Notes under the pieces: model-generated
The model's database searches: none
Seen by the model: only the letters and a program-made list of their open reading frames with translations
What the model was told of the DNA's origin: nothing
Shown here: positions 1 through 64,000 of the stretch, piece after piece
How positions within the stretch are numbered: the first letter of the stretch is position 1
How the letters are laid out: the number at the start of each line of letters is the position of its first letter
Made by a program: the position numbers and the translations under genes
NCBI GenBank assembly: GCA_038869515.1
Contig: JAWCQZ010000008.1
Span: 12,633 to 76,632, forward strand
Length of the DNA: 64,000 bases
Direction of reading: 5' to 3'
Source: Halobacteria archaeon
GTDB lineage: Archaea > Halobacteriota > Syntropharchaeia > JACQPP01

Positions 1-51
1 GGCGAGGGCGGACTCCGCCTCGGTGATCAACTCCCCCCGGATGGCGGCCAT
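1..51 (-). CDS. N-terminal fragment of an unidentified gene running off the window start (MAAIRGELITEAESALA...)
   Basis: ATG at 49-51 (minus strand) with open frame to position 1. It lies downstream of nth in the same orientation. Too short to assign a product. Confidence 0.25.
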   Translation of the reverse strand, partial: MAAIRGELITEAESALA

Positions 52-82
52 GGACCCCTTTCCCCCAGCCCATTTATGAGGC

Positions 83-721
83 TTACGCGCGGACCCCGCG
101 CTTGGGGCAGAGCCGTTCCACGGGGCACTCCCCGCATCTCGGAGCCCGTGCCTGGCAGACCTTCCGGCCGTGGAGAATCAGGGTGTGGCCGAGGGGAATC
201 CACTCCTCGCGGGGAAACAGGGCCATCAGTTCCCGCTCGACCTGGAGAGGAGTGCGCCCCTTCGCGAGCCCGAGCCGCCGCGAAACCCGGAGTACGTGGG
301 TGTCCACGGTGACGCCTTCCGCGCGACCGAAGCCGTTGCCGAGAACGGCGGTGGCCGACTTCCGGCCGATGAAGGGCAGGGAGGTGAGGCCCTCCACCGT
401 GTCCGGGACCCGGCCGCCGAACCTCTCGACCAGCGCCCTCCCGATGGCGCGGATGGCGCGCGCCTTCGTGCGGTGGAGGCCGAGGGGGCGGATGAGCGAC
501 TGCAGCTCCGCGAGGTCGGCCTCCGCATAGTCGGCCGCGCTCCGGTAGCGCCGGAAGAGCGCGGGGGTCACCCGGTTCACCCGGGCGTCGGCGCACTGGG
601 CGGAGAGGAGGGTGGCGATGAGGAGCTGGAGGGGATCGGAGAACTCCAGCGAGCACTTCGCGCCGGGATGGGCGCGGCGGAGGGCGCGGAAAATGGGCGA
701 GGCCTGCCGCCGGAGGGTCAT
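83..721 (-). CDS. nth: Endonuclease III (DNA glycosylase/AP lyase, HhH-GPD with 4Fe-4S cluster)
   Basis: Translation shows the HhH-GPD core and a C-terminal C-x6-C-x2-C-x5-C cluster (CQARAPRCGECPVERLC). Start chosen at MTLRRQ, overlapping the truD stop by 4 nt. Confidence 0.85.
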   Translation of the reverse strand: MTLRRQASPIFRALRRAHPGAKCSLEFSDPLQLLIATLLSAQCADARVNRVTPALFRRYRSAADYAEADLAELQSLIRPLGLHRTKARAIRAIGRALVERFGGRVPDTVEGLTSLPFIGRKSATAVLGNGFGRAEGVTVDTHVLRVSRRLGLAKGRTPLQVERELMALFPREEWIPLGHTLILHGRKVCQARAPRCGECPVERLCPKRGVRA

Positions 722-1992
722 GCTTTCGTGAATTCGCGCAGCACCACGGTCGCGTAGGCCCCCGGCTCGAGCGAGAACTTCAGTTTGAGCGCGACGCAGC
801 CGGGGCTCCGCTCGTCGGGCCCCCCCTCCCACTTCACGGGCGCCGGCAGCAGGAGAGCCCGCCGCCTCCCCTTGGAGGTCACGGGGCCCCTTGCGAAGTC
901 CTCCGGCGCTATCCCCGCCCCCTCCAGCACCCCCCGCTCAATCTCTCCCGGCTCCCCGGAAGCCACGGGCGCCTCGGGGCCGAAGAGGGGGCCGCTGACC
1001 CGGGCGCGGCCCTCCGCCACAGCCCTCCGCGCGGCTTCGATGTTCCCGGGGGCCACCGTCTCGGTCCCGCCGCCGCGAAGGAGGAGGATGTCCCCCGCCA
1101 CCGGCTCGGCCAGAGAGAGCCCGCGGGCGAGCCGCTCGGAGAGGACGCGGTTGAACAGCCTCGCCTGGAAGCCGTGGACGAATAGGGTCCGGAGGCCGGC
1201 GGGCAGGGCCTCCAGGGCCCCGCCCCAGTCGTCCGGCTTCGCGATGAGGCGGTTCAGGAGCGCCTTCTCGAACCCGAGGGACTTGGGCATCGCTGCCAGC
1301 GCCCCCTTGAAGTCGCCCTCCCGGGCGAGCCTCCGGGCAGCGCGGGTCGCCTCGCCCTCTCCCTCTCCCTCGTCGGCGAGGTAGGCCCGCATCGCCCCCT
1401 CGACGTCGCCCCGCACCAGCAGTTCCCCGACGCGGTGGGTCACCGCCCTCCGCTCACCGAACCGCTGGAGGCCGAAGAAGTTGGGGGCGCCCCCCAGGTA
1501 GCGGAGCTCAGCGGCGGTGGCCTCCGCCCGGGCACGCACCTCCTCCGCCGGGAGGGGGATGGCCCGGAGGACGATCGAGAATCGGTTGGATTCGAGGTCT
1601 CCGAGGCCCACCGGCTCCGGGTCGAGTCCCACGGCCCGGAGGCGGACCCCGGCGAGCCTCACCGATTCGAGGGCCGCGGGCCGCACTCCGAAGAAACTCA
1701 TCCGCTGGACGGTCACGGCGTTTCGGTCCTTCATTCCGGCGAAAGAGATGCGCTTGCGGCTGATGCGGAGGGCGCGGGCGAGGGCGCGGACCAGCCCCTG
1801 GGTGTCCCAGTTCTCTTTCTCGACTTCGACAATCAGGTATCGGCCCGAGCCCCGGGGCTCCCGGCGCGGAATCTCCTCGACCCGGAAGTCGGCCGGCGTC
1901 TGGCGCAACACTCCGCCCACGCCGGGGGTCGCGGTCCCGTAGCGCTCCATGCCGACGGCGCGCTCGGCCTCGGGCGGAATGGGGACGCTCAC
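718..1992 (-). CDS. truD: tRNA pseudouridine synthase TruD/Pus7 family
   Basis: 424-aa ORF containing the GMKDRNAVTVQ motif, which matches the TruD catalytic Asp motif (GxKD+xAVT). Confidence 0.8.
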   Translation of the reverse strand: MSVPIPPEAERAVGMERYGTATPGVGGVLRQTPADFRVEEIPRREPRGSGRYLIVEVEKENWDTQGLVRALARALRISRKRISFAGMKDRNAVTVQRMSFFGVRPAALESVRLAGVRLRAVGLDPEPVGLGDLESNRFSIVLRAIPLPAEEVRARAEATAAELRYLGGAPNFFGLQRFGERRAVTHRVGELLVRGDVEGAMRAYLADEGEGEGEATRAARRLAREGDFKGALAAMPKSLGFEKALLNRLIAKPDDWGGALEALPAGLRTLFVHGFQARLFNRVLSERLARGLSLAEPVAGDILLLRGGGTETVAPGNIEAARRAVAEGRARVSGPLFGPEAPVASGEPGEIERGVLEGAGIAPEDFARGPVTSKGRRRALLLPAPVKWEGGPDERSPGCVALKLKFSLEPGAYATVVLREFTKA

Positions 1993-2351
1993 AGCAGAGG
2001 GAGGTCACCGGTCAGACGGTCGATGTCGGCCTCGGGGGCCGGCCCGACGCCGAGGGCGGTCACGCTCCCCGGGGGCAACTCGGTGTGGCCCGCATCTTCC
2101 ACGAGGCCGAAGGGGAGGCCCGCGCCCCGCGCCTCGTTCCGGAGCCGGAGGAGTTCCTTCAGGGTCGCCACCTTGAGGGCGACCTTCTTCGCCCCGCCGC
2201 GCTTCCACGCCCGGCGGGCCTCCTCCGGGGCCGCATCGTGGGCGAGGAGGGAGGCGTGGGCCGCCTGGGCCGCCATCTTGCCGGGGGACATGGAGAGGTC
2301 GGAGCGGAGGACCAGGACCTGCTTGTATTCGACCGTTTTCGCCCTTGCCAT
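1989..2351 (-). CDS. pth2: Peptidyl-tRNA hydrolase, archaeal type (Pth2)
   Basis: 120 aa (MARAKTVEYKQVLVLRSDL...GKMAAQAAHAS) typical of Pth2. Only the C-terminal part of the long six-frame ORF 1989..3083 is genuine. 4-nt overlap with truD. Confidence 0.85.
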   Translation of the reverse strand: MARAKTVEYKQVLVLRSDLSMSPGKMAAQAAHASLLAHDAAPEEARRAWKRGGAKKVALKVATLKELLRLRNEARGAGLPFGLVEDAGHTELPPGSVTALGVGPAPEADIDRLTGDLPLL

Positions 2352-2359
2352 TCTTCGCC

Positions 2360-3583
2360 CTAGATTTTCGTGTCCCCGCCGAGGAGGCGCTTGGCGATGA
2401 TTCTCCTCTGGATTTCCGACGAGCCGTCGGGGATGCGGAGCGCCCGGGCGAGCCGGAAGACCTCCTCCAGTTTCATCTCGTTGGTCAGCCCCATGCCGCC
2501 GTGGACCTGGATGGCGCGGTCCATGACCCGGAAGAGCATCTCGGTCGCGTAGAGCTTCGCCATCGAAATTTCCTTCAGCGCCATCTCCCCCTTCTCGATT
2601 CGCCACGCGGTGTTCAGCGCCATGTACTTGCAGGTGGCGATGTCCACCGCGCTGTCGGCCAGCATCCACTGGATGGCCTGCCGCTCGCCGATGGGCTTGC
2701 CGAAGGTGACCCGCTGCTTGGCATACTCGACCGACCTCTCCAGGGCCCACTCGGCGAGGCCGGTGCAGAGACCCGCGAGGCTGAGGCGGCCCGTTCCGAT
2801 GCCCAGCATCCCCAACTGGAATGCCTGGTCCACCTTGCCCAGGACGAACTCCGGGGCGACCTCGACGTCCTCCAGCGAGATGAGGGCCACATCGCTCCCG
2901 ATGAATCCCATGAAGGGGACGATGGACTCCACCTTGAAGCCCGGCGCCTTCGTGTCCACGAAGAAGCCCGAGACGCCCCCCTTGTGGGCCTTTTGCATCT
3001 CCCGGTTGGTGACCGCGAAGACGAAGGCCCAGTCGGCGTAGGGCCCGTTGGTGATCCACATCTTCTGGCCGTTGATGACCCACTTCCCGTTCCGCTTCTC
3101 GGCGGTGGTCCGCATGTTCCAGGCGTCGGAGCCCGCTTCCGCCTCGGAGAAGCAGAAGCAGACCGTCTTCTCGCCGCTCAGCATCTCGGGCATCACCTTC
3201 TCGCGGGTCGCCTTCGGAAGCGCCTCGAGCATGGGGTTGGGGCCGCGGGGGAAGCCGCCGATGACCTCGCCCCGGAGGATGCCGGGGCCGCGGCGCCAGT
3301 TGGCCTCGGCGACCTGGAAGGCGAGGGTGGGTCCGTAGCCGCCGCCCCCCAGGTTCTTCGAGAGGAAGAGCGTGTAGAAACCGGCCTCCGCCGACTTCAT
3401 GCGGACCTGCTTCTTCAGGGCCTCGACCTCGGGCGGGTGGAGGCCGTCCTCCCGGTAGAGTTTGCGGGGATTCTGCAGGAGTTCCTTGTGCTTCTCCTCC
3501 AGAGGATAGACCTCCTGCTGGAGGAACTTCTCCAGCGCGTCGAGGATGGCGCGGTGCTCGTCGGAGATGGAGAAATCAACCAT
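2360..3583 (-). CDS. Acyl-CoA dehydrogenase
   Basis: 407 aa with the ACAD signature along its length (…GGGGYGP…, …YATEMLFRVMDRAIQVHGGMG…). Confidence 0.9.
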   Translation of the reverse strand: MVDFSISDEHRAILDALEKFLQQEVYPLEEKHKELLQNPRKLYREDGLHPPEVEALKKQVRMKSAEAGFYTLFLSKNLGGGGYGPTLAFQVAEANWRRGPGILRGEVIGGFPRGPNPMLEALPKATREKVMPEMLSGEKTVCFCFSEAEAGSDAWNMRTTAEKRNGKWVINGQKMWITNGPYADWAFVFAVTNREMQKAHKGGVSGFFVDTKAPGFKVESIVPFMGFIGSDVALISLEDVEVAPEFVLGKVDQAFQLGMLGIGTGRLSLAGLCTGLAEWALERSVEYAKQRVTFGKPIGERQAIQWMLADSAVDIATCKYMALNTAWRIEKGEMALKEISMAKLYATEMLFRVMDRAIQVHGGMGLTNEMKLEEVFRLARALRIPDGSSEIQRRIIAKRLLGGDTKI

Positions 3584-3781
3584 CTACCAAGCGGCCTTAG
3601 ACTGCATCCGGGAGCCCTTGAGGCCGTGGACCTTGCAGAACACCTGCCTCCCGTCGGTCACGGTGACTTTGCACCGGGCGCAGACCGGTCGCTTGCAGAT
3701 CTGGCACGACGCGACCCCGGGGGTCCCGGGGTGCCAGTGACAGGGCTTGCCGGGGAGGGGGGAAACGACGGCCGCGGCCAT
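3584..3781 (-). CDS. Small zinc-ribbon protein (about 65 aa, CxxC...CxxC) translationally coupled to the ACAD gene
   Basis: C-terminal 65 aa of ORF 3584..4225 (MAAAVVSPLPGKPCHWHPG…CQICKRPVCARCKV…FCKVHG). Its stop TAG at 3584-3586 abuts the ACAD start at 3583. Confidence 0.35.
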   Translation of the reverse strand: MAAAVVSPLPGKPCHWHPGTPGVASCQICKRPVCARCKVTVTDGRQVFCKVHGLKGSRMQSKAAW

Positions 3782-3839
3782 TCCTCGGGGGGAGGCCGGG
3801 GGATGGAAAACCCTTTCTCTCCCCCACCTATGCCCCCGG

Positions 3840-5498
3840 ATGGCCGCCTCCGGACCCCGCACCGATCTCATGCTCCCCGCCGGCTCCCTGAAGGGCCGCT
3901 CCGCCATCGTCACCGGCGGCGGGACCGGCATCGGCCTCGCCACCGCCAAGACTTTCGCCCGCCTCGGGGCCAACGTCGCCATCGCCTCCCGGAGCCAGGA
4001 GCACCTCGGCCCGGCCCGCAAGGAGCTGGAGGATCTGGGGGCCAAGGTGGTGGCCCTCCCCACCGACGTCCGGCAGGTGGCCCAGGCGGAGGCCCTGGTG
4101 AAATCGGCCAGGGAGGCCTTCGGCCGCGTGGACATCCTGGTGAACAACGCCTCCGGGAACTTCGTCACCCCGGTCACGAAACTCTCGGTGAACGGCTGGC
4201 GCGCGGTGGTGGACATCGTCCTCAACGGGACCTTCTACTGCACCCGGGCCGCGGGCCGCGAGATGGTGAAGCAGCGCTCGGGGCGCATCGTGAACATCGT
4301 CTCCACCATGGCGTGGACCGGCGGTCCCGGGACCTCCCACAACGCCGCCGCGAAGGCGGGGGTCGTGGGGCTCACCCGCTCCCTGGCGTCCGAACTCGCC
4401 TCCTTCAACATCCGGGTCAACGCCGTCGCCCCCGGCCCGGTGAAGACCGAGGGCGCGGAGAAGAACCTCTTCCCGACCCCCGAGGCGCAGAAGTCCATCA
4501 CCGACCGGGTGCCGGTGAAGCGGTTCGCCGCCCCCGAGGAGGTGGCGAACCTTGTCGCCTACCTGGTCTCCGACTGGGCCGACTACATGAACGGGGCGGT
4601 GGTCCCCATGGACGGCGGGTACTCCCTCAGCATGGGCGGACTGGAGGCGTGGGCGGGTCCGAAGGGCGGGGACAGGCCCCTCTCCCCCGAACCCCCGGCC
4701 CCCCGGACGAACGGGCTCACTCTCGCCGGAAAGACCGCCATCGTGACCGGCGGTGGGACCGGCATCGGGAAGGCCTCGGCCCTCCTCTTCGCCCGCCTCG
4801 GGGCGAAGGTCGCCGTGACCTCGCGCAAGGTGGAGAACCTGGAGCAGACCGTGCGGGAAATCAAGGCCGCGGGGGGCGAGGCGTTCGCCCTCCCGTGCGA
4901 CGTCCGGCTCCCCGAGCAGGTGGAGGCGATGGCGAAGCAGGTGAAGGAGCGCTGGGGCCGGATTGACCTCCTCTTCAGCAACGCAGGAGCGAACTTCCCG
5001 AGCCCCTTCCTGCAGTTGAGCGACAACGCCTGGAACGCCATCGTCGGAATCAACCTCCACGGCTCCTTCCACTGCGCCAAGTTCGTGGGGGCCGAGATGA
5101 TCAAGCAGAAGTCGGGAGTCATCATCCACAACGTGACCCCTTACGCGTGGACCGGGGCCCCCATCATGGCCCACACCAGCGCCGCCAAGGGGGCCATCCT
5201 CAACCTGACCCAGAGCCTCGCCGTGGAGTGGGCGGTCCACCGCATCCGGGTGAACGCCGTCGCCCCGGGGCCCATCCTGACCGAGGGGTCCCGCAAGAAC
5301 TTCATCGAGAAGAACCCGGCCGCCGCCGAAGTGGTCCGGCGCCGTGTCCCCTGGAAGCGGTGGGGGACCCCGGAGGACATCGCCCGCGCCGTGGCCTACC
5401 TCGCCTCCGACTGGGCGGACTACGTCACCGGGGCGTGCCTCACCGTGGACGGGGGCGAGTGGCTCTACAAGCCCATCGTCGAGCAATTGGCCCAATAA
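3840..5498 (+). CDS. Tandem fusion of two short-chain dehydrogenase/reductase domains, 2,4-dienoyl-CoA reductase-like
   Basis: Two complete SDR units each carry a TGGGTGIG Rossmann motif (…AIVTGGGTGIGLATA… and …AIVTGGGTGIGKASA…) joined by a Pro-rich linker. The SxnAAAK region lacks the classical Tyr, as in DECR-type SDRs. Start is ambiguous between 3747 and 3840 (MAASGPRT…). Confidence 0.8.
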   Translation: MAASGPRTDLMLPAGSLKGRSAIVTGGGTGIGLATAKTFARLGANVAIASRSQEHLGPARKELEDLGAKVVALPTDVRQVAQAEALVKSAREAFGRVDILVNNASGNFVTPVTKLSVNGWRAVVDIVLNGTFYCTRAAGREMVKQRSGRIVNIVSTMAWTGGPGTSHNAAAKAGVVGLTRSLASELASFNIRVNAVAPGPVKTEGAEKNLFPTPEAQKSITDRVPVKRFAAPEEVANLVAYLVSDWADYMNGAVVPMDGGYSLSMGGLEAWAGPKGGDRPLSPEPPAPRTNGLTLAGKTAIVTGGGTGIGKASALLFARLGAKVAVTSRKVENLEQTVREIKAAGGEAFALPCDVRLPEQVEAMAKQVKERWGRIDLLFSNAGANFPSPFLQLSDNAWNAIVGINLHGSFHCAKFVGAEMIKQKSGVIIHNVTPYAWTGAPIMAHTSAAKGAILNLTQSLAVEWAVHRIRVNAVAPGPILTEGSRKNFIEKNPAAAEVVRRRVPWKRWGTPEDIARAVAYLASDWADYVTGACLTVDGGEWLYKPIVEQLAQ

Positions 5499-5529
5499 GC
5501 CTTTTGAACCGCGGCCGCGACCCCGACCC

Positions 5530-5868
5530 ATGGCCACGACTCGGAGGCGGCTCACCCGCATCGAGCCCTTCTCGGCCGCCATCATGGGCGGGGCCACAGG
5601 CTTCGCGCTCGGGTTCCTGAACGGCCTCGGGACGGTCCTCTTCTTTCCCGCGCTGCGCCAGGGGATGAGCGACCTGGGCCTGGCCCAGTTGACGGGGCTG
5701 GTCAACGAATGGGTGAAGGCGTTTCCCTTCGCCTTCGAGTGGCCCGCCCTCCTCCTGAGCCCCATCGCCTGGGCCTTCGGTGGGGCCGGGGGGGCCTTCG
5801 CAGCCTGCATCTTCTACAACCTCCTGGCGAAGCGGCTCGGGGGCATCGAGTTCGAACTCGACGAATAG
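5530..5868 (+). CDS. Small membrane protein, hypothetical
   Basis: 113 aa from ATG 5530 (MATTRRRLTRIEPFSAAIMGGATGFALGFLNGLGTVLFF…) with two predicted hydrophobic helices. Confidence 0.45.
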   Translation: MATTRRRLTRIEPFSAAIMGGATGFALGFLNGLGTVLFFPALRQGMSDLGLAQLTGLVNEWVKAFPFAFEWPALLLSPIAWAFGGAGGAFAACIFYNLLAKRLGGIEFELDE

Positions 5869-5876
5869 CCCGGAAG

Positions 5877-6197
5877 TTAGAAGCGGTTTCCGGAGGCGGA
5901 GCCCTGGCCGGGTCGCGCCCGCTTCCGGCGGTACCACTCGGCGACCCCCGCAGCCTCCAGCAACTCCTGGAAGCGGACGGGGTTCGTGCGCTCGAATTGC
6001 GGGCCGTGCTCGAGGAGGACGGGGGTCAGGTCGGAGAGGAAATCGGTCCTGCCCAGCTCCTGCAGGAAGCGGCCGGCCGGGACCTGGCTGATGAGAAACC
6101 CCTCCACCTTCAGCCGCAGGCGGAGCGCCTTTTGCTCCGGGGTCTCGACCGGTCTCGATTCCGCGCCCTCCGACCTGCGGCGGACGAAGAGGCCCAC
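5877..6197 (-). CDS. Hypothetical protein (possible GTG start)
   Basis: Open frame downstream of the 6200..6610 gene. A GTG at 6195-6197 lies 2 nt after the upstream stop. No recognisable domain. Confidence 0.3.
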   Translation of the reverse strand: MGLFVRRRSEGAESRPVETPEQKALRLRLKVEGFLISQVPAGRFLQELGRTDFLSDLTPVLLEHGPQFERTNPVRFQELLEAAGVAEWYRRKRARPGQGSASGNRF

Positions 6198-6199
6198 GG

Positions 6200-6610
6200 C
6201 TACCGGTAGGCGGGGTCCTCTTCGAGCAGTTCCACCGGCTGCCGCCCCTGGAACCCCGCCTCCACGTCGTGCCAGAACCGGATGGTGTCCTCCCCCCGCT
6301 TCCAGCAGAGGAAAATCTCCCGCCCCTGGTGGCGCGCAGGGAAGTCCACGAGGCCCGCGTGCCAATCCTTGACGACGGCGCCCACGACGAGGAGCTCCTC
6401 GAGCCCCTGGTAGAACTCCAGGGCCTTGCCGTGGAACTCCCGGTTGCGGCGCACCGTGGCGAGGAGAGTGTCGAGGGGCTCTTCGAACTCGATGGAGAGC
6501 TCCTGGAGGGAGGACAGCTGGGACTGGAGGTCCTGGAGCCGCTCCAGCATCTCCCGGACCCGGGGGAGGGCGGCCCGCGCCTCCGGGAGGGTCCAGAGTC
6601 TCTTCCCCAT
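6200..6610 (-). CDS. DUF2203-like conserved hypothetical protein
   Basis: 136 aa from MGKRLWTLPE…. The motif …LVDFPARHQGREIFLCWKRGEDTIRFWHDVEAGF… resembles DUF2203 (from memory, unverified). Confidence 0.45.
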   Translation of the reverse strand: MGKRLWTLPEARAALPRVREMLERLQDLQSQLSSLQELSIEFEEPLDTLLATVRRNREFHGKALEFYQGLEELLVVGAVVKDWHAGLVDFPARHQGREIFLCWKRGEDTIRFWHDVEAGFQGRQPVELLEEDPAYR

Positions 6611-6645
6611 GGTCCCCGTGCCACTTCTCGGAATATGAAAGCCTC

Positions 6646-7008
6646 TCAGTTTCGGCGCCGTGCCCTGCGGCTCCGCCGCCCCGGGCCCCGGGGGGCGGGC
6701 GGGGACTCCCGGAGGAGGTCGCCGAAGGTGCAGAGGAACCCCCGGCAGGCGTGCTGGAAGTCGCGCCGGCCCGCGGGGGTCACGGAGTAGACTTTGCGGC
6801 GGGAGTCGGGCGGGCAGCAGCCGGGGGGGCAGTGGATGAGCCCCCGGGCCTCGAGGACCTTGAGGGCCGGGTAGAGGGTCCCCGGGTTGGGCCGGACCCC
6901 GCGGCGCCGGCCCAACTCCGCCGCGAGTTCGCTCCCGGACATGGGCCTCCGGCTCAGGAGCCAGAGGAGGAGGAAGGAGAGGAACCCGCGGTTCTCGATG
7001 AGGGCCAT
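6646..7008 (-). CDS. PadR-family transcriptional regulator with an unusual Cys-rich insertion in the wing
   Basis: PadR wHTH signature (…GSELAAELGRRRGVRPNPGTLYPALKVLEARGLI…RKVYSVTPAG…). The usual wing is replaced by HCPPGCCPPDS, and a further C-terminal HACRGFLC is present. Confidence 0.8.
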   Translation of the reverse strand: MALIENRGFLSFLLLWLLSRRPMSGSELAAELGRRRGVRPNPGTLYPALKVLEARGLIHCPPGCCPPDSRRKVYSVTPAGRRDFQHACRGFLCTFGDLLRESPPAPRGPGRRSRRARRRN

Positions 7009-7054
7009 CTCCCGGAGTGGGGGGGAGGGGGCTCATAAGCCTTCGCCCGGCGCA

Positions 7055-7121
7055 ACCCTTTTATATTGGTAATCCAACTATCCAGGATTATTGGGTATCC
7101 AATAATCCAAGGAGGTGACCC
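7055..7121. promoter_or_regulatory. Divergent promoter/operator region between padR and the small peptide gene
   Basis: An AT-rich island in GC-rich DNA with a TTTATATT TATA-like box at about 7059-7066. Downstream are palindromic TTGGTAATCCAA and TTGGGTATCCAA elements plus repeated ATCCAA hexamers, followed by the SD GGAGGTGA at 7111-7118. Confidence 0.45.
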
Positions 7122-7217
7122 ATGAAACTCTGCAAACTGCTCCTCGTCGCGCTCGTGGTGGGGGCGGTCGTCCACCACCACAAGAAGAAGTGCTGCGGCT
7201 GCCACGGCTGCTGCTAA
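7122..7217 (+). CDS. Unannotated 31-aa Cys/His-rich small membrane peptide MKLCKLLLVALVVGAVVHHHKKKCCGCHGCC
   Basis: ATG at 7122, TAA at 7215-7217. A strong SD GGAGGTGA sits 3 nt upstream and a TATA-like box about 55 nt upstream. The peptide has a hydrophobic N-terminal helix followed by an HHH-KKK-CCGCHGCC tail. It falls below the 60-aa cutoff of the ORF track. Confidence 0.4.
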   Translation: MKLCKLLLVALVVGAVVHHHKKKCCGCHGCC

Positions 7218-7292
7218 CCTGTCTCCGGGGGAGGGGAGGCGAAGCCCCCCCGTTCACAGGCACGCCCCCCCACCCCCTGTCCTCAACTTTGG

Positions 7293-7862
7293 CTATTCCA
7301 AAAATCTCATCAGCCGACTCCACGCCTTCCGTTCCCGGGGCCCCCCGCACTTGAGGACCACAGGCTCCAGCTCGCGGATTCTCCGGAGCAGGCCGGCATC
7401 CTTGAAAATCGCATAGCGGGTCGCATGGACCGTCGCCTCGAGGACCCCGTCGAACCCCCGGTTGGGGGCACGGGGGGCGGCCCGGGCCACGCGGCCCGCC
7501 ACCGGAGCGAGACGGAACGCGACCCTCCCCTCCTCCAGCCGCTCCGGACGCGCGCGGAACGAGACCCAGGCCGAGGCGGCCCGGAGGACCGGCCCGTGGC
7601 GGGTCGGGGAGAAGCGGGCCGGCCCCAGGTCCCGGAACGCCGCCTCCACGAAGAGGAGGGGGTCCTCGACGACGTTCGCGATGAGGGCCCCCGACGCCTC
7701 CACATTGGCCAGAGTCCGGGAGGGGCGGTAGAGCACGGCTTCGACGCGCCCCCCGGAGCGGCGGAGTCCCGTCGGTGCGGCGTGGGGGCGGCCCCGGGGG
7801 CCGAGGGTCGTCGCGAGGGTCTCGGAGATTCCGGGCCGCAGACCGAACCGGTCGAGGTCCAT
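7293..7862 (-). CDS. DUF447-like protein (FMN-binding split-barrel family, methanopterin-biosynthesis associated)
   Basis: 189 aa from MDLDRFGLRP. The gene begins a few nt downstream of the CitG-like gene. The family assignment is from memory, not a search. Confidence 0.45.
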   Translation of the reverse strand: MDLDRFGLRPGISETLATTLGPRGRPHAAPTGLRRSGGRVEAVLYRPSRTLANVEASGALIANVVEDPLLFVEAAFRDLGPARFSPTRHGPVLRAASAWVSFRARPERLEEGRVAFRLAPVAGRVARAAPRAPNRGFDGVLEATVHATRYAIFKDAGLLRRIRELEPVVLKCGGPRERKAWSRLMRFLE

Positions 7863-7867
7863 CGCGC

Positions 7868-8710
7868 TCACCGCCCCAGCAGCCACAGAAAGATGCCCGC
7901 GACCAGGATGTCGGCGGTGGAGCCGGGGTTAATCCCCCGCGCCGCCAGTTCATCGTCCCACCGCTCCAGCCGCCGGAGCGGCGCCCGCCGCAGGGCGCGG
8001 GCCCTCCGCCGGACCCGCTCCGCGGCGGCCGCCCCCGCCTTCACCGCCACGAGGGAGTCGGGGGCACGGGCGAGGAGGTCGAGGTAGGTGCGGACCACCC
8101 CCTCGTTCCAGCAGGAGCGCCCGAGGCGGGCCGCGAGGCGCGAGGCCGCCCACCCGCACTCCGCGAAGCCGTTGGACCACTCCCTCGCCACCCGGTCCCG
8201 GGGGGCGGCCAGGGTCACCGCATCGTAGAGGGTCGTCCCGCTCCTCCGGGCAGCAGCGCCGGCCCGCGGGTCGCGCAAATCGAGGGGGCCCGCGAAGGGG
8301 GCCACCCGCACCGGGGCGGCGCGGAAGGCGCGGTAGAACCCTACCGCGTCCTCCGCCGTGCTCCGGCGGACGAGGCGGTGGGCCCGGCTCCGGACGGCCG
8401 CGGGTCCCCGGGCCCCGCCCGCCCCGGCCGCGAGGGGCACCAGGAGGAGGAGGGTGCCGAAGTGGGTGTTGCCCCCCGGCTGGGCCGCCACCGACGCCTC
8501 GACCGCCCGCCGGAACCACCGGCCGAGCCCGCGCCTTTCCCGGGCGGCCCCCTCGAGGGCGGGGCGGCAGGCGAGGGCCGATGCGACGAAGTGCTCGTAC
8601 CGGGCCCCCCCGTGGTCGTGGCGGGGGCCGACGTTGCCGGGCTTGGGGGAGGCGGAGGCCTCCAGGACCATGGCGAGGGAGCCGCACGCCCCGACGAGGG
8701 AGGGGTCCAT
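7868..8710 (-). CDS. Triphosphoribosyl-dephospho-CoA synthase (CitG/MdcB) family protein
   Basis: 280 aa from MDPSLVGACGS… (ATG at 8708-8710). The architecture is CitG-like. The N-terminal three quarters of the long ORF 7868..9862 is spurious. Confidence 0.65.
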   Translation of the reverse strand: MDPSLVGACGSLAMVLEASASPKPGNVGPRHDHGGARYEHFVASALACRPALEGAARERRGLGRWFRRAVEASVAAQPGGNTHFGTLLLLVPLAAGAGGARGPAAVRSRAHRLVRRSTAEDAVGFYRAFRAAPVRVAPFAGPLDLRDPRAGAAARRSGTTLYDAVTLAAPRDRVAREWSNGFAECGWAASRLAARLGRSCWNEGVVRTYLDLLARAPDSLVAVKAGAAAAERVRRRARALRRAPLRRLERWDDELAARGINPGSTADILVAGIFLWLLGR

Positions 8711-8767
8711 GGGGCTCCTCCCTGCGCCGGGAGAAAACGGCTTTGACCTCCCGACACCCTCGCGAGG

Positions 8768-9622
8768 ATGCGCATCGCGCGGTTCGGGCTCCCGGGCCGG
8801 GAGGGGTGGGGCTTCGTGGTGGGAGACGGGGTCGTCGAGGGCCCCTCCGTGGGGCTGCCGGGAAGCCTCGACTCCCTCCTTGGCGGAAACGCCGCGGCGT
8901 CGCTCGCCGGGGCGCGGGCCTCCCTGGCCGCCGCCCGCCCCTCCCTCCGCCTCCCGGAGGTCGCCCTCCGCGCCCCGGTCCGCCCGTCGAAAATCGTCTG
9001 CGTCGGGCTGAACTACGCCGACCACGCGGCGGAGACCGGCGCGAAGATTCCGAAGGAGCCGGTCCTGTTCGCGAAACTGCCCAACGCGGTCGCCGGGCCC
9101 CGCGACGACATCCGATGCCCCGGCTTCGTGGAGCGCCTCGACTACGAGGCGGAGCTGGGGGTGGTGATCGGGGCGCGATGCCGCGACATCGAGCCCTCCC
9201 GGGCCATGGAGCAGGTCCTCGGCTACGTCGCCGTCAACGACCTCTCGGCCCGGGACCTGCAGGCCCGGGACGGCCAGTGGACGCGCGCGAAGTCGCTCGA
9301 CACCTTCTGCCCCGTGGGGCCGTGGCTGGTGACGGCCGATGAAATCCCCGACCCCCACCGGCTCGCGGTCCGGGCGCGGGTGAACGGAGAGGTGCGCCAA
9401 GACTCCTCCACGGCGAGCATGGTGGTGAAACTCCCGGAACTCATCGCCTACATCAGCCGCGGCATGACGCTGGAGCCGGGGGACCTCATCTCCACGGGGA
9501 CGCCGGCGGGGGTGGGGATGGGGCGGAGGCCGCCCGTGTTCCTGAAGGAGGGGGACGTGGTGGAAGTGGAGGTTGGCGGGGTGGGGGCCCTCCGGAACCG
9601 GGTCCGGAGGGAAGGAGGGTAA
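8768..9622 (+). CDS. Fumarylacetoacetate hydrolase (FAH) family protein (2-keto-4-pentenoate hydratase/decarboxylase type)
   Basis: …KIVCVGLNYADHAAE…DYEAELGVVIG…GDLISTGTPAGVG… are canonical FAH-family motifs. Confidence 0.85.
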   Translation: MRIARFGLPGREGWGFVVGDGVVEGPSVGLPGSLDSLLGGNAAASLAGARASLAAARPSLRLPEVALRAPVRPSKIVCVGLNYADHAAETGAKIPKEPVLFAKLPNAVAGPRDDIRCPGFVERLDYEAELGVVIGARCRDIEPSRAMEQVLGYVAVNDLSARDLQARDGQWTRAKSLDTFCPVGPWLVTADEIPDPHRLAVRARVNGEVRQDSSTASMVVKLPELIAYISRGMTLEPGDLISTGTPAGVGMGRRPPVFLKEGDVVEVEVGGVGALRNRVRREGG

Positions 9623-9919
9623 ATGGATGTCCCCTCGGGCGGCCTCGAAGAGCGCCTCCTGCGCCTCCTCCTGGAGTGCGGCGCCTCCTCGACGGCCGAC
9701 CTCCGCCGCCGGCTCCGCCTCCCGGAGGCGCGACTCGCGCATCTCTTGAAGCGGCTTGAGTCGCGGGGGATGGTGGCGGTGGAGCGACTCCCCCACGCAG
9801 CGTTCGTCTCCCTCCGCAGGAGCGACCTCCGCTTCGTCGGCGTCAAGCGCGGCCAGAAGCACCCGTTCCGGAAGTCGAAGGGCCGAAGGTCCCCCGCGCC
9901 CGACCCGCTCTACGGCTGA
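9623..9919 (+). CDS. Small winged-helix transcriptional regulator (MarR/ArsR-like) with a basic C-terminal tail
   Basis: 98 aa with …LEERLLRLLLECGASSTADLRRRLRLPEARLAHLLKRLESRGMVAVER…. The start ATG immediately follows the FAH stop (TAAATG). Confidence 0.5.
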   Translation: MDVPSGGLEERLLRLLLECGASSTADLRRRLRLPEARLAHLLKRLESRGMVAVERLPHAAFVSLRRSDLRFVGVKRGQKHPFRKSKGRRSPAPDPLYG

Positions 9920-9922
9920 GCC

Positions 9923-10633
9923 CTACGCCGCGGGGCGGGTCAGGGAGACCATCAGCACCGGCCGCCGCTTCCCCTCGATCTTCTGGGTGGAGGCGGCCAC
10001 CGTCCAGAACCTCCGCCGGAGCCGCGCGCGGGCGTCGTCCGGGAGCGCCCCGGGCTCGGCCTGGATGAGGAGGACCGCCTCCTGGGGGCCGGTGATGTCG
10101 AAGGCATGCTCCAGGACCGGGAGGTCCCCGGCCCCCTGGATCTCGGCGAGGACCACCGACTTGCGGTGCTCCTCGAGGAAGGCCCGCAGGGCCTCCAGGA
10201 CGTCGGAGGGCTCCTTGAGGGGCCGGACCACAGAGACCTTGGGGCCCCGGAGGGCGAGGCCGCCGGCGAAGTCGAGGATGATGCCCTCCTGGCCCCCGGC
10301 CGAGGTGTAGGCCTTCAGCAGTTTGCGCGCCAGGCCGGGCTTCTTCTCCACGAGGAGGTACCCCTGCCCCGGCGAGACCAGCTGCCGCGCGGCCTCGAAC
10401 CCGAAGTCGGGGTCCACCGGCATCCGCAGGGTGGGCCCTCCGGGCGGGCCGCCCTTCGCCATCCGCTCCAGGAACTCCACCATGTCGGGAGCCACCGGCT
10501 TCAGGATGGCCCGCAGTTTCGCCAGCGCCTCGGCGGGGCTCTTCTCGATCAGTTTCAGCGTGGAGTCGACCTCGGCCTCCTTCATTCCCAGGGCCTTCAG
10601 GACGACCCGGAGCCGGCCCGACTCGGCGCTCAT
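9923..10633 (-). CDS. Conserved hypothetical protein
   Basis: 236-aa ORF with GC-typical codon usage. No confidently recognisable domain, although the N-terminal 60 aa look UBA-like. Confidence 0.45.
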   Translation of the reverse strand: MSAESGRLRVVLKALGMKEAEVDSTLKLIEKSPAEALAKLRAILKPVAPDMVEFLERMAKGGPPGGPTLRMPVDPDFGFEAARQLVSPGQGYLLVEKKPGLARKLLKAYTSAGGQEGIILDFAGGLALRGPKVSVVRPLKEPSDVLEALRAFLEEHRKSVVLAEIQGAGDLPVLEHAFDITGPQEAVLLIQAEPGALPDDARARLRRRFWTVAASTQKIEGKRRPVLMVSLTRPAA

Positions 10634-10672
10634 GGAAGCGGATGGGTGCGGCAGGGCATAAAGACGGTGACC

Positions 10673-11596
10673 TCAGGCTTGGCGGCCCGCGAACCTCTCC
10701 AGCCGCGCCAGGGTGGGCAGGGCGGTCATCGCCCCGGGCCGGGTGCAGACCAGGGCCCCCGCGGCGTTGGCGAAGCGGCCCATCTTCCCGGCGGGCCACC
10801 CCCGCAGGAGGCCGAAGAGGAGCGCCGCCGCGAAGCCGTCGCCCGCGCCGGTGGTGTCCGCGGCCCGAACCCGGAATGCCGGGGGGGAGATGCGTTCGCC
10901 CTCGTGGAAGAGGAGGGAGCCCCGGGCCCCCCGCTTCAGGGCGAGCCACTCCGGCCCGAAGCGGCGGAGGAGGGCCCGCGCCGCCCGGTCCGGGGCACGG
11001 GCTCCGGTGACAATGCGCGCCTCCTCTTCGGTCAGCAGCAGCAGGTCGGTCCGCGCGAGGAGCCAGCGGAGGAAGGGGCGCGGGAAGGGGTGGTCCCGCC
11101 TCATGTTGGGGTCGAAGGAGACCGGGACCCCGAGCCTCCCCGCCCTCGCCACCGCCCTCCGGAGCGCCGCGGGCCCCCGGGGCGCCAGCAGCGGCCCCGA
11201 GCCGCAGTGGAGGAGCCGCAGGCCCCGCCCGAAGGCGGGGAGATCCTCCGGGCCGAGGGCCATGTCGGCGCTCCCGGTCCGGTGGAAGTCGAAGGTGCGC
11301 TCCCCGCCCCGGCCGAGGTAGACGAAGGCGAGCCCGGTCGGCTCCCGGCTCCTCCGCAGCCACCGCGTCTCCACCCCCTCCCGCTCCAGAGTGGCGATGA
11401 GGAAGGAGCCGAGACGGTCCTCCGAGACGCGACCCGCGAAGGCGACGCGAGCGCCGAGGCGGGCGAGCCCCACCGCGACGTTGGCCGGGGCGCCTCCGGC
11501 GAACTTCGCGAAGCCCGGCGGATCCGGGCCGGGGCGGGTCGCGACGAGGTCGACGAGGAGTTCGCCGACGCAGAGCGCCTCGGGGTTGATGGCCAC
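10673..11596 (-). CDS. PfkB-family carbohydrate kinase (fructokinase/2-keto-3-deoxygluconate kinase-like)
   Basis: …GGAPANVAVGLARLG… at the N-terminus and …DTTGAGDGFAAALL… near the C-terminus are the PfkB signatures. Confidence 0.85.
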   Translation of the reverse strand: MAINPEALCVGELLVDLVATRPGPDPPGFAKFAGGAPANVAVGLARLGARVAFAGRVSEDRLGSFLIATLEREGVETRWLRRSREPTGLAFVYLGRGGERTFDFHRTGSADMALGPEDLPAFGRGLRLLHCGSGPLLAPRGPAALRRAVARAGRLGVPVSFDPNMRRDHPFPRPFLRWLLARTDLLLLTEEEARIVTGARAPDRAARALLRRFGPEWLALKRGARGSLLFHEGERISPPAFRVRAADTTGAGDGFAAALLFGLLRGWPAGKMGRFANAAGALVCTRPGAMTALPTLARLERFAGRQA

Positions 11597-11679
11597 GGTG
11601 GCCTTTTTTCGCCAGACGGCAAAAAGCAGGCCCGATGCTCGGCCGCTCCGAACTCTCGCGTTCGCCGTCCCCCGACGGG

Positions 11680-12297
11680 GTGAGTTCGGGGCGACTCGTC
11701 GGCGTCGTGGCCCTCCAGGGCGACGTGAGCGAGCACCTCGAGGCGTTCCGGAAGGTGCTCGGGGAGGCCGGGGAGGCGATCCCCATCCGCCGCCGGGGGG
11801 AGGTGGCGGGCTGCGACGCCCTCTCCCTCCCCGGGGGGGAGTCCACCACCATCGGCCGGCTCCTGGCGGAGAAGGGGATCGGGCCGGAGATCGCCGAGGC
11901 CGCGCGGCGGGGAGTCCCGGTCCTCGGGACCTGCGCCGGGCTGGTCCTCCTGGCGAAGAGGGTCACGGACGAGCTGGAGCGGGGAAGCCCGGGAAACGGC
12001 GGCCGGGTGACGCCCCTCGGCCTCATGGACATCGCCGCCGACCGGAACGCGTTCGGGCGGCAGCGGGAGTCGTTCGAGGCGAACCTCGATTTTCCCGCCC
12101 TGGGGCGGGAGCCCTGCCCGGCACTCTTCATCCGCGCCCCCGCCATCGCCTCGACGGGGCCGGGCGTCGAAGTGCTCGCCCGCCACCAGGGGCGCATCGT
12201 GGCCGCGCGCCAGGGCAACCTCCTGGCCCTCGCCTTCCATCCCGAACTGACCGGCGACCCGCGGCCCCTCCGCTATTTCCTCGCCATGGGAGGGTAA
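11680..12297 (+). CDS. pdxT: Pyridoxal 5'-phosphate synthase glutaminase subunit
   Basis: …VGVVALQGDVSEH…LSLPGGESTT…GTCAG…AFHPELTGD… is a class I glutamine amidotransferase of the PdxT type. Probable GTG start at 11680 (ORF opens at 11635). Confidence 0.85.
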   Translation: MSSGRLVGVVALQGDVSEHLEAFRKVLGEAGEAIPIRRRGEVAGCDALSLPGGESTTIGRLLAEKGIGPEIAEAARRGVPVLGTCAGLVLLAKRVTDELERGSPGNGGRVTPLGLMDIAADRNAFGRQRESFEANLDFPALGREPCPALFIRAPAIASTGPGVEVLARHQGRIVAARQGNLLALAFHPELTGDPRPLRYFLAMGG

Positions 12298-12300
12298 GCG

Positions 12301-12756
12301 ATGGACCTGCGCCTGCTGCGCCGCCGGCTGCTCCTCATGCCCCTCCTGCTCGGGGCGGCGGCCCTGTTCCTCCTCTTTTCCCTCGACGGGGGGCAGGCCG
12401 GGGGGGCGGTCCTCGTCGGGCCCATCCCGGTCGCGGTCGGGACGTCGCCGATGGCTGCCGCCCTCGCCCTGCTCCTCCTCTTCGGTCTCCTGGTTCTGGC
12501 CACAGGGCGGATGTTGAAGGCCGCCGCCGAGACGGAGAGGGAGCACAGGTCGCGGGAGCATCCTCCCCCCGCCCCCCAGGAAACCGCGCAGGCCGGGGCC
12601 TCCAGAAGGACCCGGGTCCGGGGCGCCGGGGTCGTCATGGTCGGGCCCCTCCCCATCGCCTGGGGAAACGACCCGAGGCTCCTCCGGTTCACCCTCCTGC
12701 TGGCGGCCGCCCTGACGGCCCTCGGCGTGGGAGCGATGCTGCTGTCGCCCGGTTAG
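12301..12756 (+). CDS. Membrane protein, hypothetical
   Basis: 151 aa, mostly hydrophobic helices. Start overlaps the pdxT stop region. Confidence 0.45.
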   Translation: MDLRLLRRRLLLMPLLLGAAALFLLFSLDGGQAGGAVLVGPIPVAVGTSPMAAALALLLLFGLLVLATGRMLKAAAETEREHRSREHPPPAPQETAQAGASRRTRVRGAGVVMVGPLPIAWGNDPRLLRFTLLLAAALTALGVGAMLLSPG

Positions 12757-14063
12757 GAGGAGCCGTCCAGGCGGAACATCTCCTCCGCCGATCGGAGGAG
12801 ACGGGCGTCCCCGCGGCCCGAGGCTTTCCGGATGGCCTCGGCGGGACCGGCGAGAATCTTGTTGGCGATGCTGTCTACCAGGGCGCGCAGGACCGCCTCC
12901 TGCTCCTTGCCCGGGGTCCCGTTCAACTTCCGCAGCGACCTCTCCAGTTCGGCCGCCTTCACCCGCTCCACGTTCCGGTATAGCCTGCGCAGGAGGTCCT
13001 CTCCCGGGGCTCCCTTCTCCGCCAGGGAGGCGACCGCCCGGTCCACCAGGCCCTCGACCCGGGCCATCTCGGCCCTCCGCTTCTGGAGGTTCTTCCGCGC
13101 GACCTCGCGGAGACCGTCGATGTTGTAGAGGCGGACGCCCGGGAGTTCCCCAATGGCGCGGTCCACGTTCCGGGGGTTGGAGATGTCAATCACGAAGAGG
13201 GGGCGGTCCCCCAGTCCCGCCCGGGAGCGGCGGCGGAGGATGGACTCCATCTCCTCGACTCCGACCACCGCGTGGGGGGCCGAGGAGGCGCAGATGAAGA
13301 GGTCGGCCCGGGAGATGGGGCCCGCCATGCTCGCCAGCGGGACGGTCTCGGGGTGGCCGGCGCCTCCGTTTTCCAGGAGGCCCGCCAGGTCCCGGGCCCT
13401 CCTCAGGGTCCGGTTCGCGAAGGTCACCGACTTCACCTTCTGCTTCACGAGGGAGCGGGCCACGGCCCGGGCCATGTCCCCAGCCCCGAGGATGACCAGC
13501 GAGCGCCCCTCCAGGGAGCCGCCGCACAGTTTCCGGGCCAACTCCACGGTGGCGGAGCCGATGGAGACGTTGCCCCGGCCGATGGCGGTCCGGGCCCGGG
13601 CCTCCTTGCCGGTGCTCAAGGCCTTCTGGAAGAGGGCGTCGAGGGTCCGGCCCGCGGTCCCCTCCTGGCGGGCGAAGCGGTAGGCCTCCCGCACCTGCCC
13701 GAGAATCTGCCCCTCGCCGACAATCATGCTGTCGAGCCCCGCGGCGACCGAGAGGAGGTGGCGGGCCGAGGCCTCCCCCGAGTAGAAGCGGACCGTGTCG
13801 GGCGTCGTGGAGTTCCCCAGGAGGTCCCCGAGGCGCTCCCGGACCCCGGCGGGGTCCCGGGCGACGGCGTAGATCTCCACCCGGTTGCAGGTCCGGAGGA
13901 GGGCGCATTCCTCGACGCCCTCCATCTCCTTCACCGAGCGGAGGAGAGAGCGGGCCTCCTTCGTCGAGGCCATCTCCAACTGGTCAATGGTGGCCCACCG
14001 GTGGGTGACGTGGGCGCTGACCAGGGAGCGGACGCCCGGACCTCCGTAGCTCCTCGCGGCCAT
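12753..14063 (-). CDS. hemA: Glutamyl-tRNA reductase
   Basis: 436 aa containing …LRTCNRVEIY…, the NAD-binding …LVILGAGDMARAVARSL… and the dimerisation tail. Confidence 0.9.
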   Translation of the reverse strand: MAARSYGGPGVRSLVSAHVTHRWATIDQLEMASTKEARSLLRSVKEMEGVEECALLRTCNRVEIYAVARDPAGVRERLGDLLGNSTTPDTVRFYSGEASARHLLSVAAGLDSMIVGEGQILGQVREAYRFARQEGTAGRTLDALFQKALSTGKEARARTAIGRGNVSIGSATVELARKLCGGSLEGRSLVILGAGDMARAVARSLVKQKVKSVTFANRTLRRARDLAGLLENGGAGHPETVPLASMAGPISRADLFICASSAPHAVVGVEEMESILRRRSRAGLGDRPLFVIDISNPRNVDRAIGELPGVRLYNIDGLREVARKNLQKRRAEMARVEGLVDRAVASLAEKGAPGEDLLRRLYRNVERVKAAELERSLRKLNGTPGKEQEAVLRALVDSIANKILAGPAEAIRKASGRGDARLLRSAEEMFRLDGSS

Positions 14064-14214
14064 CTCCCCTCCCTACAGAGGTCCCATTTTAAACGTTGAG
14101 CCGGACCGGCCGGTGCCCGACCCCGCCCGGAGAGGGAGGACTGCGTGCCGCCCTTCCACGGAAACGGGCCCAGGAGCGCCGGTTCTTCCCGCAGGGGAGA
14201 GCGAGGAATCCTAT

Positions 14215-15123
14215 ATGAACCCGGGGGCCAAGGGGTCGCCGATGGCCGAGGAGCGACCTCCCGGGATACCCATGATGCTGGAGAAGCCGCCCCCGGGCCA
14301 GCCCGCGGGGCTCCTCGGCCTTCCGCCCGCCGCGCCTCCCGACGAGCGGGCCTCCGGCGAGGTCCCGTCGCGCCCCTCCAGACCCTGGGGCGGGACGGTG
14401 GCCGTCCGCCTCCCCCACCTCTTCGCCATCGCCGTCGCCCTCGCATTCGTGAGCGGATTCGCGCTCCACGCCGCGGTGTTCCCGGGAACATCTCCTGCCG
14501 GCGGCCCCGCCCCCGCCGCGCCCGCGGGGACCCTCGCGGCGGGCCGCATCCAGCTCTCCAACGGGCTGGGGGACGCCTACACCGAGGGGAACACGAACGC
14601 CAAGGTCCAGCTCATCGAATTCTCCGACTACCAGTGCCCATTCTGCCGCAGGCACTACACCCAGACCGCGCCAACCCTCCTGGCAGACTACGTCCGGAGC
14701 GGCAAGGTCCTCTACGCCTACCGCGATTTCCCGCTCGACAACATCCACCCCGGGGCGACCCCCTGGGCCATCGCGGCGCGCTGCGCGGGGGAGCAGGGGA
14801 AGTACAAGGCCCTCCACGACAAAATCTTCGACGAGCAGAGCAAGCAGGGACAGGGAACCATCAGTTACGAAGACTACGCCGCCGTCGCCAAGCAGTGGGC
14901 CCAGGAACTCGGCCTGGACGCGGGCGCCTTCAACGCCTGCCTCGACTCGCGGAAATACGCCAGGCAGGTCCAGAGGGACCTCCAGGACGGTTTCGCCGCC
15001 GGGGTGAGCGGCACCCCGTCGTTTTTCGTGGGGAACCCCCAGAAGGGATATGTGAGAATCGAGGGGGCGCGGGAGCTCGCCCTCTTCAAGCAGACCCTGG
15101 ACCAGGAACTCGCCTCGGCCTGA
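14215..15123 (+). CDS. DsbA-like thioredoxin-fold thiol:disulfide oxidoreductase, membrane-anchored
   Basis: A Pro-rich N-terminus and one TM helix are followed by a DsbA domain with the CPFC active site (…EFSDYQCPFCRRH…). Confidence 0.8.
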   Translation: MNPGAKGSPMAEERPPGIPMMLEKPPPGQPAGLLGLPPAAPPDERASGEVPSRPSRPWGGTVAVRLPHLFAIAVALAFVSGFALHAAVFPGTSPAGGPAPAAPAGTLAAGRIQLSNGLGDAYTEGNTNAKVQLIEFSDYQCPFCRRHYTQTAPTLLADYVRSGKVLYAYRDFPLDNIHPGATPWAIAARCAGEQGKYKALHDKIFDEQSKQGQGTISYEDYAAVAKQWAQELGLDAGAFNACLDSRKYARQVQRDLQDGFAAGVSGTPSFFVGNPQKGYVRIEGARELALFKQTLDQELASA

Positions 15124-15186
15124 TTCAAAACCCGCAACGGCTGCCCAGAAAGTTTTTAAACCGACCCTGCGAGCCTGCGAGCGGAG

Positions 15187-15471
15187 ATGGCGCGGAAAGG
15201 CAGCAAGAGGCGCTTCGTCCTCGTCCGTGGTTCCAAGGAGGTCGCCGTCTTCACCGGAAGGTTTCCCCGCCAGGCGGCCCTCAAGGCGGCGTGCGCGGGC
15301 TACACCGCCATCGCCCTGCGGGAGCGCGGCACCAGGAAACTCCACCAGTTCAAGGGCTCCCGGCAGAAGGTGAAGGCTCCGCCCGGCCGCCCTTCCTGGC
15401 TCCCCGAGATGGTCTGGGTGCCCCGGGTGCGGAAGCAGGGCATCAAGCACCTCGAGAAGAAGCGGCGCTGA
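15187..15471 (+). CDS. Archaeal chromatin protein MC1
   Basis: 94 aa with …VFTGRFPRQAALKAA…ALRERGTRKLHQFKG…PPGRPSWLPEMVWVPRVRKQG…. This closely parallels the Methanosarcina MC1 sequence (recalled from memory). Confidence 0.8.
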   Translation: MARKGSKRRFVLVRGSKEVAVFTGRFPRQAALKAACAGYTAIALRERGTRKLHQFKGSRQKVKAPPGRPSWLPEMVWVPRVRKQGIKHLEKKRR

Positions 15472-15482
15472 CCGGAGAAGAG

Positions 15483-16448
15483 TCAAAGAGGAAGAGATTC
15501 CCGGAGCCTCGCGAGTCGCGCCAAGGGGCCGGTGGCCAAGTCCACGCCGCGGGCCGCGGCCTCGATGCTCCGCAACTCCGCCGGGGCCATTAACCAGTCC
15601 CCGCCCCGGGCGTTCTCCTCGGCCTGCCCCGCGCTCTTGGCTCCGGGGATGGCGACCACACGCGGGTCATGGACCAGCCAGTTCAACGCCGTCTGGGAGA
15701 CGCTTCTCCCGCGCCTCTTCCCGACCTTCCGCAGAGCGGTGATGAGCGGGACAGCGCGCCGGAGGTTCTCCCGGGAGAAGAGGGGGTGGGCCCGCCGGAC
15801 CCAGTCCGAGGGCTGGTGGTCCGGGGTGTATTTGCCCGACAGAGCCCCCTGTGCCAGGGGGCTGTAGGCGATGAGGGTCACGCCCCACTTCCGGCACGCG
15901 GGGAGAAGGTCCCTCTCGGCTTCCCGCTCCAGGAGGTTGTACTTCACCTGGTTGGAGACCACCTCCGACCGGGGCAGCGCCTCCCGGGCCTCGCGGAGCA
16001 TGGCGGCGGGGAAGTTGCTCACGCCGATGTGGCGAATCCAGCCCCGCTTCTTGAGCCGTTCCATGGCCCGCATCATCGCCGGGACCGGGACGAGGGGGTT
16101 GGGCCAGTGGACCTGGTAGAGGTCGATGGCGTCCACGCCCAGGCGGCGGCGGGAGCCCGCGCATGCCTTCTCGAAGGAGTGGAAGGGCATCACCTTGGAG
16201 GCGACGAAGACACCGTCGCGCCTCTCCCCGAGAGCCTCGCCGATGACCTGCTCCGAGCGCCACGGGCCGTAGATTTCGGCGGTGTCGAGCCAGTTCACGC
16301 CGAGGGCGAGGGCCCGGTCGAAGGCCTCCAGGGCCTGCCGCTTGCCGTAAGAGCCGCCCCACCCCCATTCGAGGGCCCCCCACTGCCACGTCCCGGCGCC
16401 GATGACCGAGAGTTTTTCGCCGGTCCGGCCGAGCATCGCGGTCCGCAT
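15483..16448 (-). CDS. Aldo/keto reductase
   Basis: Typical AKR TIM-barrel motifs (…GAGTWQWG…, …IDLYQVHWPN…, …IGVSNF…). Start at MRTAMLG. Confidence 0.85.
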   Translation of the reverse strand: MRTAMLGRTGEKLSVIGAGTWQWGALEWGWGGSYGKRQALEAFDRALALGVNWLDTAEIYGPWRSEQVIGEALGERRDGVFVASKVMPFHSFEKACAGSRRRLGVDAIDLYQVHWPNPLVPVPAMMRAMERLKKRGWIRHIGVSNFPAAMLREAREALPRSEVVSNQVKYNLLEREAERDLLPACRKWGVTLIAYSPLAQGALSGKYTPDHQPSDWVRRAHPLFSRENLRRAVPLITALRKVGKRRGRSVSQTALNWLVHDPRVVAIPGAKSAGQAEENARGGDWLMAPAELRSIEAAARGVDLATGPLARLARLRESLPL

Positions 16449-16494
16449 GGCACCCATGGGGAAACTCTATGGCCAGAGGGATGAACCCGGCGCC

Positions 16495-17190
16495 ATGCTG
16501 CGGCTCAAGGCGCTCCTGGTCGATTTCGACGGGACCCTCGCCGACCACGAAGCTGTCTTCGCCGAGGAGTTGGACGGCCTCCTGGGGCTCCCGGGCCGGG
16601 AGATCTTCCGCCTCTGGCTCGAAGTCCACCGGGAGGAGGTCCACACCGACTTCCCCGACCGCCACGAGGACCCGGTGTTCCACCTGGAGAGGGTCGCCCG
16701 GCGGGCGGGCCGGAGACCGGGAAGGAAGGAGGCGGAGGAGTTCCGCGCGGCCTTCCAGCGGGGCGCCTGGAGGTCCTCCCGTCAGCCCCGCTTCCACCGG
16801 GACTCCCTCGACTTCCTCCGGCACGGCCTCCGCCCCGAGGCGCCCCTCTTCGCCCTCTCGACCGGCGACCGGGCGGCGGCCAAGGCGCGCGCCGCGGCGC
16901 AGGCCGTCGGCCGTCCGGCCTTCCGCCTCATCCTGAGCGAGGAGACGCTGGGCATCCGGAAGGACCGCCCGGAGTTCTTCCGGCGGGCCTGCGAGAGGCT
17001 GCGGCTCCGTCCGCGGGAGGTGGCCTACCTCGGGGACCTGCCCCTCCACGACGTCGGGCCCGCCCGGGCGGCGGGGCTCTGGTCGGTCTACGTGAACCGG
17101 AAGACCGAGGCCATTCCCCCGGGCCGCCCGAGGCCCCACTTCGAGGTGAGGGACCTGTGGGAGGCGCGGCGGGAGCTCGGACTGCTCTGA
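16495..17190 (+). CDS. HAD-superfamily hydrolase
   Basis: DxDGT motif I (LLVDFDGTLAD) and a C-terminal …YLGDLPLHDV… motif. Start at the internal ATG 16495 (ORF opens at 16402), divergent from the AKR gene. Confidence 0.7.
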   Translation: MLRLKALLVDFDGTLADHEAVFAEELDGLLGLPGREIFRLWLEVHREEVHTDFPDRHEDPVFHLERVARRAGRRPGRKEAEEFRAAFQRGAWRSSRQPRFHRDSLDFLRHGLRPEAPLFALSTGDRAAAKARAAAQAVGRPAFRLILSEETLGIRKDRPEFFRRACERLRLRPREVAYLGDLPLHDVGPARAAGLWSVYVNRKTEAIPPGRPRPHFEVRDLWEARRELGLL

Positions 17191-17267
17191 AAATCGCCGG
17201 GGGGGGCGGGGAGGGGGGAATTGGACCGGAATCGTCGCCGGTCCTCTCCGGCGTCTCTCGGCGACAG

Positions 17268-17339
17268 TGCGCCAATCGGGAGTCGAACCCGAGTTTTGGG
17301 CTTGGCAAGCCCAAGTCATAACCGCTAGACCATTGGCGC
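17268..17339 (-). tRNA. tRNA-Gly (anticodon GCC)
   Basis: Folded by hand: acceptor GCGCCAA/UUGGCGC, anticodon stem UGGGC/GCCCA with loop UUGCCAA, T-arm UCGGG-UUCGACU-CCCGA, discriminator A. CCA is not encoded. Confidence 0.8.
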
Positions 17340-17444
17340 CCGGGGAGTGGGGGAAGGGGGCTGTGCTCCCCCGTCCTTGGAACCCTTCACCCTCCCCGCA
17401 TATTAAAACGTACAAACAAGGCTCCGGCAACCCGGGCCCGAAAG

Positions 17445-17507
17445 TTTTTTATACTAACCAATGGTTAGTGCCAATCACTAACCATAGGTTAGTGGCAAAG
17501 GAGGTGA
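17445..17507 (+). promoter_or_regulatory. hsp20-cdc48 promoter: TATA box plus two tandem CTAAC-N5-GTTAG palindromes and an SD
   Basis: TTTTTTATA at 17445-17453. The first inverted repeat CTAACCAATGGTTAG sits at 17454-17468 and the second CTAACCATAGGTTAG at 17478-17492. SD GGAGGTGA at 17500-17507 precedes the ATG at 17518. Confidence 0.55.
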
Positions 17508-17517
17508 ACACCGAACA

Positions 17518-20354
<2,837 letters not shown>

Positions 20355-20601
20355 GAGGCGCCGATGGCCGGGCGCGAGCGCTCTTGGATGATGGACGCGT
20401 GCCCCATCTGCGGGAAGGTCTGCCGGGGAGCGTCCCGGAGATCGGTGGGGGCCCAGCTCCGGCGTTGCGCGCTCACCCACCGGCGCGCGGGGCCTCCCCC
20501 AGCGGTCCCGCCCGCCTCCGTCCTGCCGCATCCGGCCATTCCGCCGCTCGGACCGTCCGGCCCCTCCGGGTGGACGGTGGATGGAGAAGCGCCTCCACGC
20601 G

Positions 20602-22029
20602 CTACTTCGCCGGCCGCCGCTTCGTCCCCTTCTCCGTGTCCTCCACCTTGAACCCGAGTTTCTCCATCTCCTTCCGAATCTCATCCGAGAGGTCGTAGAG
20701 CCCCTTCGCCCGCGCCTTCTCCCGGACGCGGATGAGGAGGTCGAGGAGGGGCTCGGGTCCGCCCGCTGCCGCGGGGGCCGCTGCGCCGAACTCCACCCCG
20801 AACGCCTCCAGCGCCCCCGCGAAAGCCCGGCCCGCAGCCTCGAGCGCCGCCGAGCCGGCCTTCTCCAGCAGGGGGTTGGCCGCGCGCACGAAATTGTGGA
20901 GGGCGGCGAGAGCCTCCGGGGTGTTGAGGTCGTCGTCCATCGTGGCGGCGAATCGGGTCTCGAACGCGGTGGTCGCCGCCCGCAGTTTGGAGTCGGAGGC
21001 GCCCTCCTTGGAGGCCCGCTTCAGGGCGTCGCCCAGAGCCCAGTGGAACGCCTCCAGCCTCTCCCGCGCCTTGTGGGCCTCCGCGATGCGCTCCTCGTCG
21101 AAGTCGAGGGGGCTCCGGTAGTGGGCCGTGGCGAAGAAGAGGCGGAGGGTCGGGGCGCCGAACTTCCCCAGCAACTGGCGGAGGGAGATGAAGTTGCCGA
21201 GCGACTTCGACATCTTCTGGCCCCGGATGGTGATGAGTCCCGAGTGGAGCCAGTATTTCGCGTAGGGCTGTTTCCCGGAGAGGACCTCGGCGATGGCGAT
21301 TTCGGCGTCGTGGTGGGGGAAGGCGAGGTCCCGGCCGCCCCCGTGGATGTCGTACTGCTCCCCGAAGTGGTGCATGGCGATGGCGGTGTCCTCGATGTGC
21401 CAGCCCGGCCTCCCGCGCCCCCAGGGGCTCGGCCACCAGGGCTCCCCGGGCTTGGCGGCCTTCCAGAGCGCGAAGTCCTCGGGGGCGCGTTTCTTCTCCC
21501 CGGGCTCGACCCGGGCGCCCGCGACGAGGTCGCCGGGGACGTTCCGCGACAGCTTGCCGAACTCCGGGAAGGCGGCGATGGAGAAGTAGACGTCGCCGCC
21601 GGAGGCGTAGGCCGCCTTCTTCGCGATGAGCCCCTCGATCTGCCCGATGAGTTCCGCGACGTAGGCGGTGCACTTGCAGTAGAGGTTCACCGTTTCGACC
21701 CCCAGGTCGGCCATGAGGTCAAGGAACTCCCGGGTGAATGTCTCGGCGATGGTTTCCGGAGGCACGCCGGCCTCCTTGGAGCGGTTGATGATTTTGTCGT
21801 CGATGTCGGTGATGTTCACGATGCAGAAGAGGGAGTAGGTCCTCCGGAGCCAGCGCGCGAGGGTGTCGAAGGCGGCGTAGGTCCGGGCGTGGCCGACGTG
21901 GGGCACGTCGTAGACCGTGGGGCCGCAGACGAACATCGTCACCCGCTTGCCCCGCATCGGGACGAAGGGCTCCTTCTTGCCGGTGAGGGTGTTGTAGAGC
22001 TGGAGGCGGCCTTCGGAGTCGGGGGCCAT
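20602..22029 (-). CDS. cysS: Cysteine--tRNA ligase
   Basis: HIGH (…VPHVGHARTY…) and KMSKS motifs with zinc ligands. Start at MAPDSEG (ATG 22027-22029). The N-terminal 84 aa of ORF 20602..22281 are spurious. Confidence 0.9.
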   Translation of the reverse strand: MAPDSEGRLQLYNTLTGKKEPFVPMRGKRVTMFVCGPTVYDVPHVGHARTYAAFDTLARWLRRTYSLFCIVNITDIDDKIINRSKEAGVPPETIAETFTREFLDLMADLGVETVNLYCKCTAYVAELIGQIEGLIAKKAAYASGGDVYFSIAAFPEFGKLSRNVPGDLVAGARVEPGEKKRAPEDFALWKAAKPGEPWWPSPWGRGRPGWHIEDTAIAMHHFGEQYDIHGGGRDLAFPHHDAEIAIAEVLSGKQPYAKYWLHSGLITIRGQKMSKSLGNFISLRQLLGKFGAPTLRLFFATAHYRSPLDFDEERIAEAHKARERLEAFHWALGDALKRASKEGASDSKLRAATTAFETRFAATMDDDLNTPEALAALHNFVRAANPLLEKAGSAALEAAGRAFAGALEAFGVEFGAAAPAAAGGPEPLLDLLIRVREKARAKGLYDLSDEIRKEMEKLGFKVEDTEKGTKRRPAK

Positions 22030-22030
22030 G

Positions 22031-23056
22031 CTATCCACCCCCCGCCAGGGGCCCACTCTCCACCATCTTCCCGTGCAGCACGCGCTCGACCAGTTCCTTG
22101 TACCGCTCCTTCCCGTCCCCGAAGAGGAGGACTCCCTTGCCCCCGTGCTTTTTCTGGTAGCCGTCCGCCACCCGGCCCGCCGCCCACGACGAGGGGCCCG
22201 CGTCGAACCCCGCCCGGAGGAGGCGGCCCGCCCCCTCCGCGATCTCGTCGTTCGACACCTCGACCCACTCGTCCACCACATCCTGGTGGCGGCGCACGAG
22301 GGCGGGGACCATCGAGGCCTTGAGGTTCCTCAGCCCCTGGGCGAAGTGGTCGCGGTCCTTGGGGGTCACGGCGATGACTCTCATCTCCGGGTATTTCTGC
22401 TTGAGGTAGGCCCCCCACCCCAGGGAGCCCCCGGTCCCGACCCCGATGACCGCGAAGTCGGGCCGAGCGCCCATCTGTTTCTCGATTTCAGGTCCGGTGG
22501 TCTCGAAGTGGGCGGCGAAGTTGTCTTCGGAGGCGTACTGGTTGGGCCAGAAGTAGCGGCCCCGCTCCCCCTCGACCAGCCGCTCCACGATGCCGATGGC
22601 CTGGTCGGTCTTGGTCGCCTCGATGAAGTCGGGGTTGGACTGGTAGTGCTCCGATCTGTCGCGCTCCACCCGGATCAGTTCGCCGCTCTTCCGGTCGACG
22701 AAAATGGTGGGGCACTCCTCCTCCGACTCGATGACGTCGGCCGCGACCTTCCGGAGCGCCTCCTTGGTCCCGGGGGAGGTGTGTTTCCAGATGACCGCCT
22801 CGAACCGGTAGCCTAATTTCCGGCTCAGCAGGCCGCGGGCGAGCGCCATCTGGCCCGCCGAGGCCTCGACGTCGGTCTGCGCCGAGGGGTCGAACTCCCC
22901 GCGGAGGATGGCGCGGCAGACCATGAAGACCGCGGGGCGCCACTTGAGGGAGCCGGCGGGGTTGCGGAACTCCTCTTTCGCGAACAGGTGGTCGTTGAAG
23001 GGGCGGAGGTTAACGAGGGGCGTGCGGCCCACCGAATCGAGGAGTTCGCGGGCCAT
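22031..23056 (-). CDS. Cysteine synthase-like PLP enzyme (PALP fold) with a variant active-site motif
   Basis: …FRNPAGSLKWRPAVF… aligns to the CysK …NPGGSVKDR… motif, but with Trp in place of the conserved Asp after the Schiff-base Lys. …GVGTGGSLGWGAYLK… is the glycine-rich PLP loop. The gene ends 1-2 nt before the cysS start. Confidence 0.7.
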   Translation of the reverse strand: MARELLDSVGRTPLVNLRPFNDHLFAKEEFRNPAGSLKWRPAVFMVCRAILRGEFDPSAQTDVEASAGQMALARGLLSRKLGYRFEAVIWKHTSPGTKEALRKVAADVIESEEECPTIFVDRKSGELIRVERDRSEHYQSNPDFIEATKTDQAIGIVERLVEGERGRYFWPNQYASEDNFAAHFETTGPEIEKQMGARPDFAVIGVGTGGSLGWGAYLKQKYPEMRVIAVTPKDRDHFAQGLRNLKASMVPALVRRHQDVVDEWVEVSNDEIAEGAGRLLRAGFDAGPSSWAAGRVADGYQKKHGGKGVLLFGDGKERYKELVERVLHGKMVESGPLAGGG

Positions 23057-23141
23057 CACAGCAAAGACGACCACCGTCCATCGGGGCGGCTTGGCCGGCG
23101 GGCTCTAATAAACTTTTCCCGGCTGCGCCGCAAGGCGCACG

Positions 23142-24365
23142 ATGAAGCGGCTCCCCCTTCTCGCCATCGCCGGAGCCGCGGCCCTCGGGCTCGCCCTCGC
23201 CCTCTCCGCCTCCTCGACTCCGTGTCCGAAGCCCGGGACCGAGGCCAACACCTCCTCCCCGGTCCGGGTCTCCTACACTCCGCTGGAGCGGGTCGTCCCC
23301 GCCCCGAACCTCCCGTCCGGCGTCGCCCCCCAGCGGTCCAACAACAACCTCGCCCTCGCCCTCCACGAAGGGCGGCTCTTCTTCGCCTTCCGGACCGCCC
23401 ACTGGCACTTCGCCTCGCCGACCGCCACCCTCTACGTCCTGTCGAGCGCCGACCTCGGGAGGACGTGGGACCTGGAGGCGAAAATCGCCCCGGGGCGGGA
23501 TGTGCGGGAGCCCAACTTCCTCTCGGTGAACGGCTCGCTCCTCCTCTACTTCTTCCGGGGCGGGGTGAACCCGGTCGCCTTCGAGCCGGGCCCGACGCTG
23601 GTCGCCCGGCGGCTCGGGCCCGGGCGGTGGAGCGAGCCGGCCCCCCTCTTCCCGGAGGAGGGGTGGGTCGCGTGGCGGATCAAAGCCGAGAACGGGACCC
23701 CCTACATGCTCCGCTACCGCGGGGAGCACTACAACTTCAGCGGAGGCGCGAAGCCGCTGGAGGTCGAGTTCCTCACGAGTCGCGACGGACGGAACTGGAC
23801 CCCCGTCGACCCGGCGCGCCCCGTCGTCTACAGCGGCGGCGGCTCCGAGGCGGACTTCGGATTCGACCGGTCGGGGGACCTGCTCGCCACCATACGCATC
23901 GAGGACTCCGACCCGGGCGGCATGGGGGCCCGCACCTGCCGCGCCCCGGCGGGGGACCTCGCGAACTGGGCCTGCGCTCCAGACCCGCGCCGCTACGACT
24001 CGCCCCTCGCCCTCTCCCACAACGGCTCCGTCTACCTGGTGGCCCGCCGCCACCCGCTCGGCCCCTTCGACCTCGGCGCGCAGGCCCTCCCCGGGAGCCT
24101 CCAGGCAGCCCTCTACAACGGATTCTACTGGCTCACCCCGAAGCGGACCTCCCTCTACCGGCTCGTGTCGGACGAACCGCGCGCGGAGTGGCTGCTCGAC
24201 TTCCCGAGCAACGGGGACACCGCCTTCCCCGCGCTGGTGAAACTGAACGACTCGACCTACCTCCTCTACAACTACTCCTCCGACCCGGAGGGGTGCGAGG
24301 TTCCGTGGCTGGCGGGGCAACTCGGCCCCACCGCCATCTACGCGACCCGGCTCACCCTTCCCTGA
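23142..24365 (+). CDS. Secreted BNR/Asp-box repeat beta-propeller protein (sialidase/GH33-like)
   Basis: An N-terminal signal peptide (MKRLPLLAIAGAAALGLALALSASS) is followed by Asp-box motifs SSADLGRTW and TSRDGRNW. The protein carries many N-x-S/T sequons. Confidence 0.6.
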   Translation: MKRLPLLAIAGAAALGLALALSASSTPCPKPGTEANTSSPVRVSYTPLERVVPAPNLPSGVAPQRSNNNLALALHEGRLFFAFRTAHWHFASPTATLYVLSSADLGRTWDLEAKIAPGRDVREPNFLSVNGSLLLYFFRGGVNPVAFEPGPTLVARRLGPGRWSEPAPLFPEEGWVAWRIKAENGTPYMLRYRGEHYNFSGGAKPLEVEFLTSRDGRNWTPVDPARPVVYSGGGSEADFGFDRSGDLLATIRIEDSDPGGMGARTCRAPAGDLANWACAPDPRRYDSPLALSHNGSVYLVARRHPLGPFDLGAQALPGSLQAALYNGFYWLTPKRTSLYRLVSDEPRAEWLLDFPSNGDTAFPALVKLNDSTYLLYNYSSDPEGCEVPWLAGQLGPTAIYATRLTLP

Positions 24366-25290
24366 CGCTCTCCCCCCGCCTCTTCCATCCCCGCGGGTAG
24401 GTGCCGGGCTCCATGACCACCTTCCACGGCTTCACCGCCACCCCGGAGGCCATGTCCCCCATCCGCTCCGAATCGACCGCCGCCTCTCCGACGCAGACCA
24501 GTTCGCCCTTCGGGGTCAGCACGGCGACCCGGCTCTCCGGGCGGAGGCCGGGAGGGGGCGGCTCCGCGAGACCGGGGGCCATGAGGGGCGCGCCGTGGCA
24601 GAGCGCCTCCACCGCGCTCTCCTTCGCCACGATTCTCGGCAGGAACCCGAGCGCTTCCTCGGGCGACTGGAGCAGCGCCCGGAGGGACTCCGGGTCTCCC
24701 GCCTCCCGCGCATCGGCGGCCTCCTTCAGCCGGTGGAGCGTCACCGCCCGCGCCTCGTCCCACGGCCCGGCGCGGGTCCTCCGCAACTGGACCATGTGCG
24801 CCCCCGTCCCGAGGGCGAGGCCGAGGTCGTGGACCAGTTTGCGGATGTAGGTCCCCGCCTCGCAGCGCACCCGGAAGAGGGCGAGAGGGCCGTCGGCCTC
24901 CAGGATTTGCAACTCGTGGATGGTCCGGACCCGGACCCGTTTCTCGACGGCCGACCGGAGGGGGGGCCGCTGGTAGATGGGGCCGGTGAACTCCTGGACG
25001 ACGGAGTCGAGGGCTCTCCGCTCGACCTCCCGGTGGAGCCGGAGGAGGCCAACATACTCCTTCTCCAGGTCGCCGGTGGCCGCGGCGAGGCCGACTCCGC
25101 GGTCGAGCCAGAGGGGGAGGACCCCGGTGACCCGGGGGTCGAGGGTCCCGACGTGGCCCGCCTTCGGGACGCCGAGGATCTCCCGGGCCCAGAGGGCCGC
25201 CTCGTGGCTTGTGGGGCCCGGAGGCTTGTCGAGGACCAGGAGGCCCCGCTTCAGCAGGGAATCGATGGAGGGGCGTCCCGTCGCGCTCAT
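24352..25290 (-). CDS. cbf5: tRNA/rRNA pseudouridine synthase Cbf5 (TruB family, H/ACA RNP catalytic subunit) with PUA domain
   Basis: 312 aa from MSATGRPS… with the TruB catalytic motif …HVGTLDPRVTG… and a C-terminal PUA domain. ATG at 25288-25290. Confidence 0.9.
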   Translation of the reverse strand: MSATGRPSIDSLLKRGLLVLDKPPGPTSHEAALWAREILGVPKAGHVGTLDPRVTGVLPLWLDRGVGLAAATGDLEKEYVGLLRLHREVERRALDSVVQEFTGPIYQRPPLRSAVEKRVRVRTIHELQILEADGPLALFRVRCEAGTYIRKLVHDLGLALGTGAHMVQLRRTRAGPWDEARAVTLHRLKEAADAREAGDPESLRALLQSPEEALGFLPRIVAKESAVEALCHGAPLMAPGLAEPPPPGLRPESRVAVLTPKGELVCVGEAAVDSERMGDMASGVAVKPWKVVMEPGTYPRGWKRRGESVREG

Positions 25291-25814
25291 CGCTTCGCGG
25301 CGGAGATGGCGGTGCGGATGACCCGTGCGATGGCCTGGGGGCCCCAGCGGGAGGAGTCGAGGACCAGTTGGTAGGGTTCGAGGGAGGCCATCTCGATGTT
25401 GTACCAGCGCCGGTAGCGCCGCGCCTCGCACCGCTCCCTCTCCCGGACCTGCCTCCGGGCGGTCGCCACCGAGACCCCCTCCCGGCGCGCCACCCGCGCC
25501 GCCCGGACCTCGAGGGGCGCCGTGATCCAGACCCGCAGGTCGGCCTTCGGAATGAAGTGGGCCGCCAGCCGCCCCTCCACGATGGCGTTCCGGTGGCGCG
25601 CCGCCTCGGCGGCTTGGCGCCGGTCCACCGCCCGGTCGAGGCGGGGATCGCGCTCCGCCCGGCGGCCGAACTCCGGGAGGGAGAGGCCGCGCGCCTCCGC
25701 CTCCCTCCGGAACATCTCCCCGGCAGAGATGAGGGGCCAGCCGGTCTGCTTCGAAAGGAGGTCGGCCACGGTCGTCTTCCCGGCGCCCGGGGGGCCGCCG
25801 AGGGTGACCTTCAC
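25287..25814 (-). CDS. cmk: Cytidylate kinase, archaeal type
   Basis: P-loop GGPPGAGKTT near the N-terminus. Probable GTG start at 25814. The stop overlaps the cbf5 start (ATGA). Confidence 0.75.
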   Translation of the reverse strand: MKVTLGGPPGAGKTTVADLLSKQTGWPLISAGEMFRREAEARGLSLPEFGRRAERDPRLDRAVDRRQAAEAARHRNAIVEGRLAAHFIPKADLRVWITAPLEVRAARVARREGVSVATARRQVRERERCEARRYRRWYNIEMASLEPYQLVLDSSRWGPQAIARVIRTAISAAKR

Positions 25815-26725
25815 GCCGCCATCCCCCCGGAAGCCTCCGTCGCTTCCTTCTCCTTCCGCCGCATCCGGTCCTCCATCGCCTTCTGGACCAGGTGGCTGGC
25901 CGGGAGCGTGATGAGCATGTACCAGACGATCCACCAGGGCATGATGCCGAGGGCGAGGTCGTTGGGGTGGCGGCTGCCCGAGTCGCCGGGGGAGAGGGGC
26001 GGCACCCGGAAGAGGCCGCCGGTCCTCGAAGCGATGCAACTCTCGAGGTGGTCGCGGAAGGGCCCCATCTCGCTCCGGTAGGGACAGTGGTCCGCCACGT
26101 AGTCGAGCGCGGGGCGGTGGACCGCCGTGACGTTTCCGCACGAGGAGATGTTCCGCTGCCCGTCGGGGCTCGCGTGGGAGATTTCGAGGGTGGCGTTCGG
26201 CGGGCAGCCCTCCACCAGAGAAATGGTCTCCGAAACGGCCACCCCCGGGGGCGGCACGGTGGCGTAAATCCACATGAAGAAGGGCAGCGAGACAACCATC
26301 AGCAGCAGCATCGGCTTCATGTTCTCGGTCATCATCGCCTGCTGCTCCCGCATCATCCCCATCTGCTCCTCGCGCGCCTTCTGGATGAGGTGCTTGTTCT
26401 GGCTCTTCATCGCCTCCCGCAACTGCTTGCCGACGCGCTGGCTCCTCTCCTGGAACGCCTTGACCTTCTTCCAGTCGGTGAACCGGAACCGGAGGAGGGT
26501 GGAGATGACGCCGGAGACGATGGCGAGGAGGGCGATGGTGGCCTGGAAGGAGTGGGCGGCGAGCGGGTCGAGGAGGGGGCGCAGGGGCTTGGCGATTTGG
26601 CCTGCGAAGGGGAGGAGGACGATCCAGAGGAGCATCGGGGCGAAGAGGAGGAGCATGGGGCGGAGGCTCGGAGCTGGCGGGGGCTGCTTTCCGGCGGGCC
26701 CCTTGGCCCCGGTTTCGGGGGGCAT
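25811..26725 (-). CDS. DUF106/EMC3/YidC-Oxa1-like membrane insertase homolog with a Cys-containing extracytoplasmic insertion
   Basis: TM helices and a Met/Gln-rich coiled-coil (…QERSQRVGKQLREAMKSQNKHLIQKAREEQMGMMREQQAMMTENMKPMLLLMVVSLPFF…) are typical of archaeal DUF106. An additional region of about 100 aa carries 5 Cys and 3 N-x-S/T sequons (…VEGCPPNATLEISHASPDGQRNISSCGNVTAVH…DHCPY…ESCIAS…). Confidence 0.55.
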   Translation of the reverse strand: MPPETGAKGPAGKQPPPAPSLRPMLLLFAPMLLWIVLLPFAGQIAKPLRPLLDPLAAHSFQATIALLAIVSGVISTLLRFRFTDWKKVKAFQERSQRVGKQLREAMKSQNKHLIQKAREEQMGMMREQQAMMTENMKPMLLLMVVSLPFFMWIYATVPPPGVAVSETISLVEGCPPNATLEISHASPDGQRNISSCGNVTAVHRPALDYVADHCPYRSEMGPFRDHLESCIASRTGGLFRVPPLSPGDSGSRHPNDLALGIMPWWIVWYMLITLPASHLVQKAMEDRMRRKEKEATEASGGMAA

Positions 26726-26771
26726 GGCATGGGGAGGCCAGCATTCTTAATATCACTTCCCCAGGGTTCTC

Positions 26772-27425
26772 ATGGCTGCCCGCAAGGTGCGATACCTCCG
26801 GGTCTCCTGGGACGACGTGGCCCGCTTGGTCCGCCGGGTAGCCCGGGAGGTGGTGGACGAGGGGTGGCGGCCGGAGGCCATCGTCGCCATCTCGCGCGGG
26901 GGGCTCTTCCACGGCCGGGTCCTGAGCGACCTCCTCGGCATCCCCGCCCTCTACGCGGTGAAGGTGGAGCACTGGGGAGTGACGGCGACAATCACCGGAG
27001 AGGCGCGCGTCGCCGCCCCTCTCTCGGGGCCCGTGGAGGGGAAGCGGGTCCTCGCCGTGGACGACATCGCCGACACCGGCGACAGCCTCGCCCTCGTCCG
27101 GAAGCACCTCGAGGAGCGGGGGGCCGGGGAGACCCGCCTCGCGACCCTCCACTACCTGCCCTCCTCGAAGGTGCGCCCCGATTTCTACGGCAAGACGCTC
27201 CAGTCGTGGGTCTGGGTTGTCTACCCCTGGAACTTCACCGAGGACCTGGGGAACGTCGCCCGGAAGATGCTGCCGGAGGAGGGACTGGGGGCGGCGGAAC
27301 TGAGACGGAAACTGGCGGCCCGGGGATTCGCCTCGGGAGCCAAGGAGTTCGCCGACGCCCTCGCGCTCCTGAAGTGGCAGGGAAAACTCGCGCAGAAGGG
27401 GGGCCGGTGGAGGGCGGGGCCGTGA
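26772..27425 (+). CDS. Phosphoribosyltransferase (purine PRTase family)
   Basis: PRPP-binding motif …VLAVDDIADTGDSL…. Confidence 0.75.
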   Translation: MAARKVRYLRVSWDDVARLVRRVAREVVDEGWRPEAIVAISRGGLFHGRVLSDLLGIPALYAVKVEHWGVTATITGEARVAAPLSGPVEGKRVLAVDDIADTGDSLALVRKHLEERGAGETRLATLHYLPSSKVRPDFYGKTLQSWVWVVYPWNFTEDLGNVARKMLPEEGLGAAELRRKLAARGFASGAKEFADALALLKWQGKLAQKGGRWRAGP

Positions 27426-28273
27426 AGCCGGAACCGGCGGTCGGCATCATCGGGGGCTCCGGCCTCTACGAGGCGGGGTTCCTCGGCAAGGCGAAGGCGC
27501 ACCGGGTCGCCACCCCGTTCGGCCCCCCCTCCGACGCCATCGTGGAGGGGCGGTTGGAGGGGCGGAGGGTGCTCTTCCTCTCCCGGCACGGGCGAGGCCA
27601 CCGGTGGCCCCCCCACAAAATCCCCGCCCGGGCCAACCTCTGGGCCCTCAAGAAACTCGGCTCGACGGCCCTCCTCTCTGTCTCGGCGGTCGGCTCCCTG
27701 AAGGAGGAGATTGCGCCCCTCGACGTGGTGGTGCCGGACCAGTTGTTCGACCGGACCCGCTCGCGCCCCTCCACCTTCTTCGACGACCTCACCGTCCACG
27801 TCTCCCTGGCGGAGCCCTTCTGCCCCGTCCTCCGGGGACTCCTCGCGGGGGGGGCGCGGGAAGCGGGGGGAAAGGTCCACCCGAGGGGGACCTACGTCTG
27901 CGTCGAGGGGCCCCAGTTCTCGACCAAGGCGGAGAGCGCGGAGAACCGGCGGGCGGGGTTCGACGTGGTCGGGATGACCGCCCTCCCCGAGGCGCGGCTC
28001 GCCCGCGAGGCGCAACTCTGCTACGGCACCCTCGCCTTCTCGACCGACTACGACGTCTGGAAGGAGACCGAGGAGGTGGATGTGGCCCGGATCCTCGGGA
28101 ACCTCCGCAAGAACGCCGCCCTCGCCCAGGAGGTCCTGCGGCGGGTCGTCCCCCGCATCGCCGAGGGGCGGGAGTGCCGCTGCCGGACGGCGCTGGAGGG
28201 GGCGGTGGTCACCGACCTGAAGCGGCTGCCCGCCCCGCTCCGGGCGAAACTCAAGCTCCTCCTCGGGCCATGA
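27422..28273 (+). CDS. mtnP: 5'-methylthioadenosine/purine nucleoside phosphorylase
   Basis: …GIIGGSGLY…RHGRGH… and …VVGMTALPEARLAREA… match the PNP/MTAP family. GTG start overlaps the PRTase stop. Confidence 0.85.
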   Translation: MKPEPAVGIIGGSGLYEAGFLGKAKAHRVATPFGPPSDAIVEGRLEGRRVLFLSRHGRGHRWPPHKIPARANLWALKKLGSTALLSVSAVGSLKEEIAPLDVVVPDQLFDRTRSRPSTFFDDLTVHVSLAEPFCPVLRGLLAGGAREAGGKVHPRGTYVCVEGPQFSTKAESAENRRAGFDVVGMTALPEARLAREAQLCYGTLAFSTDYDVWKETEEVDVARILGNLRKNAALAQEVLRRVVPRIAEGRECRCRTALEGAVVTDLKRLPAPLRAKLKLLLGP

Positions 28274-28764
28274 GCGCGGTCCGGGAGCCGGGGCTCGTCG
28301 ACGGGGCGCCCGCCGACCTCGACCTCCGCCGCCAGAGCCTGGTGGCCGACGGGGGGAACTTCCTCCTCACCATCGGGAGCGGGAAGATCGTCCTCTGGCT
28401 CGGGAGGAAGGTCCCCGAGGCGACCATCGGGGCTCTCCTGCGGGCCGTGGCGGAGGCGGACCCCCGGGCGGGGCCCCGGGAGCCCCTCCTGGTGAAGTGC
28501 TCCCACGGCGAGATTCCCCGCTACGAAGAGGAGGGGCTCCGGCTCCTGGGGCACGCCCTCGCCGAGAACCGGGCCCTCTTCCAGGTCCCCTTCGTGGACC
28601 CGAGGGCGGTCCGGTTCTACACCCGCCACCTCGCGGCCCGGCGTGAGGTGGAGGACGTGGAGGAGACCCTCCTCTGGAAGGGGGGACCGCTCCGCCTCCG
28701 GCGGCTGGCGGAGGCCCTCCGGGCCCTGGGCGTCGAGTTCTCCGCCCGGGCCCGCTCCGAGTGA
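28270..28764 (+). CDS. Conserved hypothetical protein, translationally coupled to mtnP
   Basis: 164 aa (MSAVREPGLVDG…). Its ATG overlaps the mtnP stop (ATGA). No domain recognised. Confidence 0.4.
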   Translation: MSAVREPGLVDGAPADLDLRRQSLVADGGNFLLTIGSGKIVLWLGRKVPEATIGALLRAVAEADPRAGPREPLLVKCSHGEIPRYEEEGLRLLGHALAENRALFQVPFVDPRAVRFYTRHLAARREVEDVEETLLWKGGPLRLRRLAEALRALGVEFSARARSE

Positions 28765-28767
28765 GAG

Positions 28768-29124
28768 CTACTCGGCCGAGTCCAGCAACGAAACCTTGAG
28801 GAGCCGCTCCAGCCTCTTGCGGACCGCCTCCTCGGGGGCGATTTCGTTCCGCTCCATCTTCCGGAGGAGCCCCTCCTTCATCCTCGCCTCGGCCGCCAGC
28901 TGGGCGGGGGACCAGCCCCGGGCCTCCCGGGCCCTTCGGATCGTCTCGCCGTAGTTCTCCTTGAGGACGGGGGCGTCGAGGACGAGGCGCGCGGGCCCCG
29001 GCTCCGGGGGGGCGATTTCGGGAGCGCCGGCCTTGAGACAGGCCGGGCACGCCAGCACGGAGGCCCCTCCGACCCTCGCGCGCTTGAGTCCCGACGCCGG
29101 CTGCCCGCAGAGCTCGCAAAGCAT
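28768..29124 (-). CDS. mbf1: Archaeal multiprotein-bridging factor 1 (Zn-ribbon plus HTH-XRE)
   Basis: An N-terminal C4 zinc ribbon (CELCG…CPAC) and a C-terminal XRE-type HTH. Divergently paired with PAN. Confidence 0.8.
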
Positions 29125-29187
29125 GCCTCATTCCCGACTTGCCCGATAGATATATATAACCATCTTCCCCAACGGGAAGCGATTCTT

Positions 29188-30417
29188 GTGATGGCTGAGG
29201 AATCGGCATCGGAGAAGCCTTCGGACCAGTTGAACCGCTACCTTCTGGAGCGCGTCCGGCAACTCGAGGAGCGCAACCTCAGCCTGCGGGAGGAGGCCAA
29301 GCGGCTGGAGACCGAGAAGCGGCTCATGGAGGGGCAAAAGCAGCGGTTCGAGCGGGAGTCCCAGAAAATGCGCTCCGAGGTGGAGCGGCTCAAGAACGTC
29401 CCCCTGGTGGTGGGGACGGTGATTGACGTCATCAACAACGAGAAGATCATCATCAAATCCTCCACCGGGCCCAAGTTCGTGGTGAGCAAGAGCCAGTTCA
29501 TCGGAGAGGTCCTGGCGGGGACCCAGGTGGCCCTGAACCAGCAGAGCCTGGCCGTCGTGGAGGTCCTGCCCAGCACCAAGGACCCCGCGGTCTACGCCAT
29601 GGAGATCGTCGACCGGCCCGAACTCACCTACGAAGACGTGGGCGGCCTGGAGGGGCAGGTCCAGGAGATCCGCGAGATGATCGAGCTGCCCCTGCTCCAC
29701 CCGGAGAAGTTCGAGAAGGTGGGCATCGAGCCCCCCCGCGGCGTCCTCCTCTACGGCCCCCCGGGAACGGGGAAGACGCTGCTGGCGAAGGCGGTCGCCC
29801 ACCACACCAAGGCGACCTTCATCCGGGTCGTCGCCTCCGAACTGGTCCAGAAGTACATCGGCGAGGGGGCCCGCATGGTGCGGGAGATTTTCCGCCTCGC
29901 CCGGGAGAAGGCCCCCTCCATCGTCTTTGTGGACGAGCTGGACGCCATCGGCTCCCGGCGTCTCGACAGCGCCACCTCCGGGGACCGGGAGGTCCAGCGG
30001 ACCCTGATGCAGCTCCTGTCGGAGATTGACGGCTTCGACCCCCGTGGGGACGTGAAGTTCGTCGCCGCCACCAACCGGCCCGACATCCTCGACCCCGCCC
30101 TCCTGCGGCCCGGCCGCTTCGACCGGATGATCGCCATCCCCCTCCCGACGGTCGAGGGGCGGGCGGAAATCCTGAAAATCCACATCAGGAAGATGCGCCT
30201 CGCCCCCGACCTCTTCGTGGAGAGGGTCGCCGCCGCCACGGAGGGGGCGTCGGGAGCCGACCTGAAGGCGGTCTGCACCGAGGCGGGCATGTTCGCCATC
30301 CGGGCCGACCGGGACCACGTCACCATGGCGGACTTCGAAGCCGCCGCCCGCAAGGTCCTGGGCGGGCAGCAGTCGGTGGCGCCCAAGCCCCCCGAGGCGG
30401 CGGGAATGTTCGCCTGA
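29188..30417 (+). CDS. pan: Proteasome-activating nucleotidase
   Basis: An N-terminal coiled coil, OB domain and an AAA module (GPPGTGKT, …DEID…) with the C-terminal HbYX-like tail. ATG at 29191 or GTG at 29188. Confidence 0.95.
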
Positions 30418-30525
30418 AGCCCCGCCCCTTTCGGAAACTTTCCCGCACCTGTCCCCCCGGGAACCCCTTCGCTCCGCCGGGACGATCCGGGCTATGGTTT
30501 TTTGAGGCCCCGGAGATGCCTGCCC

Positions 30526-31809
30526 ATGGACCGCTTCCCGCCCGACTTTCTCTTCGGCGTCGCCACGTCGTCCCACCAGATCGAGGGGAACAACGCGAGC
30601 AGCGACTGGTGGGCCTTCGAGCAGGAGCCGGGACGCATCGAGAACGGCCACCGGTCGGGGCGGGCCTGCGACTTCTGGAACCGCTACCCCGAGGATGTGG
30701 CGCTGATGAAGTCCCTGGGGTTCCAGGCCCACCGCCTCTCCATCGAGTGGAGCCGGGTGGAGCCCGAGCGCGGGCGCTACTCCGAGGAAGCCATCGAGCG
30801 TTACCGGCGCATCCTCCAGGCCCACCGGGAGGCGGGAATCAAGACCTTCGCCACCCTCCACCACTTCACCCTCCCCCGGTGGGTGGCGGAGTCGGGGAAC
30901 CTGCTGGCCGACGGGAACCTGAGGGCCTTCGAGGCCTACGCCGCCCGGACGGTGCGCGCCCTGCGGGGGCTGGTCGACGCCTGGAACACCATCAACGAGC
31001 CGACCGTGTGGGCCTACATGGGGTTCCTCCGCGGGGAGTTCGCGCCGGGCCTCAAGAGTTTCCGGACGTGGGGCAAAGCGCTGAAGGCGGCGCTCCGGGC
31101 GCACGGCCTCGCCTACCACGCGGCCAAGGCGGAGGACCCGCACACCCCGGCGGGCATCGTCGCCAACGTGCCGGTCTACCGGCCCGACCACCGGTGGGAC
31201 CCCGGGGACTACCTGGTGCGGTGGCTCGCCGACGGCCTCTTCAACCGCCCGGTGGTGAAGGCGCTGCGGGAGGGCGTCCTGAAGGTCCCCGGGGCCCCGA
31301 AGGAGAGGGCGCCCGCGCTGGAGGGCTCCTCCGACTTCATCGGCGTCAACTACTACCACCGCATCTGGACCTGCTGGTGGCGCCTCCGGAACCCCCGGTT
31401 CGGGGCGCCGGGGGAGAGGCTCAGCCAGATGGGGTGGGCCTCCTACCCCGACGGCCTCCTCGAGGCCCTGCGGCGCTACGGAGCCCTCGGGAAGCCCCTC
31501 TACGTCACCGAGAACGGCGTCGGGACCGAGGACGACGGATGGCGCGCCGAGTTCCTCCGCGATCATCTCGCCCGGGTGCTGCAGGCGCGGGCCGAAGGGC
31601 TCGACGTCCGGGGCTACTTCCACTGGTCCTACATCGACAACTTCGAGTGGAGCCGGGGGTGGGTGCCGAGGTTCGGGCTGGTCGCCTTCGACCCGGAGAC
31701 CCTGGAGCGGCGGCCCAAGCCCTCGGCGCGGCTCTACGGGGAGGTCGCCCGGAGACGGGAGTTGCCTCCGACAGGTTTTAGCCCGGGCTCCGCGGATTCT
31801 TCCCGATGA
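30526..31809 (+). CDS. Glycoside hydrolase family 1 beta-glucosidase/beta-galactosidase
   Basis: …FLFGVATSSHQIEG…, the acid/base motif TINEP and the nucleophile motif YVTENG. Confidence 0.9.
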   Translation: MDRFPPDFLFGVATSSHQIEGNNASSDWWAFEQEPGRIENGHRSGRACDFWNRYPEDVALMKSLGFQAHRLSIEWSRVEPERGRYSEEAIERYRRILQAHREAGIKTFATLHHFTLPRWVAESGNLLADGNLRAFEAYAARTVRALRGLVDAWNTINEPTVWAYMGFLRGEFAPGLKSFRTWGKALKAALRAHGLAYHAAKAEDPHTPAGIVANVPVYRPDHRWDPGDYLVRWLADGLFNRPVVKALREGVLKVPGAPKERAPALEGSSDFIGVNYYHRIWTCWWRLRNPRFGAPGERLSQMGWASYPDGLLEALRRYGALGKPLYVTENGVGTEDDGWRAEFLRDHLARVLQARAEGLDVRGYFHWSYIDNFEWSRGWVPRFGLVAFDPETLERRPKPSARLYGEVARRRELPPTGFSPGSADSSR

Positions 31810-32258
31810 GCCAGAAGGTGGACGACCTCGACCTGAAAATCCTCCGGCACCTCCAGGAGGACGCCCGCAAGTCCTACCGGGACATCGCGGAGAAGCTCGA
31901 CGTCGCCGAGGGGACGGTCTACAACCGGGTGAACAAACTCCTCCAGATGGGGGTCATCCGGAAATTCGGGGTTGAGGTCGACTACGGCAAACTCGGCTAC
32001 GACCTCCTGGCGGTGGTGGGCGTCGTCGTGGAGGGGGGAAAACTCCAGGATGTGGAGGAGAAGCTCTCCCACGAGCCCAACGTCACGGCGGTCTACGACG
32101 TCACGGGCGAGTATGACACCGTGGTGGTGGCCCGGTTCAAGGACCGGACCGGCCTGAACCGCTTCATCAAGGCCCTGCTCTCCAACCCCGCGATCAAGAA
32201 GACCTACACCATGATGGCGCTCAACGTGGTGAAGGAAGAGTCGGGCGTCCGCCTCTGA
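31806..32258 (+). CDS. Lrp/AsnC-family transcriptional regulator
   Basis: An N-terminal HTH (…LKILRHLQEDARKSYRDIAEKLDVAEGTVYNRVNKL…) and a C-terminal RAM domain. Confidence 0.9.
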   Translation: MSQKVDDLDLKILRHLQEDARKSYRDIAEKLDVAEGTVYNRVNKLLQMGVIRKFGVEVDYGKLGYDLLAVVGVVVEGGKLQDVEEKLSHEPNVTAVYDVTGEYDTVVVARFKDRTGLNRFIKALLSNPAIKKTYTMMALNVVKEESGVRL

Positions 32259-32322
32259 CCGCGGGAGCGAGGCGCGCCGGTCTACGGAAAGTTTATCCCT
32301 CTCTCCGGGCCGAGACCCGAAG

Positions 32323-33135
32323 ATGGCCGCCGAAGCGAGACCCGCCAGCGACGCCTTCGAAATCGCCGGCCACCCCTACCCGGACTACCGCACCATCAAG
32401 GTCGCGCTCCACTCCTCCGATCTCTCGACCAAGGTCCGCGTCGAAGTCGCGCGCCGGGACGGCTACGACCTCATCCTGGAGGGCGAGTTCTTCCCCTACA
32501 CTTACCAGAAGGACATGCTCCGCTCCTTCATCCCCGCCGCCAAGGTCGGCGAGCCCGAGACGCGGGTCCTGAGCACCGGTGCCCTCTATCTCACGAACGC
32601 GGTCAAGCGCAAGGAGATTCCCGCGCCCCGAGGAGGCTTCGGGAAAAAGGCGCCGCTGGTTCTCGAGGACAAGTTCAAGCCCCTCCAGGAGAAGGGGCTC
32701 TGCCTCCACGTGGTGGCGCCTGCGGTCTCCACGCGGCTGAACCGCAGCGCCCTCATGAGGGCCCCCGCCCACCAGCACTTCATCGTCTATGACAACAGCG
32801 AGGTCCACGCGGTCCTCAGCCGCACTTTGACCCGGAAGGAGGACGAGATGCTCCGGAGCGCCACCGAGGACCTTCCCGCCACTGCCCTGGAAGACGAGAT
32901 GCGGCCCGCCGTCGAGGTGGTCCACACCGACTTCATCTCCTCGGAACTCATCGGCTACACCCTCGGCAAGCTCCGCCCCTACACCATCGCGGTTGTTAAG
33001 GAGGAGTACCTGGACGGCCCCGCGGCCCTCCCCCGGATCAGGCTCCTGCCCGCCGACAAACTTCCCGGCGACGCCATGCGGCGGGAGGAGAAGAAGAAGA
33101 AAGAACTGGTGGAAGAGAGCATGCTCACGCGGTAA
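32323..33135 (+). CDS. Conserved hypothetical protein
   Basis: 270-aa ORF. No domain recognised. Confidence 0.45.
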   Translation: MAAEARPASDAFEIAGHPYPDYRTIKVALHSSDLSTKVRVEVARRDGYDLILEGEFFPYTYQKDMLRSFIPAAKVGEPETRVLSTGALYLTNAVKRKEIPAPRGGFGKKAPLVLEDKFKPLQEKGLCLHVVAPAVSTRLNRSALMRAPAHQHFIVYDNSEVHAVLSRTLTRKEDEMLRSATEDLPATALEDEMRPAVEVVHTDFISSELIGYTLGKLRPYTIAVVKEEYLDGPAALPRIRLLPADKLPGDAMRREEKKKKELVEESMLTR

Positions 33136-33190
33136 GCGGCCCGGGGATTGCCGGGAGAAAGTTGTTAGCCCGAAATAGGAGACGGAGGAG

Positions 33191-33565
33191 ATGGTCGGCG
33201 AGCCCGCCGTCTGGACCGGCATCGGAGTTCTCGCGGGAGGGACCTACTATGCCATCTTCCGGGGGGTCCGGGCGTCCGGGCTGTGGAAGATGTTCCTCAA
33301 GACCTACGTCCCTCCGGAGCGCCACGGGGACGTCCGCCTACGGGTCGCCTTCGTCTGCTACAACCTCGCCCTCTTCCTGTGGCTCTTCCGCATCTGGGCC
33401 TGGCTGGCGGAGGCGGGGTTCCAGGCGGTTCCCGAGAAGGACCTGATCGAACTCACGAACGGGGTCCTCGGCGCGGTCTACGCGACGGCCATCCTGGGAG
33501 CGGTGATTTTCATTCCCTATGTGCGGAAGCGGGTGGACCTCCTGGAGAGGGAGGAAGGACGCTGA
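33191..33565 (+). CDS. Small membrane protein, hypothetical
   Basis: 124 aa with 3 hydrophobic segments. Confidence 0.45.
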   Translation: MVGEPAVWTGIGVLAGGTYYAIFRGVRASGLWKMFLKTYVPPERHGDVRLRVAFVCYNLALFLWLFRIWAWLAEAGFQAVPEKDLIELTNGVLGAVYATAILGAVIFIPYVRKRVDLLEREEGR

Positions 33566-33574
33566 CCGGCCGCG

Positions 33575-33967
33575 TTACTTCTCGCCCCGCACGTCGAACT
33601 TCATCTTCCCCATGGAGGTCAGGAGGGTGGTGTCCTGCCCAGTCTGGAGCTTGCCCTGGAGTTCCGGGGGAATCTTGAGCTCGAAGTTCGCGTAGGTCGA
33701 GAGGTCCATCAGTTGGGCCGTGTCCCCGACGATGTTGAGGATCTGGACCCCCTTCCGCTCCACCACCGGGATGTAGATTTTGGCGTCCACGGGCTGGACC
33801 ACGGAGCGCTTCACGCCGTCGAAGAGGCCGATGGCCTCGACCCGCAGTTTCGCGGCGCCGTGCTTCCCGGGCTTGGAGTGGGCGGTGCTGACGACGACGC
33901 AGGGCTCCTCGTCAATCAGGAGATACTTCCCCTCCTTGATCTCCTTCATCTCGGCCTGGATTTTCAT
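33575..33967 (-). CDS. aif5A: Translation initiation factor 5A
   Basis: 130 aa with the hypusination loop …TAHSKPGKHGAAK…. Confidence 0.9.
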   Translation of the reverse strand: MKIQAEMKEIKEGKYLLIDEEPCVVVSTAHSKPGKHGAAKLRVEAIGLFDGVKRSVVQPVDAKIYIPVVERKGVQILNIVGDTAQLMDLSTYANFELKIPPELQGKLQTGQDTTLLTSMGKMKFDVRGEK

Positions 33968-34113
33968 CTACGATGGCCCATCGGGGGACGGGGTTAAAAG
34001 ATTTCTCTTGCTGCCGGTCCTGTCGACACCCGTTGCCGACGGGACGGGAGGGTTCCCGAGTGGACCGGCAACACGAACCGAAGATTTCTTATGATGCTCT
34101 TGGATTGGCAGCG

Positions 34114-35127
34114 ATGGCCCGCAAAGCGGACTTCCTGCGCCACCCCACGGTCCCCATCTCCGTAGGCAGGAAATCGGTCTCGGAACTCGCGCGGCAGATG
34201 GCCAGGACGGGCTTCCAGGGCCGGACCCTGGGCCAGGCGGTGGACGTCTGGGAGCAGATGTTCCGGAGGAAGGGGATGACGATTTTCCTGGGCCTCACGG
34301 GGGCGATGGTCCCGGCGGGCATGCGGCGAGTCATCGCGTTCCTCATCGAGCGAAAACTGGTGGACTGCATCGTCTCGACCGGCGCGAACCTGTTCCACGA
34401 CGCCTACGAGGCCCTGGGCCGGAAGCACTACCAGGGGACCGACACGGTGGACGACGCGGCCCTCCAGCGGTACCACATCGACCGGATGTATGACGTCTAC
34501 GCCTCCGAGGACGAGTTCCGGATTCTCGACTGGAAGATCGCGGGGTTCGCGCGCTCCATCTCCCCCTGCCGCATCTCCACCCGGGAATTCATGCGCCGGT
34601 GGGGCCGCGAACTGGCCCGGATGGGAGGGGCCCGGGACTCCATCGTGGTGGCCGCCTACCGGAACCACGTCCCCCTCTTCGTCCCCGCCATCTGCGACAG
34701 CGGCTACGGAATCGCCCTCCACCTGGCCCGGAGGAGGGGGGTGGACATCGACCTCGACCAGTTGAAGGACGTGGAGGAGATTGTGGAGTTGTACGGCGCG
34801 AGCCGCGAGACCGGGGGAATCTACGTCGGAGGCGGCGTGCCCCGGAACTTCATCCAGCAGACCTCTGTCATCGAGGACATCGTGGAGCAGAACGCGCCCC
34901 ACCAGTACGGCATCCAGTTCACCATCGACCCGCCCCACTACGGCGGCCTCTCCGGCTCCACCTTCTCCGAGGCGGTCTCCTGGGGGAAGTACCACCCCCG
35001 GGACGCCAAGATGGTCCAGGTGTTCGCCGACGCCACCATCGCCCTGCCCATCGTCGCCCACGCCCTGGAGGAGCGGACCCGGGGGCTCAAGCGGAAGCGC
35101 GTCCGGCCGCCCTGGCCCCTCGACTGA
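34114..35127 (+). CDS. dys: Deoxyhypusine synthase
   Basis: …IFLGLTGAMVPAGMR…STGANLFHD…VGGGVPRNF… match the DHS family. Divergently paired with aIF5A. Start at the internal ATG 34114 (ORF opens at 33973). Confidence 0.9.
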   Translation: MARKADFLRHPTVPISVGRKSVSELARQMARTGFQGRTLGQAVDVWEQMFRRKGMTIFLGLTGAMVPAGMRRVIAFLIERKLVDCIVSTGANLFHDAYEALGRKHYQGTDTVDDAALQRYHIDRMYDVYASEDEFRILDWKIAGFARSISPCRISTREFMRRWGRELARMGGARDSIVVAAYRNHVPLFVPAICDSGYGIALHLARRRGVDIDLDQLKDVEEIVELYGASRETGGIYVGGGVPRNFIQQTSVIEDIVEQNAPHQYGIQFTIDPPHYGGLSGSTFSEAVSWGKYHPRDAKMVQVFADATIALPIVAHALEERTRGLKRKRVRPPWPLD

Positions 35128-35926
35128 CTCCGCGGCCGGAGGCCCGCAGCGCCACCCGGCCCGCCGCCACCGCCGCGCCGAAGCCGTTCCCGATGTTCAC
35201 GACGGTGAGCCCGGGGGAGCACGACTGGAGCATCGTGAGGAGCGCCCCCAACCCCTCGCCGCCCGCCCCGTAGCCGCTCCGGGCCGGGACGCCGACCACC
35301 GGGACGTCCACCAGCCCCGCCACCACCGAAGGCAGCACCCCCTCCATCCCCGCCACCACGATGAGGGCGTCCACCCTCTCCGACATCTCCTCCAGGGGGC
35401 CGTAGAGGCGGTGGATGCCCGCCACCCCCACGTCGTAGGCCCGCTCCACCCCGACCCCCATCGCTTCCAGAGTGAGCGCCGCCTCCTCCGCGACCGGGAT
35501 GTCGGAGGTGCCGGCGGTCAGGATCCCCACCCGCCCCCGGGGGGCGGGCCGGAGGTCTTTCCGCCGGACCAGGAGGACCCCCGCCTCAGGATGGTGGGTG
35601 ACCTGGAAGCCCCTGAGGGCCCTGCGCGCCGCCCGCGCGCCCGCGGGAGTGACGCGGGTCGCCAGGGCGACTCCGTTGTGGCGGACCATCTCCCGCAGGA
35701 GGCGGGCCACGTCCTGTGGCCGCTTGTTCTGCCCCATGACCGCCTCCGGCGCGCCGGTCCGGTGGTGGCGGAGGAGGTCGAGGCGGGCGCGGCCCGAGAC
35801 CTCCCGGACCGCCAGGCGCGCCAGGGCCTTCCGGGCCTCCCCGGGCCCGAGGAGACCCCGGCGGAGGTCCCCGAGAAGCCGCTCCAGGGAGTCGGGGGCC
35901 CGGTTTCGCGCCGCCATGGTTCCCAC
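35087..35926 (-). CDS. larB: LarB-like PurE-family carboxylase (nickel-pincer nucleotide cofactor biosynthesis)
   Basis: A PurE-fold C-terminal half is preceded by the LarB-specific N-terminal extension (…DLLRHHRTGAPEAVMGQNK…). Confidence 0.65.
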   Translation of the reverse strand: MGTMAARNRAPDSLERLLGDLRRGLLGPGEARKALARLAVREVSGRARLDLLRHHRTGAPEAVMGQNKRPQDVARLLREMVRHNGVALATRVTPAGARAARRALRGFQVTHHPEAGVLLVRRKDLRPAPRGRVGILTAGTSDIPVAEEAALTLEAMGVGVERAYDVGVAGIHRLYGPLEEMSERVDALIVVAGMEGVLPSVVAGLVDVPVVGVPARSGYGAGGEGLGALLTMLQSCSPGLTVVNIGNGFGAAVAAGRVALRASGRGVSRGARAAGRASA

Positions 35927-35939
35927 CCGCTCCCGGGGC

Positions 35940-39167
<3,228 letters not shown>

Positions 39168-39220
39168 GTCCTGTTCCAAAGTTGCGACACGCCCCCGGCG
39201 GAAAAGACTTTGGGACAGCC

Positions 39221-40252
39221 TCAGTGGAAAATCTGCGCCACCGCTTCCGCCAGCCGCCGGTTGTCGGGCCGCGTCCGAATTCCCAATCGGAGGTAGCGGG
39301 GCAGGCCGAAGGAGGCGCAGTCCCGGACCAGGAGGCCGCGCTTCAGGAGGTCGCGGGCGGCCCGCGACGCCCCGCCGGGGGCCTCGGCGGTGAGGAAAGG
39401 GGCCGCGCTCGGCTGCGGGCGGAGGGGAGTAGCGGCGAGTTCCTCGGTGAGCCACGCCCGCTCCCGGGCCACGAGCCGCCTCGACCTTTCGAGGAACGGC
39501 CCCGCCCCCCGGAAGCAGGCCCGCGCCGCCTCCTCGGCGGGGACCGAGAGGGACCAAGGGCTCCGCAGCGCCTCCAGGGCATCCGCCACCGGGGGCGAGG
39601 CGGCGGCGAAGCCCGCCCGGAGGCCGGGGAGGCCGAACGCCTTGCTGAGGCTCCGGAGGACCAGGAGCCCTTCGAAGTCCGCCGCGTCGGGGGCGACCGA
39701 CTGGGCGGGGTCCGACAACTCGACGAAGGACTCATCTACCACCAGCACCGCGCCGCGCCGGTCGCACTCCTCAGCCAGGGAGAGGACTTCGTCCCGGAGA
39801 AGCAGATCCCCGGTGGGGTTGTTGGGGTTGCAGGCGAAGACCACGCGGGAGGAGTCGGGGCCGGAGCCCTCCTTCGCCTCAGCCCCCGCGAGCATCGCCC
39901 GGAAGCGATACTCCTCGTAGGTGGGGCTGCGGACCACCACCCGGTCGCCGGGCTCGAGAAACGCGCGGACGGCGAGCTCGATGAGTTCGGTGGAGCCGTT
40001 GCCGGGGACGACCAGTTCGGGGGACGAGCCGCAGAAGCGGGCCGCGGCCTCCCGGAACTCCGCATACCGGTCGTCGGGGTAGTGGGCCAACTCCTTCGCG
40101 CACTCCCGCAGGGCGCGGGCCACCGGGAAGGAGAGGGGGTTGGTGCAGGCGGAGAAGTCGAGGACCTCGCGGCCGGCGGCTTCAGAGGCGGCGCGGACGT
40201 TGCCGCCGTGGACCGGCCTTCTGGGGAACTGGGCACCCTGAACTCGGCTCAT
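39221..40252 (-). CDS. Class I/II PLP aminotransferase, histidinol-phosphate aminotransferase/threonine-phosphate decarboxylase (HisC/CobD) family
   Basis: …VHGGN…LDFSACTNP…[10 protein letters not shown]…[14 protein letters not shown]…. Confidence 0.8.
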
Positions 40253-40289
40253 CCTGCCCGGGTTCCGGTGCGGCACAAAAAGACGCCGC

Positions 40290-40448
40290 TCACTCTTTTT
40301 CGAGGTAGCCGATGAAATGGGAGACCGCGTGGGCCACGAAGTCCGACCTTGAGGTGAACCTCTTCCTCGCGATGAGGGCGTCCATCTTCTCGACGACGTA
40401 GGGCGAGAGATAGGTCTGGATTCGCTCCTTGTTCTTGTTTTTCGGCAT
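40290..40448 (-). CDS. Unannotated 52-aa ribbon-helix-helix (CopG/Arc/MetJ-like) DNA-binding protein
   Basis: My own translation of the minus strand gives MPKNKNKERIQTYLSPYVVEKMDALIARKRFTSRSDFVAHAVSHFIGYLEKE*. This has a beta-strand/helix/helix RHH pattern. It lies in a different frame from the listed spurious ORF 40249..40509. Confidence 0.45.
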   Translation of the reverse strand: MPKNKNKERIQTYLSPYVVEKMDALIARKRFTSRSDFVAHAVSHFIGYLEKE

Positions 40449-40471
40449 GGCCCCCTACGCGTTTCGCCGGT

Positions 40472-41704
40472 TCATTGCGCGGAACTCTCCGTGATTTCCC
40501 CGGCCACATTCGTCTGCATGAGACGCTTCACCCCGTCCAGGTCGCGGGTCTGCCCCAGCACCCACATCAGTTTCACGTAGGCGGTCTCCGGCAGCATGTC
40601 CTCCGCCTCAATCACCCCGGCCCTCAGCAGGTCGCGCCCCGTGTCGTAGACCCGGTCGTTCACCCTTCCCTGCAAACACTGGGAGGCCATGACCACCGGG
40701 ATGCCCCGCTTCACCAGTTTGCGGACGGCAGGAATCCACGACGAGGCGACGTGGCCGAGGCCGGTCCCTTCCAGCACCACTCCACGGGCCCCCTGGGCGG
40801 CCCGTTCCAGTGCTTGCGGCCCGAGGCCGGGGGCGAACTTCACCAGCGCGACCTTCGGCTCCATCTTCAGGCGCGCTTTCAACTCCCCGCCCCGGGGCCG
40901 CCTCGGGAGGAAGAACTCCACCCTCCGGCTCGCGAACTCCACGAACCCGAGGGGGCCCGGCTGCGACTCGAACGCGTCGCGGCGGGAGGTGTGGTTCTTG
41001 CGGACCCGGGTGCCGCGATGGATGGCGCACACCCCGTCGGCGGTCCCGGCGTGCATCACCACCGCCACCTCGGCGAAGTCGGCCAGGGCCGCCTCGGCGG
41101 CGCAGACCGCGTTGATGGCGGCGTCGCTGCTGGGGCGGTCGGAGGAGCGCTGGGCGCCGGTAAGGACCACGGGCACCGGGCTCTCCAGCAGGAAGGCGAG
41201 GGCGGCGGCGGTGTAGCCCATGGTGTCGGTCCCGTGGGTGACAAGAACCCCGTCGGCCCCCTTGCGGATTTCGTCCGCGATTTTCCTGGCGAGCGTGACC
41301 CACCGGGCGGGGGTCATGTTCTCGCTGAGGAGGGAGAAGACCGGCTCCGCCCGGAGGCGGGCGACCCCCTTCAATTCGGGGATGGCCTCCACCAGGTCCC
41401 CAGCCGAAAACTGGCTGGTGACGGCCCCGGTCCGGTAGTCCACCCGGGAGGCGATGGTGCCTCCGGTGGAGAGTATCGCGAGGGTTCGCGCTGGGCCTCC
41501 GACCGGGAGCGGCTTCGGGGCGGAGGGTCGCTCCGGGGCGGCCTTCTCCAGCAGGGTCACCTTCGCCCCGGGACCGATCCCCACGTTGTAGCCGCTGTCG
41601 AGTTTCACCACGGGGCCCGCGCCGGGAGAGGGCATGAGGACCCCCTCGATGGCCCGACTTCCCTTCACGACCCGGACCCGGTCTCCGGGGGCGGGCCTGC
41701 TCAT
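40472..41704 (-). CDS. gatD: Glutamyl-tRNA(Gln) amidotransferase subunit D
   Basis: A 410-aa asparaginase-fold protein (…ILSTGGTIAS…HGTDTM…) with the GatD-specific N-terminal domain. Confidence 0.9.
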   Translation of the reverse strand: MSRPAPGDRVRVVKGSRAIEGVLMPSPGAGPVVKLDSGYNVGIGPGAKVTLLEKAAPERPSAPKPLPVGGPARTLAILSTGGTIASRVDYRTGAVTSQFSAGDLVEAIPELKGVARLRAEPVFSLLSENMTPARWVTLARKIADEIRKGADGVLVTHGTDTMGYTAAALAFLLESPVPVVLTGAQRSSDRPSSDAAINAVCAAEAALADFAEVAVVMHAGTADGVCAIHRGTRVRKNHTSRRDAFESQPGPLGFVEFASRRVEFFLPRRPRGGELKARLKMEPKVALVKFAPGLGPQALERAAQGARGVVLEGTGLGHVASSWIPAVRKLVKRGIPVVMASQCLQGRVNDRVYDTGRDLLRAGVIEAEDMLPETAYVKLMWVLGQTRDLDGVKRLMQTNVAGEITESSAQ

Positions 41705-41786
41705 CGTTGACTGGCCGGAACGCGGCCGAAGGCCGCGGTCGGCAGGCCAGACGACGCGCTCGTCGCGTCGAAAGTCAAACTTTTCG

Positions 41787-43379
41787 TCATTTGAGAAGGG
41801 CCCGGACAGCGGCCCGGGTCTCCGCCCGTGCCGCCTCGATTCTCCGCTCCCTCTCGGAGACCCACTGCCGGTCGTCCCGGAGGGTCTCGCGGGCGGCCGC
41901 CACCGCGCGGCCCAACTCGGCGGGCGACGGGCCCCCGCGCCCCCGCGCCTCCACGGCCCCCCGGGGGTCGAGGCACCGCTCGAACTCCTTCGGGCCGAAG
42001 CCGGCCGACTTGAGGGGGCGGCCGGTGGCCTTCTTGAAGGCCGCCTCCAGGCGCGGGTAGGAGGGGGCGTGGCCGAGGGAGCCGACGATCCGGTGGGCCT
42101 GGCGGAAGGGGATCCCGGTGAGGTGGGCGAGGGTGTCGGCCACGTCGGTTGCGGTGGAGAAATCGGCCCCGGCCATCCTCTCCATGAGGCCCCTGCGGAT
42201 GTCCATGGTCCGGACCATCTCCTCCATCGCCTCGAGGCAGCCCCGGGTCCCCCGGAGCGCCCGGAGGAGGAGCGGGGTCATCTCCTGGAGGTCCCGGTTG
42301 TAGGCGAGGGGGAGGTTCTTCGCCATCGCCGCCGCGGCGGTCAGGGCGCCGAGAGCGAGGCCGGCCCGGCCCCGGATGAGTTCGGCGGCGTCGGGATTAC
42401 GCTTCTGGGGCATGATGGAGGAGCCGGTGGCCCAGCCCGGGGCGAGGACCACGAAGCCGAAGGCGGGGCTCGACCAGTTCACCAGTTCCTCGGCCATGCG
42501 GCTGAGGCGGACCATCAGCAGGGCCAAGGCCGCCAGGGCCTCCAGCAGGAAGTCCCGGTCCCCGGTGGCGTCCATGGAGTTCTCGAAGACCCCGTCGAAC
42601 CCGAGCAGGCGGGCGGTGGTGTCGGAGTCCACCGGCCAGCGGGTCGAGGCGAGAGCGGCGGCTCCCAGGGGGGAGACATTGAGGCGGGGCCAGAGGTCGC
42701 GGAGGCGGGCGGTGTCCCGCCCGAGGCCCGCGGCGTGGGCGAGGAGGTGGTGGCCGAGGGTCGTGGGCTGGGCGGGCTGGAGGTGGGTGAAGCCGGGCAT
42801 GAGGGTCCCCGCCTCCTCGGTGGCCCGCGCGACGAGGACGGCCCGGAGGTCGAGGAGCGCTCTGTGGACGGCCAGAAGGTCGTCCCGGAGGGCGACGCGG
42901 ATGCAGGTGGCCACCTCGTCGTTCCGGGAGCGGGCCGTGTGCATCCTGCCCCCGGCGGGGCCGATGCGCTCCGTCAACTCCGCCTCGATGGCGGTGTGGA
43001 GGTCCTCCCGCTCCTCGAGGCGGATTCCGGCGACCCCGTCCCTCTCGATCGAGTCGAGGCCCTGCAGAATCCGGGCCGCCTCCGCCTTCGGGAGAATCCG
43101 CTGCTTCGCGAGCATGGCGACGTGGGCCCGGTCCACCCAGAGGTCGGCCGGGAAGAGCCAGGGGTCGGCCTCGAGGGAGCGGAGGAACGATTGGGGGGCG
43201 GCACGAAGTCCCGGGCCCCCCGGAAACCCTCCCGCCCCGTCGGCGCGGGCCTCAAACTTGCGTGCCTTCGGCACGCGTGGCAATCTGGGAGGCCCGCGCC
43301 GGCCCCATCGGGAACCCTCTCGTTTCGCCGGGACTTGCCATTTGCCGCTGCGGACCATAGAAGGGCCACGCCCCTTCAC
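41787..43379 (-). CDS. argH: Argininosuccinate lyase
   Basis: Fumarate-lyase signature …GSSIMPQKRNPD… and …TARSRNDEVAT…. The start is uncertain, around 43260-43379. Confidence 0.9.
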   Translation of the reverse strand: MKGRGPSMVRSGKWQVPAKREGSRWGRRGPPRLPRVPKARKFEARADGAGGFPGGPGLRAAPQSFLRSLEADPWLFPADLWVDRAHVAMLAKQRILPKAEAARILQGLDSIERDGVAGIRLEEREDLHTAIEAELTERIGPAGGRMHTARSRNDEVATCIRVALRDDLLAVHRALLDLRAVLVARATEEAGTLMPGFTHLQPAQPTTLGHHLLAHAAGLGRDTARLRDLWPRLNVSPLGAAALASTRWPVDSDTTARLLGFDGVFENSMDATGDRDFLLEALAALALLMVRLSRMAEELVNWSSPAFGFVVLAPGWATGSSIMPQKRNPDAAELIRGRAGLALGALTAAAAMAKNLPLAYNRDLQEMTPLLLRALRGTRGCLEAMEEMVRTMDIRRGLMERMAGADFSTATDVADTLAHLTGIPFRQAHRIVGSLGHAPSYPRLEAAFKKATGRPLKSAGFGPKEFERCLDPRGAVEARGRGGPSPAELGRAVAAARETLRDDRQWVSERERRIEAARAETRAAVRALLK

Positions 43380-43541
43380 CGAAAAAACCTTCGGTTAGAA
43401 CCCGTCGCAGCAAGGCGATTTTGCGGGGATGGGGGGGGCGCGTGCGTGATCGCCGGCGAAAACCGGGGTGGGGGGCGGGCTTGTGGACGGGGAGTCACGG
43501 CCAGCGACCCCCCGGGGCGGAGCCCCTCCCCCCGGCGACAG

Positions 43542-43615
43542 TGGGGGCGGTAGGATTTGAACCCACGAGAGGCGGGTCTGGAGCCCGCTGCCTTACCTGG
43601 CTAGGCAACACCCCC
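43542..43615 (-). tRNA. tRNA-Trp (anticodon CCA), no intron
   Basis: Folded by hand: acceptor GGGGGUG/CGCCCCC, D-stem GCCU/AGGC, anticodon stem GCGGG/CCCGC with loop CUCCAGA, T-arm GUGGG-UUCAAAU-CCUAC, discriminator A. Confidence 0.8.
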
Positions 43616-43651
43616 GTTCACCCCTAGGAGGAGGTTGGGCCTTATCACCTT

Positions 43652-44794
43652 TCACCGGGAGGCGCGTCGGTGGAAGAGCCCCGACAAGGCGAGACCCCCC
43701 GCCGCCAGAAGGAATTCAAATCCCGGCGAGCGGGCCGGAGCGGAGGGGACCGGAGTGAACGAAGGAAAAACCCCGGGAGATGGAGCGGGGGTTGGAACGG
43801 AAGATGGCGAAGGGGGGCTGAGGTCCCACACGCGGAGGGTCCCGTCGTCGGAGGCCGAGGCCAGGCGGGTCCCCGAGGGGTTCCACGCGACCGACCGGAC
43901 CGGCGCGGTGTGCCCGGTAAAGACGCGTTCGCCCTCGCCGGTGGAGACCCTCCAGACCCGAACCGTGCCGTCGTTGGACCCCGAGGCGAGCCGGGTTCCG
44001 GTCGGGCCCCACGCGACTGCGTTGACGACGCTGCTGTGACCGGCGAAGGTCCGGAACGGGGACCCCGACGGAATTTCCCAGATGCGAATCTTGGCATCCT
44101 GCGAGCCGATGGCCACCAGGTTCGCAAGTGGACTCCAGGAGAGGGACTCCACGCTCGACAGGTCTCCGCTCAGATTCCGGAGGCGGGTCCCCGTGACCGG
44201 GTCCCAGACCCGAAGAGCGGGCTCATCCGACCCCGAGACGAGGAGGGCGCCGTCCGGACTCCAGGCCACCTGGGTCACGTACTTCATGCTGTCCTTGAGT
44301 TCATGAACCGTGACGTTCGCGACAGGGTCCCAAATGCGGACGAACCCCACCACGACTGGGAAGAAGTCCCGGTTCGCACCGAAGGCGAGATGGGTCCCAT
44401 TGGGGTTCCAGACGGGGGAGGTGACGGGGCCCGGATGGAGGCCGAGGTCGCCCACGGCAGCCCCGGTGTTCGGGTCCCATGCGCGGAGGGTCCCGTAGAC
44501 CGGCGCGGCGCTCAGGTTGTTGGAGGCCGCTGCCAGTCGCTTGCCGTCGTGGCTCCAGGCGACGAACCCCACCGGACCCGCCCCTCCCGAGAGCACCTTC
44601 AAAGGCGCACCGGCGGTCGCGTCCCAAATCCGAACAACTCCGTCCACCGACCCGGAGGCGAGCCGGCTCCCGTCGGGGCTCCAAGCCACCGAGGAGGCGC
44701 CCCCTCCACCGGTTTGGATGACCCGTGGTTCCTGGCCCCAGGCAGGACCGGCCAGGAGGGATACCGCGAGGAGAACGACCCATAGGCTTCGCAT
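43652..44794 (-). CDS. Secreted WD40 beta-propeller protein with a PGF-CTERM archaeosortase sorting signal
   Basis: A signal peptide (MRSLWVVLLAVSLLAGPAWG) is followed by multiple WD repeats (…VRIWD…, …LRVWD…, …VRVWR…), a Pro/Ser/Thr linker, then …SPGFEFLLAAGGLALSGLFHRRASR (PGF motif, TM helix, basic tail). Confidence 0.8.
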   Translation of the reverse strand: MRSLWVVLLAVSLLAGPAWGQEPRVIQTGGGGASSVAWSPDGSRLASGSVDGVVRIWDATAGAPLKVLSGGAGPVGFVAWSHDGKRLAAASNNLSAAPVYGTLRAWDPNTGAAVGDLGLHPGPVTSPVWNPNGTHLAFGANRDFFPVVVGFVRIWDPVANVTVHELKDSMKYVTQVAWSPDGALLVSGSDEPALRVWDPVTGTRLRNLSGDLSSVESLSWSPLANLVAIGSQDAKIRIWEIPSGSPFRTFAGHSSVVNAVAWGPTGTRLASGSNDGTVRVWRVSTGEGERVFTGHTAPVRSVAWNPSGTRLASASDDGTLRVWDLSPPSPSSVPTPAPSPGVFPSFTPVPSAPARSPGFEFLLAAGGLALSGLFHRRASR

Positions 44795-45080
44795 CCCCCG
44801 GGTGTTGTGGGACGTTTTAAAACCGTTGGGGCGGGAGGCTCTCGCCACGGAGGGGCCAAAGGGATTTAGAGCCCCGGGGAGAGGAGGGCCATGGCCGCCT
44901 CCCGCCCCCCCTGGGCCTCCCCCGCCGCCGAACTGGCCGGCTCCCCCCTCTGGGAGCACCGGTGCGACCCCTGCAAGGTGGTCGTGAAGCACTTCGGCCC
45001 CTGCGACGACACCTGCGCCCACGTGGCGGAGGCCCACGCGCCCCACGGGGCCCGCCACGGCCCGCTGAAAGGGTAGGCAG

Positions 45081-45509
45081 ATGCCCCCGCCCCGGGACTA
45101 CATCCGCCTGCTGCTCGAAGGGAAGGCCCCGCCCGCCCCCGTGATGAAACTGGTGGGCTTCTCCCTGAAGTCGGCCGAGCCGGGGCGGGCGGTGATGGAG
45201 TTCGAGGCCGACGAGCGCCACCACAACCCGGGCGGAACCCTCCACGGGGGAGTCCTCTGCGACGTGGCCGACGGCGCGATGGGGTTCGCCTTCGCCTCAA
45301 CCCTGAAGGAGGGAGAGAACTTCACCACCGTGGAACTCAAAATCAACTTCCTGAAGGCGGTCAAGGAGGGAAAGCTGAAGGCCGAGGGGAGGGTGGTGAA
45401 GCGGGGGAAGACCTTGAGTTACATCGAAGCGGATGTGACCGATGAGGAGGGGGCCCTGATCGCGAAGGCGTCGAGCACCGTCATGGTCCTGCCGGGCGGG
45501 AGCAGATAG
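45081..45509 (+). CDS. PaaI/YbgC-type hotdog-fold acyl-CoA thioesterase
   Basis: …HNPGGTLHGGVLCDVADGAMGFA… is the PaaI family signature. Confidence 0.8.
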   Translation: MPPPRDYIRLLLEGKAPPAPVMKLVGFSLKSAEPGRAVMEFEADERHHNPGGTLHGGVLCDVADGAMGFAFASTLKEGENFTTVELKINFLKAVKEGKLKAEGRVVKRGKTLSYIEADVTDEEGALIAKASSTVMVLPGGSR

Positions 45510-45511
45510 GC

Positions 45512-45832
45512 TCAGGCCTGCCTGGGCGCGGCCCTTTCCCCGGCGCGCGGGCCCTGCGAGAAGCCGCACTCGTGGCAGAACTTGGGGACCTCCTTCTCGA
45601 AGAGGGCGCCGCAGTGGAAGCACCGGGGGCGCAGGTCCCGGGTCCGCACCAGCCGCTCGCTGCAGTTTTCGCAGTAGCGCCCCCGGCCCGGGAGGCGGCA
45701 GGCGGCGCACCACCGCAGGTGGCGCTTCCGCCGCTCGACCGGCCAGTAGAGGAGGAGGATGAAAGCCACGAAGGCGCCGAGGAACGCGAGCCAGAGGAGG
45801 CCCGCGAGACCGAGGGCCTGGAGGACGCCCAT
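45512..45832 (-). CDS. Membrane-anchored double zinc-ribbon protein
   Basis: 106 aa from MGVLQALG… with one TM helix, then CAAC…CENC and CFHC…CHEC. Confidence 0.45.
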   Translation of the reverse strand: MGVLQALGLAGLLWLAFLGAFVAFILLLYWPVERRKRHLRWCAACRLPGRGRYCENCSERLVRTRDLRPRCFHCGALFEKEVPKFCHECGFSQGPRAGERAAPRQA

Positions 45833-45853
45833 CTTCCCCGGGAGGGTCGCGGG

Positions 45854-46156
45854 ATGAAGGTTTTCCCCTACGACGTCCGCCGGGGACCGATGGAGAAGCC
45901 GGCACCCCGGAAGGTCCGCCCCGCCCGGGTCGCCGCGGGAGTCCCGGTCCCGCAGGAGGTCCGGGCGGAGCTGGAGTCCCTCGCGCGGAGGCACGGGCGC
46001 CCCCTCGAGACCGTGGAGGCCCGATTCCGCCACATGGAGGGCTACGACCTCATCCGGGAGCGGTTCCAGGGGCGGCCGGAGAGGGAGCGGTGGGACTACA
46101 TCCTGCAGATTCTGGAGGAGCGGCTCAAGGACGAGGCCCCGGGGGCGCAAAGTTGA
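45854..46156 (+). CDS. Hypothetical protein
   Basis: 100 aa from MKVFPYDVRRG…. No domain recognised. Confidence 0.35.
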   Translation: MKVFPYDVRRGPMEKPAPRKVRPARVAAGVPVPQEVRAELESLARRHGRPLETVEARFRHMEGYDLIRERFQGRPERERWDYILQILEERLKDEAPGAQS

Positions 46157-46181
46157 AAAAGAGCCGCGCGCACGGCACTCC

Positions 46182-46628
46182 ATGCTGAAAGCGGGCGACA
46201 AGGCGCCGGAGCTTGCGGGCCTCGACCAAAACGGCCGGAAGATTTCGCTGGCAGGCAAGAAGGTCGTCCTCTACTTCTACCCCAAGGACGACACGCCGGG
46301 GTGCACCGTCGAGGCGTGCAACTTCCGGGACTCCAGCGACGAAATCCGCAAGCGGGGCTGGGAGGTCGTGGGGGTCTCGACCGACCCCGTGCTCTCCCAC
46401 AAGAAGTTCGAGCAGAAATACCGCCTCAACTTCCCGCTCCTGGCAGACCCCGAGAAGGAACTGACATCGGAGTTCGGAGTCCTCGCCCCCCTGGGCTACG
46501 CCCAGCGCGCCACCTTCCTCGTCGGCGCCAACGGCCTCGTCCTGCACGTCTGGCCGAAGGTGAGCCCGAAGAGCCACGCCGCCGAGGTCATCGCAAAAAT
46601 CGAGGAGCTCGACCGGACGGGAACGTAG
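46182..46628 (+). CDS. bcp: Thiol peroxidase, bacterioferritin comigratory protein (Bcp)-type peroxiredoxin
   Basis: …VVLYFYPKDDTPGCTVEAC… contains the peroxidatic and resolving Cys. Confidence 0.9.
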   Translation: MLKAGDKAPELAGLDQNGRKISLAGKKVVLYFYPKDDTPGCTVEACNFRDSSDEIRKRGWEVVGVSTDPVLSHKKFEQKYRLNFPLLADPEKELTSEFGVLAPLGYAQRATFLVGANGLVLHVWPKVSPKSHAAEVIAKIEELDRTGT

Positions 46629-48113
46629 TCACCCCCGCGCCGCGAGGATTTTGTCTGCGCATTCGAGCCCGCTCCGGGCCGCCATCTCGGTCCCGATGCC
46701 GCGTCCCCCGGCCGAGTCGCCCGCGAGGTAGAGCCCCTCCACAGGGGTCTCGTTCGGGAGCCGGTCCCGCCCCGCCTGGCCCACCAGGGGAGGGTTGCTG
46801 ATGGGGGGCCCGCCCGCCTTGCCGAGGAAGCCGCCGTAGAACCGGGTCGAGGGGTCCCACATCCGCATCACCTCGCGGGAGAGTCCCGGGAAGAGGCGGC
46901 GGAGGTAGGGCCAGGTCATCCCCCGGGCCCCCACGGCGAGGAGGATGTGGCGGCCCGGCGGGGCGAGGTCGGGGTCGAAGTGGGTCGGGAAGACCGCCCA
47001 GGCGATGCCGAAGCCGGCGTGCCCGAGAAGCCGGTTCAGCCAGAGCCGCCCCCGGGAGGCCGCCCCGCCATACCACCGCCCTTGGCCGCGCCGGGTCATC
47101 CGGGCGGCGAGGGCGGCCGGGAGGTGGCGGGATAGCCGCAGGAGCCTCTCCGCCCCCGGCGCATCGCCGGCCAGGTAGTTTTTCGCCTCCGCCACCCGCC
47201 CCCGGAGGGCGACGCGGAGCACCTCCCGGGTGTCGAAGTTGTAGGTGCGGACCGCGCGGACCCGCTCGAGGTAGTCGGCGGGGAAGCGCCCCTCCCCCGC
47301 GAGGCCGAAGACCGTCTCGCGGAGTCCAGCGGTGCTCACCACGACCGGCGCTTCCTCGAAGCCGCCGCGGGTCTCGACGCCCTCCACCCGGCCGCCGCGG
47401 ATGCGGAGGAGGCCGGCCGGGGCGCGCGTCCGGACCTCGCCCCCCGACGCCTCCACCGCCCGCCCGAGCGCCTCCGGGATGGCCGAGGCGCCGCCCCGGA
47501 CGTAGGAGAGGGATGAGTTCCGGAACACCTCCTGGTAGCACCGGATGAACTCGCCGGCCGCGACCTGCCCCGCCGCGGAGGTGGTGTAGAGGGTGGAGAG
47601 GATGGAGGGGACGAGGAGCGCGGGGGCCCCCACGGGATAGCGGCCGATGAAGGAGAGGAGGTCGGTCCGGTCGAGCCGGTCCAGCTCCTGCCCGGGCAGG
47701 GTCCACAAATCGCGGACCAGCGCCTCGTCCCCCGCCCCGAACTCAAGGCCGAAGGCGGCGTACATCCCCGCGAAGTCGCGCACCGCCTCCTCGACCCCGC
47801 GGCACCCGTAGCCCGGAACTTCCACCGAGGTCCGCCCCACCCGGAGCACGACATCCTCCCGGACGGCGGGGAGGAATTCGACCCGCTCCCCCGCCCGCCG
47901 CAGGGCCTCCCCCAGCACCCCCTTCTCCCCCGAGGCGAAGAGGTGGACGGCGACGTCGAACTGGAACCCCTCCCACTCCACGGCCGCGCAGGCGCCGCCA
48001 ACGGCCGAGTTCTTCTCCAAGACGAGCACCTTCAGCCCCCCTCGAGCCAGAGCCGAGGCGGCGGCGAGGCCTCCGACGCCGGAGCCCAGGATGACCGCGT
48101 CCCACCGGCCCAT
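46629..48113 (-). CDS. FAD-dependent phytoene-desaturase-family oxidoreductase (CrtI/CrtD-like)
   Basis: An N-terminal dinucleotide-binding motif …WDAVILGSGVGGLAAA…LEKN…GG… and a C-terminal …GLYLAGDSAGGRGIG… motif. Start at MGRWDA (ATG 48111-48113). Confidence 0.8.
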   Translation of the reverse strand: MGRWDAVILGSGVGGLAAASALARGGLKVLVLEKNSAVGGACAAVEWEGFQFDVAVHLFASGEKGVLGEALRRAGERVEFLPAVREDVVLRVGRTSVEVPGYGCRGVEEAVRDFAGMYAAFGLEFGAGDEALVRDLWTLPGQELDRLDRTDLLSFIGRYPVGAPALLVPSILSTLYTTSAAGQVAAGEFIRCYQEVFRNSSLSYVRGGASAIPEALGRAVEASGGEVRTRAPAGLLRIRGGRVEGVETRGGFEEAPVVVSTAGLRETVFGLAGEGRFPADYLERVRAVRTYNFDTREVLRVALRGRVAEAKNYLAGDAPGAERLLRLSRHLPAALAARMTRRGQGRWYGGAASRGRLWLNRLLGHAGFGIAWAVFPTHFDPDLAPPGRHILLAVGARGMTWPYLRRLFPGLSREVMRMWDPSTRFYGGFLGKAGGPPISNPPLVGQAGRDRLPNETPVEGLYLAGDSAGGRGIGTEMAARSGLECADKILAARG

Positions 48114-48168
48114 CTTCCTGGTGCGGAGCCTCCTGAAAGATGCGCTCTCCGGTCCCGGGCGGGCGCCC

Positions 48169-48609
48169 TCAGGCCTTGCCCTCTTCCTTGGGGACTCGGC
48201 CCGCCATCTCCTCGGCGAGGGCCAAGACGAGGGGGAGCGCCTCCTGCTCTCCCCGGCGCCGGTTCTTCCGGTAGGCCTCCAGGACCTCCGGGTGCTCCTC
48301 GATGCGGCTGCGCGCGATGGCCCGGAGGGGACCCGGGAGGATGCGGCGGGTCTCGGGGTACCTCTCCCGGACGCGGACCGCCATGAACCGGACCAGGCTC
48401 TCCTTGACGGCGTCCGCGGGGCCGGGGGCGGCGGGCTTCGGGGCATGGGCTCCCTCCCTGCGCGCCCCACTCTCCCGGGGCTTGGAGGCCTTGGACCCCC
48501 CCTCCTCCCCCCTCCTCGCCGCGGCGGCTTTGGGGGCCTCGGGCTCGGCCTTGGCCGGAGCGGGCTCCGGGGCCTGGGCGGTCTCGGGCGGAGCGGGTCC
48601 CGGGCTCAT
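48169..48609 (-). CDS. Hypothetical protein with low-complexity Pro/Ala/Glu N-terminus
   Basis: 146 aa. Its ATG overlaps the GPN GTPase stop (ATGA). Confidence 0.35.
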   Translation of the reverse strand: MSPGPAPPETAQAPEPAPAKAEPEAPKAAAARRGEEGGSKASKPRESGARREGAHAPKPAAPGPADAVKESLVRFMAVRVRERYPETRRILPGPLRAIARSRIEEHPEVLEAYRKNRRRGEQEALPLVLALAEEMAGRVPKEEGKA

Positions 48610-49361
48610 TCGCGCACGATGTCCTCCCCCCCCATATAAATCTCCTGAACCGCGGTGTAGAGGTCGGCGGCTCCCTCGCCGGTGGCCCCCGAGACCGGGA
48701 GGGGCGCCCCGAAGGCTCCGATGGAGTCGAGGGCCTTGAACAGTTCGGTGCTCACCGCGCCCGCCCCCTCGAGGGCCTCCCGGAGCAGGTCGCCGTCGGC
48801 GGCCCACGATTCGATCCGCGCCCGCTCCTCGGGCTTGAGGAGGTCCGACTTCCCCAGGAGAGTCACCGAGGGGACGGCGAACCGGAACTGGACCGAGCAG
48901 GCGAGGAGGGCGAGGGAGACGAAGCCGGCGGGCTGGCGGGCGAGGAGGGGGTCGTAGAGGAACGCGAGGAGGTTGGGGCCCCCCAGCGCCTCGACGAGGA
49001 GGCGGGAGGACTCGCGGAAGGCGAAGAGCTCGATCTGCCCCGGGGTGTCCATGAGGAAGTAGTCGGCCCGGAGGGAGTCGAGTTCTCTCCGGATCTCCTC
49101 GGCGTGGAGGGCGATCATGTCGGCGGCGAGGATCTGCCCCCCGTTGGGGCCGACGCTGTAGCGGTTCATCACGTCGGACAGCTTCACCCAGTCCCGCACA
49201 TCCACGTCGGGGGTGTAGGGGAGTCGCTCCGCGCCCGGGTCGAGGTTCACGGTGAAGGCGGGATATTTCTGGGCGTCCATCCACTCCAGGAGCGCCTTCG
49301 TGAAGGTGGACTTCCCCGAGCCCGCGGTGCCGACGAGGTAGAGGCGGATGTTGTCCTCCAT
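48606..49361 (-). CDS. GPN-loop GTPase (ATP/GTP-binding protein)
   Basis: P-loop GTAGSGKST, GPN motif …SVGPNGG…, and …DTPGQIELF…. Confidence 0.85.
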   Translation of the reverse strand: MEDNIRLYLVGTAGSGKSTFTKALLEWMDAQKYPAFTVNLDPGAERLPYTPDVDVRDWVKLSDVMNRYSVGPNGGQILAADMIALHAEEIRRELDSLRADYFLMDTPGQIELFAFRESSRLLVEALGGPNLLAFLYDPLLARQPAGFVSLALLACSVQFRFAVPSVTLLGKSDLLKPEERARIESWAADGDLLREALEGAGAVSTELFKALDSIGAFGAPLPVSGATGEGAADLYTAVQEIYMGGEDIVRE

Positions 49362-49487
49362 CGCGGGAATGCGTGCTGCCGTCAAAAGACCCTCGGTCCG
49401 CCCTCCCCAGCCCTGAATCCGGGGTCTCGCGATCCCCGGTTCCGGGCCCGCGTCAAGCCTAATAGGGGTCGAGGCCCATGCCCTCCC

Positions 49488-49874
49488 ATGTCCAGAACCG
49501 TCCTCACGGCCCAGGATGTGATGGTCAAGGAGGTCTACACCATCGGCCCCAACCAGAAGGTCGCCCTCGCCCGGCTCCAGATGCTCCGCCATGGCGTCGG
49601 CGCCCTGCCGGTCCTCGACTCCGACGGCAGCCTGCTCGGCATCGTGACCCTCCGGGACATCGACCTCGCCGGGCACGACATCGGCGACATGCGCATCGAG
49701 GAACTGATGAGCCGCAACCTCGTCACCTGCTCCCCCGAGACCCCCCTCCGGCGCATCGCCGACGACATGGTGAAGAGCGGCATCCAGCGCATCCCGGTGG
49801 TCAGCGGGCGCGGAAAACTGGTGGGGCTGGTGACCCAGACCACCCTCATCAAGGGGGCGCGGAACTACCTGTGA
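49488..49874 (+). CDS. CBS-domain pair protein
   Basis: Two CBS motifs (…VYTIGPNQKV…GALPVLDSDGSLLGIVTLRDI…, …NLVTCSPETPL…IQRIPVVSGRGKLVGLVT…). Confidence 0.8.
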   Translation: MSRTVLTAQDVMVKEVYTIGPNQKVALARLQMLRHGVGALPVLDSDGSLLGIVTLRDIDLAGHDIGDMRIEELMSRNLVTCSPETPLRRIADDMVKSGIQRIPVVSGRGKLVGLVTQTTLIKGARNYL

Positions 49875-51058
49875 GCCTCCGCAAGGGCTCCCTGAAGGTG
49901 AAATCGCTCCACCTCGGGAACCGGGTGGCCCGGAGGGTGCGGGAGGTCCCCCCGAGCGGCATCCGGAGGTTCTTCGAGATGGTGATCGGCATGGAGGACG
50001 TCCTCAGCCTCGCGGTGGGCGAGCCCGACTTCGCCACCCCGTGGCGCGTCCGGGAGGCGGCCATCTACTCCCTCGAGCGCGGCGACACCTCCTACACCAG
50101 CAACTGGGGGTTGCTGGAGCTGCGCGAGGCCATCGCCCGCCACATGGAGGAGGGGTACGGCGCGACCTACGACCCGAAGAAGGAGGTCCTCGTCACCACC
50201 GGGGTCTCGGAGGGGCTCGACCTGACCCTGCGGGCGGTGGTGGAGCCCGGCGAGGAGATCCTCTACCCGGAGCCCGCCTACGTCTCCTACGGCCCCAACA
50301 CGGTCTTCGCCGGGGGCGTCCCCCGGAGCGTGGTGGCGGAGGAGCACGAGGGGTTCGTCCCCCGGGCGGAGGCGCTCGACGCGGCGGCCGCGAAGGGGCC
50401 GGTGAAGGCCCTCCTGCTGAACTACCCCAACAACCCGACCGGGGCGGCCCTCGGCCGGAGGGAGATGGCCCGCATCGCGGAGGTGGCGGAGGACCGCGAC
50501 CTGCTCATCATCTCCGACGAGATTTACCGGGACCTGACCTACGACGGCAAGCCCTTGAGCATGGCCTCCTTCGCCCCCGAGCGCACCATCGTCCTCGGGG
50601 GCTTCTCGAAGGGGCAGGCGATGACCGGCTTCCGCATCGGCTACGCCTGCGGGCCCGCCGAACTGATCGCGGGGCTGGCGAAAATCCACCAGTACACCAT
50701 GCTCTGCGCCCCCATCACCGGCCAGTACGCCGCCATCGAGGCCCTCGCGGCGGAGGGGGAGACGCGGGAGATGGTGCGGGAGTACGACCGGAGGCGGCGG
50801 TTCCTCATGGGCGCATTCAGGGAGATGGACCTCCCCTGCGCGGAGCCGAAGGGGGCGTTCTACGCCTTCCCGATGGTGCCCGGCGAGAGTTCCGAGAAGT
50901 TCGCCGAGGGGCTCCTGAACCAGCAGAAGGTCGCGGTGGTGCCCGGGTCGGCCTTCGGGAAGAGCGGGGAGGGGCACATCCGCATCTCCTACGCGGTGGA
51001 GATGGGGACGCTGAGGGAAGCGGTGGAGCGGATTGGGAAGTACGTCGAGGGGAAGTAA
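49871..51058 (+). CDS. Aspartate/aromatic aminotransferase (class I, PLP)
   Basis: …LLNYPNNPTG… and …GGFSKGQAMTGFRIGY… are fold-type I motifs. The GTG start overlaps the CBS stop. Confidence 0.9.
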   Translation: MSLRKGSLKVKSLHLGNRVARRVREVPPSGIRRFFEMVIGMEDVLSLAVGEPDFATPWRVREAAIYSLERGDTSYTSNWGLLELREAIARHMEEGYGATYDPKKEVLVTTGVSEGLDLTLRAVVEPGEEILYPEPAYVSYGPNTVFAGGVPRSVVAEEHEGFVPRAEALDAAAAKGPVKALLLNYPNNPTGAALGRREMARIAEVAEDRDLLIISDEIYRDLTYDGKPLSMASFAPERTIVLGGFSKGQAMTGFRIGYACGPAELIAGLAKIHQYTMLCAPITGQYAAIEALAAEGETREMVREYDRRRRFLMGAFREMDLPCAEPKGAFYAFPMVPGESSEKFAEGLLNQQKVAVVPGSAFGKSGEGHIRISYAVEMGTLREAVERIGKYVEGK

Positions 51059-51160
51059 GCGCAGAATCCGCAACAAAAGGGCTCAACCGCAAAGCAGGGG
51101 CCGCAGCGCGAAGGCGGCCGTAGGCGGGAGTTACGAGAGAGTTTCCGAGTGGAGCGGCAA

Positions 51161-51721
51161 CTACGGCCGCTTGAACAACTGCACGCCCTTCCCCAGGATG
51201 GAGCCCCCCGCCGCGACGAGGATGCCCGCCCCGGCCGCCTTGATGGCGACGCCGATGGAGTTCTGGAAACTCTCGGCGATGGGCCCGAGGAGGGTCTTCC
51301 CGAGGTCGGCGCCTCCGCCTCCCCCCAGGAGGGCGGCGGGGTCGAGGGAGGGGATGTTGATGGCAGGCGGGGGCGTGTTGAACAACTGGTAGCCGAGTTG
51401 GAACGCGGAGTAGACCATGGCGAAACCCCCCGCCATGAAGGCGCCCCCGACCCCCTTGTCCACCCACATCTCGTGCTTCCAGCGCACAACGACCGGCGCC
51501 GGGTGGGCGAGTTCGTGGGCGAGGGCCGCCTCCAGCCCTGCGGGGGTCAGGGCGAGCCGACTCCCGGCCCGGGTGAGGAGCCCCTTCCCGGTCGCGGACT
51601 TGGCGAAGGCCTCCGCCTGCTCCTTCGTGGCCCCGAGGGCCTTTCGGGCATCCCCGAGCCTCCGCTGGCCCATCCGCACCGCGCGGAGGAGGGCCAGTTC
51701 GCCAGGCGAGGGCTCGGCCAT
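51161..51721 (-). CDS. Hypothetical protein: N-terminal wHTH-like region plus Gly-rich hydrophobic C-terminus
   Basis: 187 aa from MAEPSPGELALLRAV… (ATG 51719-51721). The C-terminus is GGFAMVYSAFQLGY…AGAGILVAAGGSILGKG. Confidence 0.35.
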   Translation of the reverse strand: MAEPSPGELALLRAVRMGQRRLGDARKALGATKEQAEAFAKSATGKGLLTRAGSRLALTPAGLEAALAHELAHPAPVVVRWKHEMWVDKGVGGAFMAGGFAMVYSAFQLGYQLFNTPPPAINIPSLDPAALLGGGGGADLGKTLLGPIAESFQNSIGVAIKAAGAGILVAAGGSILGKGVQLFKRP

Positions 51722-51805
51722 GGGGGTAGTCCTCGGTCCCCCCATATATCTCGCGCGACCGGAGGGCCCCGAAAGGGGTATCCTCCCCCTGGGAGATGAC
51801 CACCC

Positions 51806-52594
51806 ATGGCCGCCGAGCCCCCCGCGGGACCGAACCCTCCCCCGCCGCCCGCCGCGAAGCCGCGCCGCAGGTGGGTCCTCCCCGTCGCGGTCCTCTTGGT
51901 CGGACTCCTCCTGGGGCTCGCCTTCTACGCCGGGACCCGGGTGGGCGGCCCCCGCGACCTCGCGATGCCCCCCCTGAGCCCCGAAGCGCGCGAGGTCTCG
52001 GTCAAGGTTCCCGGGATCGACACCTCGGGGGAGGGGGTCATCGCCAACCTGACCGCCCGGGTCCAGCCCGGCGGCGGGCTCGTCCTGGTGAGCGTGAACA
52101 ACGCCAAGGCCGCCCCCGACACCCAGGTCTCGGCTCTCACCGCGGCGCGGGTAGCGGCCAACCTGACGGGGCGCAGCCTGGGCGCCGTGGATGTGATTTA
52201 CTCGGTGCAGGCCGACGCCCAGGTGGTGGAGGGTCCCTCGGCCGGGGCGGCCATGGCGGTCGCAGCCGCGGCTGCGCTGGAGGGGCGGACCCCAAATCCG
52301 AGGGTGGCCATCACCGGGACCGTGGAGCCCGACGGCTCCGTGGGCGCCGTCGGGGGGGTGGAGGAGAAGGCGGCGGCGGCGCGGGACAAGGGCGTGACCC
52401 TCTTCCTCGTGGCCCCGGGCCAGAACACCGCGGGGCGCCTCGCCGAGCCGGTCCGGCGCTGCCTCACCGAAGAGTCGCTCCGGCTCTGCACGGTGGAGTT
52501 CGAGGAGCGGAGGGTGGACCTGGGGGGGCGCCTGGGCATCCGGGTGGCGGAGGTGGCCACGGTGAAGGAGGCGCTGGAGAGGTTCTATGAGTGA
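51806..52594 (+). CDS. Membrane-anchored stand-alone Lon-protease C-terminal (S16) proteolytic domain protein
   Basis: An N-terminal TM helix (WVLPVAVLLVGLLLGLAFYA) is followed by a Lon_C domain with the catalytic Ser in …VVEGPSAGAAMAVAAAAAL… and Lys in …GGVEEKAAAAR…. There is no AAA+ module. Confidence 0.7.
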   Translation: MAAEPPAGPNPPPPPAAKPRRRWVLPVAVLLVGLLLGLAFYAGTRVGGPRDLAMPPLSPEAREVSVKVPGIDTSGEGVIANLTARVQPGGGLVLVSVNNAKAAPDTQVSALTAARVAANLTGRSLGAVDVIYSVQADAQVVEGPSAGAAMAVAAAAALEGRTPNPRVAITGTVEPDGSVGAVGGVEEKAAAARDKGVTLFLVAPGQNTAGRLAEPVRRCLTEESLRLCTVEFEERRVDLGGRLGIRVAEVATVKEALERFYE

Positions 52595-53198
52595 ACCCCT
52601 GGAGGGGGGGGCTCCGCCCCCCCCGCCGTTCCGGTCCACTCCGGGGGGGTCGCCTCCAGGACTCCCCCCGAGGCCGAGACGGACGGTCGGCTCAATGGCC
52701 GTCGCGGCGGCTCTGGCGGCGGGGATTGCATTGGGCCTGCTGCTCGCCCCCTCTCCCCCGCAGGCCCTCTCCCTCCAGAGCGAGTTCCAGGGGCGCCTCA
52801 AGGCGGCCCTCGACCTGGTGGACTACGCCCCCGTGAACGTCACCACCTCCGAGCTCGGCATCCACCTCACCTCGGGCTGCCTCCGCCTCACCCTCGCGGC
52901 CCTCCCGGCCCAGACCCAGTCGGTCGCCAACGGCCTCGCCGGGAGGATTGACGTCCGGCCCAACGCCCACGACCTGATGGCGGAGATGCTCCGCGCATTC
53001 AACACCACCCTCCTCCAGATCCGGGTGGAGCGGCTCGCCGGGGACGTCTACTACGGCCGGCTGAACCTCCAGCAGGGCTCCACCATCCTCAGCCTCGACG
53101 CCCGGCCGAGCGACGCCATCGCCTTGGCGGTCCGGCTCAACGGGACGGTCCACGTGAACTCGACCCTGCTGCAGAAGGAGGGGCGGGGAGTCTGCTGA
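52587..53198 (+). CDS. Membrane-anchored DUF151 (bifunctional-nuclease, BFN) domain protein
   Basis: A Pro-rich N-terminus and TM helix are followed by a C-terminal …LSLDARPSDAIALAVRLNGTVHVNSTLL… typical of DUF151. The gene overlaps the preceding gene by 8 nt. Confidence 0.55.
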   Translation: MSEPLEGGAPPPPPFRSTPGGSPPGLPPRPRRTVGSMAVAAALAAGIALGLLLAPSPPQALSLQSEFQGRLKAALDLVDYAPVNVTTSELGIHLTSGCLRLTLAALPAQTQSVANGLAGRIDVRPNAHDLMAEMLRAFNTTLLQIRVERLAGDVYYGRLNLQQGSTILSLDARPSDAIALAVRLNGTVHVNSTLLQKEGRGVC

Positions 53199-53222
53199 GG
53201 CGCGCCCGGAGGGGCGCCGGCC

Positions 53223-54467
53223 CTACCCCGACCCAGTCTCGTCCTTCAGCAACTCCCGAGCGATGGTGAGCTCCTGGATTTCGTCGGTCCCGCCCCCTAG
53301 GGCGAGGAGCCGGACGTCCCGGTAGAGCTTCTCGACGGGGTATTCCGAGAGGAAGCCGTAGCCGCCGAAGATCTGGATCGCCTCCCGGCAGACGTCCTCG
53401 GCAGCCTTGCCGCAGTAGAGCTTGGCGGCGCAGGCGTCCTGCATGTTCCGGACGTTGTTCTTCATCATCCAGATTTGCTTCAGCATGAGGTTCTTCACGT
53501 TCTCCCGGTGCATGTACATGAAGGCCAGTTTCTTCTGGACCATCTGGTACTCCGCGATGGGGCGGCCGAACTGGACCCGCTCCTTCGAGTACTTCACGCA
53601 CTCGTCGATGCACCGCTCGATGACCCCGAGGGCCATGGCGGGGGCGCCGGAGCGCTCGCCCTCGAGGATGGAGATGGCCTGGATCCGGCTCGGGTCCTTC
53701 TCCTTCCCCCCGAGCAGGTGGTCCTTGGTCACGGTGACCTCGTTCATGTAGATGGCGCCGGTGGGGCTGGTCCGCATCCCCATCTTCTTGAAGGGCTTGC
53801 TGGTCTCCAATCCGTCCATCCCGCGCTCCAGGATGAAGCCGTGGACCTTCCGCTGGGCAGGGTCGCTGCCCGGGTGGTCGATGCGGGCGTAAACGACGAA
53901 GGTGTCGGCGTAGGGGGCGTTTGTCACGAGCGTCTTCTGGCCCGTGAGGACGTATTTGTCCCCCTGGACCTTCGCCACCGACTTCAGGCCGAAGGCGTTG
54001 CTCCCGCTGTCGGGCTCGGTGAGCCCCCAGGCGCCGATTTTGTCGAGGAGGAGAACCGGAAGGGCGTATTTCTCTTTCTGAACCATGGTGCCCTTCGCCA
54101 TAATGGTCCGGCCGCAGAGGCCGAGGGAGGCGCCGAGGGAGAGGGCGAGGCCGGGGTCGATGCGGGAGATTTCCACGAAAAGGAGGAGAAAGAGGGTCGG
54201 GTCCTGGGCGGTGCCCCCGCTGAAGAGGTCCGCCTCGGGGGCCCCCTCCATCGTGTCGCTCCCCTGCTCCTTCAGTTTCTTGCGGCGCGACTCCCACCCC
54301 GACTTGATCATCGAGGCGATGCCGAAGGTCTTCCAGATTTTGCGCATCGCCTCGTAGGTGAGGCGGTCGTCCTCCTCCATCTTCGGGACCATGGGCTGGA
54401 TCTCCTTCGCGAGGTAGGAGCGGAACATCTGGCGCGCCGCAAGTTGCTCCTTGGTGAAGTCGAACAC
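53223..54467 (-). CDS. Acyl-CoA dehydrogenase (second copy)
   Basis: 414 aa with the ACAD fold (…AWGLTEPDSGSNAFG…, …IQIFGGYGF… and a catalytic Glu near the C-terminus). Confidence 0.9.
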   Translation of the reverse strand: MFDFTKEQLAARQMFRSYLAKEIQPMVPKMEEDDRLTYEAMRKIWKTFGIASMIKSGWESRRKKLKEQGSDTMEGAPEADLFSGGTAQDPTLFLLLFVEISRIDPGLALSLGASLGLCGRTIMAKGTMVQKEKYALPVLLLDKIGAWGLTEPDSGSNAFGLKSVAKVQGDKYVLTGQKTLVTNAPYADTFVVYARIDHPGSDPAQRKVHGFILERGMDGLETSKPFKKMGMRTSPTGAIYMNEVTVTKDHLLGGKEKDPSRIQAISILEGERSGAPAMALGVIERCIDECVKYSKERVQFGRPIAEYQMVQKKLAFMYMHRENVKNLMLKQIWMMKNNVRNMQDACAAKLYCGKAAEDVCREAIQIFGGYGFLSEYPVEKLYRDVRLLALGGGTDEIQELTIARELLKDETGSG

Positions 54468-54567
54468 GATGGGGGTGTGGGGGCACCGCCCTTTTAAAAC
54501 TTCTCCGGGGGCGCGGAAAGCGCTTCAAACTTGTTTCGGCCGAGAAACCTGCTTTCGGGGCAGAAAC

Positions 54568-55020
54568 ATGGAAATTTTCTTATGCCCGGGGAGGGCAGGA
54601 CAGGCCATGGGCGCCCTCGACGACGTCCGGGCCAAGTTCCAGGCGGGGAGCGCCCGCCCGGAGGACCTCGGGCTCCTCTTCAAGGCGATAGAGGAGCTGG
54701 CCTCCCGGGACCCCGACGTCCAGGCCGAACTCAACGGCGTGAGGGACGTCACCGTCAACTTCGTGGTGGAGAAGACCGACCTCAAGACCTACCTGAGAAT
54801 CGCCAACCACCGGCTCCAGTTCGGCGTCGGGACCGCCCCCAACCCCGACGTCACCCTCTCGGTGAGCGCCGAAGTGGCGGCCTACCTGGCGGCGGCCAAC
54901 ATGGACAAGGTCCGGGAGGCGGTCTTCGCCGGAGGGTTCAACGTTGTGAGCGGGGACATCAACAAGTCCATGGCCCTCCTGCCCATCTTTGAAATGGTCG
55001 TGGAGAAACTGCAGGCCTGA
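54568..55020 (+). CDS. SCP2 sterol-carrier-like lipid-binding domain protein
   Basis: …LNGVRDVTVNFVVEKTDLKTYL… resembles the SCP2 family. An alternative start (MGALDD) lies at 54607. Confidence 0.7.
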   Translation: MEIFLCPGRAGQAMGALDDVRAKFQAGSARPEDLGLLFKAIEELASRDPDVQAELNGVRDVTVNFVVEKTDLKTYLRIANHRLQFGVGTAPNPDVTLSVSAEVAAYLAAANMDKVREAVFAGGFNVVSGDINKSMALLPIFEMVVEKLQA

Positions 55021-55122
55021 TGCGGGGGGCCGGTCAGGTCCTCCGGCGGCCCGCGGCGGCGGAGAGGATTCCCCGGTTCGGCCGCCTCTCGTGCATCCGT
55101 CCCCTCGGGAGTCGGCCTTCCG

Positions 55123-55767
55123 TCACATCCGGACCTTGACGGCGAAGCCCACTCCGTCCCGCACCGGGAGGAGGGTCATCCGGAACCGGGGGTCGCGAAG
55201 CATCTGGCCGGTGAACGCCCGGATGGCACGGGTCTCCGGGCTCCGGTCCCCCGTCGCCACGAGTCCCGACCAGAGCAGGTTGTCCACCAGGAGGAGGGCG
55301 CCGGGCTTCATGCGGGGCGCGAAGTTGCGGCGGGCGTCGGGGTATCCCTCCTTGTCGATGTCCATGAAGAGGATGTCCGCCCGCTCCACCGGGAGCGCGT
55401 CCAGGAGGTCGAGGGCGTCTCCGACATGGAATTTGAACCGCCTTCCGAAGCCCATCCGGCCCAGGCAATCCCGCGCCATCTCCGCGTGGTTCTCCGAGGC
55501 GTCGGTGAGGTGGATGGCCCCCCTCGGGCCCATGCCGCGCAGGAACCACGCCGCGGAGTATCCGAACCCGGAGCCGAGTTCAACGACGAGACGGGCCCGG
55601 ACAGCGCGAGCCGCGAGTTCGAGAAACCGCCCCACCTGGGGGCCCACGATGGGGAAGTCGAATCTGCGCGCGTAGGACTCCATCTCCCGGAGGACCGGGT
55701 GAGGGCTCGGGAGGCGCCGGGCCAGGTAGTCCTCGACGCGGGGAGTGTGGATTCCGGTGACCGCCAC
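55123..55767 (-). CDS. Class I SAM-dependent O-methyltransferase (family 3, caffeoyl-CoA OMT-like)
   Basis: …VVELGSGFGYSAAW…, …ILFMDIDKEGY… and …GALLLVDNLLWSG…. Confidence 0.85.
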   Translation of the reverse strand: MAVTGIHTPRVEDYLARRLPSPHPVLREMESYARRFDFPIVGPQVGRFLELAARAVRARLVVELGSGFGYSAAWFLRGMGPRGAIHLTDASENHAEMARDCLGRMGFGRRFKFHVGDALDLLDALPVERADILFMDIDKEGYPDARRNFAPRMKPGALLLVDNLLWSGLVATGDRSPETRAIRAFTGQMLRDPRFRMTLLPVRDGVGFAVKVRM

Positions 55768-55770
55768 TCC

Positions 55771-56247
55771 TCAGACCATCCAACCGGGTTTCCGCTTCCT
55801 CAGCCAGCCGTCCACGCTGAGGAGGTAGCACCCCGTGAGGCCCAGGGAGAGGGCCGCGCCGAGGGTGGTGAGGTCCTTGAGGATCCCCACCTGCCACCGG
55901 GGGACTCCGAAGAGGGAGACGATGAGGACCATCTCCACCGCCACAAGGGCGCAGGCGTAGCGGGTGAACGCGCCGAAGAGGAGGAGGAGCCCGAGGGCCG
56001 CCTCGCCGATGCCGAACACGTAGAGCGTGAGCGCCTGGGCGGTCGGCTCGGAGAGGCCGGGGACCGCCTGCTGCAGGAGCTGGAATCCCGCGCGGCCGCC
56101 GCTGGCCAGTTTCGAGTGTCCCTCGATGAGGAAGAGAGCAGCGAGGCCGAACCGGAGGGGGAGAGTCGAGAGCCGTTCGCCTTTCCGGACCACTTCCCAG
56201 CCCCACCGGAAGAGAGGCCGAGGGTCCACCGGGGACTGGAGGGGCAT
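55771..56247 (-). CDS. DoxX-family membrane protein
   Basis: 158 aa with four TM helices in the DoxX pattern. Confidence 0.75.
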   Translation of the reverse strand: MPLQSPVDPRPLFRWGWEVVRKGERLSTLPLRFGLAALFLIEGHSKLASGGRAGFQLLQQAVPGLSEPTAQALTLYVFGIGEAALGLLLLFGAFTRYACALVAVEMVLIVSLFGVPRWQVGILKDLTTLGAALSLGLTGCYLLSVDGWLRKRKPGWMV

Positions 56248-56299
56248 GGCAGTTCAGGTTCCCTCCGTCCATGGCTCGCTAAAACGTTGTCGACAGGGG

Positions 56300-57619
56300 T
56301 CAGCGGGAGACCTTCCCCGTCCCCCGGCCGGTGAGGCGCGCGAGATAGTCGGCGAGCCCCTTGTAGATGAGGTCCACCCGCTGGGGGAGGGTCGTCTCGG
56401 TGCTCAGGACGAGGGCCTGGGGGTCCACCTTGGCCAGGGCGCGGGTGATTTCGAGGTTCTTGGCCGCGAAGGTGGCGTGGTACATCTGCTGGAGGTCGGG
56501 GTCGTGGGTGTCCACCAGCCAGGTGCGGCCCGTCTCGGGGTGCTGGAACCCCATGAGCCCCATGTCGGGGAGCGTGTCGTCAATCGGGTCGGTGACTCGG
56601 AAGTTGACGATCCAGCGGTTGCCCTTCTTGAGGTCGCGGATGACCTCCGCGAGGGCGTTCCATCCCCCGCTCCACTCCTCGACGTGCTGGAACGGGGAGA
56701 GGACGATGACGATGGAGCGGGGCGTGATGCGGTTCACCGCCACCATCTGGGAGATGGCCTTGGGGAGGTCGCTCCGGCCCCGGGGGTAGTACTTGTTGAG
56801 TTTGTAGAGGATGTCGTAGAAGTGGTTCTTCCCGTTGCTCGGGTCGATGATGTAGCCGGCGCTGTCGGTCAGGAAGCCGATGCCGAGGAGGTCCTCGTTG
56901 ACGGTGGTGAGGCAGCCGATGAGGGCGGCGGTCTCGGCCATGACGTTCCACTTCCGGTCCACGATGCCCTCCCACGATTGGGCCGAGGCGTCGAGGAGGA
57001 CCCAGAAGGTCCGGGCGTCGGGGGGCGGGGGCCGCGTCAGAATCTTGCCACCGCGGGCGCTCTGCTTCCAGTCGATGAGCCGGGCGTCGTCTCCCGCCTC
57101 CATGACCTTGCGGTCGTAGGGGTCGCTGCCCTTCAGCATCTGGAAGAGCAGCTCCATGGAGCCCGAGCGCGCCATGCTGTCGGTGGAGCGGACCCCGAAG
57201 AGGTAGTCCTCCACGATGCGCTGGAGCCGCTTCTTCAGGCGGGCCTCCACCAGGGAGGTGGTGTCGAAGGAGGAGCCGGTGAGGGAGAAGAGGCCCTTGA
57301 AGCGCTCCCGCCCCCCCTTCGGCGCGGGGGCCGGGGGGGCGCCGGGAGGGGAACGGGAAGGAGGGGCGCCGCGCGGAGGGGGGAGCCGTCCGCCCGGAGG
57401 GGGGGGCGCGGTCCGGCCGGGGGAGGGGGCGGGCCGCCCCGGAACGGCCCCGGGCCGGGGAGCGGCGGGGGCGGGCCGGGGGGGAGCCATCAGCGGCGGC
57501 CGGGAAGAGGCGACGCCGCCCTTTTCCCGAATCGCCGCGCGGACGTAGGCGGGCGGGACCGCGGGTTGGCCCTGCGCCGGGGGCTGGGGCTTGGGGGGCG
57601 GTTTGGACGCCTCGGCCAT
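56300..57619 (-). CDS. DUF58 (vWA-like, MoxR-associated family) protein with a long Pro-rich N-terminal region
   Basis: 439 aa from MAEASKPPP… (ATG 57617-57619). A 100-aa Pro/Ala-rich segment is followed by a DUF58 core (…FYDILYKLNKYYPRGRSDLPKAISQMVAVNRITPRSIVIVLSPF…). Confidence 0.7.
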   Translation of the reverse strand: MAEASKPPPKPQPPAQGQPAVPPAYVRAAIREKGGVASSRPPLMAPPRPAPAAPRPGAVPGRPAPSPGRTAPPPPGGRLPPPRGAPPSRSPPGAPPAPAPKGGRERFKGLFSLTGSSFDTTSLVEARLKKRLQRIVEDYLFGVRSTDSMARSGSMELLFQMLKGSDPYDRKVMEAGDDARLIDWKQSARGGKILTRPPPPDARTFWVLLDASAQSWEGIVDRKWNVMAETAALIGCLTTVNEDLLGIGFLTDSAGYIIDPSNGKNHFYDILYKLNKYYPRGRSDLPKAISQMVAVNRITPRSIVIVLSPFQHVEEWSGGWNALAEVIRDLKKGNRWIVNFRVTDPIDDTLPDMGLMGFQHPETGRTWLVDTHDPDLQQMYHATFAAKNLEITRALAKVDPQALVLSTETTLPQRVDLIYKGLADYLARLTGRGTGKVSR

Positions 57620-57698
57620 CAGGCGGCGTCTCCCCCCGGTGTTCCCGTCCCCACATCGTCGCGTCCCATGGGCCCTTCGACCCACTTCCTTCGGAGGA

Positions 57699-59318
57699 AG
57701 GATGAAGTCTCCGCGGAGGATGGGGGGCGCGATGGCCTCGCCGGAGAAGCGCCCCTCTCTCTTCGGGCCCTTCCCCGAGTATCGCCTCGACCTCACCGCC
57801 CCGCTCGACCGCGCCCGCGAGAGGGAGCGGAAGGGGGACCTGGAGGAGGCCCTGCTCCTGGCGAGCCGGTTCTTCGACGAGACCGCCAAGGAGATTCTCG
57901 GGGGGAGGTCCGAGTTCGTCCCCAACGCCGCCAGCGCGGCGCGGTGCGTGGTGCGGTGCTGCGTGAAGATGGAGAGGCCGGAGCGGGCCAGGAAGTTCAT
58001 CGCCGACGCACGGTCCCGCGTCCCGCAGGAGGGTCCCGGCCCCCTCCGCCTCCGCGCCCGGCTCCGGGAGGAGGAGGCGCGCCTCCGGGAGTTCGAGGAG
58101 ACCCTCGGGGAGTTCCGGGCGCGGGCCGAGGGGTTCCGGTCCCGCGCGTCGCCATCGGTCCAGGGGCACGCCCTGCCCCTCGGCCTCTCGGCGCGCCACG
58201 CCGCGGCCGCCTGCAAGGAGATGGGCGCGGAGGCCCTCGGGGTGCGGCTCCTCGCCGAGGCGGCGCAGGGCCTCCTCGGGGCGCGCTCGACCGACCTCCG
58301 CCCCCTCGTGGCGGCGCTGGAACTCCTCGCGGCGGAGATGGACCGGCTCGGCTCGCCGGGCGAGGCGGCCCGGACGCTGGAGGCGGCCCGCCTGCGGGCG
58401 GAGTCGGCCTTGGCCCTCTTCCGGGCGGCCGGGGCTCTCTTCGGGGCGCCCGCGAGCTCCGACCCGGTGGCCCGCCTCCTGCGGCTCGAGGCGGCCCACC
58501 GGCGGAGGGGCGGGGACCGGGCGGGCGCCCGGAGATGCCTCGACGCGCTGACCCGCCTGCAGCCCGGCGAGGCGGCGGTTGAGCTCGCCCTCCTCGGAGA
58601 TGCGGGGCCGGCCCTTGACGACCTCGCATCCGCGGCGCCTCCGCCGGAGGAGGTGGTGTTCGTCCTGGAGTTCCGCGCCCGCCTCCTGCTCCGCCTCGGC
58701 CGCGAAGAGGAGGGGCGGCGGGCGGCGCGGGAGGCCCTGGGGCTCTTCCGCGCCGCGGAGCGGCCCCCCCTCGAAGACGAGTGGTACCAGCGGTGGCTGA
58801 GCCGCCTCCACCGGGCCGCGGGCGAGTACCGGCGGCTGCGGCTCCGGGAGGCTGCGGGCGAGGAGGTCGCGCCCGCCCTGGAGGCGCTCGCCTCCGACCT
58901 GGCCCGGTTCGGGCTTGAGGTCCGCGCGATGGAGCGCGGGGTGGCGGACGAGGCGGCGGGCCACATCCTCCTGCGGGCGGGGCGGCGTGAGGCGGCCTTC
59001 CACTCCTTCCACCGCGCCCTCGAGGCCTACCGGGAGGAGGAGTGGGAGGGGAGCGAGCACATCTACGAGGACGACTTCCTGATGCTCGACGCCCTCGGGA
59101 GGGAGGAGGCGCTCCTCCGGCTGACCGACCCCCGCTGGAGACATCCGCCGGAGCGGGTGGAAGCCCTCATGCGGGCCGCCTTCGACCCCGGCGAGTTCCG
59201 GAGGTTCGGCGACCACGCGGTCGAGGACTACTTCGCGGGGCTCAACCCGGGGCCCCTCGACCGCGACCCGGAGGAAGTGACCGCGGAAATCAAACTTCCC
59301 GAGGGTCCGAGGGGCTGA
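57699..59318 (+). CDS. Ala/Arg/Glu-rich alpha-helical repeat protein, hypothetical
   Basis: A long ORF with helical-repeat character. The start is uncertain (57591 or 57699). It could be partly an artefact of GC-rich DNA. Confidence 0.4.
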   Translation, partial: RMKSPRRMGGAMASPEKRPSLFGPFPEYRLDLTAPLDRARERERKGDLEEALLLASRFFDETAKEILGGRSEFVPNAASAARCVVRCCVKMERPERARKFIADARSRVPQEGPGPLRLRARLREEEARLREFEETLGEFRARAEGFRSRASPSVQGHALPLGLSARHAAAACKEMGAEALGVRLLAEAAQGLLGARSTDLRPLVAALELLAAEMDRLGSPGEAARTLEAARLRAESALALFRAAGALFGAPASSDPVARLLRLEAAHRRRGGDRAGARRCLDALTRLQPGEAAVELALLGDAGPALDDLASAAPPPEEVVFVLEFRARLLLRLGREEEGRRAAREALGLFRAAERPPLEDEWYQRWLSRLHRAAGEYRRLRLREAAGEEVAPALEALASDLARFGLEVRAMERGVADEAAGHILLRAGRREAAFHSFHRALEAYREEEWEGSEHIYEDDFLMLDALGREEALLRLTDPRWRHPPERVEALMRAAFDPGEFRRFGDHAVEDYFAGLNPGPLDRDPEEVTAEIKLPEGPRG

Positions 59319-59853
59319 GCCGCGGCGCGTAGCGGGCCGTCAGGCCGAGGAGCCCGTAGCCGATGCCGACGAGAATCAGCAGGAACTTCGGGATGGCGCA
59401 GAGCGGGGCGAGAGGGGCCCAGGCGTAGTTCCCCTCCAGGGAGGCGAGGATGGAGAGATTCTCCACGCCGTCGAGCGCCCCGCCCGCCCACTGGAGCCAC
59501 GCGAGGGGAACCGCCGCGGAGGCGAGGGGCCAGCGGCGCGCCCGCAGGAGGTCGCCGCTCCAGAGGCAGGCGAGGGCGAGGCCGGTGGAGTAGACGACGG
59601 CGTAGAGGCAGTCGAGGCCGAGGTCGAACCCCGCCCGGGCGCGCTGCTCGGGGCCCCACGACTCGACGGCGGCGCGGGCCCGCTCCGGGTCGCCGGTGAA
59701 CTCCATCGTGAGGACTCCGAGGGGGGCCGCCGGAGTCCGGAGAGGGGCGCCGCCGGAGAAGAGCGCCAGGGTGAGGAGCGCGAAGAGGCCGAGGAGGGCG
59801 AGGAAGACCCGGAGGCGCTTCTGCGGGGGGACCGCCTGGAGGGGGTGGTTCAC
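59290..59853 (-). CDS. Membrane protein, hypothetical
   Basis: 187 aa with about 5 hydrophobic helices. Confidence 0.4.
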   Translation of the reverse strand: MNHPLQAVPPQKRLRVFLALLGLFALLTLALFSGGAPLRTPAAPLGVLTMEFTGDPERARAAVESWGPEQRARAGFDLGLDCLYAVVYSTGLALACLWSGDLLRARRWPLASAAVPLAWLQWAGGALDGVENLSILASLEGNYAWAPLAPLCAIPKFLLILVGIGYGLLGLTARYAPRLSPSDPREV

Positions 59854-59889
59854 GGGCGAAGGTTAAGGTCCCCCGGTAAAGGCTTCCCC

Positions 59890-60501
59890 ATGCCCGGGCG
59901 CCAGCGGCTGGCCTTCCTGACCTCCAACCGCCACAAGTTCCTCGAGGCGCGCGCCGCCCTCGGGCCGGAGGTGGCGCTGGAGCAGATTGCGGTCCCAAAG
60001 CCCGAGTTGCAGGCGGACGACCTCGAGACCATCGCGCGGTTCGGCGCCGGGTTTGCGGCGCGGGTCCTGGGGCGGCCGGTGGTGGTGGAGGACACCGGGC
60101 TCTTCGTCGACGCGCTGAGGGGGTTCCCGGGCCCCTACTCCAACTACGTCTTCCGCACCATCGGCAACGCCGGAGTGCTGAGACTGCTCGACGGTGCGAA
60201 GAACCGGAAGGCGCTCTTCCGGTCGGTCGTCGCCTTCGCTGTGCCGGGAGGGGAGCCGGCGACCTTCGCGGGGGAGGTGCGGGGGCGCATCGGCCTCGCT
60301 CCGCGGGGCAAGGGCGGCTTCGGGTATGACCCGGTCTTCATCTACAAGGGGCGGACGCTGGCGGAGATGTCGGTGCGGGAGAAGGGGGCCGTTTCCCACC
60401 GGGGGAGGGCGTTCCGGAGGTTCGGGACGTGGTGGACTGTCGCCGGGAGGAGGAGAGGAGCTACGCTCCCCTCCCCCTTCCGGGACTCCGCCACGGTTTA
60501 G
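59890..60501 (+). CDS. Non-canonical purine NTP pyrophosphatase (Ham1/RdgB/ITPase)
   Basis: …LAFLTSNRHKFLEA… and …FGYDPVF… match the Ham1 family. Confidence 0.85.
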   Translation: MPGRQRLAFLTSNRHKFLEARAALGPEVALEQIAVPKPELQADDLETIARFGAGFAARVLGRPVVVEDTGLFVDALRGFPGPYSNYVFRTIGNAGVLRLLDGAKNRKALFRSVVAFAVPGGEPATFAGEVRGRIGLAPRGKGGFGYDPVFIYKGRTLAEMSVREKGAVSHRGRAFRRFGTWWTVAGRRRGATLPSPFRDSATV

Positions 60502-60599
60502 GACCCCCTGGCACAGAAGGGGCAGGAGCGTGCCGGTTTTGCGCCTATCCGTCCCCTCATCCGGAGGATGGGGGGCCGGGGGTTGATGGTGCTGGGGGC

Positions 60600-61529
60600 T
60601 TAAGAGGCGGAGAAATTCATCCTAGAGGATGGTGGGGACCCCGCCAGCCAGAACATCCGCTGGACCTGCTCCTCGATATTCGGGAACATGTCGGGGCAGT
60701 GGCCGTGGCAGGTCCCGTTGAAGACGTAGAAGAACTTGGGCTCACGGGCCCGGTCGAAGAGGGCGCGACCCTGCTCGACAGGCACGATGGAGTCCTCCCG
60801 GGAGTGGAAGAACGCCACCGGCCGCCCGGAAATGCGGGCCACGGCGGAGCTCGGGTCCAGGTCGGGCCCCAGACGGGAGTCGGGGAAGCCGCTGAACGCG
60901 AGGACCCCCTTGAAGCGGGGCTCCGCTCCCGCGGCCACCAGGGCGGCGTTGGCGCCGATGGAGTCCCCCGACACGGCGATCGCCTCGGGGTCGAGGGCGG
61001 CGCGGAGGCTCCCCGGAAGGGGGGCCCGGAGGTGGTCGAATCCGCGGAGGAGGTCCCAAATCCATGTCCGGGCCTTCTCCGGGGTGATCTCCGCGTCTCC
61101 GCCCCGCTTCTCGACGCTGAGTGTGGCGACCCCGAGGGAGCCGAGGAACCGGGCCAGGTTCCGGGCCCCCTCCGCGTCAACGGTCCTCCCGGTCATGTGG
61201 ACCACCGCGGGCGTCAGGGCGGTGGCGTTGGTCCGGTTCGGGAGCCAGAGCACGGCCCGGGCCGTCCCGCCCAGGCTCGGGTAGGTGATGCGAGACTCGG
61301 TCAGGTTGCCGAGGTCGGTCTGCCCCTCCAGGAATGTCCCGATGGAGCCCCGGTCCCGGGACCATGAGGAGGCGTCCGCCGATGGGGCGGGGAGGGCCAG
61401 GAGGAGTCCGATCCCGACCAGAACGACGGCGGCGACCGCGAGCATCCAGCGGGGCATCCGGCGGGCGGCGGGAGCGGCCCTCCCGGGGCCCTTCTGGCCC
61501 CGGCCCTTGATCTCCTTAGTTCGACCCAT
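60600..61529 (-). CDS. Secreted/membrane alpha/beta-hydrolase (dienelactone hydrolase/S9-like)
   Basis: An N-terminal TM or signal segment and the nucleophile elbow GDSIG (…IAVSGDSIGANAAL…). The C-terminus includes …HSREDSIVP…. An alternative start at MPRWML (61457) would remove the 14-nt overlap with serB. Confidence 0.75.
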   Translation of the reverse strand: MGRTKEIKGRGQKGPGRAAPAARRMPRWMLAVAAVVLVGIGLLLALPAPSADASSWSRDRGSIGTFLEGQTDLGNLTESRITYPSLGGTARAVLWLPNRTNATALTPAVVHMTGRTVDAEGARNLARFLGSLGVATLSVEKRGGDAEITPEKARTWIWDLLRGFDHLRAPLPGSLRAALDPEAIAVSGDSIGANAALVAAGAEPRFKGVLAFSGFPDSRLGPDLDPSSAVARISGRPVAFFHSREDSIVPVEQGRALFDRAREPKFFYVFNGTCHGHCPDMFPNIEEQVQRMFWLAGSPPSSRMNFSAS

Positions 61530-62199
61530 CGCACGCCCTCCGGACGACGGCCGCCAGGCGGCGGAAGGAGCGGTCGGGGACGCCGGCCCGGGCCACCCGG
61601 GCGACCTCGGGGTTCCGGCCGAATGCGATGGAGAGGCCGGCCGCCCGCAGCATGGGGATGTCGTTCGCCCCGTCGCCCACCGCGATGGTGCGGGCCAGGT
61701 CGGTCCCGGTCCGGCGCGCGAGGTCCCGGAGGGCCCGGGCCTTGGCCCCCGGGGTCTGGAGGGGACCCCGAACCCGCCCGGTCAGGCGGCCCTTCCGGAC
61801 CTCCAAGGTATTTGCGGCCACATCGGTGATGCCGAGGCGATGGGCGATGGGGTCGGCCACCTCGTGGAAGCCGCCGGTCACGAGAGCTACCGAGAGGCCC
61901 CGGCGGCGGAACTCCCGGATAACGTCTGCAGCCCCGGGCCGCGGGCGGAGGCCGCGCGCCAGCCGCGCCACCTCCCGGGCCTCCATCCCCCGGAGGAGGG
62001 CGACCCGGCGGGTCAGAGCCCCCCGGAAATCGATTTCTCCGGCCATCGCCCGAGCGGTGATGCGCGCCACCTCGGGACCGCAGCCGCGGGCCCTCGCCAG
62101 GACGACGAGCGTCTCCACCGGGACGAGGGTCATGTCCATGTCGAGGGCGATGAGGGAGTATCGGGGGCTCAAGCCGGCCTCGCGGGTTTTGACATCCAT
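61516..62199 (-). CDS. serB: Phosphoserine phosphatase (HAD family)
   Basis: DxDxT motif (LDMDMTLV) and …VGDGANDIPML…. Confidence 0.8.
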   Translation of the reverse strand: MDVKTREAGLSPRYSLIALDMDMTLVPVETLVVLARARGCGPEVARITARAMAGEIDFRGALTRRVALLRGMEAREVARLARGLRPRPGAADVIREFRRRGLSVALVTGGFHEVADPIAHRLGITDVAANTLEVRKGRLTGRVRGPLQTPGAKARALRDLARRTGTDLARTIAVGDGANDIPMLRAAGLSIAFGRNPEVARVARAGVPDRSFRRLAAVVRRACDGSN

Positions 62200-63515
62200 T
62201 CGTAGGCCTCCCCGCGGGGGAAGTAAAGGTCGTCGAGGGAATAGCGGACCCTCTGGAAGGGGCGCCGCAACTCCCGAACGTCGCGCTTCACCTTCGCGAG
62301 CTCCTTCCCCCGGGCCGCCCGGAGAATCAACCCGGCGAGGGCCTCCATCTCCGACTTCCCGAAGCCGAGCCGGGTGACCTCCTGGGAGCCGATGCGGATG
62401 CCCGAGGGGTCGGTGGAGGCCCCGGGCGGGTCCCACGGCAGGAGGTTCTTGTTGACGATGATGTCGCACCTCTCCAGGTTCTCCGCCACCCGCGTGCCCC
62501 CGCCCATGGCGCTCACGTCCGCCGCGACCTGGTGGGACTCGGTGAAGCCCCGGTGCTCGGCGAGGACCTTCATCCCCCCCTCGTGGAGGGCGGCGGCGAG
62601 GGCCTTCGCGTTCTCGACGATGGCGCGGGCGTAGGCCTTCCCGAAGAGCCGCATCTCCTCCAGCGCCACGGCGAGGCCCGCCAGGTGGTGGAGGTGGTGG
62701 TTGCTGGTGGTCCCCGGGTAGACCCCTGCGTCCACGGCGTCGGCCACCTCCCGGGTGCAGAGAATCATCCCCCCCTGGGGGCCGGGCAGGGTTTTGTGGG
62801 TCGAACCGGTCAGGAGGTCGGCCCCCTCCCGGAGGGGGTCCTGGAACTTTCCGCCGGCGATGAGCCCCATGACGTGGGCGCCGTCGAACATGAGGCGGGC
62901 CCCGACCTCGGAGGCCGCCTCCCGCAGCTCGCGGACGGGGTGGGGGAAGAGGATGAGGGAGCCGCCGAGGACCACGACCTTGGGCCGGACTTCGCGGATT
63001 TTCTCAGCCGAGGCGTCGGCGTCCACGGAGAGGCTCGCGGGGTCGAAGGCGTGGTACTCGACCTTCAGGCCCCGGAGGCCGGCGGTGGAGAACCGGGCGT
63101 GCGAGATGTGGCCGCCGTGGGAAACCTTCAGCGACATGAGGGTGTCCCCGGGCTGGGCCAGGCCCCCGAAGGCGGCGAGGTTGGCGTTCATCCCCGAGAT
63201 GGGCTGGACGTTGGCGTGCTCGGCCCGGAACAGCCGCTTCGCCGCCTCGAGGGCCACCGCCTCGACCTCGTCCACGTACTGGCACCCCTGGTAGTAGCGC
63301 TCCCCCACCTTCCCTTCGGCGTAACGGTGGGAAAAATCGGTCGTCAGGAAGGAGCGCACGGTGAGGCTGGTCACGTTCTCGCTGGCGATGAGGGGAATGG
63401 CGCCGCGGAGGAGGCGGTGCTGCCCAAGGGTGGCCTCGAAGACCTTCCGGACGCCCGCGGGGGCCCGCCGGGGCCCCTTTCGGGAAGCCATGGCGAGGGA
63501 GGCAGGGAGCCCCAT
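62169..63515 (-). CDS. glyA: Serine hydroxymethyltransferase
   Basis: …LIASEN… and the PLP-Lys motif …TGSTHKTLPGPQGG…. Start at MGLPASLA (63513-63515) or MASRKG (63491). Confidence 0.9.
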   Translation of the reverse strand: MGLPASLAMASRKGPRRAPAGVRKVFEATLGQHRLLRGAIPLIASENVTSLTVRSFLTTDFSHRYAEGKVGERYYQGCQYVDEVEAVALEAAKRLFRAEHANVQPISGMNANLAAFGGLAQPGDTLMSLKVSHGGHISHARFSTAGLRGLKVEYHAFDPASLSVDADASAEKIREVRPKVVVLGGSLILFPHPVRELREAASEVGARLMFDGAHVMGLIAGGKFQDPLREGADLLTGSTHKTLPGPQGGMILCTREVADAVDAGVYPGTTSNHHLHHLAGLAVALEEMRLFGKAYARAIVENAKALAAALHEGGMKVLAEHRGFTESHQVAADVSAMGGGTRVAENLERCDIIVNKNLLPWDPPGASTDPSGIRIGSQEVTRLGFGKSEMEALAGLILRAARGKELAKVKRDVRELRRPFQRVRYSLDDLYFPRGEAYEWMSKPARPA

Positions 63516-63592
63516 TTCAACCTTGCCCTTCGCGCGGGAAGCCTCGCGACGAGAGCGAAAGAGGTATTGTCGGGTCCGCCCCAAATCCAGGG

Positions 63593-64000
63593 ATGCCGAC
63601 CCGGGTGCTCATTCTCTCCATCGACCGCGACGACGACCTCGGGGTCAAGACCTCCATCCGCTCCCCCGTCATGGGCCGCGAGGCGGTCCTCGACGCCGCG
63701 ACCCGGCTCGCCCTCGCCGACCCGACCGAGTCGGACGCGAACGCCCTCTTCGGGGCCGTCAAATTGTTCGATGAACTCCGGGCGAAGGGGGAGGAGGCGG
63801 AGGTGGCCGCCGTCTCGGGCCACCCCAACGTGGGGCTCCAGTCCGACCGGACCGTCGCGGCCCAACTGGACGAGGTGGTCCAGAAGACCGGCGCCCGGAA
63901 TGTCATCGTGGTCTCCGACGGCGCGGACGACGAGTTCGTCCTGCCCCTCGTCCAGTCCCGCCTGAAGGTGGAGGCGATGCACCGGGTGGTCGTCGCCCAG
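63593..64000 (+). CDS. DUF373-like archaeal membrane protein, 3'-truncated by the window end
   Basis: ATG at 63593. MPTRVLILSIDRDDDLGVKTSIRSPVMGREAVLDAATRLALADP… matches the DUF373 N-terminus from memory. It is absent from the ORF track because no stop lies within the window. Confidence 0.45.
   Translation, partial: MPTRVLILSIDRDDDLGVKTSIRSPVMGREAVLDAATRLALADPTESDANALFGAVKLFDELRAKGEEAEVAAVSGHPNVGLQSDRTVAAQLDEVVQKTGARNVIVVSDGADDEFVLPLVQSRLKVEAMHRVVVAQ

Follow-up and report, generated by a model that had tools for sequence, protein, structure and literature searches.

Which gene would a PadR-family regulator serve when it stands divergent from an open reading frame (ORF) of only 31 amino acids, and which signal would release it? 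The question is raised by a locus in the window, the whole 64-kb stretch of archaeal DNA that was analysed here. An initial annotation had described padR at positions 6646-7008 and the small divergent ORF at 7122-7217, and it had connected the two with metals or redox chemistry through their thiol-rich motifs. All of these features were found at the positions given. Our answer, drawn from sequence comparisons, is that the PadR-peptide pair probably acts as a small switch, so far undescribed, against arsenic or soft metals, because the relatives of the repressor mostly guard arsenite methyltransferase genes. The genes of the locus and the two cysteine motifs of the regulator are as follows.

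6200-6612, minus strand: same-strand gene of 137 aa that follows padR after 33 nt
6646-7008, minus strand: padR gene, 120 aa, single-domain (PadR-s2 type), with a winged helix-turn-helix and a long C-terminal helix
6730-6747, minus strand: codons of CRGFLC, with C88, F91 and C93 on helix alpha4 (Cx4C); part of HACRGFLC, residues 86-93
6802-6834, minus strand: codons of HCPPGCCPPDS, residues 59-69, a Cys/Pro-rich beta-wing loop with C60, C64 and C65 (Cx3CC)
7122-7217, plus strand: small gene for the 31-aa peptide MKLCKLLLVALVVGAVVHHHKKKCCGCHGCC, divergent from padR

The regulator matched the Pfam family PF03551 over residues 14-85 (51.4 bits, cutoff 27). PadR was its sole Pfam match, a match to ArsR/HTH_5 was absent, and NCBIfam gave weak PadR-type matches only. 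Its architecture, a winged helix-turn-helix followed by one long dimerisation helix and no second domain, is that of the single-domain PadR subfamily, and the AlphaFold model (pLDDT 77.5) has helices at residues 6-20, 25-36, 42-54 and 78-101, with the wing between the last two. The best Foldseek matches of the model were the PadR structures 3elk, 5zi8 (Rv3488), 9qbc and LmrR (probability 1.00). Among these nearest structures, Rv3488 (36% identity to the window PadR) is a cadmium binder, and its structure title ('in complex w...') indicates that it was crystallised with a bound ligand. The 137-aa gene downstream is probably co-transcribed with padR; our own Pfam scans of it gave no match, and precomputed Pfam matches to DUF2203 exist for its homologs in L001, L091, L092 and L109.

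In the peptide, a 12-residue hydrophobic run is followed by His3-Lys3 and then by a tail that contains five Cys. Six of the 31 residues are Cys, five of them among the last eight, and there are no F, W, Y or acidic residues. The hydrophobic N-terminal run speaks against a soluble protein. When ORFs were filtered for a hydrophobic run and at least four Cys in the last 12 residues, one of the 1,068 small ORFs in the window passed, none passed in 20 composition-matched simulations, and over about 77 related loci (about 0.5 Mb) the matches were found only at this very ORF position. The peptide had been expected to fall below annotation cutoffs; it is indeed nameless, but gene callers predicted the identical peptide on six public contigs. 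No family in Pfam or NCBIfam, described metallothionein families included, matched it. A phmmer search against 1.84 billion representatives, of low power for a 31-aa low-complexity query, returned 0 matches, and an exact look-up of the four peptide versions introduced below found none in the clustered protein collection. We found no prior description of such a repressor-peptide system; the initial annotation had likewise supposed the peptide to be undescribed.

The expected conservation of the small ORF beside padR in related genomes was borne out. Two lineages yielded the regulator-peptide pair, in four versions of distinct sequence, namely that of the window (L092, L109-L112 identical), L001 (30 aa), L091 (28 aa) and L002 (23 aa). 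In each version the peptide ORF lies 114-136 bp upstream of padR and divergent from it, and the PadR proteins of L001, L091 and L002 are 52-84% identical to that of the window, the most distant version being at 52%. In the window lineage the neighbours are DUF447, CitG-like and DUF2203 genes, whereas L002 has DUF1802 and a PMI-like gene; because the flanks of L002 differ in this way, only the pair itself is conserved. The DUF2203 gene, considered as a further member, was ruled out, as it is missing downstream of padR in L002. These results support the regulator and the micro-ORF as a conserved module of two genes whose shared promoter carries operators. Against the reading of the locus proposed below stand the count of four distinct versions, three of them from one lineage, and exhaustive searches that gave no more: a scan of JGI metagenomes with the sub-clade alignment A3 found only relatives of at most 48% identity and no further ORFs with a transmembrane segment and a Cys tail, and a homolog search from P0004 returned P0001-P0004 only, with no further sub-clade members.

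Between the window and L091, the small ORF differs by six synonymous changes and one conservative change in 22 codons, and the replacements among the versions are all conservative (L/V, V/I and K/R). This skew bears on whether the ORF is translated at all, as the conserved DNA might instead be promoter and operator together with a non-coding leader or a short RNA of the padR control region. Such a reading would suit the shortness of the ORF, the exhaustive protein search with 0 homologs and the missing exact match in the clustered collection. We nevertheless consider it very improbable, since the frame, start, stop and Shine-Dalgarno sequence are kept in all four versions, including L002 with its little DNA identity, and the Cys-rich tail was re-created by different codons and lengths in each lineage. 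The in-frame GC3 of 0.91 also argues for coding, and there was no signal of a structured RNA or terminator after the small ORF (no Rfam family in the region; 3' fold z = -0.29). By these measures the small ORF looks like a real gene.

The initial annotation had also mentioned a TATA-like box, palindromes and repeated ATCCAA between the two genes, and a strong Shine-Dalgarno sequence. The intergenic elements are present, and in coordinate order they are as follows.

7059-7066, unstranded: TATA-like box TTTTATAT, within the shared divergent promoter
7065-7078, unstranded: predicted operator 1 ATTGGTAATCCAAC, an ATTGG-N4-CCAAT palindrome with one mismatch that abuts the TATA box
7080-7088, unstranded: central short palindrome ATCCAGGAT, two operator half-sites facing inward
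7090-7103, unstranded: predicted operator 2 ATTGGGTATCCAAT, a perfect palindrome lying where transcription of the small gene is expected to start
7105-7110: extra ATCCAA half-site, after operator 2
7111-7118, plus strand: Shine-Dalgarno sequence GGAGGTGA, 3 nt ahead of the small gene's ATG

Within 260 bp upstream of PadR genes, the motif ATTGG-N4-CCAAT was 93-fold enriched, and 77 of the 94 archaeal loci had it; it is the predicted operator of the PadR clade. Its 14-bp sites are conserved in the module. With at most one mismatch, it occurs only twice in the 64-kb window, both times in the interval from the TATA box to the start codon of the small gene. The TATA-like element is kept as TTTATATA or TTATATA in L001, L091, L092 and L002, and the central palindrome as ATCCTGGAT in L001 and TCCATGGA in L091. 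Sites of this type flanking a TATA box are shared by the window locus and the arsM-linked PadR clade, and in the ArsM-linked relatives a palindromic ATTTAAAT occupies the position equivalent to the TATA-like box of the window. A PadR homodimer would bind these palindromes, and since they lie against the TATA box and over the expected start, binding should silence the peptide gene; as operator 1 reaches the TATA box common to both genes, padR would probably be silenced too. Enrichment of the Shine-Dalgarno sequence was rejected as evidence (GGAGGTGA has 4 copies in the window, against 3.6 expected). What remains of its described strength is that it is kept at the same position in all four module versions, and its weight comes from this conservation across lineages, not from the copy number.

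By its sequence, the window PadR is a member of a broad archaeal clade, whose usual divergent partner is the arsenite methyltransferase ArsM (39 of 94 loci; NCBIfam NF008823 at 300-338 bits, cutoff 263). ArsM was the partner of all 31 PadRs that have an N-terminal Cys cluster together with a Cys pair in helix alpha4, and of none of the 16 single-Cys forms. Other sub-clade partners were small Cys-rich proteins, namely those of L021, L063 (...ACGCC) and L097 (...CKGCC) and DUF5320-like ones, DUF5320 being essentially without literature. Some padR genes of the clade precede thioredoxin-fold genes, and most hosts of clade members are anaerobes, judging from record titles. The members from Nitrososphaerales have no such cysteines and are partnered by Rieske-type or VOC-type genes; since these partners differ, the clade is without a single effector. 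In a neighbour-joining tree, the peptide-linked PadRs were placed on a separate branch. No ArsM was found in the 64-kb window and the neighbours of its padR are not ars genes, and Pfam scans of 141 neighbouring ORFs for further ars genes beside the arsM-padR modules gave only unrelated housekeeping genes. A literature search for PadR proteins linked to arsenic, arsM or metal sensing found nothing relevant.

There is also a different explanation, in which the PadR cysteines sense oxidants or O2 via disulfides or an Fe-S cluster, and the peptide is a membrane-proximal thiol buffer or redox micro-protein. The thioredoxin-fold genes that follow some padR genes, the mostly anaerobic hosts and the Rieske [2Fe-2S] partners in Nitrososphaerales would agree with it; RosR, the oxidative-stress regulator of Halobacterium, is among the nearest solved relatives, and many homologs have 4-6 Cys per monomer that could ligate a cluster. 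However, the Rieske-linked PadRs are exactly those without the cysteines, the dominant and motif-correlated partner ArsM is not a redox-defence gene, and the likeness to RosR (26% identity) is generic to the PadR fold. We therefore regard redox sensing as unlikely, and we return to the reading of the pair as a metal- or metalloid-responsive switch.

Which cysteines of the regulator would then form the sensor? In the AlphaFold model, HCPPGCCPPDS is located in the beta-wing loop (residues 60-72, low confidence). The motif thus sits in the wing as previously described, but its description as an insertion applies only in comparison with its own clade, whose wing has six residues; the 11 residues of the window PadR are the canonical PadR length, as in LmrR. 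In alignment A1 the motif was seen only in the window PadR and P0001 (relatives about 97% identical), and homologs that are 80-84% identical have RCP-APPVS (P0002) or RCCPPGPRQ (P0003) in its place. Because it varies even between close relatives, the wing motif is not the conserved sensor feature, and the suggested thiol link to metals is borne by the ArsM and Cys-rich partners of the clade rather than by the wing. The second motif, HACRGFLC, is present in helix alpha4. C88 and F91 were invariant or near-invariant in alignments A1 and A2, and C88-x2-F91-x-C93 of the window corresponds to the C-x2-F-C pair of the clade plus one extra residue. By hhalign to LmrR, C88 aligned with F93 and F91 with W96, both pore residues, and C93 with R98. 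The alpha4 Cys pair is thus a candidate sensing site at the dimer interface, flanking the equivalent of LmrR W96. Whether a Cys motif shared lineage-wide would sever the regulator from its peptide partner had been raised at the outset: the wing motif is confined to the nearest relatives, but the conserved Cys feature, as judged from the alignments, is the alpha4 pair, which is clade-wide and thus unspecific to the peptide partnership. The N-terminus of the window PadR (MALIENRG) contains no Cys, and the CC...(PP)xCC arm before DMRG is missing.

We propose, at roughly even odds (about 0.5), that the locus is a self-contained two-gene stress module in which a repressor responsive to thiophilic metals or metalloids, As(III) being the favoured one, governs a thiol-rich peptide anchored in the membrane. 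The repressor would be released when a thiophilic ligand binds its cysteines, As(III) or methyl-As(III) being favoured and Cd, Hg, Cu(I) and Zn being further possible ligands. C88 and C93 on alpha4, lining the dimer-interface pore, would be the conserved candidate ligand site, and a second one may be the Cx3CC cluster that is specific to this lineage and lies in the DNA-contacting wing. Once induced, the peptide would be anchored in the membrane via its short hydrophobic segment, with the HHHKKKCCGCHGCC tail held in the cytoplasm by the positive-inside rule, and the tail would chelate the metal or metalloid at the membrane for sequestration or hand-over to an exporter. Several observations weigh against parts of this model. 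The arsenic link is guilt by association between paralogous sub-clades that are only 49-54% identical, and the sub-clade of the window has neither the N-terminal CC...CC arm nor ArsM or an ars gene nearby. The wing Cys cluster is not kept in close relatives. As(III) binds thiols only, and the His3/Lys3 stretch suggests borderline metals (Zn, Ni and Cu) at least equally. Finally, the hydrophobic run of 12-13 residues is short for a membrane-spanning helix.

The shape of the peptide also recalls other kinds of small protein. Type I toxins and regulatory micro-proteins are small, with one hydrophobic segment and a cationic C-flank, and the 31-aa peptide is like them in these respects; it could be a membrane-active effector, either toxin-like and silenced by PadR or a modulator of a membrane transporter or enzyme; its Cys tail would then be used for oligomerisation or modification. 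The operators over the promoter of its gene, which would allow tight repression, and the lack of a dedicated exporter gene adjoining it are consistent with this idea. Yet the most conserved and distinctive part of the peptide is the Cys/His tail, not the hydrophobic part, and the genes paired with related PadRs encode soluble Cys-rich proteins and ArsM, an indication of thiol chemistry. The Rfam scan gave no antisense RNA or other family in the region, an antisense antitoxin being typical of type I toxins, and control is seemingly by a protein repressor. An effector of this kind seems to us slightly less likely still than redox sensing. We find it improbable that the peptide is secreted or processed, with its hydrophobic N-terminus as a signal or leader and a His/Cys-rich 10-14-mer freed as a metallophore- or RiPP-like product. 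Methanobactin precursors are superficially similar, being short ORFs with a Cys-rich C-terminal core, as in this precursor-like ORF of about 30 aa, and an n-region (MK), an h-region and a small-residue c-region (GAV) can be discerned in the peptide. However, RiPP precursors of the methanobactin type have conserved adjacent maturation and export genes, and no maturation, radical-SAM or export genes are conserved alongside the small gene, whose sole conserved neighbour is padR. Translocation of the tail is made less likely by three K/R residues straight after the hydrophobic run, and the peptide of L002 is without a positive N-region.

If the metal- or metalloid-responsive module is real, a wider reading may be entertained, although we hold it with less confidence than the module itself: PadR would be a metal- and metalloid-sensing scaffold beside ArsR, MerR and CsoR. 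In a widespread archaeal clade it would detect trivalent arsenic or soft metals with Cys sites that have migrated among the N-terminal arm, the alpha4 pore and the wing, and its output in the window lineage would be a membrane-tethered, metallothionein-like peptide of 23-31 aa, the smallest known. As in ArsR, the ligand site would have been relocated in nature while the winged-helix scaffold stayed fixed. It would explain the control of arsenite methylation in many uncultured archaea (Bathyarchaeia, Hadarchaeota, Methanocellales, Thermoplasmata-like and others) by an arsM regulator from a family not counted among metalloregulators; this methylation step is important for how mobile arsenic is in anoxic sediments, paddy soils and groundwater. 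The peptide, a hydrophobic anchor with a His/Lys/Cys tail, would represent a new type of micro-protein that standard annotation misses, with detoxification taking place at the membrane. In addition, ATTGG-N4-CCAAT and its repressor could serve archaeal or synthetic biosensors for arsenic or metals.

Among known regulators, LmrR of Lactococcus lactis and Rv3488 of Mycobacterium tuberculosis have the same fold and length as the window PadR, and each represses a detoxification gene that is divergent from it or adjacent, as proposed here. The ligand site of PadR-s2 proteins is in the alpha4 dimer-interface pore, where C88, F91 and C93 align. LmrR binds planar drugs through Trp96; unlike in LmrR, pore positions in the window PadR are cysteines. 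Neither LmrR nor Rv3488 has a Cys/Pro wing or a micro-peptide target, and their operator sequence differs from ATTGG-N4-CCAAT.

The ArsR/SmtB repressors that respond to As(III) (R773 ArsR, AfArsR, CgArsR and ArArsR) are small homodimeric winged-helix proteins, act on their own promoter and are released by As(III) at three Cys, often with a vicinal pair. In ArsR sensors, these three-Cys sites with vicinal pairs occur at various positions of the winged helix, including the DNA-binding domain, and two Cys suffice for the sensing of MAs(III) (PMC11868830). The PadR clade studied here resembles these independently evolved sites in having Cys clusters at the N-terminal arm, the alpha4 pore or the wing. 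Unlike ArsR/SmtB, the window regulator belongs to the PadR family, has an archaeal host and a TATA-box promoter, and is paired with a micro-peptide as its putative target rather than an ars operon; its ligand is predicted.

On the side of the peptide, MymT is a small Cys-rich metallothionein of 4.9 kDa that was at first a non-annotated ORF (PMC7558416). The window peptide is like MymT and SmtA in being small and Cys-rich without aromatic residues, and MymT and SmtA are induced via a metal-responsive repressor. At 23-31 aa, the window-type peptides are roughly half the size of MymT, and they differ from both proteins in the hydrophobic N-terminal anchor and in cysteines gathered within a tail of 8-10 residues that is preceded by His/Lys. 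A further comparison is with the arsM-padR modules of Bathyarchaeia and other archaea. These have ArsM as the partner and a PadR with the N-terminal CC..PPxCC arm and a short wing, unlike the window, but they share with it the PadR clade, the predicted operator, the arrangement of two divergent genes about a single TATA box, and the Cys pair of alpha4.

The PadR-family gene, the divergent small ORF and the elements between them were found in the window where the initial annotation had described them, and its sequence description was borne out as follows.

6646-7008 (-), PadR-family gene, 120 aa (Pfam PadR, 51.4 bits; cutoff 27)
7059-7066, TATA-like element TTTTATAT, intergenic island
7065-7078, operator 1 ATTGGTAATCCAAC, intergenic island
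7080-7088, ATCCAGGAT, intergenic island
7090-7103, operator 2 ATTGGGTATCCAAT, intergenic island
7105-7110, ATCCAA, intergenic island
7111-7118, Shine-Dalgarno sequence GGAGGTGA, intergenic island
7122-7217 (+), putative small gene, product MKLCKLLLVALVVGAVVHHHKKKCCGCHGCC

The intergenic island is 113 bp long and has 45-56% GC, against ~70% in the surrounding DNA. The MKLCKLLLVALVVGAVVHHHKKKCCGCHGCC peptide had no match in Pfam or NCBIfam. Convergent to the small ORF are a DUF447 gene (7293-7886, -) and a CitG-like triphosphoribosyl-dephospho-CoA synthase gene (7868-8698, -), which overlap by 19 nt and form a syntenic pair also in the related loci L001, L091 and L109. Elsewhere, a single 583-aa ORF (3747-5498, +) contains two complete tandem short-chain dehydrogenase/reductase domains, and this tandem pair also occurs in a called gene at the syntenic place in L001 (550 aa) and L109 (552 aa). 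Two tRNA genes (17268-17339 and 43542-43615, both -) were the sole Rfam matches at the gathering threshold in the 64-kb window.

In 5000-9500, the roughly 70% GC content gives rise on both strands to numerous long ORFs that overlap and are spurious, such as 3828-5810 (-, 660 aa) and 7078-7953 (-, 291 aa), and ORF length on its own is no evidence of a gene in the window. A rival reading is that the small-ORF region is non-coding. The conservation of the small ORF beside padR, which had been proposed as a check, was confirmed in related genomes, with orthologs in the same divergent placement, 114-136 bp from the PadR start:

L001, PadR 80% identical to that of the window, peptide MKLLKLLVVALVVGAVIHHHRKHCCRCGCC
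L091, PadR 84% identical, peptide MKLCKLLLVALVVGAVVHHHKRKHCGCC
L092 and L109-L112, PadR about 97% identical, peptide the same as in the window
L002, PadR 52% identical, peptide MVLVPFLIGLAIGRHCCCRKHCC

In L002 the flanking genes are DUF1802 and a PMI-like gene in place of DUF447, CitG and DUF2203, so that only the regulator-peptide pair is conserved. In L110 (416-799, -), a contig with the identical peptide, the PadR was called as 127 aa instead of 120 aa and the gap is shorter (85 bp); either a different start call or a variant could explain this. The first 22 codons of the window and L091 peptide ORFs differ by six synonymous changes and one conservative change, and the replacements in the peptide across lineages are all L/V, V/I, K/R or C/L. 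The in-frame GC3 is 0.91, compared with 0.87-0.96 for real genes here. A strict filter for ORFs of 18-70 aa that combine a hydrophobic run of 12 residues or more with at least four Cys within the last 12 residues selected one of the 1,068 small ORFs in the window, namely 7122-7217, and none in 20 Markov simulations; in six frames of ~77 non-redundant related loci, its only matches were peptide orthologs. The small ORF thus looks like a real gene. The position of the Shine-Dalgarno sequence, described initially as strong, is kept in all four peptide versions, although its count in the window is not raised (4 versus 3.6 expected). The peptide had also been held to fall below annotation cutoffs; gene callers predicted exactly this peptide on six public contigs, although it is unnamed there.

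When species-representative genomes were scanned, 144 related stretches were confirmed. The 80 best of them, which come from many archaeal lineages, were retained as loci. Together with the other fetched loci these gave 94 non-redundant loci, with the following divergent partners of padR.

Arsenite methyltransferase (ArsM), 39/94
DUF5320-like small proteins with Cys/His/Met-rich N-termini (sub-threshold Pfam match), 7/94
Rieske-type proteins (Nitrososphaerales), 6/94
Micrarchaeal Cys-rich coiled-coil proteins, 4/94
Hydrophobic Cys-tail peptide, 4/94
Small soluble proteins with ...ACGCC or ...CKGCC ends, 2/94
Other or none recognised (VOC/glyoxalase-type genes included), 32/94

The Cys content of the PadR tracks the partner type: ArsM is the partner of all 31 PadRs that have an N-terminal Cys cluster and a Cys pair in the long C-terminal helix alpha4, and of none of the 16 single-Cys 'MCDMRG' PadRs. 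The four peptide-linked PadRs group together in an approximate NJ tree, on a branch apart from the ArsM branch.

Three ArsM sequences scanned (L004, L009, L010) matched NCBIfam NF008823 at 300-338 bits (cutoff 263). The divergent arsM and Cys-rich padR occur in L004, L009, L010, L014, L017, L020, L027, L041 and 31 further loci from Bathyarchaeia, Hydrothermarchaeota, Thermoplasmata-like and other archaea, in most of them around 2100-3300. The neighbours beyond them are unrelated housekeeping genes, indicating that arsM-padR is a two-gene module, like peptide-padR. The arsM-padR module appears to be a regulator of arsenic methylation in archaea that has not been described before. In the Thermoplasmata-like L039, L042, L056 and L082, a 220-aa thioredoxin-fold protein and a MoxR-type AAA ATPase are encoded downstream of padR on the same strand, and ArsM lies 350-514 bp upstream, with space between for an extra small gene.

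The DUF5320-like proteins (L006 2816-2968 (-), L016, L076, L093-L096; 49-71 aa), encoded divergently upstream of PadR, have a variable Cys/His/Met-rich N-terminus, such as MEDDGCDCGPGCGSGYGR or MCRHHGIHGRGHNVFIHGMGPGMGMGHGPGPCMGR, and a conserved coiled-coil tail, FLTxEEKxxxLxxYKxWLExExKGV. In Micrarchaeota (L021, L053, L060, L064), a Cys-rich N-terminus (CKNEGDCCNDDSEGNGCGHGHCGEGNCGNGGCGEGNEC in L021) is fused to a conserved coiled coil, WAKxELLKEKVK, divergently upstream of PadR; these proteins resemble metallothioneins and are not assigned to any family. The small soluble proteins in the same position in L063 and L097 (57 and 45 aa) have a DGF(T/S)I core in common, and their C-termini, ...GFPACGCC or ...CKDICKGCC, form a CC-type tail resembling that of the window peptide. 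In Nitrososphaerales (L013, L025, L038, L050, L081, L083, also L019, L044, L087, L089), PadRs without Cys motifs except 'MCDMRG' pair with small Rieske [2Fe-2S] or two-domain VOC/glyoxalase-type proteins, and the operator motif is kept.

This operator, ATTGG-N4-CCAAT with one mismatch allowed, was found at 127 sites in the 24 kb that lie upstream of PadR genes of the clade versus 28 in 494 kb elsewhere, so that the density differs 93-fold; of the 94 loci, 77 have at least one and 47 at least two. The only two sites in the 64-kb window are both in the padR/small-ORF island. The arsM-linked loci have a single palindromic TATA box, ATTTAAAT, between the divergent genes, with an operator on either side of it. 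Both window operators are on the peptide side, operator 1 abutting the TATA box. We infer that operator 2 would cover the expected transcription start of the peptide gene, a typical site for an archaeal repressor.

The AlphaFold model of the window PadR (pLDDT 77.5) predicts a single-domain PadR of three helices, a wing and a long alpha4 (78-101), and its best Foldseek matches were the PadR structures TA0346, Rv3488 (36% identity) and LmrR. In the model, C60, C64 and C65 lie in a low-confidence wing loop, and C88 and C93 in alpha4. The Cys/Pro-rich wing was found only in the window PadR and its homolog P0001 (~97% identical group); the segment is RCPAPPVS or RCCPPGPRQ in homologs 80-84% identical, and the L002 PadR has no Cys there, although there is one in beta-strand 2. 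The reading of the window wing as an insertion holds within the clade, which otherwise has a 6-residue wing, but not against LmrR, where 11 residues are the canonical length. The alpha4 Cys pair is close to clade-wide. In a profile alignment to LmrR, C88 corresponds to F93, the invariant F91 to W96 and the window C93 to R98, the second Cys of the clade corresponding to S97. In LmrR, these positions line the pore that takes up the ligand, on the two-fold axis of the dimer. A dimer of the window PadR would thus carry four thiols at this site. Such thiols could also serve redox or Fe-S sensing, a rival to metal binding.

The peptide has no acidic residues, and its short hydrophobic run, a caveat to the mechanism below, is directly followed by three K/R and 2-4 His, then 3-5 Cys. 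By the positive-inside rule, the tail would lie in the cytoplasm. Rival readings of the same features are a toxin-like or regulatory membrane peptide and a secreted or RiPP-like product. The best-supported reading is a repressor controlling a thiol-rich micro-protein: a thiophilic metal or metalloid would release the PadR and free expression of the peptide. Further caveats are that the His residues of the peptide suggest Zn, Ni or Cu, that the arsenic link rests on paralogous sub-clades, not on that of the window, and that no ars genes were found near the pair in the window lineage. In the literature searched, no paper connected PadR with arsenic sensing or with arsM, and the window peptide was described in none.

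The same logic is known from ArsR sensors, in which sites of three Cys, with vicinal pairs among them, arose independently of one another at various points of the winged-helix scaffold, including the DNA-binding element, and two Cys suffice for methyl-As(III) (PMC11868830). MymT, a small and at first unannotated Cys-rich metal-binding ORF (PMC7558416), is a precedent for the peptide. We rate the proposed system as of a known kind, a metal/metalloid-responsive winged-helix repressor with a thiol-rich target; what differs is the scaffold, and the micro-protein is new.

Follow-up and report, generated by a model that had tools for sequence, protein, structure and literature searches.

Within the 64,000-nucleotide stretch of archaeal DNA analysed here (the window), two overlapping forward-strand genes encode a stand-alone Lon-type (S16) peptidase and a DUF151/BFN protein, each with a single hydrophobic segment, and the same two families lie side by side, in both gene orders, in distant archaea. 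We tentatively favour the reading that they make up a module of two proteins exposed on the outside of the membrane, in which an ATP-independent Lon-type peptidase would act with a dedicated BFN partner, either its adaptor or its substrate. The module is, as the initial annotation had supposed, undescribed in the literature that we searched, where no paper ties DUF151 to a Lon_C peptidase operon. The DUF151/BFN domain is widespread in bacteria, archaea and plants and has no agreed function, the name 'bifunctional nuclease' spreading by annotation on thin evidence; the conserved operon links this long-unexplained domain to proteolysis and offers a concrete two-protein system in which its role there can be tested. 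The Lon_C family would for its part be a predicted, uncharacterised class of archaeal surface protease, the experimentally studied archaeal S16 enzymes all being cytoplasm-facing LonB (PMC4343526), and it is concentrated in DPANN archaea, whose symbiotic lifestyle centres on cell-surface biology.

The first gene (51806–52594, forward strand) encodes a 262-residue protein predicted to consist of a short cytoplasmic tail, a signal-anchor TM helix and an extracytoplasmic Lon proteolytic domain. By profile it belongs to the S16 family (Pfam Lon_C, PF05362; 45.7 bits, E 7.6e-12, cutoff 21.1), and a PDB profile search with the Lon_C alignment matched more than 40 Lon P-domain structures with E down to 6e-17. 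AF2 modelled the domain with pLDDT above 90, and Foldseek placed the model in the Lon P-domain fold, with TM-scores of 0.7–0.8 to the P-domains of E. coli, A. fulgidus and M. jannaschii Lon (3wu6, 1rr9, 1z0e, 1xhk). No AAA+ or PDZ domain was matched in Pfam, nor AAA in NCBIfam, whose full-length Lon equivalog models scored 28–44 bits against cutoffs of 517–891; residues 1–55 are tail and TM helix, and the AAA+ module that lies N-terminal to the protease domain in the LonA, LonB and LonC holo-proteases is absent. The catalytic Ser145 (codon 52238–52240), invariant in the family alignments, lies in a GPSAG motif found in 21 of the 21 family members examined, and Lys188 (52367–52369) occupies an invariant column, so that the Ser–Lys dyad is intact as judged from the alignments. 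The description of this protein in the initial annotation, a TM helix plus a Lon proteolytic domain with its dyad and neither AAA+ nor PDZ, was borne out.

A family-specific β-hairpin insertion (residues 208–238; 52427–52519) carries the only two cysteines of the protein, Cys219 and Cys228 (CX8C), which sit at mirror positions on AF2 strands 208–222 and 225–238 and may form a cross-strand disulfide. The CX8C motif is kept throughout the Lon_C core clade and is missing in Nitrospira relatives, and the N-terminal 'MA(A/T)EPPA' is likewise kept in homologues. More than 300 relatives (clusters), concentrated in DPANN archaea, share the stand-alone TM plus Lon_C architecture. One of them is named by JGI 'predicted S18 family serine protease', and this archaeal architecture of about 250 residues may be that of the COG1750-type 'predicted archaeal serine protease'.

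The second gene (52587–53198, forward strand) encodes a 203-residue protein whose predicted order is a Pro-rich cytoplasmic tail, a TM helix, a linker helix, an extracytoplasmic BFN domain and a terminal Cys. The DUF151 assignment of the initial annotation proved sound: Pfam BFN_dom (PF02577) scored 72.9 bits (E 2.4e-20, cutoff 27), a PDB profile search matched TM0160 (E 3e-5), and the AF2 model of the domain (pLDDT 93–97) adopts the fold of TM0160 in Foldseek (E 5e-11, TM-score 0.78–0.81, rmsd 2.1 Å). TM0160, a crystal structure available since 2004 with function unassigned, was the sole Foldseek match (next E 0.1), and no nuclease-like fold was returned. The ectodomain (residues 80–203; 52824–53195) retains the family-invariant residues R124, P125, H128, D129, D171, R173, P174, S175 and D176, all of which except H128 are invariant in a 42-sequence BFN alignment (motifs RPxxHD and DxRPSD). 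Cys98 and Cys203 are invariant in 16 of 16 TM-anchored members and missing from the cytoplasmic, UVR-fused, lipoprotein and PDZ-fused forms. The Pro-rich N-terminus noted initially is present in the window protein but is particular to this genome and not a family trait; cytoplasmic tails across the subfamily span about 5–35 residues and have no effector domain. An NCBIfam scan of both proteins returned no specific family, every match falling far under its cutoff.

Prediction places both globular domains on the outside. Each protein has, as first proposed, a single TM helix: in the Lon_C protein a hydrophobic segment peaks at residues 24–42 (KD19 2.52; AF2 helix 25–45; codons for about residues 24–45 at 51875–51940), and in the BFN protein at residues 36–54 (KD19 2.23; AF2 helix 36–53; codons for residues 36–53 at 52692–52745). 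K/R residues lie on the N-terminal side of the helix in both families, with KPRRR preceding it in the Lon_C protein (four K/R before, two after) and RPRR in the BFN protein (three before, none after), and in 16 of 21 Lon_C members the N-flank exceeds the C-flank in K/R. Moreover, each TM-anchored subfamily has an invariant Cys pair of its own, and N-glycosylation sequons are enriched more than twofold in both (Lon_C, 68 against 29.5 expected; BFN, 41 against 15.2 expected), the window's BFN protein having four N-X-S/T sequons, at N84, N139, N185 and N191, all in the ectodomain, where 0.88 is expected. These statistical signatures predict the same compartment for the two domains, the point on which the initial annotation had looked to topology prediction, and an extracytoplasmic location alters the range of possible targets of the pair. 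The N-terminal segments could instead be cleaved signal peptides, in which case the compartment would be kept and the tethering lost.

The genes meet at a compact junction (52576–52594) read directly from the sequence, in which the BFN ATG (52587–52589) precedes the Lon_C TGA (52592–52594), giving the 8-nt overlap, and presumed translational coupling, of the initial annotation. NCBI annotates the BFN protein (P0019) as 167 residues starting at Met37, which would remove the overlap. The upstream start is favoured by an SD-like GGAGAGG at 52576–52582, by homologues that also carry an RPRR-type stretch before the TM helix, and by the N-terminal 'PLEGGAPP', which resembles 'PPEGEAPP' of homologue P0023. 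Upstream of the Lon_C gene lies a divergent intergenic region of 60 nt (51746–51805) that we regard as the putative promoter region; ATATAT (51744–51749) is the only AT-rich element near the Lon_C start, and an SD-like GGGAG (51791–51795) stands 10 nt before its ATG. A promoter and terminator scan of the locus found nothing, its models being bacterial-type and uninformative for an archaeon. The divergent upstream ORF, a weak wHTH candidate for a dedicated regulator, has no conserved counterpart in L001 and no significant family match, and it was therefore left out of the module.

Conservation of the pairing in other genomes, on which the initial annotation had made its proposal depend, was found. 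In seven close relatives Lon_C and BFN matches are both present, on contigs of equal size, and adjacency was seen directly in at least six distant archaeal loci (L001, L006, L087, L170, L171 and L176), mostly from Aenigmatarchaeota, with Lon_C proteins 39–51% identical to that of the window. The paired genes are always co-directional, occur in both orders and are separated by −8, +1, +4, 0, +18, +30 and +35 nt, in lineages whose GC content ranges from about 35% to 70% and amid wholly different flanking genes. Such adjacency across lineages, with differing flanks, tight spacing and both orders, is a classic signature of selection for co-expression. Of 15 loci sampled beyond the window's clade, 6 had the pairing, BFN being at most a rare gene per genome. 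In an NJ tree of Lon_C, one core clade divides into three branches, two of which hold the BFN-paired proteins, and stand-alone Lon_C proteins farther away lack the pairing. In a sister branch of the family the partner is a small intramembrane metalloprotease of the M50 type (L172, L174 and L175), suggesting that the conserved partners of the Lon_C family tend toward membrane-proteolysis components; the window pair itself has no adjoining M50 gene.

Each family is also found alone. TM-anchored BFN genes occur without an adjacent Lon_C in an Aenigmatarchaeota group (L002–L005 and L167–L169), beside a pilus-like cluster, and in L086, and many stand-alone Lon_C genes have no BFN neighbour, so neither family is strictly dependent on a cis neighbour from the other. 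Among the 120 best matches of either family there was no Lon_C–BFN fusion (Rosetta stone) protein. Most matches of a genome scan with the Lon_C alignment were canonical Lon of bacteria, stand-alone proteins of the Nitrospira form or long multidomain proteins from DPANN archaea, and the scan added one new pair only (L006). In a metagenome scan with the TM-anchored BFN alignment 3 of 80 loci fell in the subfamily, ordinary cytoplasmic BFN dominating the matches, and a scan of viral contigs yielded two cytoplasmic-type BFN loci and no subfamily member. Genes neighbouring the pair are housekeeping or metabolic in the window and in every other locus.

The initial annotation had described the partner as a membrane nuclease, and in the alternative that survives best, though we consider it unlikely, the BFN ectodomain is a surface DNase or RNase that scavenges nucleic acids, and the Lon_C peptidase matures, activates, turns over or releases it. 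Scavenging would be valuable to nucleotide-auxotrophic DPANN archaea, and most paired loci come from Aenigmatarchaeota. Plant DUF151 proteins (OmBBD, AtBBD1/2) degrade DNA and RNA in vitro (PMC7249048), the family-invariant polar residues H128, D129, D171, S175 and D176 are all kept, and nucleotide-metabolism genes appear as neighbours (Ham1 in L001, dCMP deaminase and ThyA in L170, dCTP deaminase in L174), with TatD directly after Lon_C in L173. Moreover, the gene that most commonly precedes an ordinary BFN gene is one for MiaB-like tRNA modification (12 of 77 loci), a context that speaks for nucleic acids and not for proteolysis. However, the plant activity was non-specific, metal-independent and measured on MBP fusions with extra domains (PMC7249048), and Cor of M. 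tuberculosis, which is all DUF151, had neither DNase nor RNase activity, its authors suggesting that the plant work reflected contaminating activity (PMC3870250). The Foldseek result also speaks against a nuclease, as does the triad proposed for TM0160 and cited in PMC7249048, whose Thr is replaced by Ala in the window's clade (RPNAHD). The net charge of BFN cores, −8 to +1 and thus neutral to acidic, is a weakly informative discriminator, and the window organism is not DPANN-like and has metabolic genes around the pair. We do not think that the BFN protein is a free-standing nuclease, and the earlier label was not upheld.

It is improbable that the two surface proteins lack any functional link and are adjacent by inherited synteny only: both families do occur alone, but adjacency is kept at 39–51% identity, amid differing flanks and GC, at minimal or overlapping spacing and in both orders. 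A defence- or stress-triggered protease/nuclease pair such as was raised initially, conceivable in the manner of CalpL or other Lon-domain defence effectors, can be dismissed as very improbable. Lon domains are known from CARF/SAVED defence effectors, and a weak match to PADLOC CARF_LON (E 1.9e-6) was obtained for the Lon_C protein. However, PADLOC-DB 2.0 assigned neither protein to a defence system, its partial matches (E 1.9e-6 to 5e-3) being limited to the shared protease core (residues 139–210) with no CARF or SAVED sensor, the BFN protein had no PADLOC match, both domains have a predicted extracytoplasmic location, defence genes are absent on either side of the pair in the window and in 13 related loci, and the subfamily is missing from viral contigs.

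Under our favoured reading, a peptidase with a dedicated partner, the first protein would be a type-II (N-in, C-out) anchored, ATP-independent Lon-type Ser–Lys peptidase and the second a type-II anchored, disulfide-stabilised BFN domain. Both genes would be co-transcribed and translationally coupled, from which similar protein amounts and side-by-side insertion are expected. The BFN ectodomain would be a dedicated protein partner of the peptidase, most probably a substrate-selecting or regulatory subunit that is the counterpart in trans of the PDZ domain found in cis in SepM/YlbL-type peptidases; alternatively, it may be the peptidase's own specific substrate. What the data show are the domain identities and folds, an intact dyad, adjacency kept in both gene orders and sequence signatures of an outside location; that the two proteins bind each other, whether BFN acts as adaptor or substrate, how the proteins oligomerise and what their natural targets are remain matters of inference. 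LonC (PMC3391209) and CalpL are precedents for ATP-independent proteases with a Lon domain.

A close likeness is to SepM/YlbL of Firmicutes (TM, PDZ and Lon_C), which share with the window protein an N-terminal anchor, an extracytoplasmic Lon_C domain (by prediction in the window protein), a Ser–Lys dyad, the lack of an ATPase and the presumed ability to cleave substrates site-specifically at the cell surface without ATP. The window protein differs in being archaeal, in having no PDZ (NF041438 scored 34.9 bits against a cutoff of 200, which places it outside that family) and in its putative disulfide-stapled hairpin insertion, and a separate BFN protein may supply recognition in trans. Archaeal LonB, a membrane-bound AAA+ Lon of family S16, shares the proteolytic fold, dyad, membrane attachment and archaeal host, but its AAA+ module has inserted TM helices and both of its domains face the cytoplasm (PMC4343526), whereas the window protein lacks an ATPase, is anchored once, at its N-terminus, and is predicted to face outward. 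The second protein shares the BFN fold and the invariant RPxxHD...DxRPSD residues with TM0160, Cor (Rv1829) and plant BBD. Those proteins, which often have an acidic or UVR tail, are soluble and reside in the cytoplasm, plastid or nucleus, whereas members of the window's subfamily are anchored at the N-terminus, terminate precisely at a conserved Cys, have another conserved Cys and many sequons, and are linked to a peptidase in an operon.

In the two-gene NfeD/STOPP–stomatin operons (for example, Pyrococcus PH1510/PH1511) a membrane Ser–Lys peptidase has a membrane-anchored partner as its specific substrate. The folds are unrelated (a ClpP-like S49 peptidase and an SPFH partner) and the topology is different, and these operons are a precedent solely for the option that the partner is the substrate. 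The site-1/site-2 cascades of regulated intramembrane proteolysis (RIP) resemble the sister branch, where the gene of the exo-facing serine peptidase is directly adjacent to an M50 gene, and RIP substrates typically have the single-pass type-II topology predicted for the BFN protein; the window pair differs in having no M50 gene alongside, and BFN tails are limited to about 5–35 residues and lack an effector domain.

Proteolysis is a recurrent context of BFN domains. In plastids, UVR-DUF151 proteins rank among the interactors most strongly enriched by a ClpC1 trap (PMC8889267), and a BFN protein is present in the M. smegmatis ClpC1 interactome (PMC10433963), data that show BFN proteins only as interactors and not as adaptors; bacteria also carry secreted or lipoprotein BFN and BFN–PDZ fusions, and the Lon_C/BFN operon adds a third setting. 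A broader reading, which we regard as doubtful, is that DUF151/BFN is a general protease partner module for substrate delivery or regulation and not a nuclease, coupled in three ways: by UVR tails docking on ClpC in bacteria and plastids, by PDZ fusion in the bacterial envelope, and by co-anchoring with Lon_C in archaea. If true, the archaeal pair would amount to a cell-surface protease of two components, independent of ATP and hitherto unrecognised; DPANN archaea, in which it is especially frequent, could use it to process proteins of the cell surface or of host contact. The genome of the window organism is itself not DPANN-like, and a check of the 'Halobacteria archaeon' label against protein acidity showed that the window's proteins, with pI values from 4.6 to 10, are not halophile-like.

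The 262-aa Lon_C protein is encoded in the window by an ORF at 51806-52594 on the forward strand, and the 203-aa BFN protein by an ORF at 52587-53198 on the same strand. The genes overlap by 8 nt, as the initial annotation had it: the ATG of the BFN gene (52587-52589) lies inside the Lon_C gene, which ends with TGA at 52592-52594. NCBI names the products, under consecutive accessions, 'S16 family serine protease' and 'DUF151 domain-containing protein', and starts the latter at Met37 (P0019, 167 aa), by which the stretch 52587-52694 and the motif RPRR are lost. Read from the sequence, translation more probably starts at the upstream ATG at 52587, because an SD-like GGAGAGG (52576-52582, forward strand) precedes it, because RPRR is thereby included and basic residues precede the TM helix in every homologue, and because the N-terminal 'PLEGGAPP' resembles 'PPEGEAPP' of the homologue P0023.

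Taken singly, each of the two proteins can be recognised as belonging to a known domain family. Both domain calls of the initial annotation were borne out by Pfam (Lon_C: E 7.6e-12, 45.7 bits against a cutoff of 21.1 bits; BFN_dom: E 2.4e-20, 72.9 bits against 27 bits) and by Foldseek, and no Pfam match to AAA+ or PDZ was obtained in either protein. The Lon_C protein begins with a short tail ending in KPRRR, followed by a single hydrophobic segment (KD19 2.52; TM helix at residues 25-45 in the AF2 model), a poorly modelled linker and a complete Lon proteolytic domain with pLDDT >90. This model matched the Lon P-domains of E. coli, human, A. fulgidus, M. jannaschii and T. onnurineus at TM-scores, normalised to the target, of 0.7-0.8, and the family profile reached the same structures by sequence (E down to 6e-17). 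The catalytic dyad, Ser145 (GPSAG) and Lys188, is invariant in the family alignment. Relative to canonical Lon, the AF2 model has an extra long β-hairpin (strands 208-222 and 225-238). Lacking an ATPase, the protein is none of LonA, LonB and LonC, and, lacking a PDZ, it differs from SepM/YlbL, whose model gives it 34.9 where the cutoff is 200. Matches to the NCBIfam Lon, LonB and SepM models were all confined to the protease core and fell far under their cutoffs. The stand-alone TM-Lon_C family is large (>300 clusters) and already carries generic database labels.

The AF2 model of the BFN protein comprises a Pro-rich tail peculiar to the window genome, RPRR, a TM helix (36-53), a linker helix (60-74) and the BFN domain (80-203, pLDDT 93-97). 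Family-invariant R124, P125, D129, D171, R173, P174, S175 and D176 are all present, as is near-invariant H128. In the PDB its sole structural relative was TM0160 (E 5e-11, TM-score ∼0.8, rmsd 2.1 Å); the second-best Foldseek match had an E of 0.1, and the domain therefore bears no likeness to an established nuclease fold.

On three independent sequence signals both globular domains are predicted to lie outside the cell, which bears on the earlier question of whether they share a compartment. First, K/R residues before the TM helix outnumber those after it in the window Lon_C (4 versus 2) and BFN (3 versus 0) proteins; the same holds for 16 of 21 Lon_C relatives and, among 16 TM-anchored BFN proteins, for 14, with a tie in the other 2. 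Second, each TM-anchored subfamily has a separate invariant Cys pair. In the Lon_C protein these are its sole cysteines, C219 and C228, at mirror positions on the hairpin, and the CX8C is kept across the entire core Lon_C clade; the BFN pair consists of one Cys after the second strand and a C-terminal Cys, spaced by 105 residues in 14 of 16 TM-anchored members and by 107 in the other 2, and is absent from cytoplasmic, UVR-fused, lipoprotein and PDZ-fused BFN proteins. Third, N-X-S/T sequons exceed the numbers expected from composition-matched shuffles in Lon_C ectodomains (68 versus 29.5) and BFN ectodomains (41 versus 15.2); the window BFN protein has 4 versus 0.88, a count that 0.4% of shuffles reach. 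The N-terminal anchors could alternatively be cleaved signal peptides, the compartment being unchanged.

The pairing recurs in other genomes. The seven closest Lon_C and seven closest BFN homologues lie on contigs of identical lengths, and adjacency was seen directly in six further loci: Lon_C precedes BFN in L001 (gap 1 nt, Lon_C 50% identical to that of the window) and L170 (4 nt, 46%), and BFN precedes Lon_C in L006 (18 nt, Aenigmatarchaeota), L087 (0 nt), L171 (30 nt) and L176 (35 nt). The flanking genes of these six loci are wholly different, Ham1, ribosomal proteins, ThyA, a DEAD-box helicase, a TrmB-like regulator and Rnf subunits among them. Outside the window's clade, 15 sampled loci divided into six paired with BFN, three paired with M50 and six with neither (L009, L011, L015, L019, L166 and L173). 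In an NJ tree one core clade splits into three branches, two of them made up of BFN-paired Lon_C and the third of M50, TatD and unpaired loci; unpaired Nitrososphaera, TM6, Hadarchaeales and Iainarchaeum Lon_C fall outside this clade. The linkage is strong but not obligate in cis, since some TM-anchored BFN genes have no neighbouring Lon_C; these form two groups, L086 and an Aenigmatarchaeota group (L002-L005, L167-L169). In the latter the BFN protein is Cys-terminated, and its gene (at about 5001-5546 or 6001-6567) always sits at the edge of a type-IV-pilus-like cluster of surface genes (T2SSF, Pilin_N, several small ORFs and Laminin_G_3).

In the M50-paired sister branch (L172, 3001-4400; L174, 3001-4308; L175, 3001-4365), Lon_C is followed by a small Peptidase_M50 (186-198 aa; 32-48 bits, passing the Pfam cutoff) and then an MJ0043_C gene, an arrangement resembling site-1/site-2 protease pairing. 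In bacteria, BFN proteins were also found that carry a signal peptide or a lipobox, some of them fused to a C-terminal PDZ, and PDZ-Lon_C proteins of SepM/YlbL architecture were among the Lon_C homologue matches. Three pairwise cell-envelope associations thus exist, PDZ with Lon_C, BFN with PDZ and Lon_C with BFN, and together with the M50-paired branch they point to membrane-surface proteolysis. DUF151 proteins have been linked to proteases and other proteins before: three UVR-DUF151 proteins, for which a possible role as adaptors or regulators was put forward, were among the most enriched interactors of a chloroplast ClpC1-trap (PMC8889267), the M. smegmatis ClpC1 interactome includes a BFN protein (PMC10433963), and a haloarchaeal DUF151 protein binds CheA (PMC3579733). 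We tentatively favour BFN as a dedicated protease partner of Lon_C.

That BFN is instead a surface nuclease serviced by the peptidase is in our estimation unlikely, and the earlier description of it as a nuclease was not upheld. The name 'bifunctional nuclease' derives from MBP fusions of plant OmBBD/AtBBD, whose activity lacks specificity and is for the most part independent of metals (PMC7249048); M. tuberculosis Cor, a DUF151 domain alone, had no activity as a DNase or an RNase, and the authors of that study suspected that a nuclease had co-purified in the plant work (PMC3870250). BFN cores are neutral to acidic, which lends no support to non-specific nucleic-acid binding while still being compatible with it. 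On the other side, nucleotide-metabolism genes occur near several Lon_C-BFN loci, and the commonest conserved neighbour of ordinary, non-anchored BFN is a MiaB-like radical-SAM methylthiotransferase gene, upstream on the same strand in 12 of 77 metagenome loci (L089-L165; for example L165, 1383-2768). A TatD-family DNase gene also lies 1 nt after one stand-alone Lon_C (L173, 3001-4573), ahead of Pus10, L21e and Rpb4, the only case seen of a bona fide nuclease family adjoining such a gene. Set beside the recurrent adjacency, the absence of any functional link between Lon_C and BFN is highly improbable. The defence-associated pair suggested initially is the least credible reading, with a very low probability; Lon_C was rejected as a defence Lon.

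Domain identity, linkage and predicted topology apart, all of this is inference, including a scheme in which Lon_C and BFN would be co-translated and inserted as type-II membrane proteins. By analogy, the Lon_C ectodomains would probably oligomerise like Lon P-domains and the BFN ectodomains probably dimerise like TM0160 and Cor (PMC3870250). As a dedicated partner, the BFN domain would bind the peptidase and present substrates or gate Lon_C, as modelled on PDZ in SepM/YlbL; alternatively, the BFN protein might itself be cut in the linker (aa 54-80) and released.

Under S16, the sole entry in a review of archaeal membrane proteases is the cytoplasm-facing LonB (PMC4343526). New here are a BFN subfamily that is predicted to face outwards and is putatively Cys-stapled, the conserved operon that joins it to a Lon_C-only peptidase and, as an alternative, the pairing with M50; no description of any of these was found in the literature searched, in keeping with the earlier view of the module as undescribed. 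The pair offers a tractable handle on DUF151 function.

A divergent 194-aa ORF (51161-51745, reverse strand) precedes the Lon_C gene at a distance of 60 nt; the N-terminus of its product gives a weak winged-helix-like match (wHTH-PRTase_assc, E 0.03, below cutoff), its C-terminal half is Gly/Ala-rich and hydrophobic, and no family match passes cutoff. It has no counterpart upstream of the pair in L001. The window is ∼70% G+C, and very long overlapping ORFs, expected at this composition, occupy both strands of 48169-58966, such as 51161-52801 (reverse, 546 aa, antisense to the Lon_C gene) and 56027-58582 (forward, 851 aa, rich in Arg/Gly/Pro); most are probably not real genes and would lead annotation based on ORFs astray. 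Among the GTDB species representatives scanned, none was a close relative, the best Lon_C match standing at 51%. Four well-defined proteins (48606-55767) span pI 4.6 to 10, with acidic and basic residues in rough balance, a pattern that differs from the proteomes of salt-in haloarchaea; because the window proteins are not acidic, a haloarchaeal origin is doubtful and the MAG label 'Halobacteria archaeon' is probably loose.

Lon_C related to the window protein also forms the N-terminal ∼200 aa of DPANN multidomain proteins of 600-850 aa (L007, L008, L010, L012-L014, L016-L018, L020, L022, L024, L027 and L033; for example L010, 4914-7130), which are encoded by many members of the DPANN archaea (Diapherotrites/Iainarchaeota, Micrarchaeota). 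An Iainarchaeum contig (L011) carries both forms tail to tail, with a 256-aa stand-alone and an 816-aa multidomain protein encoded at 3526-4296 (+) and 4305-6755 (-).
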